DNA of 58,316 nt, the filler included, from Dugesia japonica (Eukaryota), in assembly GCA_001938525.1 (NCBI GenBank). It is 6 parts of 6 records of this genome, joined end to end, with 100 filler letters (N's around TTAATTAATTAA, not from the genome) between each part and the next. Parts side by side here need not be neighbours in the genome. Positions count along the whole stretch, not along the records: positions 43,824 to 58,316 come from MQRL01398792.1; 5 more parts are not named here. The stretch is one strand, 5' to 3'. Under the pieces are notes generated by a model. It worked only from the letters and a program-made list of their open reading frames with translations, ran no database searches and was not told where the DNA came from. Positions 1 through 58,316 of the stretch are shown piece after piece. A program made the position numbers and the translations under genes. Within the stretch, counting starts at the first letter, position 1; every line of letters starts with the position of its first letter.

Positions 1-929
1 GTTGTCTTCTCTCTTCCCTAGTTTATCTTTGTTTAAATTCTAGGTTATTAACAGGCCTGTTTCAGCCCAACATTGGTAATTTTTGCGTGATTTGGTCAAT
101 TATTTCATTTAGTCAATTTGGGTCAGTTTATGGGCGATGTGGGTAAAACATTTCCTTGTAAATAGAAAGTTGTATAATTTTTCGACGATTCGGTTAAATA
201 TTTCCATGGGATTGATAGTTTTTGGGTGATTTGGTTTAATCTTTTCTCGAGAATGGTCGATTTGGGTTGAATTTAAGGAAATCAATGGTAAAAGTCGAAT
301 TTTTTTAGGTTTTCAAGTTTTTTAAAAGTTTGTTTGGGATTTTTTATAAGAATCCTCCCAAATTTTTGAAAATTATTTATGTTGAAATTTTTAGATCATT
401 TGATGGAAATTATTTTTCATAAATAAAAATTTTTAAAAAAATTATTTCTCATCTTTTTATAAAATTACTATGTCTATTAGATAGAGAATTCTTTGCTGAA
501 GAATGGATAAATAAATATTAAATTGATTAGAAGTCTCTAAATATTTTATGAAATTGCACAGTTGTCACATATTATTTGATGAAATTGTATAGAAGTATTA
601 AAACATTTTATAAAATTTATGTAGTGAGCTACTATCCCACTACTAATATAAATGAAGAATGCAAGATAAATGAATAATATGTTAATAAACATACAAAGGA
701 TGTGTCCATTAAAAGTATGAGAATAGTGCAATACGAATGCCTCTCACAAGACATTCCAATATTACTAATGGAAAGAAATACATAAAAATTATTGTTTCTA
801 ACACTGACAAGTTTCATGACCCTCTAATTCATTTATATAATAATAACTTAGGAAAACATTTCACATTTAAATATTCTCCACTTAGATTATTAATAATTCG
901 ATTTTATATATTTTTAAAAACCATTTATC

Positions 930-1120
930 AATTTAAAACGTTTAAAATTAAAGCTTCGTTCAAAAAGTTTTTTTATTGTTGTTTTTTAGAATGATTCGAT
1001 ATTTCGACTTTGTTTTCGTCAGAAATTGACTTTTAATGAAGACAAAGTTGAAATATCGAATCAATCTAAAAAAACAATAAAAACATTTTTTTGATCGAAG
1101 CTTTTATTTTAAATGAATTC
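930..1120. repeat. Inverted pair of Penelope pseudo-LTR fragments (palindrome centred ~1025)
   Basis: Left arm aaagcttcgttcaaaaag...gattcgatatttcgactttgttttcgtca is the reverse complement of right arm tgaagacaaagttgaaatatcgaatc...tttttgatcgaagcttt; both match the PLE 3' repeat at 47440-47535. Confidence 0.75.
993..1027 (-). ncRNA. Minimal type I hammerhead ribozyme motif (slightly degenerate)
   Basis: Minus strand reads attt-CTGACGA-A-AAC-aaa-GTC-GAAA-ta-TC-gaat; core intact, one mismatch in stem II. Confidence 0.6.
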
Positions 1121-4008
1121 TGAAAAACGATCAATGGTTACGTCCAAATATAAATAATTAACTTTATTCAAAATAAAAAAATGTAAGTTTTATCATCTTT
1201 ATAATTTTAAAACCTTAGATTTTACTTATTATTGTAAAAGGTTTAAAGTGAGTGCATTTTACAATTAAAATTAATGTTTTAGATATTTTTAATAATATTA
1301 TAATTATTTGAAAATTATTAAATCCATCATACTTAATTTTATTCAATCAATATTTTCAATACTTAATAAATTTGCTATTATAATTTTAATTTTACCATGA
1401 AAATATATACATGGAATCTAATTTATTTTCAAAATTACATTTTTAAATTTTTTGGAAAACATAATTCAATTTACCAAAAAAGTATAGTTTTTATCAAATT
1501 ACTTGTTGAAAATAAATCAATTTATAATACTTAATTTATTCAATTAATATTATTTGAAATATTTCAATTAATAGTTGAAAATTATTTCAATGGGTTTTAA
1601 AAATCATATTAGAAATTAAACTTTAATTAGATTTCTACGATAAAAATAGAACAGTTTATTAAAAATACACGAAATCTAATTAAATTTCAAATTACAATTT
1701 AAAATAAACATCAAATTAATTAATTAAATACTAATTAAACAGTACATTTTCCACTTGTAAAGAGCAAAGATTTGAAAGAAGTGAGAACACCATTGATAAC
1801 TAAATATCAGTATACTGATAACGGAAATCTAGTGGTCACAACACAGAATATTGAAATCCTGTGTACAGATTGAGAGTTATAAGGTCTAAGCACTAGTACA
1901 TAGAGTTCTGATAACGAAAGACAGGTGAACAGTAAAATTTTATACAAATTCATGTAAAACATAACCCATAAAATTAACCTTATTGAATAAATTATCCATT
2001 TTTTATGTTCTTCTAAGTCTCCCAAATTAAGTATTTGTTTTTTCTAACTAACTTTTTTTTATAAGGTTTAATGATTTTAGGTTAATATATTTGTAATCAA
2101 TGTAAAATTCTCTATCAAATAGACTGGTTTTTAATTAAAGTTGAGATACTTTCATTTTTAATTAATTATTGAGAATTAAAAAAGTTTACCTTTTTCACAG
2201 TAAATTAATTTGACAAAATTATACCCTATATATTCTTGATTAGTAAAAATATTCTCCATCTAAGAGTACTTAGATCATTAAATTTAGATTAAAATTATAA
2301 AAAATAAAATGTATTTGTATCGGTTATCATCATGATTTTTTACTAGGTTTTTTCAAATTTTCTCTGTCAAAATTAATTTCTTAATTTTTAATCTTGAATT
2401 AAAAAAATTCTTAATCCCGAAGAAATATTGGACCAAATTCATCTGAACTAACCAAAAATTTACGTTATTTGACCTCACCAAAAAGTTCTTAACCAAAAAT
2501 CTTGAAAAACTTGTTACCACCTAATAAGCCTAAAAAAATTCATAACTTAATACACAGACAAAAATGAAAAAGAATTAAGCCTATTACATAAGATTTCATC
2601 GATGAAAATAATCTCATGACATAATTTGTGTGCAAAAAACAACCTCTCTGACATAATATTACCTAATATGATGTCATTTTTAAATCTCCAAATAAAAACA
2701 TTAGAATTAACTTTCATTACATCACTAATCTTTGGGTGGTTATTGAATGTGTGCAGAGGTTTACCGATGCTATCTATCTACAAATTTGTAATAACAATTA
2801 TTGTGAGAACAATTGTTGGAATTAAATATTGATAGTAGCACACATAGCCACCTCCTCTCCACCGTCAAAGTTGGTAAGGAATTCATTGGCTGAAAATTTC
2901 TGAACTGACTAAGAATTTCATTGGTCGAATTTTGACAAGAAACTTTTTTCGATTTAGGATCGAAATGGTAAAATTTCAAGTGTTTGGTTTATAACTTTCT
3001 CGGTCAATTTTTATTTAATCATTTCGAATTTGATATTAATCATCTTAGAATTAAAAACTAAACATTTCTTGTACATGGTTTGCTATATGAAAATGCTTGG
3101 TTTTCTCGGAAAAGGTAGTAGCCCAAATAGCCTTTTTGACTTGTTTTAGAAATTTCTCGGTCAAAATTAGTTGCATGGTTCTGAAAATGATACCATGGGA
3201 TATAGAATAAAATTCTAAACATATTTTGTAAATAGTTCATTGTATAAATATTCTTTGTTTTTTTTCTAAATGAAAGAAACATGAACAAATATTAATAAAA
3301 GAGGATAAACCTCAGATCAATGTGATGTTGAACAATGACAAAAATTAGAGAGAAATTTTGTAAAAAAAAAATTTATATCAATACAAATAAATAATATGTT
3401 TAATTTAAAATAAATATATTTATATAAAAACAAGAAATAATATTAATTAAATAAAATAAATGCTTTTAATACGAATTTGAAAAAAAACGTTTAAATGGTC
3501 TTTTATTTAAAAGAATCAATTTTATATAGAGATTAATCACTTTTAAAATGAATTTTAAAAATTTGTTGAAAATCCATTTTTAAAATAACATAAACTATAT
3601 ATAACAAATAAAAACACTTAGTATATTTACATAGTAAATAATTAAAACAACAGCATAAATTTCCAAAAATTTTAAAAATAATAGAAAAATTTAAAAATTT
3701 TAATTATTATATAATAATTGATGAAAATTTTCAAAATTTTATGTATGTAAAAATTTTAATCGAATAAAAAACCATTTAAAAATCACTAATATATTAAAAT
3801 TATTTAAAAACGAAACTAACAAATTAAACATTTTAAAAAACTATGTATCCAAAAAATAATAATTAAAAAATTTTTTTTTAAATTTTCGAGAATTAATTTA
3901 AAAATAAGATTAAAATTCCTAATTCAAATAAACCAATAAAAATCCTATTAAATCTAAAGAATTGAGTAACAAATATCTATTGTGTTGAATCAATCAAGAA
4001 GTCGTTAT

Positions 4009-4042
4009 GTTCCTGAAGGAGACTATTGTCGCAAATTTGAAC
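4009..4042 (+). ncRNA. Degenerate hammerhead motif in a Penelope pLTR copy (~3960-4155)
   Basis: gttc-CTGAAGG-A-GAC-tatt-GTC-GCAA-at-TT-gaac; stems kept, two core substitutions; flanks match 39290-39425. Confidence 0.5.
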
Positions 4043-4159
4043 TTTTTTACTAATACATTTTTTTGATCGAAGCTTTTTCTTTATTTTAATGAAATCTCAA
4101 ATGCGATCAATGGTCAAGTCTAAAAATTATTCTCACAAAAATTGTAGCTATAAAATGAG

Positions 4160-5252
4160 TAACTGAGTAAGTTATATTAATATCAGAATTTAGGGCGAGT
4201 ACAAAGATGAAGAATGGAGATTCGTTTTTAAACTCCACAAGTGTTATTCCTTAATTCATATTCTTGTTTAGATATCCCATATTTCTAACTATTGATGTGC
4301 TGCAATTATCTTTTTCAAATACTTGAACATATAATTCTCGGTAATCGCTACTTTTCGAAAGAGCTATGAATTTAACATTGAAATGATCAAAATTCGAGCT
4401 TGATGTTTTAAAGTAACCATTATATCGATCTTTGATATGAAATGCTACCAACAAAAAGTTTGGTAATATACGATCTCTAAAGATTTGTTCCTTATAAAAT
4501 GTTGTACTATCTTAATTAATTGGATAAGCCACAATTTCTTTGGCTCTTATTGGATAAACTACATTTTGCTTAGCAAGTTTTATTTGATGACCTGTTAGTA
4601 CGGATGATTCAACTTTAAATTTTCTAACCATCAATTCAGCATCAAGCAATACTAATTTTGGTTCTTCAGTTACATATTCTAAACCCATTCTGTTGGCTGC
4701 TCTTTTCAATCGAATGAGTAAATTAACACCAGAAATAAGATAATTTGGTTTATCCATGAAATCTAGTTGCAAAGAACCACATAGAGACAATGACTTTGAT
4801 AATTTAACCGACTTTAATTTGTCATATTTTTCTCCATAACTAATTGCTGCAAGAAAAATGTACTTACTATCTCCCTTATAATTCAAAACAGTTTCAATCA
4901 TAGCCTTTTGAATATAGCTTTCAATAACCCCTTCAATTTTGTTATTGTTGAATGAAAGGAAAACATCTTTAAATAGAGTAAGAAACACAAAGTTGCTTGT
5001 ATTACATCAGAATTTTCACTTAAGTATTTTCCAAATTTATCAACAACTTTTACTTATACATACAATAAATTATCATTCAAATACGACCCATTTATTAAAA
5101 ACTCTATATCATTTCTACTTTCAGAAATTGAATTTATTGAAAACACATCTTCAAATGATTCATATTCAATAACAACTTGAGGAGCAGAACGATCAAAAAT
5201 ACATTGTTCAGTTTTTTAACAAATCATTTTTCAAATATAGTTCTATAGCCAT
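4160..5252 (-). pseudogene. Polinton/Maverick major capsid protein (double jelly-roll), decayed, copy 1
   Basis: ORFs 4512-4988 (SLCGSLQLDFMDKPNYLISGVNLLIRLKR...LLDAELMVRKFKV...VVYPI) and 4251-4454 fit the Polinton MCP pattern; frameshifts; paralogous to 11600-14091. Confidence 0.75.
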
Positions 5253-5279
5253 TCATTTGTTTGTTTATACTTGAATGCT

Positions 5280-5590
5280 TACGCTTTAATCCAGAATCAT
5301 TGAGTTTTGATTCATTTGTAGTGCTGTTTTTGGTATTTATATCGTTACTTCTAGAGAAGTCAAAAAAGCTTTGAATTCAGTCAAATAATTTATCTTCAGA
5401 GATGGTAAAATATTTGCTTTATTATTTATTACATCATGTTGTGTTTTGATTTCAATAGCTTTAATACGTCTAAGAATAGGTAAAGGAAATCGACCAATTG
5501 TTTGCAACCATCCAGATCCAAACTGCTTTCCTACAAACTACTGTTTTTCTCCACCAGCTTGACTTGTACTATACAGTTTAATAATATTGT
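5280..5590 (-). pseudogene. Small Polinton ORF between minor and major capsid genes (Q-x-GG motif)
   Basis: Minus translation YSTSQAGGEKQ*FVGKQFGSGWLQTIGRFPLPILRR; homolog at 14143-14480. Confidence 0.55.
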
Positions 5591-5594
5591 GATT

Positions 5595-5980
5595 AGACAT
5601 TTCCTTTTTGAAAATGCAGAGTTAAATGAGTTTTTCAGTATTAAGTTAAGTTTATTAATTCCCCACTATCACGTCGTATATTAATTTCTATATTGTTTAT
5701 GCATGAAGTGGAAACTTGTAAATACATTCAATCCTTGATTATTATCCGAGCTACTTGATCATCTTCATAATTCTCAAACCATACAGATTTCAAAAGAGGA
5801 ACATCACCAACAATATTACTATAGATGGACATTAGATGTGAATTAGTGGTAAATTTTGTATATTTAACACCAATGAGTTCAGTGTGAACTATATTTCAAT
5901 AGTCACGAATATATGTTTGTCTGTCTAATCCCAATGATTTTGCTGAGAAATTATTGAATGTAAAATCAGAATGGTTCATC
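5595..5980 (-). pseudogene. Polinton minor capsid (penton) C-terminal fragment, copy 1
   Basis: IYSNIVGDVPLLKSVWF...INNIEINIRRDSGELIN...HLTLHF matches the mCP C-terminus; homolog at 14490-14690. Confidence 0.65.
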
Positions 5981-6339
5981 ATTTTTTATTGTAAGTGTTT
6001 TGAAAACATACTTTTGTAATGAAACTACCAAATTTATCGAAATTCGATATGTAATATTCGTGTTGTAAAGATATAGATTTATTAGTTTTCTTTGAAAACA
6101 CTAATTTTATTTTCAATACTTAATAATACTTCATATGATAATTTAATTTATCCATAAAAATTCTAAATTTAACCATTCATGAATCTAATTTATTTTCAAA
6201 TTATTTTGAATTCACCAAAACATAAAATTATTGACAATATATAGATCTAGTTAGATAATTGAGTACAGCATTTTAAAAAATTAAGAAAAAAATATTTTAA
6301 ATTTAAATTACATAATAATTTAATTTTTAATGAGTAATA

Positions 6340-7553
6340 TAAGAGTGTCCCATAAGTTTTTTCGTATTTTTATTTATTTTATTTATTTTACATACTAAAT
6401 AAAAGAAGAACACATAAATATTATGTCTCAAAGAAAAACATTTTAATTAATCGTTTGAATCCATCTATCGGCAAGTTACTGGATCCCGCGTTCATACCAG
6501 TGTTTGTTTTTTGATATGAAAAATTTTGGCACCCCTTTTGTACGTCATCTAAATTATTGAAAGATCGTCTTCGCAGAAAATGTGCCATAGACCGGAAAAG
6601 ATAATAGTCTGATGGCGCAAGATCTGGGCTCTAAACTGGATGTAGTAAAAGGTCAAAGGCACCCAGTTTTTCTATTTGTTTCCATTGTTTTCCTGGCAGT
6701 GTACGGTTTGTCGTTATCGTGAGGTAAAAGTATTCTCTTTCGGTTTACTAATGATGGATAATTTTGCTTTAATTTTGTGTACAACCGTTTCAGTTGAGAG
6801 CAGTAGAGGTGTGCGTTAATGGCCACATTGCTTTCAAGAAATTCGAAGATGATCACACCTTACCTAGGGTCAAGCCATTGATTATGTCTGTTAGAGTTAT
6901 CCACGTAGACCTATTTTTTTATCCGAAGTCACAATTCGGCGTATAAAACGGGTATCAGAATGATTTGAAAGCAGTTTTCAACACGTCACCAAAAAGTTGT
7001 TTTATTTTATTTTATGTCAATTTGTGTGGAATTTATCGATTCACTTTGCCCATTGAACGAAGATGTCTAAAAACTAATTTCATTTGAATATCGAGTCTGC
7101 CAAATAATCATCTAGTGCTGGTCGATGGATTAGCCTCCAGTGTGTAGCGTTTACATTTGAAATCCGTTGTTATACGCCTATCGGGTCGTGTTTGATCTTG
7201 AAGTGTATCCTGACCCAAATTAAGTTTTTTTGAGCCAATTTTGAGCAACACGAATGGAAACAAAGTTTTTACCTTATACCTCAAATATTTTCTTGCCCGC
7301 TTAATTTGCTTTGGGATTTTGTTTCCAATAAAGTTTTAAAAGTACCTTAATTTCAAATTTATCCATATTTCATCTAAATAAATTAAAACAATAATTTACA
7401 ATTATTTAATAGATAATAATTTATTGCCTGATAAAGGATTTAAAAACTTCAAAATGATAAATAATTATATAGACTCAAATATTTAAATCAACAACAAAAC
7501 TAACTTTAAAATAAAAAAAAACAAAAATAAGAAAACAATTATGGGACACCTAA
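6340..7553 (-). mobile_element. Mariner DNA transposon, decayed
   Basis: TIRs taagagtgtcccataag / aattatgggacacctaa, flanked by TA; transposase remnants LPHDNDKPY and SPDLAPSDYYLF. Confidence 0.9.
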
Positions 7554-7839
7554 TATAAAGAACTGTAAACATTTATGATAATTTTCTTTCAATTTTCTTA
7601 ACAATATTTCCATTAAATTGATTAACATGAAATTTGAATATCACGTAAATAATTATTTGTTGTTTCACATCAATCATCAATCATAGAAAAACGTATTTAG
7701 ATATATTTGATAAAATTCACCTAAAACTAACCAAACTTTATTATATTAATCAATCTACAAAAAAAAGAAAACATAAAATTATTATTCAGTTTCAACATTT
7801 GCAATGTTCTTTAAAAAACCGATTTAAAAAATATCTAAC

Positions 7840-8058
7840 CTCTATTCCAAGCTCTAGCCCATGACCAATGTTTGTTCCTCCCTGATACCGAATTTTTCTA
7901 ATTTCATTGATTAGTAACTGTCTACCAGTTTCATTCATTTTTGTAAGATTAGCAAGTATTGAAGCTTTATCGTGGAAAACAACAATACCAATTTCATCGT
8001 TATCATCAACAATCTTACGAATGAAAATTTGTACTCCATCTTTCATTACATCGATAAC
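7840..8058 (-). CDS. Exon of a CLCA-like VWA-domain protein
   Basis: AG/GT-bounded 219-bp phase-0 exon VIDVMKDGVQIFIRKIVDDNDEIGIVVFHDKA...GGTNIGHGLELGIE (VWA core). Confidence 0.75.
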
Positions 8059-8422
8059 CTAAATTGATATCTATTTAATTAATTTCTTTAAGTTTATTTA
8101 GTATAATTTCTTGTCGGGAAATTTCATAATTTGTATGCGAAATGAAATCAAACGTAATTTAGCAATTGTTTTGTTCTATTGATTTAAAAATAATTTTGTG
8201 AAATTTTTCTTAAGCTCATCCCTATTTTGTGCGATTTCTTTTGTGCGGTATATGAATATACAAAAGAAAGAGGCACAAATAAATTCCCCACAAAAACAGT
8301 TTTGAGTTAATTTGAAATATTTGAAATTGTATTGTGTTAATCCAATATCAATACACATACAAACGCATTTACATACCAATTCACGCACACATATTTCTCA
8401 ATAAATGTAAAAATATGTTTAC

Positions 8423-8532
8423 CTTTGCCATACTTGCAGAAATATCCAAAACTAAAACAATTTTTCTATTTCCAATTTTGAAAATGGTAAAGTTTGGTGG
8501 TTCATATTTTATTTTGTGATTTCTAACATTTT
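8423..8532 (-). CDS. Upstream exon of the CLCA-like VWA gene (MIDAS DxSxS)
   Basis: AG/GT-bounded exon NVRNHKIKYEPPNFTIFKIGNRKIVLVLDISASMAK, splicing in frame to 8058; P-x-F...VLVLDxSxSM is the CLCA pre-VWA pattern. Confidence 0.7.
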
Positions 8533-8557
8533 CTATGAAAATTTTATTATTAATAAT

Positions 8558-8559
<2 letters not shown>

Positions 8560-8616
<57 letters not shown>

Positions 8617-8617
8617 N
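8560..8617. repeat. (AAT)n microsatellite
   Basis: Perfect AAT run into a gap. Confidence 0.95.
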
Positions 8618-8716
8618 NNNNNNNNNNNNNNNNNNNNNNNNNNNNNNNNNNNNNNNNNNNTTAATTAATTAANNNNNNNNNNNNNNNNNNNNNNNNNNNN
8701 NNNNNNNNNNNNNNNN
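8618..8716. other. Assembly linker N-TTAATTAATTAA-N (also at ~17308, ~26090, ~35241, ~43768)
   Basis: Identical 12-mer with stops in all six frames, embedded in ~100-bp N blocks. Confidence 0.95.
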
Positions 8717-9717
8717 GTTAATCTTACTATGTTTTGAGTTAATCTTGCCGATTCTTCTTTACAAAAATTATATAATATTTTACTTTCTTCTTTTGTTAAT
8801 GATTTGCTATTCCCTTTATTGAATTTTGTAATAATCGATAAATATCTCATTTCTAATGATTTTAGAGACAATATAAGAACATTAATGGAAATGTTGAATA
8901 ATTTCTCCAAAATCTTAATCTTATTTATTGGAAAACCCGTCTTCATTATTTGATTTATATCTATACCATTTTCCATTAAAATATTAGTATTTATTCCTTT
9001 AAAATATTTTGAATAATATTTAAAATCACTTATATGATGTGAATCATTTGGTTGAGGAAATAAATAAGCAATTATATGCCAAAATACACAGAAATTATTG
9101 TTTGTTTTAATATTTATTATTGAATTGGATATAAATGGGAGATTTAACATATGTCCTCCACGTAGAAATTTAACTCTAGTGAATTCTAATGAAATATCTT
9201 TAAAACCTATTATTCTCCAATTGCTTCCTTGTAAACTNNNNNNNNNNNNNNNNAAAACATTATTTATACTAATATACATTTCTTCATAATTATTTCTACT
9301 ATTATTAAAACAAGTTAAAGGATGCGACTGAATTAATATATCCTGTTCTAAAGTATTTCTATTTTCTATCTCTTCGTTAATTAATAAATCATCTCTTTTC
9401 ATATAAACGGTGCAAGAAATTATAGATTTAAATTTTTTATAAGGACAATGTTCTATCTTTTCTTTAATTGTATTTTCAAAACCAGATAAATATGTATTTA
9501 TATTATCAGTTAAAAGTAAATCATGAGCTATAGTTTCTTTAAAATAAAATAGGTGGACATTTATTGTCTCCAATCTATTAATCTCTTGCTGTTGGCGATT
9601 ATATCTTCGCACTTCACGGTGAATAAAGATAGAGGAAGGTCTATTAAGTCTATTTATCCTATTTCTCCTAATAATCGGAGTTAAATTGGGATTATTATTT
9701 CTTCGTAATGCGGGCAT
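8717..9717 (-). CDS. N-terminal part of a Polinton-type protein-primed DNA polymerase B ORF, truncated by gap
   Basis: LQGSNW...KFLRGGHMLNLPF...SIINIKTNNNFCVFWHIIAYLFP...GFPINKIKILEKLFNISINV matches the GSGW / GxxYxxLP / IINixNxDxxCFxW / FEKxNxISINV motifs of Polinton pPolB N-termini; capsid genes lie in the same segment. Confidence 0.7.
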
Positions 9718-9792
9718 GTCTTTTTTAATATATTAATAACTTTTATTATTATTTATCTTATTTATTAAAATTAACATAAATTTTTAAAAGTG

Positions 9793-10018
9793 TAGTAGTT
9801 GTTAAATGGGACGGATGGCACTTGTGGCATTTTTTTGGATTTTTTCGCCGTTTTTTGCATGGTTCCATTTATTTAATTTAATAAATTTAACTAGTTGATT
9901 CAAATTTTGAGTTTTTTGTCATTAAATGGTAAAAACCCGCCAAAACGACCATTTTGGACATGTGAAAAAATCCCAAAAAAATGCTATGGGGGTCATCCAC
10001 CCCATTTAACAACTACTA
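9793..10018. repeat. ~225-bp element with ~55-bp imperfect terminal inverted repeats
   Basis: TAGTAGTTGTTAAATGGG...gcatttttttggatttttt versus aaaaaatcccaaaaaaatgc...CCCATTTAACAACTACTA. Confidence 0.8.
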
Positions 10019-11224
10019 ATATTGATTTCTTTTAATTTTGGGGCAGTCTTGATATTGTGAGATTAGGAAGACTTGAAATTTAGCAAGAGATCGGACAGTC
10101 CTGATATTTTTGTAAATGTATCNNNNNNNNNNNNNNNNNNNNNNNNNNNNNNNNNNNNNNNNNNNNNNNNNNGCAGTCTAAAATTTAAATAATTTAATTA
10201 AAATTAAAAAATTTAAACTTTGAGTCTTTGAGATATATTTGGAGAAAATAAACGAGTTTCTCTTAAGCTATGAAGAGCATAGAATATTATAAAATAAATC
10301 GATTAAAAACTTCAAAGAATAAATTTTTAAAAAAATAATTCCCAATTAAAGCACAAAAATTTCAACTCACCTCAAAACCACTCATACTCACAATAAGGGG
10401 ATATAAAATAAACACTAGGGATAAAATAAAATCGGGCAGCGGGGATAAATTAAAATTTTTCTGATTCAGAGCCTTTGATGGAGCAAGCACAATCAAGTAG
10501 GAAACCGTTGTATCAATTTTGGTATCATCCAAGTAACTTGTGTATTTATGATTCAGAAAACAATTATGAATAACGAACAATATACGAAATTGGGAAAGCA
10601 TTATCACAGTAAGGCATTCCAAGGGGAATATCAGTTAAAACAAATTGCACCCAATTATATAAATTAAAATGAATAAAAACCATTAATTTCTTTTAAAACA
10701 GGTAAGGACTAATAAAAAAAACAGATAACAAGTGTGTATGTATGGTTACAAGTATATAAGCAGTAGTTTTTGTTGTATACATCCGTTTTATAGGTCACAT
10801 TTATTCTCAATATGTATCAAGTGAAAAAAAAATTAAAAAACTGACAGAAGCAATTAACAGTGGATCCGTTCACAAAATCCAATTACTACTGAAGCTCGAA
10901 AATGGTCCAATGAGAAAACACAACTATGTGGAACTTATTGTCCAATCAATATTCATTGACAAAATTAAGGAAGAATTGAAGAAACAAAAGAGATTTAAAT
11001 TTGTTACTATAACTTTATTGACATCCATTGTGTTACTTTATTTGTTAAGACGGAATTGATGTAATCATTGTATTTTTATTGTTTAATAAATAGAGTTAAA
11101 TAATAATTCTGCTTATTTCCATACAATAACATAGTACTATACAAAATTAACGTTTTTCTTACGTCTTAGTAAAGAAAAATAAATGAACAAGATTTTTTTT
11201 GATAATTAAATCATATTTTTTGTA

Positions 11225-11598
11225 AACTACAAATACATGCAAAAAAATGTTGCTTTTTTAATAAACAGTGTTGTCTACAAGTAAATGGATTTTGATATCG
11301 AATTTTACTGTACACAATTAGTTTTGATAATTTTGATAAATGTGACACCATCATTGGTGGATAATAAAATTCCAATAAATCAAATATCATAATTTCAGCA
11401 GGTTTATAGTAAACAGCTGTCCAATGTTTTCCACATAGATTTGGTGTTTAAGTATTGACGAATAAGGCCTGGTTTACTGAAATATGCTGATCCAAGTCCG
11501 TTTGATGCACTCCGTTCAATCTGAATATAACTAATTAATTAAACAATAAATAATATAATAACTCTTACTTATTTGCAATTGTTTCAAGAATACAGCAT
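11225..11598 (-). pseudogene. Polinton adenain-like cysteine maturation protease
   Basis: Minus translation LNGVHQTDLDQ...FVNT*TPNLCGKHWTAVYY...IFDL...RYQNPFTCRQHCL: NT-x-G-x-HW, FD and Q...C catalytic motifs, directly downstream of MCP. Confidence 0.75.
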
Positions 11599-11599
11599 T

Positions 11600-14091
11600 T
11601 TTACACCAATACTATTCCTTTGGCATTAATTTGAATTTCCTTTTTAAATACTCCATAAATTATAACATATTCCGATGATGGTAAATCTTTAGAAAACTTG
11701 ATATCTAATCTCAAATTTCCTTGTTGTGGTAATTGACTATGATTTATTAAGGGTATTCATAAGTTCACATCGTTTTAAGACGAATAATTTTTATTAATAT
11801 TATTACAAATAACACAGTACATTCAATCAAAATATTTTCGACAGTTATTTACAACTTTTTCCCATCTTTCGGGTAAAAGATGAATACACTTATGCAAAAA
11901 GTCTTTGCTATTGGATTGAATGAAGTTGTCGATGAATTTTTGTGCCTCTTCAATATTCTCGAATCGTGTGTCCGAAAGACTGTGCTGCATCGAACAAAAT
12001 AAGTGAAAATCTAACGGGGCTATATCTTGAGAATAAGCTGGGTGTGGTAGAACTTCTCATTTTAATTTCATCAATGTTTCTCGGATTTTAAATGCAGCAT
12101 GGGGTCTAGCATTGTCGTGCAGAAAAATTACTTTGTTCTGTTTTGTCGCATAATATAGCAGTTTTTCAATTAATTTCTATTCCAACTGCTTCAATTAGCA
12201 ATATACCAACAGTTTCTGATGGTTTTAACAGTTTATAATAAAGACGTTTATGCATGTTCCACCAGATACAACGAAGAGCTTTGTGATCATGAATATTTCG
12301 TTTCGGCTGTGATGTGCTTGGTTCACCAGGATTTAACCATGATCTTTTGCGATTGGGATTAGAAAAATATATCCACTTTTCGTCTCCGGTCACAATACGA
12401 TGCAAGAAATACTTTTGTTTGTGTCTATTAAGAAGCGAAAGACAAGTGGCGAGTCGGCTGGTAATGTTGTTCTCAGATAAATCATGGGGAACACATTTTC
12501 CTTCTTTCTGAATCTTTCTCAACTGATGTAACTGTTTAATTATGGTGCTCTGGTTTACATGTAACCTTCTTGCCAATTCTACACTCGATTGAGTAGAATC
12601 TTATTTCAAAAGTGCTTCCAAGTCATCCGAACTCATCTCACTGCGTTTTTTATAGTTCAAATCAAAATCACAGCTTTTGAAGGGTCGAAACCATTGACGA
12701 CATAAGCTCTCGGCTATTGCTTCATCACCATATGTATTGCAAATGATTCAAGTTGCTTCAGCTGATGTTTTGCTCTGATTAGACAGAAACAACATGCAGT
12801 GGCGTATATGCATTTTATCTACTTCCATTATAATTTCTGCAAATGATTTGGTAAACTTAAATTAATTATCAAATTAATGCTATAAATATAATCAATATTG
12901 ACTTATTTAAACAAAATACAAATTTTTAGATGTTATATTATTATTAATATTACTTAAATTCAACATATGCATAAGCGATGTAAACTTATGTATACCTCTA
13001 ATATATCAAAATCTGTAGAGAGAAAAAATGTAAAGAGATAATTGTCCATAAAATCTTGAAGTGTTTTTTCTCAATTCATATTCTTTTCCAAATATCACAT
13101 ATTTTGTACTATAAATCACATATATGTTGTTTTATAATTATTGTTTGAAAAGTCTTGAGTATATATTTCTTAATAATCAATGTTTTTTGTCAAGGAAACA
13201 GAAATAGCATCTAGTTTTTGAAATGTTGAACTCGAGCTTTTATAACTATCATTATATTGTTCTCCCCTTTGAAATGTAACCAGAATAAATCGATGATCCC
13301 CAAATATTTGTTCTTTATAAGACGATGAACTATCTTTACTAATTGTAAATGCAACCAAGCTTTTGGTTCTTATTGGATAAACAGCATTTTGCTTTTTTAG
13401 TCCCAATTTATGGGCAGCTAGTACTGAGGGTTTAATTTATACAGGTTTAGCTATTAATTTTACATCTAGTAATACAAATTTAGGTTTATTGGTGACAGAT
13501 TTCAAACAAATCTTAGAAGATGCTCGTTTTAATCGAATATGAACATTGACACTTGGAATAGGGTATTTTGGTTNATCAATGAAATCGATTTGTAATGAAC
13601 CACATAGAGACAATTGTTTTGATGTTCTAATGGACATTTTTTCTATTTTTTCTGATCCATATCTGATTGTTCTAAGACATATTCTTAATATCACTATTTT
13701 AATTTATTATAGTTTCAATTAATGCTTTTTAATTAATCCATTTCCACCTTCAATTTTGAAATTATTAAACAAAGGAATGACATCATTAAAAAGTATATGC
13801 AGCATATAGTTACTAGGAACCGCATAATGAGTGTCAGCCATATCTTTACTATCCTTATCAACTACCTTCAATTTAATATACAATAAAGTGTCATTTCTGT
13901 TTGAGAATTTTCTGTTTGAGATACATTTATTAAAGGTTCTACGTCACTTTGCGATTCTGAAGTTGAACTAATAGGAAAGACATCTTCAAAAGTACCACTA
14001 TCAATTTCAGCTTGTGTAGATGGTTGATCAAAAATACATAATTCAGTTTTACCTCAAATCATTTTTCAAATATTGTTCAATGTCCTCTCAT
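11600..14091 (-). pseudogene. Polinton major capsid protein, copy 2, interrupted by a mariner
   Basis: ORFs 13437-13694 and 13170-13406 plus C-terminus HSQLPQQGNLRLDIKFSKDLP...IYGVFKKEIQIN (11600-11744). Confidence 0.8.
11747..13001 (-). mobile_element. Mariner DNA transposon inserted in the MCP gene
   Basis: TIRs ttaagggtattcataagttcacatcg / cgatgtaaacttatgtatacctctaa with TA duplication; VPHDL, IVTGDEKWIY, HDNARPH and YSQDIAPLDFHLF motifs. Confidence 0.95.
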
Positions 14092-14142
14092 TCATTTGTT
14101 TATACGTGATGCATTTGATTGTTTTCGTTTTTTATTAGTCGG

Positions 14143-14480
14143 TTATGTTTTGTGTTGATTTGTTAGCATATTAGTTATTTCAGATAGTTTTTGATTTGTT
14201 ATACTTTGCGGTAATATACCAGTTACTTTTGAAATTGTATTGGTAACTTCATTAGGTAATGAAGAGATTACATTTCCAAATTCAGCTAATTCATTTGATT
14301 TCAATGATGAAAGTATTTTTCCATTATTAATTATTACATCATGATTAGTTTTCACACCAAAAGAACCAATACGTCCAGGAATAGTTAAAGCAAATCTATA
14401 TATTGTTCGTAACCAACCAGATCAATACTGTTTTCCAGGAAAGTAAGGTAATTCTCCACCTGCTTGACTAGAACTATACA
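14143..14480 (-). pseudogene. Small Polinton ORF (QAGG...GW motif), copy 2
   Basis: YSSSQAGGELPYFPGKQY*SGWLRTIYRFALTIPGRIGS continuing into ORF 14143-14355. Confidence 0.55.
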
Positions 14481-14489
14481 AAATTGATT

Positions 14490-15556
14490 AGTTTTCAACT
14501 ATCATCACGTATATTGATTTCTATATTGTGTATATATGATGAAGATATAGGTAAATACGTTGCACTTTCAACAATTATTTGAACTACTTTATCATTCTCA
14601 TGTTTTTTATCGATACTGATTTCAATAGAGGGACATTTACATCACCTACAACAATAGGTTCAACAATACTACAATAGATGAAAATTTNNNNNNNNNNNNN
14701 NNNNNNNNNNNNNNNNNNNNNNNNNNNNNNNNNNNNNNNNNNNNNNNNNNNNNATATTGCGATTCTTTTAATCCTTAGAAAATTGTTAAGATTTTATCGA
14801 ATTTAACACTTTTAGTTCTGCTTGACAATCTAAATTTAAATAGTCTATCTTGCTTTAATGAAAAATTTTTAAATAACATTGAAAGGTAATTATAATAATT
14901 TAGATAATCATTTAGTTGTTTTAAATTCTTTATATACAAATCGGTTTTAAATTGAGAATAATGTTTAGTTACAATTGCATAATAACATTTAATTTGATTT
15001 TTCAACGGTATCATCTTTTCTAAAGGTATGAAAATAAATAGCAAAAGATTTATCATCAAAGTTCTTACTAGTATCAATATTTATAATATTTCTCGATTTC
15101 TTAACTTGAGCCTTACTTGTCGAAAATCTTACCGAATTTTCTAAAGTACCCAATGATAAACTGTGAAATTTAATATCACTATTAAATGATATCATATTTT
15201 CGTTATTTTATTATATATCTGTTTACTTATTATTTTTATATTTATCTTGAGAATTAACAGTTAAGAGCACTGTTTTTTCTTTGTGGTTAATATCAATTAT
15301 TTGTTTCTTTCTCAATTAGTTTAGATCATTTATATTCAATCCTAAATTGACTGTAAATTAGCATGGCTGAATATACAAAGGTGAAATCCAGCATGTCTAC
15401 TTCCAATCACCATCCATGTAAATTGGATTTTGAAGCTCAACAATATAATTACTAACAGTATTATTTGGATGAACTAGTGGACTACTATTACTAAGTAAAA
15501 GTCTATAGAAATTATTTGATTTTGTTAGCCGCTACTATACTTTCTTCAGTTTCCAT
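14490..15556 (-). pseudogene. Polinton minor capsid (penton), copy 2
   Basis: N-terminus FYRLLLSNSSPLVHPNNTVSNYIVELQNPIYMDGDW; C-terminus FIYCSIVEPIVVGDVNVPLLK...YLPISSSYIHNIEINIRDD. Confidence 0.8.
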
Positions 15557-15719
15557 CTACAAATATTTATTAATAAGTTACAATTAAGTCTAGTGAAAAA
15601 TTTATTATAACAAAATAGCAATATTAAAATAATCAATTGTTTTAATTATTTTCTTTTTTTTTAATTGAAATTTCTTCAATTATTATTAAATTAAATTTTT
15701 ATGAAACTTTTCATAAAAT

Positions 15720-17263
15720 TATTCTGTATAACATTAAAACATCCTGACATCCCCCTTCCTTAAGAAATTTCAACTTTTCCACATTTCTGTATATTACTCT
15801 TCCTTGCTTATCTTCTAACTTGTACCTTCTTCAACGGATCTTTTCATTTATCTCGTATTAGCCATCGTATCTTACCTTGTCCTTTGACCGTACTTCGTTT
15901 ATCACCAATAACTTTCTGACCATTTTTTAAAAGCTCTGCGGGTTGGGTATAATTCTTTACTGATCAATTTTTCTTCTACGTCTTCATCTTTACATCGTCT
16001 ACATCTTTCTCTTCGAATCTCCTTTCCATAGACCATTGATGCTGGGCTAGTTTTAATCGTCTTTTGATATGTGGCGTTTATCATGAACTCTAATTCTTGA
16101 ATCTTTTCGTCCCAATTTGCTTTTCCTGATGTATTTATGCAGTTCTTGATGGTTCTGAACTGTCTCTCAACCTAGCCATTTGTCCAGTGGTGGTATGGGC
16201 TCGAGTAACATAGCTCTATGTCCATTCTGTATGCCATTTCCTTGAACGCCTTTGATTATGAGGTATTTCCGCAATCTTTATGTATCTCTTTTGGTGCTCC
16301 AAGCCGTAATATCCATTTTTCCATGATTATCCTGCATATAGTTTCCTCATCCTGCCTTCCTATGGCCGACAATGATATATATTTATTATAGTGATCTATT
16401 ATGGCTAGAATTTATTTCTTTCTCTGTAGTGTCTCTTTAAACGGTCCACATACATTGATATAGATCTTTTCAAATACATGATTAGCTTGCAGTGGTATTT
16501 TCTCCGTTTGTTATTGATGTGTACACTTTATTTTTTTTGGCAATCTTTGCATGTCCGTGTTGTCTCTTACTATTTCGCGTATCTTCAGCATATCATATTC
16601 ACTTGTAATATAATGTAACATCATTTTTTGACCCGCATGCATTAGTATAGTATGAATTTCTTTCATCCATTCTGATCTTTTCTCTTTTGGAATCCATATT
16701 TTGTCGCTTTTTGTTCTGACAATTCTTTTTTTTTATTATATATTCTGATCTTCCACCTTCGTAGATGTTCCTTATTATATTCTTTATTTCAACATTATCC
16801 TTCTTCCATTTGAACTCCGTATCCATTATCATCGTATACAGTCTTCTTGTTTTAATCTTACCTGTCATCGCCTCTTTATTCTGCATTTCACATTGCACAC
16901 AAGTTTCGCACTAGATTCTGGATAACATGTCCTCATTGGAATGTGCTTCTCCTTTTGTGTATTGAATATCCATATCCAAACTACTTAAGTAGTTTATCCA
17001 GTTCTGAAACTGTGCGGTTTCGTAGGATGAATCGTCTACCGTATAAATAATGTCGGAAATTATTACAAAAGTAGTATTTTGCCAACAATTCTTTCCTAGT
17101 TATGCAATATTCTTTTTCATTTACATTCATTGTATGGGATCTGTACGCGATTACTCTTTCTCGACCTTTCTCATCCAGTTGTGATTGCACAGCCCCGATG
17201 ATATTAAAACTTGCATCAGTGTCTAATATGAAATCTTTATTTATGTCTGGAAAACGTAGCGCT
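15720..17263 (-). mobile_element. Ty3/Gypsy LTR retrotransposon 3' part (RNase H, integrase, PPT, start of 3' LTR), decayed
   Basis: FILDTDAS...RERVIAYRS...YCITRKELLA...RHYLYGRRF; integrase GPF...IIDHY and SPYHHWTNG*VERQFRT; PPT AAGGAAGGGGGA (15750-15761) followed by TG. Confidence 0.9.
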
Positions 17264-17786
17264 NNNNNNNNNNNNNNNNNNNNNNNNNNNNNNNNNNNNN
17301 NNNNNNNTTAATTAATTAANNNNNNNNNNNNNNNNNNNNNNNNNNNNNNNNNNNNNNNNNNNNTCATTGTAAAGTTTCATAAATGAATGAATCTGTAATC
17401 GCAAAAAAACAATAATTGCTGGTACTATTAAATGAATCACAATGAAAATTTATGTAGAAATAGTAGTTCAGTGTTAAAAGCAAATATAAGATAAGGTTAA
17501 ATGAAAAAACGCGTTTAAGAAACATTTGTAATCTTATCAAATAAATGCTTTATTTTGGACAAATGTACATCAAAAATGTCTTTGACAGTTTGAAGATTAT
17601 TAATTATCACATAGACTTTAGTAAAATATTGCTATTTTTTGTTATATTTTTATATAACAATTAAAGTATTAATTAGATATAAATTTAAAATTTATTAAAA
17701 AATCTAAAATCATTATAGAATTTCTGCTAATATTAATAGAGATTAAAATATTGCATCACAGATTTTAAGTTTTTGAGAAATAAAAT

Positions 17787-17794
17787 ATTATTAA

Positions 17795-17836
<42 letters not shown>

Positions 17837-17907
17837 CATTATTATTATTATTATTATNNNNNNNNNNNNNNNNNNNNNNNNNNNNNNNNNNNNNNNNNNN
17901 NNNNNNN

Positions 17908-17972
<65 letters not shown>
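17787..17972. repeat. (ATT)n microsatellite spanning a gap
   Basis: Long ATT run. Confidence 0.95.
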
Positions 17973-17973
<1 letters not shown>

Positions 17974-19124
17974 GTATATTAATTTCTAGAAGAATTTCTG
18001 CACAACGAGTTTAAATAATACTATTATTGGATTTAAATTGAAATGAAGAGTAAAAAAATCAGACAATAAACTCAAGTGCTGAAATAAATAGAAATACAAA
18101 TGTGAGAGGTCCAGCAATAAAGCATGAACCAAAAAGAAAAGGTAGAAGCACGCAAACAATTACACTCGGAGAAACAAATATTAGTGATAAGTGATAAAAC
18201 CAGAATCAATAATGAGAAATCGAATAAAAAGTGAAAACCCTTATAACTATGAGCTATTACTAACTAGACAAAATTAAATATAAAGTAAGAAACGTTGCAC
18301 CAAATTAAAGGAGAATATGTTAAATCATGCCCAGGTAGTATGAAAGAAAACAGTTATGAAATCAAGGATTTTAATTGTTAAATTGCTTCTTTAAGTAAAT
18401 TCATTGATGCGTTATTCGCAATGTAAGATTTAATAGTTTTGGTGAAATCAAAAGTTTATTATATCAATAACTTGCTTCTTTCAAATTCTTCTGTCTTTAT
18501 TTGATTGTTAGCTTCCAAAATTTCCTTCTGCTATTTATCTGTTTTATATAATTAATTTAACTAATTTTTTATTACACTTTTTTTTACATTTCAATAAATT
18601 TGATAACAAAATCAAACCAATTTCTTATAATAAAAAAATTTGTATTAAAAAGTTTTACACTAAACATTTGCATTGAAAAACTTTTGTAATTAAACATTTT
18701 AATTTAGAAATTTCTACAATAAAATATTTAAAACATTAAAATTTTACGCTTTTTTAAAAATACCTAATAATAATCATTTTGAACGAATTAAAAATAGAAC
18801 AGAGTAATGTATCAATTAGAAAATGCTTATTAAAAATGCTAATTTAATTTTTCTCAAATTTTTTAATTAAAAAAAACATTAACAAATTTTAAAAATTTAT
18901 AAATCTCCTCATATCCTGGTCTTAAGAAAATTTCTAAGTTTTTCCTCATTTGATTAGATTTGCCTCCCATTATCATTTTTTTAAAATATATAATCTGTCA
19001 AAAACTTTCTAGATCATTTTTTATGTTCCCTCATATTTCTCTTGATTTTCGTTACATTTTTTACTTTAACTAAAACATTGAAAATTTGTTCTTCTAGTTT
19101 TATTTTTATTTTTTTCTTTAGATC

Positions 19125-20310
19125 ATAAGTCGGAAACGACGGCTCTTTGGTTTCTTAAATGTTGTTCTGCCACAAATAACCACTTGTTTGTGTGCAGGAA
19201 CGCGTGACCTATGCACGAGTTGAGTCAGTCAGTTTTATTGTGTATAGTGGTCAGTGATCATCATATCCAGAAATTACATGTTGGTAACAAAAGTTACCAA
19301 TTAATCAAAGCATAAAGTTATCTGCATTTTTCCAACCAGCTGAAAATCCTATAAATAATTTTGTCATCCATTTAAAAATTGTAATTATTTTTAGATGGCA
19401 CAATTATAAAACAATAGTAATAAAATAAATGTTATATGCAACCTATTTGAGACAGCTTCAATGAAAAACGAAAGATTAATACCATGAATTGAAAGTTGTT
19501 TAGATTGAGACTTTTGAGTTGTTTCAAAACTTAAATGACCTTCAGATCTGACTTATTTGCCAAGAAAATTGGTGAATAACAAACTTTATTTGGAAACACT
19601 TTACAACTAAACAGCTAGCACTAAATATACTATTGGTGATGCAAGAAAGAAAGCAGTTAAGGAACTTCGGAAGAGTCAGGAAAAATTAAGTTCTGCTTTT
19701 AATTACTTAATGCAATGTTCCAAGAATAATAATATTACAGGTTTTGTGGTTAAAGTTTAGAGAGGAAGGCCATACACAGACGGCAAATAAACTAAAAGTT
19801 GTTTCATAAAAAATTAAGAACAAAGCAGATATTCTAAAAAATAAAAAAAATTAAAAATGCGAAGGATGGAATAATCAAAAAGTATTCGAATATAACAAAC
19901 CAAGTCAAAGATTTTAAATTATTAACTACTTTATAGCTACAGCTCTGAATCACCGCGAATATAAAGAATTTTTAGTTGAAATTGAAAGTGACTACGGGGG
20001 TCTTTTGCTGAATAACAAGGTAGGTTAGTTATCAAAAGGAAAAAATTTAAAACATATCGCTTGCTTATAAATAAAAAAAAAGCATTTATCCTTGAGAAGG
20101 ATGTTCCCGATTCAGAATTAACGGACGAACAATAGATCCAAAAGTTTTATTTCGTGAATTACGTAACGTTTCATCTAAATCAGCTCTATCCGTAGACTAC
20201 ATGGGAAAGAAAATATAATTTTTTCTGTTCGAAGAAGTTATTTCCTTTGACAACAAATAATCCGCTTTTTCACAAGATTTGGAAAAACAAACTTTGATTT
20301 GCTTAGACTA
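19125..20310 (+). mobile_element. hAT transposase remnant (Buster/SPIN, GTF2IRD2-like)
   Basis: ~19940-20050 translates ALNHREYKEFLVEIESDYGGLLLNNKVG*LSKGK (consensus LNHRxF...VRWLSRG); many stops; ends approximate. Confidence 0.7.
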
Positions 20311-21582
20311 TGTATCTTTCATAATAAAATACCATTCTTAGCCTCGCCTTAAATCCTTCTTCTTTTGTAGTATTTTGGCATACACTTTTAATAGATCTTC
20401 ATTAATAATACATGACGTTAGTTCCTCTTGTTCACTTCTGACTTCGAGATACATCTCACATCTTTTAATAAAACACTTTTGACAACAGTCTTTAAATGAT
20501 TTCGCCTATGTTTACAGCTGCTGTCTCGTTAGTAAAAACTCCTACAGTAGCTTGAATATTTTAATCACAGTCAGTGAATATTGAATTCAAAAGATAAATA
20601 AATAATAACTATTATGAAAACAAATTTACCTTTTTAATTTTGTATTTTTTAATTTTAAATATTTCAAATCAAATTTTTTTATTTCTATTTTAAATTTTAT
20701 TTTATTTTTTGTAAAAAAATGTCAACAAATTTTAAAAAATTACATCTTTAATCATAATTTAGTTTAATTTTTCTAATAAAAATAATCTCTTTAAATTTAC
20801 AAAAATTTCATTTCATTTTTCACTGAAAAAAATGTTTCCTTTATTTTAGTTTTGAAATTGTATTTTCGTCCAATATTTCGACTTAAAGTTCATAAATGAA
20901 TCCCCTTGAAAATTTAATAAATGAGATTGTTTGACTTAAAATTTTGCAATCGTATCTACAGAAGAATAATTTTTTTTTACATGATAACTGTTTAAGGCCA
21001 AGCTACGAATGGCATTCCATTACGAAAGAAACTTAGTCATGGATTTAGATAGTGGCTCGAGAAGGGAACTAGTTATGTTTTTCGTTTACGCTCGAAATTC
21101 TGCCGAAATAAATTTATTGTCGTTTTCTATTTAATATTTTATATTCAAATTAGGCTATATATATATATATATTAACATGATAGATTTTAGTTCACTGTAG
21201 CAATAAATGCAATTTTTAACCTCTAAAAATTTCAATTTTTATTTCAACTACTTTTCAATTTTGTATTAATTTAATAGCTAAGTCACAATATTAGTGAGTT
21301 ACGTCCTTTTATTATCCGAAAGTAATTGATGAGTGAAAAATGTCTTTAATCTCTTATTGTTTAATCAAGAAAATTCTAAGTGACCATTTGAATTTTTAAA
21401 TATTTTACATGGTGAATTAAATGACAAAATATACAAACTAATTTTTTGTGTTGCACTTTTTGAATATTAATCATCAAATTTCTAACAGAAACAATAGCAA
21501 CAGTAAAAGCAGCAATAAGAATAATAATAGTAGTAAGAAAAATAATAATTACAAAATAATAGTAAAGTAATAATAGTTAAGT

Positions 21583-21583
21583 A

Positions 21584-21650
<67 letters not shown>
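21583..21650. repeat. (AAT)n microsatellite
   Basis: Perfect AAT run. Confidence 0.95.
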
Positions 21651-24600
21651 NNNNNNNNNNNNNNNNNNNNNNNNNNNNNNNNNNNNNNNNNNNNNNNNNN
21701 NNNNNNNNNNNNNNNNNNNNNNNNNNNNNNNNNNNNNNNNNNNNNNNNNNNNNNNNNNNNNNNNNNNNNNNNNNNNNNNNNNNNNNNNNNNNNNNNNNNN
21801 NNNNTTTAAATATTTATAATAAGAAACAAGTCTAATATGAATCTATACCCTCTAATATGTCAAATTTGTCACCACGCGTATAAATGTAAAATTGGAAATT
21901 TGGCTATAACAATTAAACATTTGATCAGTATCATATTTATATTTGTAAAAAAACGGAGCATTTACAAACAAAAGAGTAGCATTTGTGACCTTAATATTTT
22001 TGTTCAATAGCACTAACTTTTTTAATATTTATTTGTTCTGTAATCGATTGTTATGTAACCTTTTATTTATACGAAAACTTCATTAGCAATCATCCTAAAA
22101 TTTTATTTTATAAAGAATATTTTAATAGAATCTTTAAAAATACAATTTTAGAAATCTTGTATCCCGGTATATTTCAATTTTGTATAATTATAGTTAAAAC
22201 TAAAATTGAAAAAGAGCATAAATCAAATTTACTTTGAAAAACAATTTATTATTTAAAACAGTTATAAAATAAATATTTAAAATTAATTAAATTTTTCTCG
22301 TTTACTATATAAGCATGGTTTATGACTATATTATAAATCTCATCAATAATATATAATTATTATAAAAATCTTATGGCTTGCATTATCAGCCATGAATAAT
22401 TAGATTGAAATAATTTCAAAACCTTTAACAAAAATTAATTTAAATTGAAGTTTTAATTTACAATTGAAAGTTTGTAATTACAGAATTTATAGTTTAGCAA
22501 TTGAAAAACTGTTCCTAAAGAATATTGTTATGTATCTGCAGAAAAAAAAAAGAAAGTTGATCCATACCATTTATTGAAAGATTATTAAATAAATATAGTA
22601 ATAAAGTAATATTACATAATCATTACTAAAAACTTCGAAAAAAAAATCTTTGAAATTCATGATAAATAAAAAAGTTACACTTATTACACTTAACACTAAT
22701 CTATTTTATGTAAAATTTAGTTGATAAGTTACTAATGTAAATAATTTGAAACATTAAAATTAATCTATTAATGAAAATTCCTTTTAACATTTTACAATCA
22801 ATTTAAAAATTGTAATTACTACCAAAAAAATTCTTCCTTATCAATGTAAAGGTGATAGCGCACTGTATCACTTATAATGATAATCGGCTTAGTTATAATT
22901 ATAAAAAATAATGATATTTAGAACATTTTCGTACCATTCGACTTAAAAATAAAACTGCCTATATATTGCTTAAAGAATTACTATCGAAAATCTAAATTTT
23001 AATTTTGTAAATATAAAGTGTATTAGTAGATGGCATTTTTAGCATTTTCACAGTCTATAATTTCTTGTCTCTGAATTTCCAACAAATAAAATGAAAATTT
23101 TGATAAAAAAATGAATTTTTATGTCGCATAACCCGATATAAGTTCCTTTCACTATTTAAAACAATTATATACTTTGTTGTGCCCTTTAGAAATAGTTAAA
23201 TTCATTCATTTTCCAATGTTACACAAAGTTTTATTAAAAAATTTTCACTGACTTAGTTTCATGATATTTTTCTAAAATTTTCATCCAAGCATTCATGAAT
23301 AACATTTGTTTCTCTTGAGCTAATCAAATCAATTCAACACAATCTCTTATTAAAATGATGACATTTTTAGCCACTAAACATTTGTAGTAATTCAAAAATT
23401 TGTCAAAAAATAGTTATTTATAAAAAAATTAAAACTACAATTTATTTAACTAATTCACAAAAGATCCCTCATCAATATTTACATTGATATTTTAAAATTT
23501 AGTAAACGTGATAAAATATGCGAACGGGCAATATAAATCAACTTAAGTACATCAATACGCAATTACATAAATCTCAATCATGTAATCATAACAAAGTAAA
23601 ATTATAATCGCGCGTTCCTTACGCAAGGTAATCTATAATAAATCAGTAATAGACTTTTTCATTAAACACCATTAACATTTAGAATATTTAGCATTGAAAT
23701 AATTAAATTTTAAAAAGCAGAATGAATTTTAAAATGTTTTATTAGGTTTTCGAATACTTTTTGAAATAAATTGTCACTTAATAATGCATAAAAATAATTT
23801 TGCAACATCTAAAGTAATATTTGTACATTACTTAAATTCATTTAATAATTATACTCGATTTCTATTGATACTTTAATCAATAGAAAAATATGTGGAATGT
23901 GCAAAACATCTGATCCAATAGTAACGAAAATACAACATTATTCGTATTTGATTATGAATGTTGCAATTACATCTGTTTGACTAGCAGTGTGTATTAATTG
24001 GTCTATATAAATCGCTTGCAATATACTGTCAAAATACAGAGGTTTTTCTTATGTTTATTCACACACCAACACTAAGTATAAGCGGTTACTTGCAGTAGAA
24101 AGAATATCATAATGAGAAAATGAAAGAACTACCAGTATAATAATTTTGTAAAAAAAAGCATCGAATCAAATTTCTCATCATAAAATCTGTATTTGTTAAA
24201 AGCTGATAATAATCTTGCAATTTATAACCATAAAAAATATCTTATTGTTGTTTCTTTCGTTAAAATAAATGTTACAGATAAAAGATTAATCAACAGAGAT
24301 TTCATAGTAATAAGATCTGACATTTAAGATCTAAGTGTATTTGTAGATCAATTAACATTCTTGTATTTATTAAAAAAATATTAATTCAAACAATGTCAGA
24401 TTAAATCATCAGATTATTATAGTACAGGCGTATTTTAATTAAATATGTTCATAATTGATTATTTTAATAAAATATTAATAGAAATCTATTTTGAACACTT
24501 AACATAGTGAATTTAATTTATAATTAAATGTTAAATTCGACAGATAAAAAGAATGTTTAAAAAAATCAATAAATAACATAGCATAAAGCAGTTTTGTTTT

Positions 24601-26351
24601 GATAAAATTTAAATTATAATAACGCAATTTCTCTAGTTTTATGTTAATTACAAAAGTTATTGTTTATTTTTACTATTTGAATTAAGAATTTTATTAGTTA
24701 AAAAAATGTTAATAACAAATATTTATCAGTATTGAAAAACTAATAATAAAAATATAGCTTAAACAAGTTTTCATGACATTATCTAATTAAAAAATAAATT
24801 CTAAATCGTTACTTTAAAATATATAATTATTGACTTGTTATTTTTTCAATGTTTTTTATTCTTTTAAAGTGATATCCAAAATTAATTTTGTTAAAATCGT
24901 CAAAGGAAATCTCAATATATAGAGTGTGTAAAATTCTTTACAAATTAATTTCATTAATGAAATTGTTTAATATTAATAGCAGCTATAATTGAATAAAATT
25001 TGTTTTGTAGGAATGTTATAAATGATTTTATTTAATGATAAATATTCTTTTGATATTTTATGAAATAATATTTCATGTTAATCAAAGTATTTTAAATGGA
25101 TAAAATCAATAAACAACCAAATTGAAATAATAAAAAAAATGAAAGCGAGATTACTACAGAGAAATATTTGTAACACATTATTTAACTAATTATTCTAGGT
25201 CATGGATCGAGAAAATATCAATTCATTAGTTAGGCGTGTTTCATACTTTGACACATAAAAAAACAGAAACGAAAATAAATATGTAGGTTATATTTAAACC
25301 AATAACAAATCGCCGATACCAAAAATAAACAATTTTTTTAACCACCATTAAATTTTTAAAAATTTGTTTTTTACTGAAGATTATTATAAAATGATTTTGA
25401 AATTAAAATAAATAATTATTTCAACATGATTTAAAAATTATGTTACTTTGTTTTGAATTTATTCACAAATAAAATCAGAAATATTTTAACTCGTTATTAT
25501 TCATAAAACATCATCTACGTTAATATAAATAAAATAATTTTCTAAATAATAAAGTGGGAATATTCGCTAAACATAAACATATTCCGGTAATTTAGAATAG
25601 AAATGCACGAATTATAATCATACACCATCCAGTACTTGCATTATTTTTTACCCTTCATGACTGAATTATTTTAATTAACAGATTTATTTTGATGTCTTAG
25701 ATTCCCTTCTAGTTACAACGATTGATATTCACAACTATCACGTGTTTCCATCTTCTAATGATTTAGTGAANNNNNNNNNNNNNNNNNNNNNNNNNNNNNN
25801 NNNNNNNNNNNNNNNNNNNNNNNNNNNATTATATGTACCTAACGGGACTTGAAAAAAAGAATTAAAATGAACATGTTTTCAGTTTCATAAAAACCATTTA
25901 TATTCAAAACCGTTTAACCATTATAACAAATTTTATATTATTTCCCAGTAATATAGAATACCATTTATACGGTTAGAATCATTGTGTTAGGAATATCATT
26001 TTAATAGAAGAATAAAAAGTACATTATTAAACTCATTATATTAATNNNNNNNNNNNNNNNNNNNNNNNNNNNNNNNNNNNNNNNNNNNNTTAATTAATTA
26101 ANNNNNNNNNNNNNNNNNNNNNNNNNNNNNNNNNNNNNNNNNNNNTAAAAATACATTTTAAATATTTAAAAATAAATAATTCGAAAATTTGAATTTCTTT
26201 AAAAATACATTTTATTTTGATCGAAGCTTTTTATTTATTTTAATACAATTTACATAAATGTGATGAAAATTAATTTTTATTGGTTTGAAATTATAACATT
26301 AAATTCATCTAATATCATTTAGATATTTATAACCACATTAATTGAACAATA

Positions 26352-26384
26352 GTTCCTGAAGAAGGCATAGTCAAAATATTGAAC
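26352..26384 (+). ncRNA. Degenerate minimal hammerhead motif
   Basis: gttc-CTGAAGA-A-GGC-ata-GTC-AAAA-ta-TT-gaac; GAAA changed to AAAA. Confidence 0.5.
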
Positions 26385-26798
26385 AATTTGTAAAATAGAA
26401 GAGCAACAATTTTGATCTAGCTTGTGAAAAATTTTAAATAAAAATATTTTTTCGTTAAAATTATTTAATTAATTACATAAAGTTTAACTAATAAAATTTA
26501 AATTATAAAATAGTTACCATTAAATCAAAATAAATTATTAAATTAACTTCAAATTTAAAAATACAACTAATAAATTATGATCTGTCTCCATAATAATTTT
26601 GTTTTCCATATTATTTGTATCAAAACCATTTAAATCTGTTATATAATTTCCAAAAAAATCCTTTATAGTAAGCACAATAGTTATTTTCATATTAAAAGTA
26701 TTCATATTGTTTAATCTAAATATAATGATTAAATAAATTATAAATAAAAATTATCAAAGTAGAATTCTTAAATTATTATTACATCAAAAATAAAAAGA

Positions 26799-26832
26799 AT
26801 TTACTGAAGAAGGCTATACCGAAATATTGAAA
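26799..26832 (+). ncRNA. Minimal hammerhead motif
   Basis: ttta-CTGAAGA-A-GG-ctata-CC-GAAA-ta-TT-gaaa; core intact, weak stem I. Confidence 0.55.
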
Positions 26833-27044
26833 ATAAAAGAACAACAATTTTGATCTTGGCTTGTTAAAAAATTTTTTGAAATAAAAAATTATTTGTTGTT
26901 AAAAAACAATTTATCAAAAGAAATTATTAAATTTAACTTTATTTTTTAAAATAAAATCAATAAATTAATACTTGTTTTCATAATAATTTCATTTTCCATA
27001 TTATTCGCATGAAAATCATTTAAATTCGCCATATTATTATTTTC

Positions 27045-27590
27045 GTAAAATCCATTTAAATACGGTTGGAAGTCTTTTCAACATTGTTTTTTTAGACTGT
27101 TTGGTAACTGTTTCGATAACCACTTTTTCGTTTCGCTTTTTGAATTTTGCGTTGCTTTCAATAGTTTTTCTACTCGTTTGAAACCTGCTGGATTTTTCGG
27201 ATCTGTCCATATATTTTCCATTATAACAGTTTAAGAGAAATTTCAGATAAATTCGTGATAATGACTCTAAATTACACATTGTTGAAATTAAATTTGTTAA
27301 TCCTAATGCTATTGATTATAACACAGCAATGAATCCACACTTTTCTTTTTAGATTATTTTTCTCATTAATTTCTAATTAGTTTTAACAAGTGGAAGCAAC
27401 GGCTTTTTATGACGTTGTAAAACAAGTTTTATATCTTAGTTTAGAATTAAATTTCCTCGAACAATATTTCTAATAATCTCTTATAAATCATCAATAACAA
27501 ACTTTGAAAATGACTGTAACATTTTCATTGTAGACTCTTGTGGAGCCGTAACTAATAATTTTAAATAAGGAAGACTTTGTTAAAAATGTC
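27045..27590 (-). mobile_element. Polinton remnant 3: small conserved ORF followed by integrase N-terminus
   Basis: ILKLLVTAP...EIIRNIVRGNLIL...LQRHKKPL...KII*KEKCGFI, then MENIWTDPKNPAGFKRVEKLL...KKWLSKQ (Polinton integrase YYDP..P.SF...WL..Q pattern). Confidence 0.65.
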
Positions 27591-27825
27591 ATAATATTTA
27601 TTAATTAACACATGTTTAGATTGTTTATAGCTTGAACCATTTACCAGTTGATTGAATCTTTATCTTTTCATTTCTCTTTGTTGTTTGTTTCTTTGTCTTC
27701 TTCTTTGATTGTTTCTTTGAATGTTTATTTGATTGAAAATAATTCATCAAATTATTTTTAAAATAATGCATATTTGTTTACAAATTTACGAAATATTGAA
27801 AATTTTTTGATATTACTGAAAAAAG

Positions 27826-27857
<32 letters not shown>

Positions 27858-29892
27858 GTTATTATTGTTATTATTAACACATTCCCTAAATTTAAAAATG
27901 GTAATAGAAAATTATTGTAATGAAAATGCTAATATTCATCATTTTGCTCAATATTTTGATTTCTTGTAATAAGAGTTCTATAACTTAGAGACATTCTTAA
28001 CATTTCCATTAATCCTTTTTCATACAGACGATGATGTAGCTAATAAAATTAACCTCTGTAACTCGAGCATTTCAACAAATTCACATGAAGACGTAGGAAA
28101 TTGTGTAAATAATTATTGAGATCGTAAATAATTAATTTTTAAGAAATCAATTTAAATGGCTTCATATCGGAAATTTTCAGAATGTTTTTGCTCTTCAATT
28201 GAGTGATGAAACTAAAATTATGCACTTGATTGTTGAGTCTAAAAAATGGCAAATATTACTACGAAATTCTATATTACAATGAAAATGTCAACAAACAATG
28301 CTCTGTTTTATAAGTCAACAATATTAGACTGAAGTTCCGCTGAAATTGATAAAACCACATTATCATATCTCAAGATATTTACAAACTTGGTTGTTTTCAA
28401 AATAAATTAATTCTTAGCTACATAGAAGTTTAGCGATGCCAAATTTCATTAACATGAGCGATTTTACTTTCATAACTTTAAAGTTCAAATTTCAAAGTAT
28501 CGCTTTACTAGAAAAAGAACATATTATTACCATATATTCTTAAAAAATCTTATTATTAATCCTCTTATAGGTTTGTTAGCTTAATATACTTCAGTTGTAT
28601 TTTTAAAACAAAATAAATCTATACTATTACTTTTGATAATTTGAAATAATAATAATTTGAGAAATATTATATCCGATTTCATACTTTGTCGGTCTCCGAG
28701 GCTTAAAGATGTTGTTACTTGAATAATTTACACACTGATTTCTGTTGACATTAGATCTGCGGAATGATATCTCTGAACAGCAAGAATTTGTATTGCTTTC
28801 TCCAGCATCGATTCGCTATTTTCATATTTAGCGGACTAAGTGGTTTCGCGTCTTATGTAATCTCATTGCTGTTCAGTTTTATTTATAATTTTCACAAGCA
28901 AAACTTTGAAATAAGATATTTGAAGAAGTTTTATTTAATGAAAAACACCGTATTCCGTGATGTATCACTTCATGAGACTCAATCCTTTTTTTGTAGTCTT
29001 GCCACAGCGTCCCGACATTTGCTAATACGGAGGCCTCCCTTTCTGCATAGCTTTTGACGACACAGAAGCATTATGTTACTGTACATAAGTCACTCAATCT
29101 ATTTCTCTTTTTATTCTTTTCTTGCAATTGAGGATTTTACTCTCGACTCTCCTTTAACTATTTAAGAATCTTCTTTGGTTCTGCTCTGTATTTTGTTTTA
29201 CTCGACTATCATTTTTTTCATACTGAGGTTGACTCAGTTTCCTAGAAATTTCTTAATGAAACATTTATTATTAATGAAAGAAGATTAACGATGATAAATT
29301 TGAATCATAGCTTGTGGTATCTTAATTATCTGTATCATTTATTCATTTTAAAGTAACGAGCCATACGAAAATTTAATAAACAAATAAAAATATTGTCAAA
29401 CTCATGTAACTGGAATTCAGATTCATAACGAAATTTATTTCTACACTTATTATAAAACAAAACTGTTCAATGTTTTTAAGTAACGAAAATTGGCACTAAA
29501 CGTATTACTAATATCGTAACGTTTAGTCAGTTGCCTCAAGATTATTTCCTTTCTCACCATCGTCGTCCATATAAGGAACAAGCTTTGTTATTGTCTTCTA
29601 GATCCGTGCCGCTATTTGTTCGACTTTCTGTCTCTTCGTGATTAGCTTAGTTAGCATTGGTGGGTATCAGAGATGGTACGACACTTGCTCCAAGAGTTGG
29701 GTTATTTTGTTATCCCTGCGATTGTACTACTGCTCAAATTACTTCATTTGGGTTTCTTGAGTTTCTTGTAGTTGCACCAACTCGTGTTTTCACTCCTAAA
29801 TCCGCGAATCTGTACTATTTACCNNNNNNNNNNNNNNNNNNNNNNNNNNNNNNNNNNNNNNNNNNNNNNNNNNNNNNNNNNNNNNNNNNNNN

Positions 29893-29927
<35 letters not shown>

Positions 29928-30439
29928 CTTAGAAAAAATAATAATAGTAGAGCTACCGATAATAGTAATAAGAATAATCATAGAAATATTATTTATAACG
30001 CTTTTAATAACGATAGTCTTAATATTCCGGTGAAAAATACCGATTTTATTATCCATAATTGTGAAAGTAATTAAAGAGTAATAATGATGGTGTTAATAAT
30101 ATTGATGCTGACAAACTACTACTATCGCTAATGACAAAACTGTGGAAAAGCGATTCTTACGTAATTTTAGTAATAGTAATAGTAAAGGTAATACTAAGAA
30201 TAAGTGATAATAAAAGTAATAATAATGTTAAATGGTTATGAAATCACATAATGTCAGCTAAGCAATTTTATATTTAATTCAAAAACAAATTATTAATTCC
30301 GAATAAATAGTATTAACTACTAAAATAGTATTATAATTGCATATTTTCTATATTCAATAAAAAACATTTTTACTAATATTATTTATTTAAAGTGATTTTA
30401 AAAGTTTAATATTATTTTATATATTATGATTTGTTAAAA

Positions 30440-31440
30440 TTGATCTGTGATGAATACCATTTGAGGCATATTATGTTCTACAAATTCCGAAAAAATATGA
30501 TAGTGACTGACGCTACAAGTCAAATCATTGAGGTTTATCGGAAATGTCAGGGATGGGTGCTAAATTCCGTTTTATGAGACATCAGTCTCCAGAACATATC
30601 TTACGGGTGCTTACAAGGGTTAGATAGTAATAAAGAATTGGAGAAGCTATTGAAATCAAACCCCAGAATAACATCGCGCGTAATTGCGATTATAATAATA
30701 TGCTTTTATGTGGGTATTCGACAACATCTTAAGCTAATAGGAAAAGTGTCGAGTGAAGTTATTGTGGATTCCTCATAAACTTTTTGATCAAAATCGAATC
30801 CAAAAAGAAAATCTCTGCTTTTTTGCTCAAAATAAATAGAAGAGAATCATTTCTCTATAGAATTGTTGCAAGGGATGAAAAATGATTTCTTTGTGCCAAA
30901 GTCAAAAAATGGAAACTGTAGTTAAGGCCTGGCCAATCAACGATTCTAACTCCAATGACAGGCTTTTGCCCTAAGAAGGTTGTGATGTATTTGGTGGAAT
31001 ATAAAAGATTATTCTACTGGAAACTCCTTGATTCGAATCAGATCATTACTGTGAATGTATATTGTGAAAACTTAGTTCAGGTCAACAACTCATTCAAGGC
31101 CACTTGTTCTGCTTCAGTCAATAGAAAAGGAATTATTTTTCAAAACAATGTGTGACCTCATATTACAAGAGTGACTTTACTAAATATACAGAAGTTGGCC
31201 AGAGAAAACTTGCCACCCCAGCCTTATAGCCGTATCATGGCTCCAACGGTTTAGCATCTCTTTCATTTATTACAACATCACTTGTGTGACAAACAATTTA
31301 ATAAATAGGAAGAAATCAAATAGCTTAAATGTTATTATTGTTTTAAAATCTACCAATTTCTTCAAAGATTGCATCAAAAATTTGGTTAACAAATGGGAAG
31401 ACGTTGTAATTAATGAGGGTCATTATGTTACATTTTAACT
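30440..31440 (+). mobile_element. Mariner transposon, heavily decayed
   Basis: HLRHIMFYKFRK, YRIVARDEK*, VNRKGIIFQNNV*PH and QPYSRIMAPT remnants; TIRs not resolved. Confidence 0.8.
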
Positions 31441-31628
31441 GATAGTTAGTGTTGTACCTTTTTTATTTCTTATAAATTCATTTAAGTTTGTTTTTAAATA
31501 TTTTTTAACACATAAAGTAATTCGAGAATTATAATTTGGTCAATTGAATAAATAAATAAATTAAATGATCATTAGATTTAATAAACCTAGGACTTTATTT
31601 ATTTATCATTTTCAATTAATAATTTCAG

Positions 31629-32013
31629 AATTCCATGCCTATTACAGCTTCTGGAAATCTATCTCATTCACAAAATTTAAAAAGTTCGGTCCAAATGCCA
31701 ATGGNAAACCTCCAAACAATATCGTATGCGCCACCAGTGCCTTATGTTATCATTCCTTCCGGGGAAAGTCATAACTTGTCAAATATTCACTATACACACA
31801 TGGCTATTGAAGCCACACAATTAGATTCCAATCAGAAACATTCTTTTCACAAATCCAATTTCAGTTTTCCTTTACAGACCTGTACAGGTGGTCTCTCAGT
31901 AGCTCAAAACAATTTTGCATCACCATATCAATCAATAGAACATTACTCTTTGAGGAAGAGTTACTGCATTCCATATCAACCAGTTTTATTTCGGAACTGG
32001 CCTCTTTATACTT
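31629..32013 (+). CDS. Candidate internal exon of an unknown host gene (S/N/P/Q-rich)
   Basis: Open frame bounded by tttcAG and GTAAGT; no recognisable domain. Confidence 0.45.
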
Positions 32014-33156
32014 GTAAGTTTCTGTAAATTTAATAATTACGCTAAATATTGTATTTTATTCGAATGTACCACAATTATTTCTCTCATTAAGAAATTCAGA
32101 TAATTTATTTATTTCCGCAAGTATAATCAACTGTATTGTTTTCTAGCAATAAATGTTGAATTGATTTCATAACGTAGAATGATAATTTTATACGCAACTT
32201 GAAATATAAAAATAGTTTTTAAAAAAATAGATAAAAACATTTAAAAGAAGTCAAATGTAAAATGTTTGTTTATTTTCTCACAAATATTTGTGTATGTAAT
32301 TGTTGATTAGCAGGCATATTCAATTGAAAATAGGAAGGCTTATAGAATATCATGAAATGGCGGGATTTTCTTTCATAAAAGATCAGAACTTTTTATTGAT
32401 AATTTTAAATTAACACAGCAGATATAATTGACAAATAGTGCGTCAGCAAAATGTAAATTTTCTTTAAATGAGGATCTGTCTTCAATTTCAATTTGATTCC
32501 CCGCAGAAAATTAAGAATTTGATGCAAGACTTTTGATACAATAAGACTTATAATTACGTTTTTCTAATATTTAAAAATAATATTCAGAAAGTTTATTGAT
32601 TACCTTGTTTTCCTTTTCAGAATATTTAATAATTTCTCTTATTATCTACCCAAATCAACACAACTGAGTGACCAGATTTTATTGTAACAGCATGCCTTTT
32701 ACATGAATGTATTTGTCCCTTTATTAGAATAAAATGAACATTGATTACATTAGGAATGGAATGATGGTAATTTCCTAAAGTTGAAAGTGTAATCTAATAT
32801 CCATTATGATATCAAAAGTTTCTTGAAATAATCTTGTGAATGAAAATGTCAGTTTTATTCGACAAATTTATAGAATTGTAAAATTTATTAGCAATAACCC
32901 GTCAGGAATGACGGAGTTTCCTCATGCTTTAATGCGGAATTTGTGAGTGGTGATAAGTTAATTTTATACTATTGTATAACTATTATGTAATATCGATAGA
33001 ATAGAAATTTACATGAAAATTTGGTGATATGCATTTGAAACTTTATTGTAAAGTAAAAAAATTTAAACTCCTTATAAAATTAATTAATTCTTTTAACAAA
33101 TAAGATTTTAGGTAAAATCGATTCAATTTAATTTTGGTCCCTCGTTGCAAATTATA

Positions 33157-34360
33157 TATTAGATTGTTCCGTAAGTAACTTCGGTTTTTTTAGTGGAATT
33201 GAAACTAAAAATTTTTATTCGTAAAATGCATTTTACATTTTGATCCAACACATTCTGCCATCTACCAGGTAATTATAAGATTTCTTCTGTATGGAACCTT
33301 TTGTATTTATTTTNNNNNNNNNNNNNNNNNNNNNNNNNNNNNNNNNNNNNNNNNNNNNNNNNNNNNNNNNNNNNTCAAATATTCCGCCCTTCAAAGAATT
33401 TTGTAGGGATCGAAATAAATGAAAATCGGATGGATATGGTGAATGCGGTATTCAAGATACAGTAGTTTTTGCTTAGTCACCAAACACGTGAGGTCTGGCA
33501 TTGTCATTGTGATATACTAGTTTTCTTCTGTTAACCAATGCTGGTCTCTTTAACTTTATACATTCATTCAATTTGTCTAGTTGGTGACAGTAAACCTCGG
33601 AATTATTAGTTTGATTGCTCGATAGCAGCTCAAATAAATTACTACTTGTCAGTCCTACCAAACAGAGATAGATTCCAGTTTTTTGTATGCTTTGACGTGA
33701 TTCATCTCTTCTGTTCCATGACCACTTGATGCTTTAGTTACTGTAGGTAATTCGATTCTCATTACTTGTTATAGTGCCTTTCAAGAATGGTTCATTTTTT
33801 TGACGTTTCATTAAAAAATTTCAGATATCAACAAGACGAATAAGTTCCCTTTTTGTAAAAAAGCTTGAAATAAAGATATCGATCTTTGCGACATAATCAA
33901 AGTGCTTCAAATTGTTGTGGAAAGTTCAATCATACAGATTTTATTTCTTCGATTTCCCGTTTTTTATGCCAAAGCATCAGCTTTGACTGGCTTTCCAGAA
34001 TGTGGTTCATCTTGAAGGTCGAAATTTCTTGAACGAAACTTAGAGAACCAAGTTTGACTTTGGCATTCGGTTATCTCATCTTCCATACACTGCTCATAAT
34101 CGTCTTCTGGCAGGTGCTGCATTTATACCTTTTCAGAAATAAAATAATAGAACAAAATAATAGCAATTTCTTTTCAGCCAATTCAAATATCCTACCTAAA
34201 AACTAATTTGATAAATTAAAAATATATTTACCAATTAATCAAACTAGATATGTCGATTGTTGTAATGAGTATTGATTTAATAAGTTCAGTCTTTTCTGTT
34301 ATAAATTAAGACTAAAACATGAACACAAAAATCCGAAGTTATTTTACGAAAAACCTCATA
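33157..34360 (-). mobile_element. Mariner transposon, decayed
   Basis: TIRs tattagattgttccgtaagtaacttcgg / ccgaagttattttacgaaaaacctcata; LVNRRKLVYHNDNARPH. Confidence 0.88.
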
Positions 34361-35639
34361 TTTTGTTGAATTGTAGAAATTATTCAGTAAAAGCAATTAG
34401 ATTTTTAAAGTTTAACTGTTTAAAGCAAAATAAGAAATTATTATAAAACACTGTTAATGTTTAAAAATTAAAAAATCAATAACAGACTTCAAAAATAAAT
34501 TAATATGTCATTTTAAATATTGTGAAAATAATGTCGAATATTTCACAATCAATCACGGATAAAGTACATACATTGTAATTGTAAAATTTCTGTTAGTTCA
34601 AATAGTCATTAAATCTAGAATATTGTGTATTCAATATTTCTATTAATATTAATAATGTTTAAAGAATCTTAGATCATTATTGTCCAATTATCAACATTAT
34701 CCCAGTGAGAATAACATTTCCTTATTATCATCATTAGTCATGTCAAGACCATCATATACATTTAGACTGAAAGATCACTGGGAGAGGACACTCCAAAGAA
34801 GAATTAAATGTACATCAAAATTTACCTAGTTATTGAATTGATTCTTGTTTGTTAACGTAGAAAAATTGATTTCACTGCTGAACAATTTGATTTATTTATC
34901 AAACCATTTAGAAAATTTAAATATTTAATTGNNNNNNNNNNNNNNNNNNNNNNNNNNNNNNNNNNNNNNNNNNNNNNNNNNNNNNNNNNNNNNNNNNNNN
35001 NNNNNNNNNNNNNNNNNNNNNNNTGGTTATGAATTTTTTATTAAGGATGTATACTGGCTTCGTAAACGATACCTGCACTAACTAAACCGTCTGCAGGTGA
35101 TTCGTTAGTCTATATTCAATTGTTGGTGTCCCAAAAATGTTACATTAAACCTAAAATTGAATGTTTTTTCTCAGTTGAACTGTATACTTTTAGAGTNNNN
35201 NNNNNNNNNNNNNNNNNNNNNNNNNNNNNNNNNNNNNNNNTTAATTAATTAANNNNNNNNNNNNNNNNNNNNNNNNNNNNNNNNNNNNNNNNNNNNTAAT
35301 TTAAAAAAAAAATTTTCTGATCCGATCAAAAAAAATTTTCCGATCAAAAATTTCATCCGATCAAAAATCACACCAAATCAATAATCTAAAATCACACCAC
35401 TAATCAATAATCTGGTGGTGAAGTTATCAAGGAAATTCTTGCTAGAGCTTCGCACTAGCAAGGACAAAGGAAGATGACTGCTTTTAAAGGATATCTTCTC
35501 TGGCCCGTTCTATAGCGGAGGAACCAGAAATGTTAGGCCGCAGGCCGAAGTACTCGTTCATACTTAAAACACACAATTGTTAAATATTGGATGGTAATAT
35601 TTATATCATGGTTACCTTTGACTTTTATTAGATGAATCA

Positions 35640-36864
35640 TTTTCGAGAAGCAGACGCCAAAGCAGAGGCCTATGTGCGGTCATATGTAGATCACGACGGC
35701 AATTACTACATCGAATGAAAGGAGGTACAAGCACTGTTAACTCAGGTGAGGAAGGAGCAAGCCCTGATAATACAAAGTTTAAAGACTCATCTGAAGACAG
35801 CTCAGTTGCAGATAACCATCAAAGATGCTAACTGGCGCATGGTGGAGTATCAACGAAGATGCCTACAAGAAGACTATGAGATGGAGATGAGATCACATCT
35901 GGAACCCGCGTAGGAAGTGAGGCTACTCATAACCAATATGCGAATTTTAACCGGAGTAAATGTGGAAGAGGATGAAGACGAAGAAGCTTGTATTGTCCGA
36001 GAGCTCATGGGAATGAGAGACATCGCACCGCTGAGTTTAGATAATTGATTGATTGTGGCATAGTTTTAATAATAGGAATTGTTGTAGTCTCAGTTTATCT
36101 TGTAATTTTGTTTTTTGTAGGTTGTTGGAATAGAAATAACGATTTTGTGATATACATGTCACGTTTTCTGACATGAGTGTTTAATTATGGGTAGTAGAGG
36201 CAATCATAATCTTTCTGATTTTTAATTCATCCACTGATCATTTTAATCACTATGTTGAGTACATCTATTACGAGTTAATAAATTATGTCGAAAATAATAT
36301 TGAATAGAGTTAATTTAATTTAATTTTGCTTTGTTACTTTTAGTGAACAAATCCAGCGAAGATAAAGTACATAAGGAGTTTATAAAGGCACAGAAACGAT
36401 GTACCAATGAGCGCAGGAAGTTGCGGAGCAAGATCTTACGATAGAAAAGAAAGGCCACAAAGTCGGCCTCCAAGTTTGCCCAACTATAGGAAAAAGAGTT
36501 ATCTCTCCAACAGGCATACCATCTCATGGCGGACGTAATAAAGATTTACACCGATTGTGAATCTGCAATGTTTGCGACTCTCCGTACGCTAACGATGAAC
36601 TACAGATCCACACCAGCACAGGCTGAGGAGAACTCTGTGGAAGTAGATTTGGATGTTTGATGTAATAAATATATATCAGTGTTGAAAAGTCTCCACTTAA
36701 TTTTCGTGATGGTTATCTATGACCAGTTTTAATCTCGTGATTGATGACAATTAAGTACTGAGCGAGATTTTTATTTTATGTCCATGGTTCAGAGGAGTAG
36801 AGTGCAAGACGCGATACCGCAAAGTCGCGCTGGGTCCAGGAAAGAAAGGGGCATGATATAGAGA
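35640..36864 (+). mobile_element. Unknown cassette copy A (coiled-coil ORF remnants, conserved motif, PPT+TG); possible 3' region of a large LTR element
   Basis: Collinear homology with 41295-42507; ends AGGAAAGAAAGGGGCA|TG. Confidence 0.5.
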
Positions 36865-37440
36865 TTATTATTATTTAATTATTATAAATAAAATTTATAT
36901 TTGGATTGTCTTCTTTGATTAGTATTTCTTCATGTTTTTTTCTTGTGAAGTGTTGAAATGTAGCCTGTTCCTAGCGTTTTCCATTTTATATGTTGTTGTT
37001 CTGGTGAAATTCTATGTTTGTGTTAAAAGTGTTTGAAGACTTCACTTTCATTTTGTTCCTTAATTCTTGTTCAGATAGTCTGCATGTTTCACCTATATAT
37101 GTTTCTTGACAAATGGTGCATGTTATTTTATAAGTGACATTTTTCTTATTGCATATATTTCTACCATCACAAATGCATTTGAGACCACAAAATTTGTCTT
37201 AGTTTCTGTAATTGGATACCCAAAGGCACTTGCGTTTTAAATATAATTCTTGGTTTGTGTTTGAGTTTAGAATTCTTTATTATATTTTGCATGATTTGGC
37301 TACATTTCTCATTAATAAAAGGTAATTTAATAATTGTGTTTGTTCTTGATTTGATTTTATTTTGTTTTGTATTCAAAGATACATATCTCGATATAATTTT
37401 TTTTGAGTAGCCGTTATTTAACAATTTATATTTTACCAAT
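36865..37440 (-). mobile_element. Penelope-like element 3' fragment (GIY-YIG endonuclease)
   Basis: KNVTYKITCTICQETYIGETCR; close match to 46780-47330. Confidence 0.88.
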
Positions 37441-39179
37441 TTCAGACGAAATTCAGAAATATAATGAGATCAATCTGGAGCTGAATAAATGAACTTAAGA
37501 AAATATAAGGAAATTAATGTGAAGCTGGAATTGAGTCTGAAAAAACTAAATGTTGTCAAATAACAAATGAGATAACAGTTAATCATCAAAGATAAAGCCA
37601 AGTATGAATTGTCCAACCATGGGGATCAAGAGCTAATCGAGGACAAGGAAATCGTAGATGTACTCTCGTTAAGTTTGGACAAATTAATGAAATTCAAAGT
37701 GGAAACGAGCAGAATCCAATGAGCGCAGTTCGCATGGAGTTCGGATGTTCAACGGTAATTTTTGATTAAAAGGAGAATCTGTGGGTAAAAGAGAATAGCT
37801 GAGTAGTAAAAGTGGTTATTTTACGAGAGTTCGATTACTATATAAACAGTCTAATGAAAATGCTTTTTTATGCTTTTATTAGTTTTTTTAATCAATTTTT
37901 CAATGAGTAAAGTTGTGATAAAAACTGTTTGTGCGGCAAAGTCATTAATTAAGTTAATTATTATTTAAACATAGTTTGCAGATAGATCGATAGGGAAACA
38001 CGTAATAGAGCTCGGCACGATTGGGGACGGAAAAAGATGACGGTTTCAAACTTACATCTTCTCCGGTCCGTAATGCATGAGCGGGGACAAAAACATGCTA
38101 AGAAATCGTTAATCTAGGTTAAATTATTAGAAATAAATAATATTTGGTTCAATGATAAGTCTACTAAATGTTTCATTTTTAGTTTTTGTTTTTGCGGAAT
38201 ATGACTAAGTACTACAGACCTGACATACCACTAATACCGATTAATGATGAAGACGAGGGTACTTTCTGGGTACCTTGGATATGTACCATCAAGGTGATTG
38301 AGGAGAGGAAGAAAGCCTATGACAAAGATAAGAGAGAAATGAAGTTGGCCTAACAAGAGCTGTTAAAAAGAAATATGGAATTACAGCTAAGGTTTAAAAT
38401 GCTACAGGATATGAATGAGGTTATGAAGATTCAGCTACCACTGCGGCGGTTGGACTTACAAACGACGACCCATGACCTCACAGTGGCTACTCAACAAATG
38501 ATAGATCAGCGCTGTCTGTTAGAAAAAATGGCGGAGTGATTGTTCTATAATTATGATCATGAGCTGCAGAGGCGGCAAGTTTTTCGGTTAACGATGAGTG
38601 ATTATTATTATTTAATTAAGTAGCAGAGGAAGTCGCTTTGATCTATGATTAATAAAAATTAGGGTACTAAGTTTGCTATCTTATAAATGAGATTATCATC
38701 GATCTGTGTCATTATGTTCTGTCTTTTAATAATTATCAAATTATTTAATGAGAAAATCGAGCGAAGAGTCAACGCACCGAAAAGAATTCATAAACGCACA
38801 TAAAAGATGAGCCAAAGAGCGCCGAGATTTAAGAAATGATTATTAAATAAATTGGTTAATAATTTCAGTAAAAAACCTTTTAGTAAATTCTGGGTAATAT
38901 TTTGTAAACAGGTTGATTAAATATTGAGTAACGAATTTTAGTAACGATTTTTGAGTAACAGTGAAGTAATGATCTTAGTAATTGAGCACTGGAATTATTT
39001 TGATATTTTATTTCTTTTTGATAGCTATAAATAGTATTATTACATAATATAGATAATTTAAAATCATTATAATTACAATTATTGTGAGAATAATTGTTGG
39101 ACTTAACCATTGATAGCATTTAAGATTTCATTAAAATAAAGAAAATGCTTCGATCAAAATAAAATGTATTTGTAAAAAG

Positions 39180-39213
39180 GTTCAAATTTTCGACAATAGT
39201 CTTCTTCAGGAAC
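39180..39213 (-). ncRNA. Minimal type I hammerhead ribozyme
   Basis: gttc-CTGAAGA-A-GAC-tatt-GTC-GAAA-at-TT-gaac; intact core and stems, palindromic AATT at stem III. Confidence 0.75.
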
Positions 39214-39339
39214 ATGAAGGCTTCCTAACATATTCAACGCAATAGATCTTGTTTAGATTTTTCAGTAACAAAGAATTAAGTAATAAATTGAAATGAGTAA
39301 CAAAGATCTATTGCGTTGAATATATCAAGAAGCCTTCAT

Positions 39340-39373
39340 GTTACTGAAGAAGACTATTGTCGAAAATTTGAAC
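39340..39373 (+). ncRNA. Minimal type I hammerhead ribozyme
   Basis: gtta-CTGAAGA-A-GAC-tatt-GTC-GAAA-at-TT-gaac; one stem I mismatch. Confidence 0.65.
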
Positions 39374-40492
39374 TTTTTTACAAATATTTTGATAGAAGAT
39401 TTGTCTTTATTTTAATGGAATTTAAAATCAACTCGTATATAAAAAGTACCATCGTGTGTGTCTGGTGGTGACGTGGCAAAATGATGATGAGCATAAGCAG
39501 ACTTAGTGAGATATACAGGCTGCTGGATGACAAAGAGCTTGAAGAGCACGGTTATCTTTGATCTGACAGCTCGAAAGATTTTATCACAAGCATCAGTTAA
39601 ATAATGTTTAAAATGAAACGATAATAATGATGAGAAAATGATTCAAATGCCAGTTGGGTGAGAGTTAGTATGCAAACTTGCACACGCCGAGTATTGGGAT
39701 CAATTCAAAATAAACATCGATTAATTGATTATTAAATGATGGAGAATAACATTAAATGAATAAAATGATCTGAATGTGACGTGAATGTGAGGAAGAATCG
39801 TGACTAAGTCTCACTGCGCATCCGGATTGTATTTTGTGAATGATAATCGAATAATAAATAATTAATAAAATAATTCGTAATAAATAAATTAAAATAAAAT
39901 GATAATGGAGTGGTTCCGAATGAGCGTGGTGGTGAAATCGAAAAGAGAATCTCACAACTCCCATCATTAAGAATGCCTCAATTTAAGCGTCGTGCTCTAA
40001 ATAAATCGTTTAAATAAACAATGATTAGGGCGGGCAGTTTTTGTAAAACATAAAAGCCAAACTACTGCGACTGATCATATAATATATGTCGAAGGATCAT
40101 CATTGATTAGTAACAAAATCGGAAAAATTTAATTTACGGGCACGAAAGTTGTCTACGAAAACAACAGTAGTGGAAACTGGGACTAAATCAATAAAAATTT
40201 GACACTCGTACAACTGAAGCAGCAAAAGTAAAATTCACATTAACGATGAATAAGTATTGAATAAATTTAAACCATTCTTGATTATTATATTATATTATAT
40301 ATTAAAACATGTAAATATCCATGGACACCCTCTGGTATTTTTTAATGGATATATTTTATAAATTAAAAATGGTGAGTTTATTTATTTATTTAATTTTATA
40401 TCTTAAATTTTTAAAANNAAATTTTTAAAAGTTAATTTAATGTTAATTTATTGTTAATTTAAAACTGTTGAATTAAAATTTAAGAAAATCTT

Positions 40493-40640
40493 TTAAAAGG
40501 TTCCATAATTTTATTGTCTACGAAGTTTAAAGGTTCCATAATTATATGGTCTATGATGATTAAAGGTTCCATTATTATTTCGTCTATGATGTTTAAAGGT
40601 TCTATAATTATATGGTCTATGTTTTTTAAAGGTTCCATTA
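40493..40640. repeat. 33-bp minisatellite, ~4.5 copies
   Basis: GGTTC at 40499, 40532, 40565, 40598 and 40631; unit ttaaaggttccataattatatggtctatgatgt. Confidence 0.9.
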
Positions 40641-41294
40641 AAATAAAAAATGTGATTTTGCGAATCTGAGTCTAGTCAATGATGACTGATTGTTTTTAAA
40701 CAATTGTAGCAGTGTTCAATTTATAACCGGATGTGAACGGCTGAAAGCACTGCTACCAGAGACGCACATACCGTAATCGAGCTTAATCTAGTTAAAACTA
40801 TGCAAGTTGTTCGATAAATTCAATCATGAATGGACTCGATTGGATGCTAACGTCACTCCGTCGGACTGTACATATCTGAGGAGGTAATGTAATGGTATGG
40901 GATGAAAACAAGACTGTTTCTAAAACAATGCATGAAAATAATTAATAATTATTATTAATTTATTAATTTAAACTAATTAACTTATAAAATCATTTAATAT
41001 CTCAGAAAACCATTAAAATATACTTGAAACTAATTTTTGCAATACAACGCTGCATGCATCTAACACACAATCATTTAAGCCCATAGTTAACTTTGGCAAC
41101 CTATAGACCGATTTCGTTGGTCAAGTCTAATCTACCATCAAAACCCAAGAATCATCAACCGATACTCATTCTGTCGCGATTTTCAAAAAAAATTAATACT
41201 TAAAGAAACACACGCACCATCACCTAGAAAATATCAAAGCTTAACATTATCACATGTCCCACTCTCACTCTTTCATTTAAATCAAAATTTATCC

Positions 41295-42507
41295 AAATTG
41301 TTATATCTGGCCGTACATCGATGAATTAGGCCGACTCTACATTAAGTGGTCAGAAGAGCAAGGGATGGTAACCAAAAAGAGGACGAGCCAGGCCAATGAA
41401 CTAGTTAGTTTGAGAGCAGATCTGGACATGGTCAATCTGCAGCTCGTAATTAAGGAGGCAAATTTGCAGTTGCTCACGTTACAAATAGATCGACTAATGG
41501 AAATTATTGAAGGTACCGAGTCGGAAGCAACTGTGGGAGATAATACCTCGACATTGGCAGATGTGAAACTTAGCCTATATGAGAGTGAGACATCTGATGG
41601 GTCTGAGCGGTCCCATCGCAGATTTGCATGCTGTATGCACGAAATAAATGTGGTCAAATTGTCTAATTTAGAAATTTTGTTTAATTTTTTTTTAATTGAT
41701 TTTTCATCAAGTTGAAGAAAGTGATATGTATGTCACGATTTCGAGTAAATTAACTGCAGAGGCAGTGATAGAATAATCTTACATGAAATGAGTTGGCGGT
41801 TTCATAGTAAAAAGAGCACACATTGTTTTTTTTATCGGCGGAACGTTGTATTATTTTAAATCTGCAGCTTGTGTTTAAATATATTTATGATGGATGCAAT
41901 GATCGTAAACTCAAGAATTAATCCAAATATAAAATTTTGTTATTTCATATATTATTTTATTGATTCAAAAATTTTACCTTCTTTTAAATAATTTAGTGAA
42001 TCAATCACAGGATGGGAAAATGGCAGGGAAAGAGGTATTAACGCTTCAAAAGAAATTAAAAGAGGAAAGAAGAGAGGTCAGGAATAAAGTGTAGAGCTTA
42101 AAGGGGAAGGCCGTGAAGCAAACATCTAAATATAAGCAACTCAAAGAGAAAGAACTAGCCCTGCAGCAGGCCAATAGATTAATGGCTGAGATTAAAAAAG
42201 TATATGCTGATCGAGAATTTTGCGGGCACTGTGGTTTTTGTATTGAAGCCCACCGGAAGAACTAGAAGGCTAATTCCACGGTGGATTTGGGCGCATAATT
42301 TTGTACATTAATAAATAGTTTTCGATGTTGTGTTAGTTTCATCAAATTGCTTAACGGTTATGTATGACCAGTTTTATTATCCANNGATTTTATAATGATC
42401 AAATACTGAGCGAGTAATAAAGGGTCGTCAATTATCATCAAGTGAGAGCAAGAGGCGATACCGCAAAGTCGCGCTGGACCCAGGAAAGAGAGGGGCATGG
42501 TACAGAG
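41295..42507 (+). mobile_element. Unknown cassette copy B (includes ORF 41365-41715)
   Basis: Homologous to 35640-36864; ends AGGAAAGAGAGGGGCA|TG. Confidence 0.5.
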
Positions 42508-43417
42508 GTACCGTAATTGCTTGTGGTTTTTAGGTATGCCCCTAAATCTTATATTGGATTGTGGAATATGAAAATAATTGCGGTAAAGAGTGAATTAAAA
42601 TTTTGGTTTAGAAATCAAAATTCTAAAAACTTAACACAGGAAATGAATTAATATTTTTTTTGGAATAAAAGGATTATATAAATGAAAAAGGAATATGATT
42701 TTCGATCATCACTAATAAATATTTTATAATCATAAAATTATGTTAATAATAATAATAATTATTATTATTATAATAATTATAATTTTAATAATAATTATAA
42801 TTATAATAATAATAATGTTGGGGTGGAACACCCGGTCATGGTGTCAACACATTCAGGGGTTCCAAAAATGGGCAATTAAAAAGAGCAGAAAAATTGGAAT
42901 CAAATTAATTAATAAGCAAACCACACTTCAACAATAATCAGGAATAATAATTAAGAGGAAGATCAGAAATGCTATAATAACACGAAAAAGCGAATATTAT
43001 CACAATAAAGCCAACAGCAAATAATTATAATTAAAGGAATTATAATTTATAATCTAAAAAACGAGGAAATTATCACTAAAATATAATGGCAATTAACAAA
43101 AAAAATTAATTAATTTTATTCTTAAAAAGAAATTTAATTGGATGAAAATCTGTTTTAATGGAATTTCTCTGCTCTGGAAAATCTTAAAGAATCCAAACTA
43201 GAAAATTATGAGAGCTAAAGTTACGGGGGTATTGAATTTCTTAACGGTAAAGCCTTACCATTAACAGGAGGGTCAAAAGAAGGCTTTAAAGAGCAGGCCA
43301 ATGAGAGGCCAGGAAATAAACAAAAACCAAAGAGAAAAAAGTCACCTGGTGTCCTAAAAATAGGCACCAATAGAACAATCAAAATTCCCAGAAAAAATCT
43401 ACAAAACAGCTAAAGGG

Positions 43418-43591
43418 CTATAATATATGGTTACTATGTATTAACACACTCATAATTCTTATAATAGATAGTTGCTATGTAAATAATACAAGGTAACTAT
43501 GTAAATCATATACTCGTAAACTCTATAATACATGGTTACATCTATTATAAGAATTATGAGTGTGTTAATACATAGTAATCATATATTATAG
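43418..43591. repeat. 174-bp foldback / MITE-like element with ~52-bp inverted repeats
   Basis: ctataatatatggttactatgtattaacacactcataattcttataatagat versus atctattataagaattatgagtgtgttaatacatagtaatcatatattatag (one mismatch). Confidence 0.85.
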
Positions 43592-43823
43592 GGTCTATGA
43601 GTATATTATTTATTATTTATACTATATTATTATATTATATATTTTTGTAAGATGTGAGACCAACATATGTGGATAATAAAATCCAAGCCAATTGAATATT
43701 ACAAAATTCAGATTTAGTCAATCNNNNNNNNNNNNNNNNNNNNNNNNNNNNNNNNNNNNNNNNNNNNTTAATTAATTAANNNNNNNNNNNNNNNNNNNNN
43801 NNNNNNNNNNNNNNNNNNNNNNN

Positions 43824-44458
43824 GAGGAATTATCAATTGAGTTATATCTTTTATCATCTATAATTGGGTGAGGAATAATTCTTTGAAAAGGTTTTAAAAC
43901 TTCATTTCTGGTTGTATTATATGGTGTTGCAAGCTCTGTAATTTTTTTCAGCATTATTTTTTTATTCATTTTATCTATGTAGTAATCATGGGAATTTCCA
44001 GTGTTACTCGAACCATTGGATAAAGATTTGAATTTCCCATTCGAAAATCGGTTTGAATTGTTAGAATTGATTATTAATCCTTGATTTGGGTTATTACTAG
44101 GTACCAAGCGAAAGGTAGAATTTCTAAACGCTTTGAACGCATTTATTTGATTTCTTGGTATCAACTTTATTTCATTTGTAAACAGTTTATCTGAAACTGT
44201 ACTATTATTTTCATTTGGCCTAGAACAAATCGANNNNNNNNNNNNNNNNNNNNNNNNNNNNNNNNNNNNNNNATACTTATTGAAATTTTCATTTTCTTTC
44301 ACAGTTGTTTGGCAACCAGATTTACAGAAATTTTGAGAAGAATAAATTCCAGAATGGATTTCGTTGCTATTATTTGTAATTATATCATAATTACAATTAG
44401 AAATATTTTGCGAAAAATTATTTGTACGTTGTCTACCACCGTTATAGCTTTGATACAT
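43824..44458 (-). CDS. Candidate first coding exon of an N/S-rich host protein, truncated by gap
   Basis: ATG-initiated frame open for ~210 codons across one small gap; no domain recognised. Confidence 0.45.
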
Positions 44459-45308
44459 TACAAATCAAAATAACATTTCAAAATGAATTTAAATTAAAAT
44501 GTAACAAATTCATATGATAAAAAATATTTAGCAACTTGACAATTTTGAATTAAAATTTTATTTATTTTTTTAAATCAGAAATTATTTGTAGCCAATAAAA
44601 TTTAATCAATTTATTATTGAGTCAAATATTATTTAATAAAATTTTTAAATTTATTTTTAATTAAAAGATTATAAATAATAAATTATAACTCCAAAAAGTT
44701 TTTTGCAATTAATACAATTAGTACTTGTAGCAAAAATTCTTTGTCCATTTTTTTTATTAATTAACAAAGACAAATTAAAGAAGATTAAAATAAATACTTT
44801 AATTTGGTAACCAATAGAATACAATGTTAACAAATCTCAGTCAAAACAATCTAAGCGTTTTACCATTGTTAAAGTCAACTATATATATTCGCACATGCAT
44901 GAGTCTAACTTGGTTCTATGTTTTGTTATGACTTTAGTTGTGTTCCTTTTTAACTTTCAAAGAATGTTCGTTACACTGTATATTAGCTTTAATAATCGGG
45001 TTAATAAATTCAAAGCATGATTAATCATTTTGTACCCAAGTCCTGCTCTTGTAATACCAATAATTACTTGATATAATGTGAGATAATAATTTTTTCACGT
45101 AAGATTTTGAGCCGACATAATAAGCTGCAGAGTTATGCTTATTCTATTTGGTAGTTTAAGCAAAAAAATTATTTGTCAGACTGCTAACAAATATCACAAA
45201 ACACCAACTGATGAGATATTATTCTGCCTGCTCGATAAGTATGTATACTAATTTTTCAAGAAAAAAATTCAAAAATACAAACATAATCAGAAAATATAAC
45301 ATAAAATA

Positions 45309-45708
45309 CATTAAATTGGAAGTAGCGACGGGTGGTGTGTACGAAGGGTGTGTACATAATCAGCGCAAGCTAGTAACTTGCGCTTACTAGGAATTCCTCG
45401 TTCATGTGAAATAATTACAATTCTCAATCCCTGTTACGACAGTGTTTCATAAGATTTCCCAACTATTTATAGTAAGGTATACTCGTTAGAACTGCCATTG
45501 TAGCGCGCGTGCGGCCCCGGATATCTGAGAGCATCACATACATATTATTGCTCTTTTTCATTTAGTTAGACGCTATTTATTCTTCTAAGTAGTGATTATT
45601 TATGAGTTAAAATAAATACACAGCAAGTTAGAGTCTCGTTCATTATAGGAATTAACCTGACAAATTGCTCCACCAACTAAGAACAGCCATGCACCACCAC
45701 CCACTGAA
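45309..45708 (-). pseudogene. 18S rRNA fragment (3' third), degenerate
   Basis: Minus strand carries GGTGGTGGTGCATGGC.GTTCTTAGTTGGTGGAGC, GCCGCACGCGCGCTACA, AACGAGGAATTCCTAGTAAGCGC and GTACACACC.CCCGTCGCTAC, with substitutions at normally invariant sites. Confidence 0.93.
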
Positions 45709-47535
45709 AGTTAAAATCAATTATAATTACACCAACAGATAAAAAAATGAATTGGTAGCTCTATCTAAAAAAAACACAATGAATTTTTTTCAGAACATTA
45801 CAATAATTATGAAACAATAGATTACAAAAGACTACCAACTACAGAAGAAATTAAATTCAACAAACAATTAATAAAATATTTACTTTTAGAAGTTAAATGT
45901 CATGAACCAGTTCCATCATCGATGTAATGTGTTCCTAAAGATCACAAAAAAAAACAATGAAAGGAAGATCTATTGCAAACGCTTCTGACACTCCTTCTAA
46001 TGCATTATGCAAACATTTAGCAGATATATAGAAATCACTATTAAGTTTCATTTCGGCACATTTAAAGAATAGTAATGAGTTTATCGAACAAATTAAAAAT
46101 TTTAACTGGGAGAGTGATGATGAATTTGGTTCATTAGATGTAACAAATCTATATGGATCAATTCCCATTGAATGATCTGAAAATGTCATTGATATTGTAA
46201 GTGACTTCTTGGAAAGATACAAAGAACATACAGATATTACAGAAATCATCAAAAATGATTTCAAATGTATTTTCAATTTGTGTCTCTTCTCTGATAGCAT
46301 TTTCATCGGTGAACAACTTTTTAAACAAAAAGGTGGTCTTGAAATTGTTTATAATTTCTCTCCAATTCTAGCGATAATTTTCATGAACTTCATTGAAAAT
46401 CAAATAATTCTTAAATCAAACTAGAAAATTCATCGATGGTTTAGATACATAGATGATATTTTCTTTGTAACTAATTCTCCTTTAGAGAACATTTTTGAAT
46501 TAGCCAACAGTATAAATATAAACATTAAATTCACTTTAGAGAAATCAATTGACTTTCCGATTCCCTTTTTGAACACTTTGATCCAAAACAAACCTGGTGA
46601 TATATTAACTACCCAATTATATATGAAACCATTTCACAGTGGACATATATTACCTTGAAGTAGTAATACTACNNNNNNNNNNNNNATTGGTATAATTAAA
46701 GGTGAAAGAATTCGAGCTGAAAGACTATCTTCAAATGAAGAAATGAAATTGATTTCTCTCAAATTGATAAAAAATAAACTTTTAAATCACGGCTATCCAA
46801 ATAAAATTTATTCGAAATATTTATCTGTAAATACAAAACAAATTAAAATCAAACCAAAAACAAACAAAAGGAGAAATGTAGCCAAATCATGCAAAATATA
46901 ATAAAGAATTCTAAACTAGAACACAATCAACGAATTATATTCAAAACGCAAGCAACTTGGTCATCCAATTACAAAAACCAAGACAAAATCTTTGTGGTCC
47001 CAAATGTATTTGTGATGGTAAAAATATATGCAATAAGAAAAATGTCACTTATAAAATAACATGCACCATTTGTCAAGAAACATATATAGATGAAACATGC
47101 AGAACCATCCGAACAAGAATTAAGAAACATTTGAAACAAAAAGAAAGTGAAATCTTCAAACACTTTCAACACAAACATAAAATTTAACCAGAAAAACATC
47201 ACATAACATTAAAAACACTAGGAATGTCTACATTTCTACACTACATAGAAAAAAAACATGAAGAATTACTAATTAAAGAAAACATTCTTAAAATCAATGT
47301 AATTTATAATAAGTAAATTATTAATAATTAAAATAATTAAATTTAAGTAAAAATTTAAATTAACAACACTAAAATGTAATAAAAAAATTAATTCAAAAAT
47401 AATTACTATTCTAAAGATAAATCTTGAATGAATTAAAAAGTCAATTCCTGATGAAGACAAAGTCGAAATATAGAATTGTTATCAAAAACCAAAAAAAAAA
47501 CAAATTTTGATCGAAGCTTTTATTTTAAATGAATT
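45709..47535 (+). mobile_element. Penelope-like retroelement (RT + GIY-YIG), 5'-truncated, with 3' pseudo-LTR
   Basis: IIITPTDK, GSLDVTNLY, FKQKGGL...FSPILAIIFM, WFRYIDDIF, NGYP-like, NVTYKITC..CQETYIDET; stops and frameshifts. Confidence 0.92.
47442..47478 (+). ncRNA. Minimal type I hammerhead ribozyme in the PLE pseudo-LTR
   Basis: CAATTC-CTGATGA-A-GAC-aaa-GTC-GAAA-ta-TA-GAATTG: 6-bp stem I, intact core, palindromic stem III. Confidence 0.85.
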
Positions 47536-48902
47536 GATATAGAATATATATTCCAATATACCCTGATAATAGTCACAAGGCTGCTGTCAAATTTCATGTG
47601 GCTTATCCAAAAATACTAACATTCCGTTTGAATTGAGAAAGGCCACAAAATATTCCAAAAGTATATGGATTGAATCCTGAGAAAGTCCAAGTCATTTAAT
47701 GTTGATGACGTTGATGACGTTCTCCTGTTTTCACTGACAAAACCTCACACAGAATATATAAGAACGAATTTATTAAAAATAATGGCTCCTTTGCATTATC
47801 TAGTTGCTGACGTACGCAAAACAGAAAATATTTGTTGCTGCATTACAGATATTCAACTTTAAAAATCAGAAAATTATGTATTTTTATCTTTAATGAATCT
47901 GTCGCCAAACAANNTAGAATCAATTTCACCTGACATGGTTCAAATTAAATTTATTTAATTTATTTAAAAGACATCTTTGAGTTAGTATTTCTTTGTGCAT
48001 CTTTATGAATGTAAAATTAATTGCATTCTAATTGAAATTAGACATCAATACTAATTATTGTGATATGTATATCATTTTCTTATTATAAAGGGTACTAAAG
48101 ATTCAGACCCAAATTGTTTATATCACCTCAATTTTATTTGGTAATAAGAATGAAATGTTCAACAATTTTATGTTTATTATTATAATTCGAATCCTGGTTA
48201 TATAATTAATGTAACCTATCGTTCACGTACTTATCAAAAATGACTTAGATATCATTAGGTATTATATGTACGTCAACATATTCTTTCTATAGAAAGCGTT
48301 TCAATAAGCTTCAGAGGAAGATAAAATGATAGACAGGAAATAGATCCTGTGCAATCTACTAATATAATTATAAATGTGTTTGGTGAATAAAATGTTTGTT
48401 ATCATTAATTTGTTTTGAAAAATGAGCATCGAAATTCATTTTGTCGCTAACATTCAAAAATCTCAAAGATGGGTTTCTACAAAAACCCACTGCAATCGGG
48501 AAAAGAAATGAAATTATACATTTCCCCAAATACTTGAGGCTCCAGATAGAAAAATGTGCAATGAAGAAAGTAATTGAAGTTGTACAAGAAGATTTAAAAG
48601 CCTAGGAACACATCATGTACTTCTAAAATTCATAAGACCAATGAAAATAAAGATACGTAGTAAAAGGCTGACCAATCAGACAAGAGTGAATCATCTTGTG
48701 ACATTTGTGTGATAATTACAAATCGATACAGAGAACAGGAAATACATAGAATAAGTGCCATTCAGAAACATTGAAAATCTTAAGTTTATAGAAAAATACA
48801 AATATTTTAAAAACAAATATTTCATTAAAATATTATTATAAAAATAATTTATAAATCAATTATTTTTTAGATATTATTAATAAGTAAATTTTCGACTTTT
48901 AA

Positions 48903-51900
48903 ATGAAAGGAAATTTGCTTCAAGAAACTTATTTTAAAAACATTAATCTTTATAAATCTGTTCCGAAAAAGCAGATAATTACCGAAGAATTCTGGTTTGT
49001 TAATGCAGGAATTTTACCCGATTCGTATTTCGACAAAGCATTAGTTGTAATTGGAACTTATAAATTTAAAACTGATGAATTACGTTTTATTTTATTTTTG
49101 GGAATAAAATACTTAATTCATTATATTGAATTATTTTCATTTGATAATACTCCATTGTTAATTGAATCTATAAATAGACACCTGAAATATTTGGAAGCCT
49201 TATTAAGTAAACAGAAAAAATGTAGAAATTATCTTAGTTACAGTTATATTAATAAATTAAGATTTGTTTTTGAAAGTCTTCAAAATATTGAATATAATAA
49301 TTATGTTTGTCGGCAAATTTATATTGATCAATTGGAAAGATTTTGCTGTTTATTTTCATCTCGTTTGAAAATATGGATAAAAAATTCTCGGCTGCAAGCT
49401 TATTTGATAAGATTTGGATTTGATCCTTACAGAACTTCTGCTATTTATAATTCTTTTCTTGTTCCCAATGAAAAGAAATACATTGATCCATTATTTCAAG
49501 TAAATCAAAAATTTATTGAAAAAATGGGAACACGATGTAAATGTAAAATAATGCTGTCAATTGAAAGTACCGAATGCTATCTGTTTCCAGAATACATTAC
49601 ACTTGAAGTATTATTTGATTTGTATCATGGAAATTATATGGGTTTTGTAGAAATGTTTGGTTACGTAATTAAGCAATTAAATCCAACACAGTATTTTGTA
49701 AAATCTTGCAGAACAATTCTTATAGAAGGAGCCAGACTTTACAATATCTTAACTGACGTTCCAGTAAGAAAATTGAAATATTTAGAGAAAACTGTAATCC
49801 CAGGATGTCCATGCCCTCCTTTTCTTAATATAAATAGTATAAGTAAACAATTTCTCAATATTGTTGAAATGATTCGGGAAGAAGAAAATAATGTAGTCGG
49901 TTTTCGAAGTACAGAAAAATCAAAATCTTACAATTCCAATGAAATATCAGACGAGACCGGTTTGGATTTCAATAATGAACATTATTATAAAACTCATTCC
50001 AATGAAACTGAATTATCGAAATTGAAACAAAAAGTTGATCATTTAAATCATTCGCATTTATTGTTAAAATATTTCCAAGAAAAATATGATGAAGAAATGA
50101 TTAAAATTAATCTTAAGAACCAAATGAAAAAAAACAGATTATTAATGGGTATAAACAAATCGCAGACTCAATCTTCTTTGCCTTATGAAATTCCGTCGAG
50201 TAATATTAAAAGTAAAAGACATTTATCAAAAAATGACCAAATTATTCACGAAGCATTACCAGAAAATCAATTGAACCTAGAAATAAATGAAATAGATGAA
50301 AAAAAATTTGTAGATGAGAAAAATAAAAATCTAGAAGAAATTATGACACTGAATGATAGTGTTGATCCAATTTATCAGGAGATAATTCGTGAAGTTAATC
50401 AAAATCAATCTTTAAACGGCAATAGTCAGGTTAATGAAAGTAATATTACTTCAGGAAAAAATGAACAAGTTGAAAAGAAAGGTCTAATCGATTTTGTCAA
50501 TCTTACGCCTTCAGAACAATTTAGTATTTTATTAAACGAAACTTTTAACATTTATTCTGATGAATATAATTGGATAAATCATAAAATGCGACTTATGCTA
50601 AGATGCAGAACTGAACAAACAATTGACGATTTAAAATATCCATACATATTTGAAAGACGAACTATTAGCGATAGACTGAGACACAAACATGCTTATAAGA
50701 AAAAATTTTACAAACATAATTTATATAATCGATCGTACTCCAATATACCGAAATTAACGTCTAAAATAACAACAGTTTCATCAGATCAATCATGGATTTC
50801 ATTTGAAACTAATAAAATTTTATCTCAACATTCATTAACAGAAGAAATTATTGACTCAAATTCAAGTTCAAATTCTGAAATTAACATTTATGATGCTAAT
50901 GATTTAAGTAAAGAATTGCCAGATGTAGCGAAATATCTAAGAAAATTTGATATGAGATTAATGGATACATTTATTAGTCGAAAACTGTTTCGCAAGCAGA
51001 ATTGGATAAATTTTTTAGAATTGAATTTAAATTTTCACTATTCAAGAGAAATCGAAATTTTCAAGCTGTGTAATACAGAAGATATTTACAGAAGAGTTTA
51101 TGAAAGTCATTCAGATGAAATTGAGAGTTTTAAAGACCCACTGAAACAAAGAATATACGCATTACTGATTCTGCTAACAAATGAAACGATAACGAATAAA
51201 AATTTTCTTGAATTAATAGATGGGCAAGGAATAAACTTTACAATTGTTAACAAGATTAATAAATCTCGTTCAGCTTTTCCAACATTTGTTGGTAATCTGG
51301 ATAAAATTAAAAAGAAAGATTACATTGGTAATTTATCAAGATGTTTATGTCAATTAATGTATGATTTAATTCATCTTGGTTATGAATGTTCTTCTGAATT
51401 ATTTTACATTATGAAAGCTCACACTTCTGCTTTAAGTGAAATTTTAAAGAACATCAATGATGAAGATATACAATCAGCTTTTAAAACGTTAAACATAATA
51501 AAGGATTTATCAAAGTTCAATATAAAGTCAACTGTAAATGGTACAGGGCCAAATACATCTATGCTTCATCTAGCAGAAGAACTATCATTACTTCATGATA
51601 TAATTTTTAAAAACCCATGTTGTTCTTATAAAATACACAAACATCTTGGAATACACATAATCTATCATTCAATGCAGTTAGATGACAGATTAAACGCAGT
51701 CGAACCGTTTTTGAAATTACCTGGTGACAGAAGAATTAGAAAAATTGAAAAAATGTGCAACTGTCTTATTGCATTACGAACTGGCCAACATCCGATTGTT
51801 CCGATGAATCAATACCATGTAGATATTTATTATGACTTCGAAAATGGTAATCATTTTGGTGCCATGGAATTATTGAAACANNNNNNNNNNNNNNNNNNNN

Positions 51901-52145
51901 NNNNNNNNNNNNNNNNNNNNNNNNNNNNNNNNNNNNNNNNNNNNNNNNNNNNNNNNNNNNNNNNNNNNNNNNNNNNNNNNNNNNNNNNNNNNNNNNNNNN
52001 NNNNNNNNNNNNNNNNNNNNNNNNNNNNNNNNNNNNNNNNNNNNNNNNNNNNNNNNNNNNNNNNNNNNNNNNNNNNNNNNNNNNNNNNNNNNNNNNNNNN
52101 NNNNNNNNNNNNNNNNNNNNNNAAAAAAAAAATATTTTCAACTAA
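48903..52145 (+). CDS. Unknown ~1070-aa protein, paralog 1 (true C-terminus hidden in gap 51881-52122)
   Basis: Uninterrupted ~990-codon frame in ~25% GC DNA; collinear homology with 53302-56427. Confidence 0.9.
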   Translation: MKGNLLQETYFKNINLYKSVPKKQIITEEFWFVNAGILPDSYFDKALVVIGTYKFKTDELRFILFLGIKYLIHYIELFSFDNTPLLIESINRHLKYLEALLSKQKKCRNYLSYSYINKLRFVFESLQNIEYNNYVCRQIYIDQLERFCCLFSSRLKIWIKNSRLQAYLIRFGFDPYRTSAIYNSFLVPNEKKYIDPLFQVNQKFIEKMGTRCKCKIMLSIESTECYLFPEYITLEVLFDLYHGNYMGFVEMFGYVIKQLNPTQYFVKSCRTILIEGARLYNILTDVPVRKLKYLEKTVIPGCPCPPFLNINSISKQFLNIVEMIREEENNVVGFRSTEKSKSYNSNEISDETGLDFNNEHYYKTHSNETELSKLKQKVDHLNHSHLLLKYFQEKYDEEMIKINLKNQMKKNRLLMGINKSQTQSSLPYEIPSSNIKSKRHLSKNDQIIHEALPENQLNLEINEIDEKKFVDEKNKNLEEIMTLNDSVDPIYQEIIREVNQNQSLNGNSQVNESNITSGKNEQVEKKGLIDFVNLTPSEQFSILLNETFNIYSDEYNWINHKMRLMLRCRTEQTIDDLKYPYIFERRTISDRLRHKHAYKKKFYKHNLYNRSYSNIPKLTSKITTVSSDQSWISFETNKILSQHSLTEEIIDSNSSSNSEINIYDANDLSKELPDVAKYLRKFDMRLMDTFISRKLFRKQNWINFLELNLNFHYSREIEIFKLCNTEDIYRRVYESHSDEIESFKDPLKQRIYALLILLTNETITNKNFLELIDGQGINFTIVNKINKSRSAFPTFVGNLDKIKKKDYIGNLSRCLCQLMYDLIHLGYECSSELFYIMKAHTSALSEILKNINDEDIQSAFKTLNIIKDLSKFNIKSTVNGTGPNTSMLHLAEELSLLHDIIFKNPCCSYKIHKHLGIHIIYHSMQLDDRLNAVEPFLKLPGDRRIRKIEKMCNCLIALRTGQHPIVPMNQYHVDIYYDFENGNHFGAMELLKXXXXXXXXXXXXXXXXXXXXXXXXXXXXXXXXXXXXXXXXXXXXXXXXXXXXXXXXXXXXXXXXXXXXXXXXXXXXXXXXXXKKNIFN

Positions 52146-53301
52146 GCTTGAATTTAAATTAAATTAATTAAATTGATAAACTTATATATTAACAAATTGT
52201 ATAATCGAATTAAATTAATAAAGCAATTTTGTTTTGATGACTTAAAAATTCAGTAAATTATTTTACCCAATTTACTATTTTATTTTAATTATATTCTTTT
52301 ATATTATAATTATTATAATAATTTATTATAATTATATTTTATTTTAATATATATATATGTGAAGTTTTAAAAAATATTGCCAAAAAACCCTAACCGCAAA
52401 AGATAGAGAATTTAATTTTCTATAATTCATATATCCATTTTCAGAAAAAATGTTTGGTTTTTGAGATATATAACATTTTAAGAATTTCGACTCTAGGAGG
52501 GTATCTATCAATTTTTCAAATTGAAACTAATGTCATTGACCTTTAAATTAAAAAGTGTCTATACATTCTCTTAAAATATATTACCAAAAAAAAGGTCATT
52601 AGAGTCGGTAGATAGTCTACTTTTCAAATTATTGAAAACTAAAGTATATAGTTGGATAGGAAATTAAAAAGTAAGATGGGAATGTGCCATGAGCTTGTAT
52701 CTTAAAATTGTTCCTTTCCCATAAAATTAAATTTTTATATGATTTTTTTTTCAAAACTTATTTTAACTAAAAATAAAAAGTTCAAAAAAAATAAAATATA
52801 AATTGAACTCATTCAACCCAATTGTTACATTATTTTCTTGATTATCGTATATGGACACGGATAATCTTCCAAATCAGATGCAAAATCGTAGTCTTCATGA
52901 AAATATTCTAATATTTCTCTGAAATCTATCGTTATAGTTCATGCGTCTCGTTTTTCTTTCCAATTTTGGAAACCTTTCGTTGATTACCTTTTCCCAATTT
53001 CTAAAACATAAATTAAAACAATAATGATAATTAAAATTCTTTACCATATTAAATCACTTTTTTTATTATCGTATTTAAATAGGAAATGAATTGCTTTATA
53101 AACAAATTTCATGAAAATTCTCTAAATTCGAGAAATTGATATTTACTAAATAAAAGTAATGATAATATTTTACAACTAATATATAATAAAATAAAATATA
53201 ATTATAAACTATATAATAAATAAAATATTGAATTTTTCAAAAAAATAAATATTGATCTTCTTTCTTTTAATTTATAATTTAACCCATTTTAGTTCTTAAA
53301 A

Positions 53302-56300
53302 ATGAAAGGCAGTTTTATAAATTCGGCAAAATCTCCCGGAGTAGAAATAATACCAAAAAAATATTTGATTGATGAAAACTTTTGGTTTGTTAATGCTGGA
53401 TTACTTTCTGATTCGATTTACAACAGAGCGGTATTATTTATAGGAACCTTTCCATTTAATATTCGGGATTTTAATTTTGTTTTGTTTCTTGGAATTAAAT
53501 ATCTGATTCATTACATTGAATTGTTTACATTTGATAATACACCTTTGTTGATTGAATGCATAATGAAACATTTGAGATATTTACAGGCACTTCTTGGAAC
53601 TCAAAGAAAATCAAAGAAATTTCTTAATTATGGATTCATAATAAAGCTTCAGTATATTTTTAATAATCTACAGAATGTCGATGATAGAAACTTTGCTTGC
53701 CGACAAATGTATATTGATCAATTGGAAAGGTTCTGTAATTTATTTGTTGGTCGCTTAAATATTTGGATAAAAAATCCTCGTCTTCAAGCCTACTTATTCA
53801 GATATGGATATGATCCGTTTCGTTCTTCGGTGATTTATAATTCTTTTCTTATTCCTAATCAGAAACGTTATGTTGATCCATTATGTCGACTAGATCAGAA
53901 ATTCATAGAGAAAATTGAAGTCAAATGCAACTGTAAAATAATGTTGAGTGTTGAAAATACAGATTGCATTCTTTTCCCAGAATATATAACACTTGAAGTT
54001 GTTTTTGATTTATATCGAGGAAACTATGTTGGTTTTATTGAAATGTTTGGTTATATTGTCAAAAGATTAAACCCAACACAATATTTTGCGAAATCACTGA
54101 GAACTGTGTTGATTGAAGGATCTTTACTTTATAATATTTTAACTAATGTTCCAATTAGAAAATTGAAATATCTAGAAAAAACCGTTACAGCTGGTTGTCC
54201 GATAACACCATTTTTAAGCGTTGGAAGTATAAGTAAACAACTTCTTAGTATAGTAGCAATAATGCGAGAAAACGATAATGATTTTATTAATAATACAATG
54301 AAAGAAACTTTATCTGACTTTAGCGAAGAAAATTCAAAAGAAGTAGATCTGAATTTTGATAAACAAAGATATTATACTAGCCATTCAACTGTTAGTGAAT
54401 TTAATAAATTACAAGATAATATCAATGATATTAATTATTCTCAAAAGCTTTTGAAATATTTCAAATCCAAATATGATATTGTCATGCAAGAAATTAATTT
54501 CGAAAATGAAATCAAAAAGGAAAATATAAGAAAATTAATAACATCCCAGGAGAATTCGCAAATATTGATGCCGAAAGTAACAGTGAATGAGACTCGAAGC
54601 GATAAACCTGAAACAGTTAATCAAATTGTTTATAAAGATCTACCTGAAGGTTTTGTTGAGAGTTCAAATAATTTCAAAAATGAAGTTTTGTCATTTGATA
54701 AAGAAAATATGAATTATTTAAATACTTTGAAAGATATTCCGAAAATGAAAGAATTTTTAAATAACAATATTAATGAAAATAATATTTGTGCTATTCATAA
54801 AGAATTACTCAATGATTCTGATATAGATTTTGAAAAGCTTGAACCAATAGATCAATTCAAATTATTACTGAAAGAAACATTTACGGATTATTCTATTGAA
54901 GAAAATTGGATAAATCATAAAATGCGATTAATGATGAAATGTAATACAGAAAGTACAATTGATGATTCTAAATATCCATATGTATATCAGAAAGCAAGCA
55001 TTAGAGATAGATTAAATAAGAAGATACATTATAGAAGTAAGTTTCCTTTGCCACGTGGAGTTTCTCGGACATTTTCAACTCATAAAGCCCAAACGAAAAT
55101 CACAAATCAAACCTCTAGACGTTCTTGGATATCGAAAGCTGCCAGTAGATTATTATCTGAAGGTATTAAATCCCATGATGATGCCGATTCCTACAACAGT
55201 TCACTTTCCGATAGTGATATTTTAAGTGGTGAAGAATTGAAAGAAAAATTTCCGAAAATATTTTTATTTCTAGAAAAATACGGTGAAAATCTGATTGATG
55301 TTTTTTTAAGAAAAAAACTTTACAAAAAACAAGATTGGATGATTTTTCTAAGTAAACAATTTAATTTCACAATTTCCAAAGATCTCTCGTTGAAACGACT
55401 CTGTGATTTTGATAGTATTTTCAAAGCGATTTGCGAGAAAAACTCGGAAAAATTAGAAAATTTCGATGAAGCAATAACTAAGAAAATCTACGCTTTACTG
55501 CTTTTATTAACTGACGAAATGATTACTCAAAAAGAATTTAGTGATATTTACAATGGAAAGGGAGTATCTTTGTTGATTATTAATAAAGTAAATCAATCTC
55601 AAACTTCTGTACCAACTCATATTGGGAATTTAGATTCGTATAAATCAAAAGACTATTTACCAAATTTGTCGCGTTGTTTATGTCAAATGATGTATGATTT
55701 AATTCAAATAGCTCATGAAAGTTCACAAGATGCATTTTATATTCTTAAAATACATATTTCAATGCTAGATGACATTCTGAAAAACATTCAAGATAAAGAT
55801 ATATTAGCAGCGTTTGAAATATTAAATATTCGAAAGTCTTTATTATCACTAGATTTTAAAACTTATATAAGATGTTATGGTCTTGATGGTTCGATGATTT
55901 TAATGGCAGAAGAACTATCATTTCTTCATGATATTATTTTTAAACAGCCATGTTGCTCTTATAAACTAAATAAACACTTAGGACTACATATAATCTATCA
56001 TTCTTTGAAATTAGATGATAGACTGAATACAGTTGAACCGTTTTTCAAATTACCCGGAGATAGAAGAATAAGAAAAATAGAAAAAATCTGTAATTGTTTA
56101 ATAGCTTTAAGATCTCAGAAACATCCAACAGTTCCAATTAATGAATATCTTGTTGATATATTTTATGATTTTGATACTGGGAATCATTTCGGAGCTATTG
56201 ATTTATTAAAACAACTGATAACATCAACAAATAAGTTATTAACCATTCAAGACCATCGAACAATTGTTGCTTATCCGTCAGGTGAATTATGGGTGTTCAG

Positions 56301-56427
56301 AGATACTGTATGGTTGAAGAAATGCTATAACATTAATGAAAATGAATTAAAGAATTTAGAATTATTCCGAAAATTTGACGAAATGAAAGATAAATTTCAT
56401 AATTTCTATGACGATAAGTATACATAA
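53302..56427 (+). CDS. Unknown 1041-aa protein, paralog 2, with an internally duplicated module
   Basis: Intact intronless ORF; conserved N-terminal, central and C-terminal blocks shared with paralog 1. Confidence 0.92.
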   Translation: MKGSFINSAKSPGVEIIPKKYLIDENFWFVNAGLLSDSIYNRAVLFIGTFPFNIRDFNFVLFLGIKYLIHYIELFTFDNTPLLIECIMKHLRYLQALLGTQRKSKKFLNYGFIIKLQYIFNNLQNVDDRNFACRQMYIDQLERFCNLFVGRLNIWIKNPRLQAYLFRYGYDPFRSSVIYNSFLIPNQKRYVDPLCRLDQKFIEKIEVKCNCKIMLSVENTDCILFPEYITLEVVFDLYRGNYVGFIEMFGYIVKRLNPTQYFAKSLRTVLIEGSLLYNILTNVPIRKLKYLEKTVTAGCPITPFLSVGSISKQLLSIVAIMRENDNDFINNTMKETLSDFSEENSKEVDLNFDKQRYYTSHSTVSEFNKLQDNINDINYSQKLLKYFKSKYDIVMQEINFENEIKKENIRKLITSQENSQILMPKVTVNETRSDKPETVNQIVYKDLPEGFVESSNNFKNEVLSFDKENMNYLNTLKDIPKMKEFLNNNINENNICAIHKELLNDSDIDFEKLEPIDQFKLLLKETFTDYSIEENWINHKMRLMMKCNTESTIDDSKYPYVYQKASIRDRLNKKIHYRSKFPLPRGVSRTFSTHKAQTKITNQTSRRSWISKAASRLLSEGIKSHDDADSYNSSLSDSDILSGEELKEKFPKIFLFLEKYGENLIDVFLRKKLYKKQDWMIFLSKQFNFTISKDLSLKRLCDFDSIFKAICEKNSEKLENFDEAITKKIYALLLLLTDEMITQKEFSDIYNGKGVSLLIINKVNQSQTSVPTHIGNLDSYKSKDYLPNLSRCLCQMMYDLIQIAHESSQDAFYILKIHISMLDDILKNIQDKDILAAFEILNIRKSLLSLDFKTYIRCYGLDGSMILMAEELSFLHDIIFKQPCCSYKLNKHLGLHIIYHSLKLDDRLNTVEPFFKLPGDRRIRKIEKICNCLIALRSQKHPTVPINEYLVDIFYDFDTGNHFGAIDLLKQLITSTNKLLTIQDHRTIVAYPSGELWVFRDTVWLKKCYNINENELKNLELFRKFDEMKDKFHNFYDDKYT

Positions 56428-57289
56428 TACATTAAACAATGATTTTATTCATGTCAATTTCTAAATAATATTTCAGTGGTGAGTTTTGTATACTAAACAT
56501 AATTAATTTAAATTGAGAATTTCTTTATATTATTGAGATTTTGTCTTTTAATTGCTTATAATACTGAAAATAATATTCAAAACATTAATAAATGAGTCTT
56601 ATTTGTTCAATTTTTTGTATTAAAGTAAGTTTTAAAAATTTAATCAAATTAGAAATAAAGTAAATATCTTTTAATATATTTTTATAAACTTGCACAAATT
56701 GCCTGTTACCGATTAAACTGTTATTTGAAAAAATGTGTTTGAGAAAGATTAATAAATTGCTCTGATAAATGATAAAATTAGTACATTTTAAGTCGTTCAA
56801 AAGAAAATATCAAGATATCAAAAAGATGCATGGCGATTAGAACGTGCAATCTTCGGAGAAATATGAAATATCTGCTCTCGAAATCAGGGGAAAGAAAATT
56901 TTTGTTTTGATAACTAAAAGGAACTTAGCAATACAAATATATTTTCAAAAAACTGATGATTACGTAATCCATTCAATTAGACAACCTCTTTTTCTACATC
57001 CTTCACTCAGATGTATTTATATTTTATTGTTAGCATTCAAGATTTACTTTCTACTCTTCTATCTCTAATTTCCGTTTTCCCCAACTGTGATATATTCGGT
57101 TTTGCTGTCAAACTGATGATTAGCTCATATTTGTTACCTGTTTGATGAATCTTTCCCTTGAACTGTTTAACTTGGTGAAAATTTCTTGTTATTCATTTAT
57201 TTTCGAATACGAACTCTTAATACTATAAATATGTATCCGCATTATGAGAATGAATCTATTCTACTTTTTCTAATGGATTCCGATGAATT

Positions 57290-57420
57290 TAATGCCACCT
57301 TTAACCAGAGAAGTTTTGATGCTATTATGAAAGTTCGGAGTTTAGTGTAATATTCTCGAAAATCACCTTTAAAAAGCGAAGTTTTTCAAAATATATATAG
57401 AAGAGGATAATGAATCAAAA
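57290..57420 (+). mobile_element. Short hAT transposase remnant
   Basis: AIMKVRSLV*YSRKSPLKSEVFQ resembles hAT KvRxiVxxFrkSP. Confidence 0.4.
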
Positions 57421-57829
57421 AAGAAATTTAATAAATGATGAGGGTAATAAAATTTAAAAAATGGTTTTTCAGTAGACACGAAAACCTGAAACTATTCCCG
57501 TGTTGAAAATATTTGCACAAATTTTCAAGTAGGTTCTTCAGATGAAATTTAGTAGCAATTATGTTCCATAAATTTCATTTCACGCAAGTTTTAAATAAAG
57601 AATAATAATGTGAAAATTTAATTTTATTTATAATATAGAATAAATATTAAAAACTCCTAGTTAACATTTTTATATCATTCGTAAAATTCAGGAATGTCTT
57701 GAATTTTGTATTCATAATGCTCCAATCATAATAGTTTNNNNNNNNNNNNNNNNNNNNNNNNNNNNNNNNNNNNNNNNNNNNNNNNNNNNNNNNNNNNNNN
57801 NNNNNAAAATGAAGAACAAAAATTATTTT

Positions 57830-58290
57830 AAGTATCTGTATTTTGTACAACGGTGTAGGGCAAGATTTTGTGCTGCAATTTGGATATGATTTTCATTGTT
57901 TTGTTTGCTAAGTTTGTGAGGCTCGCAAGTTTCAAATAATTGCTCAAAACCTATCAAATGAAGGTGTGTAAAGATTGTCGGATGAGCGCAGTCCATCATC
58001 ATGATAAAGTCTCTGAATGCTTGGTAATAATCTTTTGAAAAATTGCCTGAAAACATTCATCGTCAAATTCATAAGGTCAACCAGAGCAAAGATTGTCACT
58101 AAGCTCAAAATTAATATTTTTGAAATTATTATTTTAATTTTGAGCAGTACTCGCAACAATGGATTATCTACATACACAGTACAAATTGTTCTTGCCAATT
58201 CCGTAGCATTTTGACCACGAAGAAAGGCTAAGGAAAGTAAATGTTAAGTTTAAACATTTTACCACTTGAAATTTCCATTCGTATTGTTGA
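57830..58290 (-). mobile_element. Mariner transposase N-terminal remnant
   Basis: FLRGQNATELARTICTVY, ELSDNLCSG*PYEFDDE, TIFTHLHLIG...EPHKL. Confidence 0.8.
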
Positions 58291-58316
58291 AATTATGGGT
58301 ACAGTCAAGTTTATGA

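Follow-up and report, generated by a model that had tools for sequence, protein, structure and literature searches.

Two long open frames lie one behind the other on the same strand of a Dugesia japonica sequence, and the question that this locus raises is whether they are genes still held by selection and, if so, what kind of protein they encode. The window, by which we mean the whole stretch of DNA analysed (58,316 nucleotides, filler included), is poor in GC (~27%), contains 23 N runs and carries a decayed eukaryotic 18S fragment, VWA-domain exons, and fragments of mariner, of retroelements and of a GIY-YIG element. The same-strand pair reported by the first-pass annotation stands out clearly against this background: of ten N-free open stretches of at least 130 codons in all six frames, two (992 and 1044 codons) far exceed the remaining eight (131-174), while two further frames of 355 and 230 codons both contain Ns. 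Frames as long as those of the pair would be expected by chance, at the composition of the window, with probabilities of ~1e-39 and ~1e-40, and each of the five other frames across ORF2 is broken by 58-143 stops. The features of the locus are as follows, with the basis of each in brackets; X3 denotes a public DNA run, and P0003 and P0004 are the two database relatives of the pair described below.

48863..48870, plus strand: T-rich AG resembling a splice acceptor, 32 bases 5' of the ORF1 ATG (pattern search)
48903..51878, plus strand: ORF1, readable part, 992 codons, running on into the gap (open frame, alignment)
49020..49412, plus strand: ORF1 counterpart of the predicted helical bundle, aa 40-170 (alignment)
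49437..49724, plus strand: N-terminal copy of the probably KH-like module, ORF1 aa 179-274 (repeat comparison)
49878..50492, plus strand: linker, hydrophilic and fast-evolving, ORF1 aa 326-530, corresponding to ORF2 ~aa 323-507 (paralog alignment, dN/dS)
51654..51878, plus strand: C-terminal copy of the module, ORF1 aa 918-992, cut by the gap (repeat comparison)
51881..52122, no strand: N gap of 242 bases over the tail of ORF1 and, presumably, the ORF1 stop (X3 contig across the gap)
52123..53301, no strand: AT-rich spacer with genome-wide repeats (X3 contig depth)
53302..56427, plus strand: ORF2, 1041 aa, complete, a single open frame (stops in all other frames)
53410..53802, plus strand: predicted helical bundle, ORF2 aa 37-167 (~61% identity between the paralogs; found in P0003 too)
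53827..54114, plus strand: N-terminal copy of the probably KH-like module, ORF2 aa 176-271 (repeat comparison, predicted fold)
54823..55017, plus strand: conserved middle block, ORF2 aa 508-572, 59% identical, with its ORF1 counterpart at 50490-50684 (paralog comparison)
55987..56331, plus strand: C-terminal module plus a beta-beta-alpha extension common to P0004, ORF2 aa 896-1010 (repeat comparison, predicted fold)

Both frames had been called intact, which is correct for ORF2 and, for ORF1, correct as far as codon 992, after which the N run 51881-52122 sets in; the length of ~1070 aa given for ORF1 was a product of reading through these Ns. In X3, record 10 is a contig that crosses the gap; of the 241 letters that it places there, 66 match ORF2 at 56267-56332 (aa 989-1011), and ORF1 thus very likely carries a tail paralogous to that of ORF2. 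The ORF1 stop that we place near 52094, for a protein of ~1063 aa, is a projection from a tail of ORF2 length and not a stop codon read in sequence.

ORF1 and ORF2 are 51.3% identical over 970 aligned codons. All four near-identical peptide blocks quoted in the first-pass annotation were found, and 209 of the 498 identical residues are encoded by different codons, in line with the synonymous changes that it had described. Fourfold sites differ at 73 of 120 positions (0.61, compared with 0.67 at saturation), which makes dS imprecise and the duplication old. By the Nei-Gojobori method (95% CI in brackets), dN/dS is 0.31 overall (0.25-0.39), well away from 1, and falls to 0.18 both in aa 21-325 (0.12-0.26) and in aa 861-992 (0.08-0.32). 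The linker, which had been described as barely alignable, does align, at 32% identity and with a dN/dS of 0.62 (0.40-0.90), and the best-conserved part of the paralogs is the C-terminal module with its extension (77%). ORF1 and ORF2 are, as had been suggested, an old tandem duplicate pair held by purifying selection.

Public DNA runs speak to more recent times. Four long X3 contigs cover the ORFs without gaps and differ from the window in 32 places, and among the 25 of these differences that are listed, 19 fall inside the ORFs, 11 of them synonymous, eight non-synonymous and none nonsense. Given that synonymous sites make up only ~1/5 of all sites, this excess points to present-day constraint. 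Two small indels, at 49111 and 49128, stem from other X3 contigs, not from the long one. In a second run (X14, organism B), the contig at the 3' end of ORF2 shows seven gap letters, and the other seven pieces listed are ~97-100% identical without gaps. X3 contig depth reaches 160-5400 over the spacer vs mostly 10-20 over the ORFs; similar contigs thus crowd the spacer and not the ORFs, which argues against many close copies, with the proviso that contig depth is not copy number and that diverged copies could escape this comparison. The run data also contain a hint of a third paralog.

To what family, then, does the pair belong? A profile of the pair compared with 1.84 billion proteins gave two matches. 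P0003 (ENA, 181 aa) is 57% identical to the N-terminus of the pair, and P0004 (a JGI/IMG hypothetical protein of 568 aa) has only its C-terminal ~150 residues in common with it, at 34-35% identity and E 3e-16. Neither bears a functional name. The N-terminus of P0004 is acidic, Lys-rich and of low complexity, and its helical part has no measurable homology. The whole proteins found no match in Pfam and no useful match in NCBIfam or among PDB sequences, and PHROGs returned nothing beyond one weak match to the linker (E 0.002), which we take to be compositional. None of 8000 candidates from a word-index protein search with ORF2 was a relative, the module profile recovered P0004 alone from 7134 longer candidates and nothing from 285 short ones, and the best scores in the ESM Atlas (0.83 and 0.82, to helical-repeat clusters) lie within the range of shuffled proteins. 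None of 45 pattern matches in IMG/VR was confirmed and a further scan there gave no pattern match; the same outcome was obtained for metagenome contigs (0 of 315 and 0 of 608) and prokaryote genomes (0 of 89), and a phage scan brought up no relative. No description of this family was found in the literature, where a text search is blind to an unnamed sequence. As far as the databases reach, with little-studied animal proteomes thinly covered, the pair is therefore lineage-restricted, as had been proposed, and no full-length match to a characterised family turned up in the libraries searched. As regards sequence libraries, the pair indeed fits no recognisable family, but both proteins contain a repeated module whose fold is probably KH-like.

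This module, of ~95 residues, occurs twice in each protein of the pair (in ORF2 at aa 176-271 and ~896-990) and once in P0004, and the internal repeat that it forms is newly recognised here. The N- and C-terminal copies are 23-28% identical and align in hhalign with a probability of 88.7 and E 2.6e-6, and a profile of the C-terminal copies gives the N-terminal ones 37.0 and 28.1 bits, compared with at most 5.8 bits in 1000 shuffles. The five copies agree without exception at 11 columns, which include Cys-x-Cys-x-Ile and Gly-Asn-x-x-Gly. The helical regions that precede the two copies have no measurable homology. The first-pass annotation had overlooked the repeat.

In two AlphaFold models, both of low confidence, the module forms an alpha/beta sandwich; in both copies the models build strand 1, helix 2, strands 2 and 3 and a final helix, and not the first KH helix. 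KH domains come out on top for the C-terminal copy in two out of three comparisons with the PDB; for the N-terminal copy, ferredoxin-like folds score as well as KH or better. In all five copies, the hydrophobic residues of helix 2 and strand 2 in the minimal motif are spaced in register with PNPase KH, by a pattern drawn up after the queries had been seen. The GxxG loop that joins helices 1 and 2 of KH domains (as defined in PMC3413153 and PMC11261784) is found in none of the five, and the Pfam KH profile matched none of them in either of two trims, a comparison in which HMMER filters hide weak matches. The fold is probably KH-like, and we infer that the module descends from type I KH domains.

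With type I KH domains (hnRNP K KH3, FUBP1 KH4, IMP1/2 KH34 and PNPase KH), a class that binds single-stranded nucleic acid, the module has in common the predicted order of strands and helices, an antiparallel three-strand core, the helix 2/strand 2 spacing and the occurrence of more than one copy per protein. It differs from them in being without GxxG, in a longer stretch from strand 1 to helix 2 that has no helix built in it, in a strand or two added after the last helix, and in its invariant Cys-x-Cys and Gly-Asn motifs; moreover, the two copies are separated by ~720 residues instead of standing in tandem, and there is no match at the sequence level. The KHL domains of PARP9, PARP14 and DTX3L were, like the module, found by fold comparison alone, and they resemble it in Foldseek probabilities, in the 12-17% identity, in having no GxxG and in a protein-binding role, these domains having been shown to be docking surfaces (PMC11080071). 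The pair, in contrast, has no Pfam match to macro, PARP, RING or RRM domains and no sequence relation to these proteins. The extended di-KH of KHNYN and N4BP1 combines non-canonical KH modules with a helical bundle, as the pair does; that of KHNYN does not bind RNA and has been proposed to serve in docking (PMC11997328), whereas the pair has no detected nuclease domain and its modules are not adjacent in sequence. KHDC1, DPPA5, ECAT1 and OOEP, a family with oocyte or early-embryo expression, are lineage-restricted, are built on a variant KH without GxxG and offer a model for germline-restricted use; however, they are eutherian and small, with KHDC1A at ~19 kDa (PMC2938380), whereas the proteins of the pair have ~1040 aa, two modules and no sequence similarity to them. 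P0004 has a single module, which carries the C-terminal extension seen on the second copy of the pair.

Where such genes might act is bound up with their expression. In two bulk RNA runs, picked by species label only and with tissue not given, 57 of 10.5 million reads (X21) and 252 of 13.6 million (X22) were placed on the stretch; 54 of the former and all of the latter fit only partly, and most sit on the repeat-rich spacer. A level of 1 RPKM would correspond to 64 and 83 reads, respectively, and the pair is essentially silent in both runs. That genes under such strong constraint are silent in bulk RNA suggests that they act in a limited tissue or stage; that this would be the germline or the embryo is a guess, drawn from the analogy with the KHDC1 family, and the weakest step of our argument.

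Our preferred reading, which we hold tentatively and regard as possible rather than probable, is that these old, constrained duplicates use GxxG-less KH-like modules to dock proteins within a complex that handles RNA and is confined to one tissue, in all likelihood one of limited extent and probably the germline. The predicted layout would run from a helical bundle through module 1, a flexible linker and a basic/helical middle to module 2, such that the bundle and the two modules could serve as docking surfaces joined by the fast-evolving linker, in the manner of a scaffold. Modules without GxxG would likely be engaged in protein docking rather than in gripping RNA. A one-module ancestor resembling P0004 may have undergone internal doubling and, later, tandem gene duplication; this order is read from identities only, the module copies being 23-28% identical and the paralogs 51%. 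A more far-reaching version, which we consider quite unlikely, is that the pair belongs to an old family of invertebrate proteins, hitherto undescribed, whose KH-like modules are GxxG-less and have an invariant Cys-x-Cys, acting as a germline or egg RNA-storage scaffold convergent with mammalian KHDC/OOEP and switched off in the absence of gonads.

Two other readings concern the module itself. It is somewhat unlikely that the fold is ferredoxin-like (beta-alpha-beta-beta-alpha-beta, with a four-stranded sheet) and unrelated to KH, with the invariant Cys-x-Cys serving in metal binding, redox sensing or structure. Most ferredoxin-like matches are at 2-15% identity and come from unrelated families, and the two Cys coincide with T and A/T in the KH motif; furthermore, heavy-metal-binding ferredoxin-like domains carry CxxC after strand 1, whereas the module has CxC at a helix end. 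It is unlikely as well that the module, being derived from KH, continues to contact RNA itself by way of a basic second helix, which would make the pair non-canonical RNA-binding proteins and not pure scaffolds. In favour of this, all three C-terminal-type copies, that of the distant P0004 among them, retain the basic helix (R/K-R-I/L-R-K), the middle region has a basic patch (+9 over ORF2 aa 551-600), and polyU is bound by KHDC1A/B in spite of their missing GxxG (PMC2938380). Against it, the loop of each of the five copies is without GxxG and contains Asp or Asn, the net charge of the module is about zero (+1 to -3), and in six tested KH domains a GDDG loop abolishes RNA binding (PMC3413153).

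The remaining readings concern the status and origin of the genes. It is very unlikely that they have lost an earlier function and fallen silent, as recent pseudogenes or dispensable duplicates: the near absence of reads would agree with this, and paralog constraint records the past only, but the X3 differences lean synonymous, without nonsense changes and, in the four long contigs, without gaps, and both frames have stayed open amid decayed elements. Highly improbable, too, is a domesticated virus or DNA-transposon gene in which the module would be an HUH/Rep or Y1-transposase-type fold. In its favour, the coding regions are without introns, the window is full of mobile-element debris, and the weak fold matches include a REP-associated tyrosine transposase at rank 4, IS200/IS608 transposases with a target TM of up to ~0.4 and, from BFVD, parvovirus NS2 and circovirus-like proteins. 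HUH endonucleases and Y1 transposases, however, have a conserved His-hydrophobic-His motif, and none of the 11 invariant module columns is a His; no BFVD match reached E 0.001 or better; IMG/VR, phages and prokaryote genomes contributed no relative and PHROGs only the linker match; and the GC3 of the pair, ~0.20, fits the AT-rich window. The flanks have no shared or clearly terminal repeats and contigs do not pile up over the ORFs, which is also at odds with many dispersed copies bearing transposon termini. The viral or horizontal capture suggested earlier thus gains nothing from these searches, and neither does retroposition, since the flanks show no poly(A) remnant and nothing shared. The one poly(A) run, of ten As right after the gap, is unremarkable at ~73% AT, and at near-saturated divergence neither poly(A) nor target-site duplication marks would outlast.

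Both genes are real and constrained, and their family is undescribed. A tandem of single-exon genes confined to one lineage is in itself nothing unusual; what changes here is that two apparent orphans become a defined, testable family, with a constrained repeated module that sequence libraries miss and that is present in the distant P0004. Were their expression to prove specific to gonad or embryo, they would count as candidate parts of an RNA machinery of the germline that is specific to this lineage, and should the module not be a KH domain, it would still be an undescribed domain under strong constraint.

A second T-run AG, seen by eye and failing the pattern of the script, ends at 53292 before ORF2; this site and the one before ORF1 are likely due to chance, given the AT-rich DNA, and an untranslated upstream exon could still be present. 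ORF1, ORF2 and their relative P0003 all start with Met-Lys at the same position, which favours the annotated ATGs as the true starts.

Two joints in contigs of X3, a public DNA run compared with the window, bear on whether the tandem pair has further relatives. The first connects position 53858 of ORF2, the complete downstream paralog, to position 56149, its 26-letter side corresponding to 53833-53858, and the second connects 56189 to 56271 onward, with a 41-letter side corresponding to 56149-56189. The contig depth is 10.2 at both joints, as against 9.78 and 10.9 for the X3 contigs that belong to ORF1, the upstream gene of the pair, itself. Because the depth at the joints is thus unlike that of the ORF1 contigs, the joints may derive from a third, diverged paralog located elsewhere; short AT-rich matches, however, can also arise by chance. 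In a fold search, the low-confidence AlphaFold model of the N-terminal copy of the ~95-residue module, predicted to be KH-like, weakly matched 9sfp_K, a chain of mouse oocyte cytoplasmic lattices (rank 29, E 0.066, probability 0.72).

The remaining features of the window are as follows.

Features of the window outside the tandem pair
8617-8716, 17264-17363, 26046-26145, 35197-35296, 43724-43823: five 100-base linker blocks
4239-5804 and 13059-14636, minus strand: two decayed copies of one segment, 66-73% identity
8665-9732, minus strand: open frame of 355 codons, interrupted by N runs
12166-12600, minus strand; 30922-31155, plus strand; 33473-33733, minus strand: mariner-type transposase fragments (Transposase_1 matches)
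15800-17260, minus strand: LTR-retrotransposon fragments (RT_RNaseH match)
45900-47330, plus strand, and 36864-37452: Penelope-like element remains (weak GIY-YIG match)
919-1139, 39118-39428, 43418-43591: foldback or MITE-like elements whose self-complementary arms are 78-83% identical
45400-45701, minus strand: fragment of eukaryotic 18S rRNA, decayed (two matches in Rfam)
7792-8560, minus strand: two short exons with VWA-domain matches (domain search)
31623-32027, plus strand: Ser/Pro/Gln-rich open frame, 134 codons
43772-44464, minus strand: Asn/Ser-rich open frame, 230 codons, interrupted by N runs

Each 100-base block consists of N44, a 12-base spacer with stops in all six frames and a further N44. 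These blocks are assembly linkers, and the long-range order within the window is therefore scaffold-derived; none of the five lies between ORF1 and ORF2.

The two-copy segment, which had no match in Pfam or PHROG, presumably resembles a Polinton/Maverick capsid-region gene, and the 355-codon frame, unmatched in a family-library search, is taken by us to resemble the N-terminal region of an ORF for a Polinton-type polymerase. A family search with the Asn/Ser-rich frame and a Pfam search with the Ser/Pro/Gln-rich frame likewise returned no match; the latter frame looks like a host exon. The two Penelope-like copies lie in opposite orientation and share 82% identity. The VWA exons are a piece of an intron-bearing host gene, which we assume from its appearance to be of CLCA type.

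What the first reader, a model, noticed from the sequence alone, without database searches (positions are those of the whole stretch)
53420..56320. Each large protein is built from two diverged copies of a ~270-aa module
Seen by eye in paralog 2: IYNSFLIPNQKRYVDPLCRL-DQKFIEKIEVKCNCKIML aligns with IYHSLKLDDRLNTVEPFFKLPGDRRIRKIEKICNCLIAL, and LEVVFDLYRGNYVGFIEMF aligns with VDIFYDFDTGNHFGAIDLL. Upstream, DFNFVLFLGIKYLIHYIELFTFDNTPLLIECIMKHLRYLQALL aligns without gaps to DYLPNLSRCLCQMMYDLIQIAHESSQDAFYILKIHISMLDDIL. Paralog 1 shows the same repeat (~49443-49680 versus ~51660-51880). The locus therefore encodes four copies of one unnamed domain, and the internal duplication predates the gene duplication.
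Basis: seen in the sequence. Interest (0 to 1): 0.78.

Follow-up and report, generated by a model that had tools for sequence, protein, structure and literature searches.

The report
Orphan proteins with a twice-used 95-residue domain
Two neighbouring genes in an AT-rich eukaryotic genome each encode a roughly 1,040-residue protein of unknown function that carries two diverged copies of an undescribed domain, but the repeat that can be shown is about 95 residues long, not 270.

Summary
The internal repeat is real but shorter than claimed. In paralog 2 (53302-56427), aa 176-271 align with aa 896-990: BLASTP E 1e-7, profile-profile probability 92.8% and E 4e-7, and z 8.6 against shuffles. Paralog 1 (48903 to the N run at 51881) has the same two copies. 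A single-copy 568-aa relative from a metagenome (P0002) matches both copies, at E 2e-22 and 2e-8.

The 43-residue gapless pairing scores +1 in BLOSUM62. An upstream-only profile comparison gives E 0.34, and in-register banded alignments give z below 1. Downstream of the core there is also no signal.

AlphaFold models were too poor (pLDDT about 43) to test superposition. They show only a similar run of five or six helices before each core.

Like copies are 69-77% identical between paralogs, and unlike copies 23-30%. The internal duplication therefore predates the gene duplication.

The family has no Pfam, PDB or other named relative. The C-terminal copy and P0002 share a Cys/His/Cys-x-Cys/His pattern. 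The N-terminal copy has replaced both histidines. My low-confidence guess is one intact and one degenerate copy of a metal-binding or catalytic domain. The evidence is solid but the interest is modest.

The parts
48903..51880 (+). Paralog 1 coding sequence, from Met1 to where the N run cuts it (992 aa readable). Its C-terminus is unknown. The listed ORF end at 52145 comes only from reading through the Ns.
   Evidence: 49% identical to paralog 2 over 992 aa
51881..52122 (.). Run of 242 N (gap or mask) that hides the last ~70 codons of paralog 1. It was not filled.
53302..56427 (+). Paralog 2 coding sequence, complete: 1041 aa, TAA stop, no intron needed.
   Evidence: the start lines up with paralog 1 and P0001, and the end with P0002
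53827..54114 (+). Paralog 2, N-terminal copy of the core domain (aa 176-271). Pattern: YNS ... CxC ... GNY.
   Evidence: matches P0002 at E 2e-8
55987..56271 (+). Paralog 2, C-terminal copy of the core domain (aa 896-990). Pattern: YHS ... CxC ... GNH. Similarity to P0002 runs on to about aa 1006.
   Evidence: matches P0002 at E 2e-22; profile hit 883-1025 at E 1.4e-15
49437..49724 (+). Paralog 1, N-terminal copy of the core domain (aa 179-274).
51654..51878 (+). Paralog 1, C-terminal copy of the core domain (aa 918-992), cut short by the N run.
53344..53826 (+). Paralog 2, conserved helical region ahead of the N copy (aa 15-175). It is shared with P0001. No detectable similarity to the region ahead of the C copy.
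54262..55521 (+). Paralog 2, fast-evolving K/N/S/E-rich linker (aa 321-740). It is 24-42% identical between paralogs, apart from an island at aa 501-550 (58%).
55522..55986 (+). Paralog 2, helical region ahead of the C copy (aa 741-895).

Best explanation
The locus is an old tandem pair of intronless genes in an AT-rich eukaryotic genome. They encode a lineage-restricted, unnamed protein family.

Shown: each protein has this layout.
- A conserved N-terminal region: a helical part followed by core copy 1.
- A long, poorly conserved, low-complexity linker.
- A conserved C-terminal region: a helical part, core copy 2 and a short tail.

Shown: the two cores, about 95 aa each, are homologous. They arose by an internal duplication (or a second acquisition of the same domain) before the gene duplicated. 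Both genes have since been kept under purifying selection, strongest on the cores.

Inferred, low confidence:
- The C-terminal copy is the canonical one. It shares a conserved Cys-Tyr-Lys / Tyr-His-Ser / Cys-x-Cys / Gly-Asn-His pattern with the single-copy relative P0002. That pattern could hold a metal ion or form an active site.
- The N-terminal copy keeps the Cys-x-Cys but has Asn and Tyr in place of the two histidines, and it lacks the upstream Cys. It is most likely a non-liganding, structural or regulatory copy, perhaps packing against the C copy as an intramolecular pseudo-dimer.
- P0002 carries long lysine runs ahead of its domain, which hints at a nuclear role for the family.

The confidence given (0.6) is for the statement as a whole. 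The homology of the cores and the order of events stand at about 0.9. The functional reading stands at about 0.2-0.25.
For: Repeat:
- BLASTP E 1e-7; SW z 8.6; hhalign probability 92.8%, E 4e-7, 95 columns.
- It is the only off-diagonal self-hit.
- The single-copy relative P0002 matches both copies, at E 2e-22 and 2e-8.

Order of events: N-N identity 69%, C-C 77%, N-C 23-30%.

Selection: dN/dS is about 0.14 for aa 1-320 and 0.18 for aa 701-970, against 0.4-0.56 for the linker. dS is saturated.

Gene limits: the starts of P1, P2 and P0001 coincide, and the ends of P2 and P0002 coincide.

Residue pattern:
- The C-type copies plus P0002 share invariant C, Y, K, G, YHS, EPF, D, R, RK, E, CxC, I, YDF, GNH and GA.
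- Only Y, S, P, K, C, C, I, D, G, N and G are invariant across all five cores.
- The related contig L003 reads HSFLIPN at the N copy, so loss of the first His is specific to the window's lineage.

Eukaryotic origin: SSU rRNA fragments at 45400-45701.

Orphan status: no hit in Pfam, NCBIfam, PDB sequences or the 5.8-billion and 1.84-billion protein sets other than P0001 and P0002.
Against: - There is no experimental or structural support for metal binding or catalysis.
- Both AlphaFold models have pLDDT 20-35 across the cores, and Foldseek found nothing below E 0.1.
- The His/Cys pattern rests on only three C-type sequences.
- The N copy has its own conserved Cys222, which could make an alternative site.
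- The N core is no closer to its own C core (23-30%) than to P0002 (31-34%). A simple recent tandem internal duplication is therefore not shown.
- The organism is not identified and expression is not shown for the window's genes.
Confidence: 0.6

Rival explanations
1. The duplicated unit was the whole ~230-270-aa block (helical part plus core), and the helical parts have since diverged beyond recognition.
For: - Low-confidence models predict a similar helix series ahead of each core. In the N region: 54-75, 81-100, 102-109, 112-125 and 131-151. In the C region: 785-805, 809-826, 831-840, 845-848, 852-862 and 865-880.
- The distance from the first helix to the core is similar (123 versus 111 residues).
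- The best upstream local profile hit lies on nearly the same diagonal as the core.
- The test has low power. Even the C-type copy and P0002 are barely alignable upstream (z 1.0 and 2.6).
Against: - No statistic reaches significance: E 0.34, z below 1 in nine banded comparisons, 43-mer score +1.
- Another offset (703) gives an equal hydropathy correlation.
- Runs of helices are common, and these models are unreliable.
- Downstream of the core there is no signal either.
Confidence: 0.3
2. The two cores were not made by duplication inside this gene. The domain was acquired twice, for example by fusing two genes that each already carried it.
For: The N core is slightly more similar to the single-copy protein P0002 (31-34%) than to the C core of its own protein (23-30%). 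The domain exists as a single copy in another lineage.
Against: The differences are within noise for ~75 aligned residues, and faster evolution of the N copy explains them equally well. No protein with only an N-type core is known. P0001 is a fragment that ends at the core.
Confidence: 0.12
3. The N-versus-C similarity is a by-product of the skewed amino-acid composition of an AT-rich genome and not homology.
For: The proteins are rich in I, L, K, N, F and Y. The within-paralog-1 score was equalled by one of 300 shuffles.
Against: - Composition-preserving shuffles give z 8.6 and 9.7.
- BLASTP used compositional adjustment.
- P0002, from a genome that is not AT-rich by eye, matches both copies in the same register with the same invariant residues.
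Confidence: 0.02
4. The genes belong to a mobile element or an integrated virus and are not host genes.
For: They are intronless and tandem, have no relatives in named families, and lie near mobile-element debris: a GIY-YIG fragment at 46957-47187 and a 29-nt inverted repeat in the spacer.
Against: - There are no terminal repeats around either gene, and no similarity outside the coding regions.
- No hit in the viral contig collection, and none in PHROGs apart from a low-complexity match.
- No transposase, integrase or polymerase domain.
- The divergence pattern is that of long-kept cellular paralogs.
Confidence: 0.06

Closest known systems
P0002, a 568-aa 'hypothetical protein' on two ~1.9-kb JGI contigs (L001, L002) that look like transcripts
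   Same: It has one copy of the same core plus the C-terminal tail (YPSxExxVFxDxxW). It is 34% identical to P2 aa 887-1006 at E 2e-22, and it also matches the N copy at E 2e-8. It shares the C-Y-K / YHS / CxC / GNH pattern.
   Different: It has a single copy. Its N-terminal half is acidic and poly-lysine low complexity. It lacks the window proteins' N-terminal region and linker. It has no name, no Pfam domain and no context.
P0001, a 181-aa ORF on a 902-nt ENA metagenome contig (L003)
   Same: It is a close relative of the N-terminal region (aa 15-178, E 3e-70, 57% identity), with the same start position.
   Different: It is only a fragment. It stops at a TGA where the window proteins have Tyr179, and the frame then continues HSFLIPN. 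That places His where the window's N copies have Asn.
SWIM zinc finger (CxCxnCxH), recalled from memory as the best-known Cys-x-Cys motif domain
   Same: A conserved Cys-x-Cys at the start of a predicted strand, with a conserved His further on.
   Different: There is no conserved third Cys followed by x-His at the SWIM spacing, and no Pfam SWIM hit. This is a resemblance in motif only.
MIB/HERC2 domain of E3 ligase MIB1 (the only PDB sequences that surfaced twice)
   Same: A weak local match to P2 aa 961-1006.
   Different: E 0.32 and 2.5, which is at chance level. No support from the fold search.

Membership tests
   E 1e-7; E 4e-7 and probability 92.8%; z 8.6
   43-mer score +1; E 0.34; z below 1 in nine pairs. 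The test has low power.
   Models have pLDDT 42.7 and 43.7. No coordinates were available for superposition. Only a similar helix order was seen.
Any Pfam / NCBIfam / PHROG family | Score at or above the family's curated cut-off | tested here: not met
   No hit near a cut-off. The PHROG 16797 hit at E 0.0022 lies in the low-complexity linker only.
SWIM zinc finger | CxC-x(n)-CxH signature conserved across members | tested here: not met
   The alignments show CxC but no conserved CxH after it. No Pfam hit.
MIB/HERC2 domain | Significant sequence or fold match | tested here: not met
   E 0.32 and 2.5. Absent from the Foldseek list.
Metal-binding or catalytic domain (generic) | Bound metal or activity that depends on H900, C930, C932 and H962 | not testable with these tools
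   Only conservation in three C-type sequences is available.

The most novel reading that the evidence does not exclude
The ~95-residue YHS / CxC / GNH core is a previously undescribed eukaryotic fold with a Cys/His metal or active site. The two-copy proteins are intramolecular pseudo-dimers that pair one intact copy with one degenerate copy, which would be a newly arisen pseudo-enzyme or pseudo-site arrangement in a lineage-restricted family.
Probability: 0.2. Interest if true: 0.5.

Novelty: new variant of a known kind. Interest (0 to 1): 0.3.

Why it matters
The finding defines a small orphan domain family: two window paralogs, one close fragment and one distant single-copy protein among billions of sequences searched. 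It gives the domain boundaries and a residue signature that can seed profile searches and structure work. Internal domain duplication followed by decay of one copy is a common route of protein evolution, so the phenomenon is ordinary. The value lies in correcting the module size and in flagging an unnamed domain with a plausible Cys/His site.

Tried and rejected
- Word-indexed protein searches. The full-length protein, the C-terminal half of P0002 and the 5-sequence core alignment found nothing new.
- Exhaustive profile search of 1.84 billion representatives. It found only P0001 and P0002.
- Locus scans of viral, metagenome (two scans) and prokaryotic genome collections. No confirmed relatives. 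One metagenome call failed for lack of conserved columns.
- Exact look-up of paralog 2. It is not on record.
- PDB sequence searches with the single protein and with two profiles. Chance-level hits only.
- AlphaFold2 on the N region (aa 1-330) and the C region (aa 741-1041) with 3-sequence alignments. Mean pLDDT was 42.7 and 43.7, and the cores were at 20-35.
- Foldseek against the PDB for both models. No hit below E 0.1, and the lists are generic helical bundles. I treat these as meaningless.
- A first anchored-alignment test was badly designed and returned zeros. The banded test replaced it.
- Literature searches on sample identifiers and general terms. Nothing found.
- Organism identification. 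I could only say eukaryotic, from the SSU rRNA fragments. tRNA scan: none found.
- I considered and rejected SWIM, MIB/HERC2, PD-(D/E)xK (the ExK is not conserved in the C-type copies) and a mobile-element origin.

Full report
**What is in the piece**

The piece (43824-58316) is about 25% G+C, with spacers down to 15%. It carries two long open reading frames on the + strand. One runs from 48903 and the other is 53302-56427.

The first runs into a block of 242 N at 51881-52122. Only 992 residues are readable, and its listed end at 52145 is an artefact. The second is complete: 1041 aa with a TAA stop.

The two proteins are 49% identical and collinear over 992 residues. DNA similarity is confined to the coding regions. 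This is an old tandem gene duplication.

Two fragments of a eukaryotic small-subunit rRNA lie at 45400-45701 on the minus strand (112 and 69 bits). The piece is therefore eukaryotic nuclear DNA. I could not name the organism.

**Checking the observation**

The core pairing is real.
- BLASTP of the N-terminal third of paralog 2 against its C-terminal third gives one alignment, aa 177-257 versus 896-977. It has 23/82 identities and E 1e-7.
- Smith-Waterman scores are 98 for paralog 2 (shuffle mean 39.8, sd 6.8, maximum 67; z 8.6) and 63 for paralog 1 (z 4.5). The cross-paralog scores are 79 and 89 (z 5.3 and 9.7).
- Profile-profile comparison gives E 7e-5 with two-sequence profiles.
- With three-sequence profiles it gives E 4e-7 and probability 92.8% over 95 columns, aa 176-271 versus 896-990.
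- A whole-protein self-comparison finds this pair as its only off-diagonal hit.

**The extension to about 270 residues**

This part does not hold up statistically.
- With the cores removed, the upstream profiles align at E 0.34 over 14 columns.
- I restricted the search to a band of 15 residues either side of the diagonal fixed by the cores. Neither local nor global scores exceed shuffles in any of nine N-type by C-type pairs (all z below 1).
The 43-mer alone ranks 41st of 573.
- Downstream of aa 271/990 there is also no N-versus-C signal.

One caution applies. The upstream region is hardly alignable even between the C-type copy and its clear relative P0002 (z 1.0 and 2.6). Absence of signal therefore does not exclude a longer ancestral unit.

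**Structure**

With only three sequences each, mean pLDDT was 43.7 for aa 741-1041 and 42.7 for aa 1-330, and the cores were at 20-35.

The helical parts are somewhat better (55-76). They show a similar series of five or six helices ahead of each core, at similar distance. That is weak support for the longer module.

No coordinates are returned, so no superposition was possible. Foldseek against the PDB returned nothing below E 0.1. I give those lists no weight.

**Relatives**

The family is almost empty.
- There are no Pfam, NCBIfam or PDB sequence matches.
- The word-indexed searches found nothing.
- The locus scans found nothing.
- The exhaustive profile search of 1.84 billion representatives found two proteins.

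P0001 is a 181-aa ORF on a 902-nt metagenome contig. It is a close relative of aa 15-178 (E 3e-70). It ends at a TGA exactly at the Tyr of the 'IYNSF' motif, after which the frame reads HSFLIPN.

P0002 is a 568-aa hypothetical protein on two ~1.9-kb contigs that look like complete transcripts. Its first half is acidic and poly-lysine low complexity. It has a single C-terminal copy of the domain. It matches the C copy of paralog 2 at E 2e-22 (aa 887-1006) and the N copy at E 2e-8 (aa 177-270). This independent bridge settles the homology of the two copies.

**Order of events and selection**

Over the first ~75 core residues, identities are as follows:

| Comparison | Identity |
|---|---|
| N-N | 69% |
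| C-C | 77% |
| N-C | 23-30% |
| N-P0002 | 31-34% |
| C-P0002 | 36-37% |

The data cannot say whether they arose by duplication inside this gene or by fusion.

Between the paralogs, dN/dS is about 0.14 for aa 1-320 and 0.18 for aa 701-970, against 0.4-0.56 for the linker. The cores are the most conserved parts (74-76% identity). dS is saturated, so the ratios are rough. Both genes look functional.

**Anatomy and likely working**

The layout of paralog 2 is:
- a conserved helical region (aa ~15-175)
- core copy 1 (176-271) with a conserved tail to ~320
- a K/N/S/E-rich linker (321-740) with one conserved island near 501-550
- a helical region (741-895)
- core copy 2 (896-990) with a tail to ~1006 that is shared with P0002

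Across all five cores, only Y, S, P, K, C, C, I, D, G, N and G are invariant.

The three C-type sequences share much more. They share a Cys-Tyr-Lys 15 residues before the core, then Tyr-His-Ser, Glu-Pro-Phe, D-x-R-x-RK-x-E, Cys-x-Cys, Tyr-Asp-Phe and Gly-Asn-His-x-Gly-Ala. In paralog 2 the candidate ligands are H900, C930, C932 and H962, with spacings of 30, 2 and 30 residues.

The N copies keep the Cys-x-Cys but have Asn180 and Tyr242 at the histidine positions. They also lack the upstream Cys.

My best guess is inference only. The C copy forms a metal or active site, and the N copy is a degenerate partner, possibly packing on the C copy. The lysine runs in P0002 hint at a nuclear location. 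I put about 0.2-0.25 on this functional reading and about 0.9 on the homology of the cores.

**Comparison with known families**

No family membership can be claimed.
- SWIM shares only the Cys-x-Cys.
- The MIB/HERC2 hits are at chance level.
- The ExK of the N copy, which could suggest a PD-(D/E)xK nuclease, is not conserved in the C-type copies.
- A mobile-element origin is unlikely. There are no terminal repeats, no element-type domains and no viral hits.

**Verdict**

This is a real internal repeat in a real, selected, orphan gene pair. The repeat is about 95 residues, not about 270. The phenomenon is ordinary, the domain is undescribed and its function is unknown.

Noticed in passing
window 45400-45701 (- strand): Two adjacent fragments of a eukaryotic SSU rRNA (Rfam RF01960, model positions 1273-1473 and 1502-1604; 112 and 69 bits). 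They are 33-34% G+C and have many G-to-A and C-to-T changes at paired positions. This is a decayed rDNA-derived fragment lying outside any rDNA unit.
   Followed up: partly
window 46743-47187 (+ strand): A 76-aa ORF with a weak GIY-YIG nuclease match (PF01541, E 0.0016, 19.2 bits, below the 22.6 cut-off). It overlaps short ORFs in other frames. It is probably the remnant of a dead mobile element.
   Followed up: partly
window 52326-52354 and 53179-53207: A 29-nt inverted repeat, 97% complementary, with arms 824 nt apart, in the spacer between the two paralogs. It could be the ends of a small non-autonomous transposon.
   Followed up: no
L003 877-902: In the related metagenome contig the ORF stops at a TGA exactly where the window proteins have Tyr179. 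The same frame continues HSFLIPN to the contig end. It could be a pseudogene, a sequencing error or recoding. It also shows His where the window's N copies have Asn.
   Followed up: partly
window 51881-52145: The 1080-aa length listed for paralog 1 comes from reading through 242 N in frame. The short KKNIFN tail after the gap need not belong to the gene.
   Followed up: yes
window 43824-44458 (- strand): An Asn/Ser-rich ORF that is interrupted by masked N and runs off the left edge of the piece. Its only Pfam match is weak (OGFOD2-like, E 0.044). It may be the end of a neighbouring low-complexity gene.
   Followed up: no
window 54235-54510 (P2 aa 312-403): A PHROG 16797 match (unknown function, E 0.0022) in the low-complexity linker. 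It is most likely compositional.
   Followed up: no
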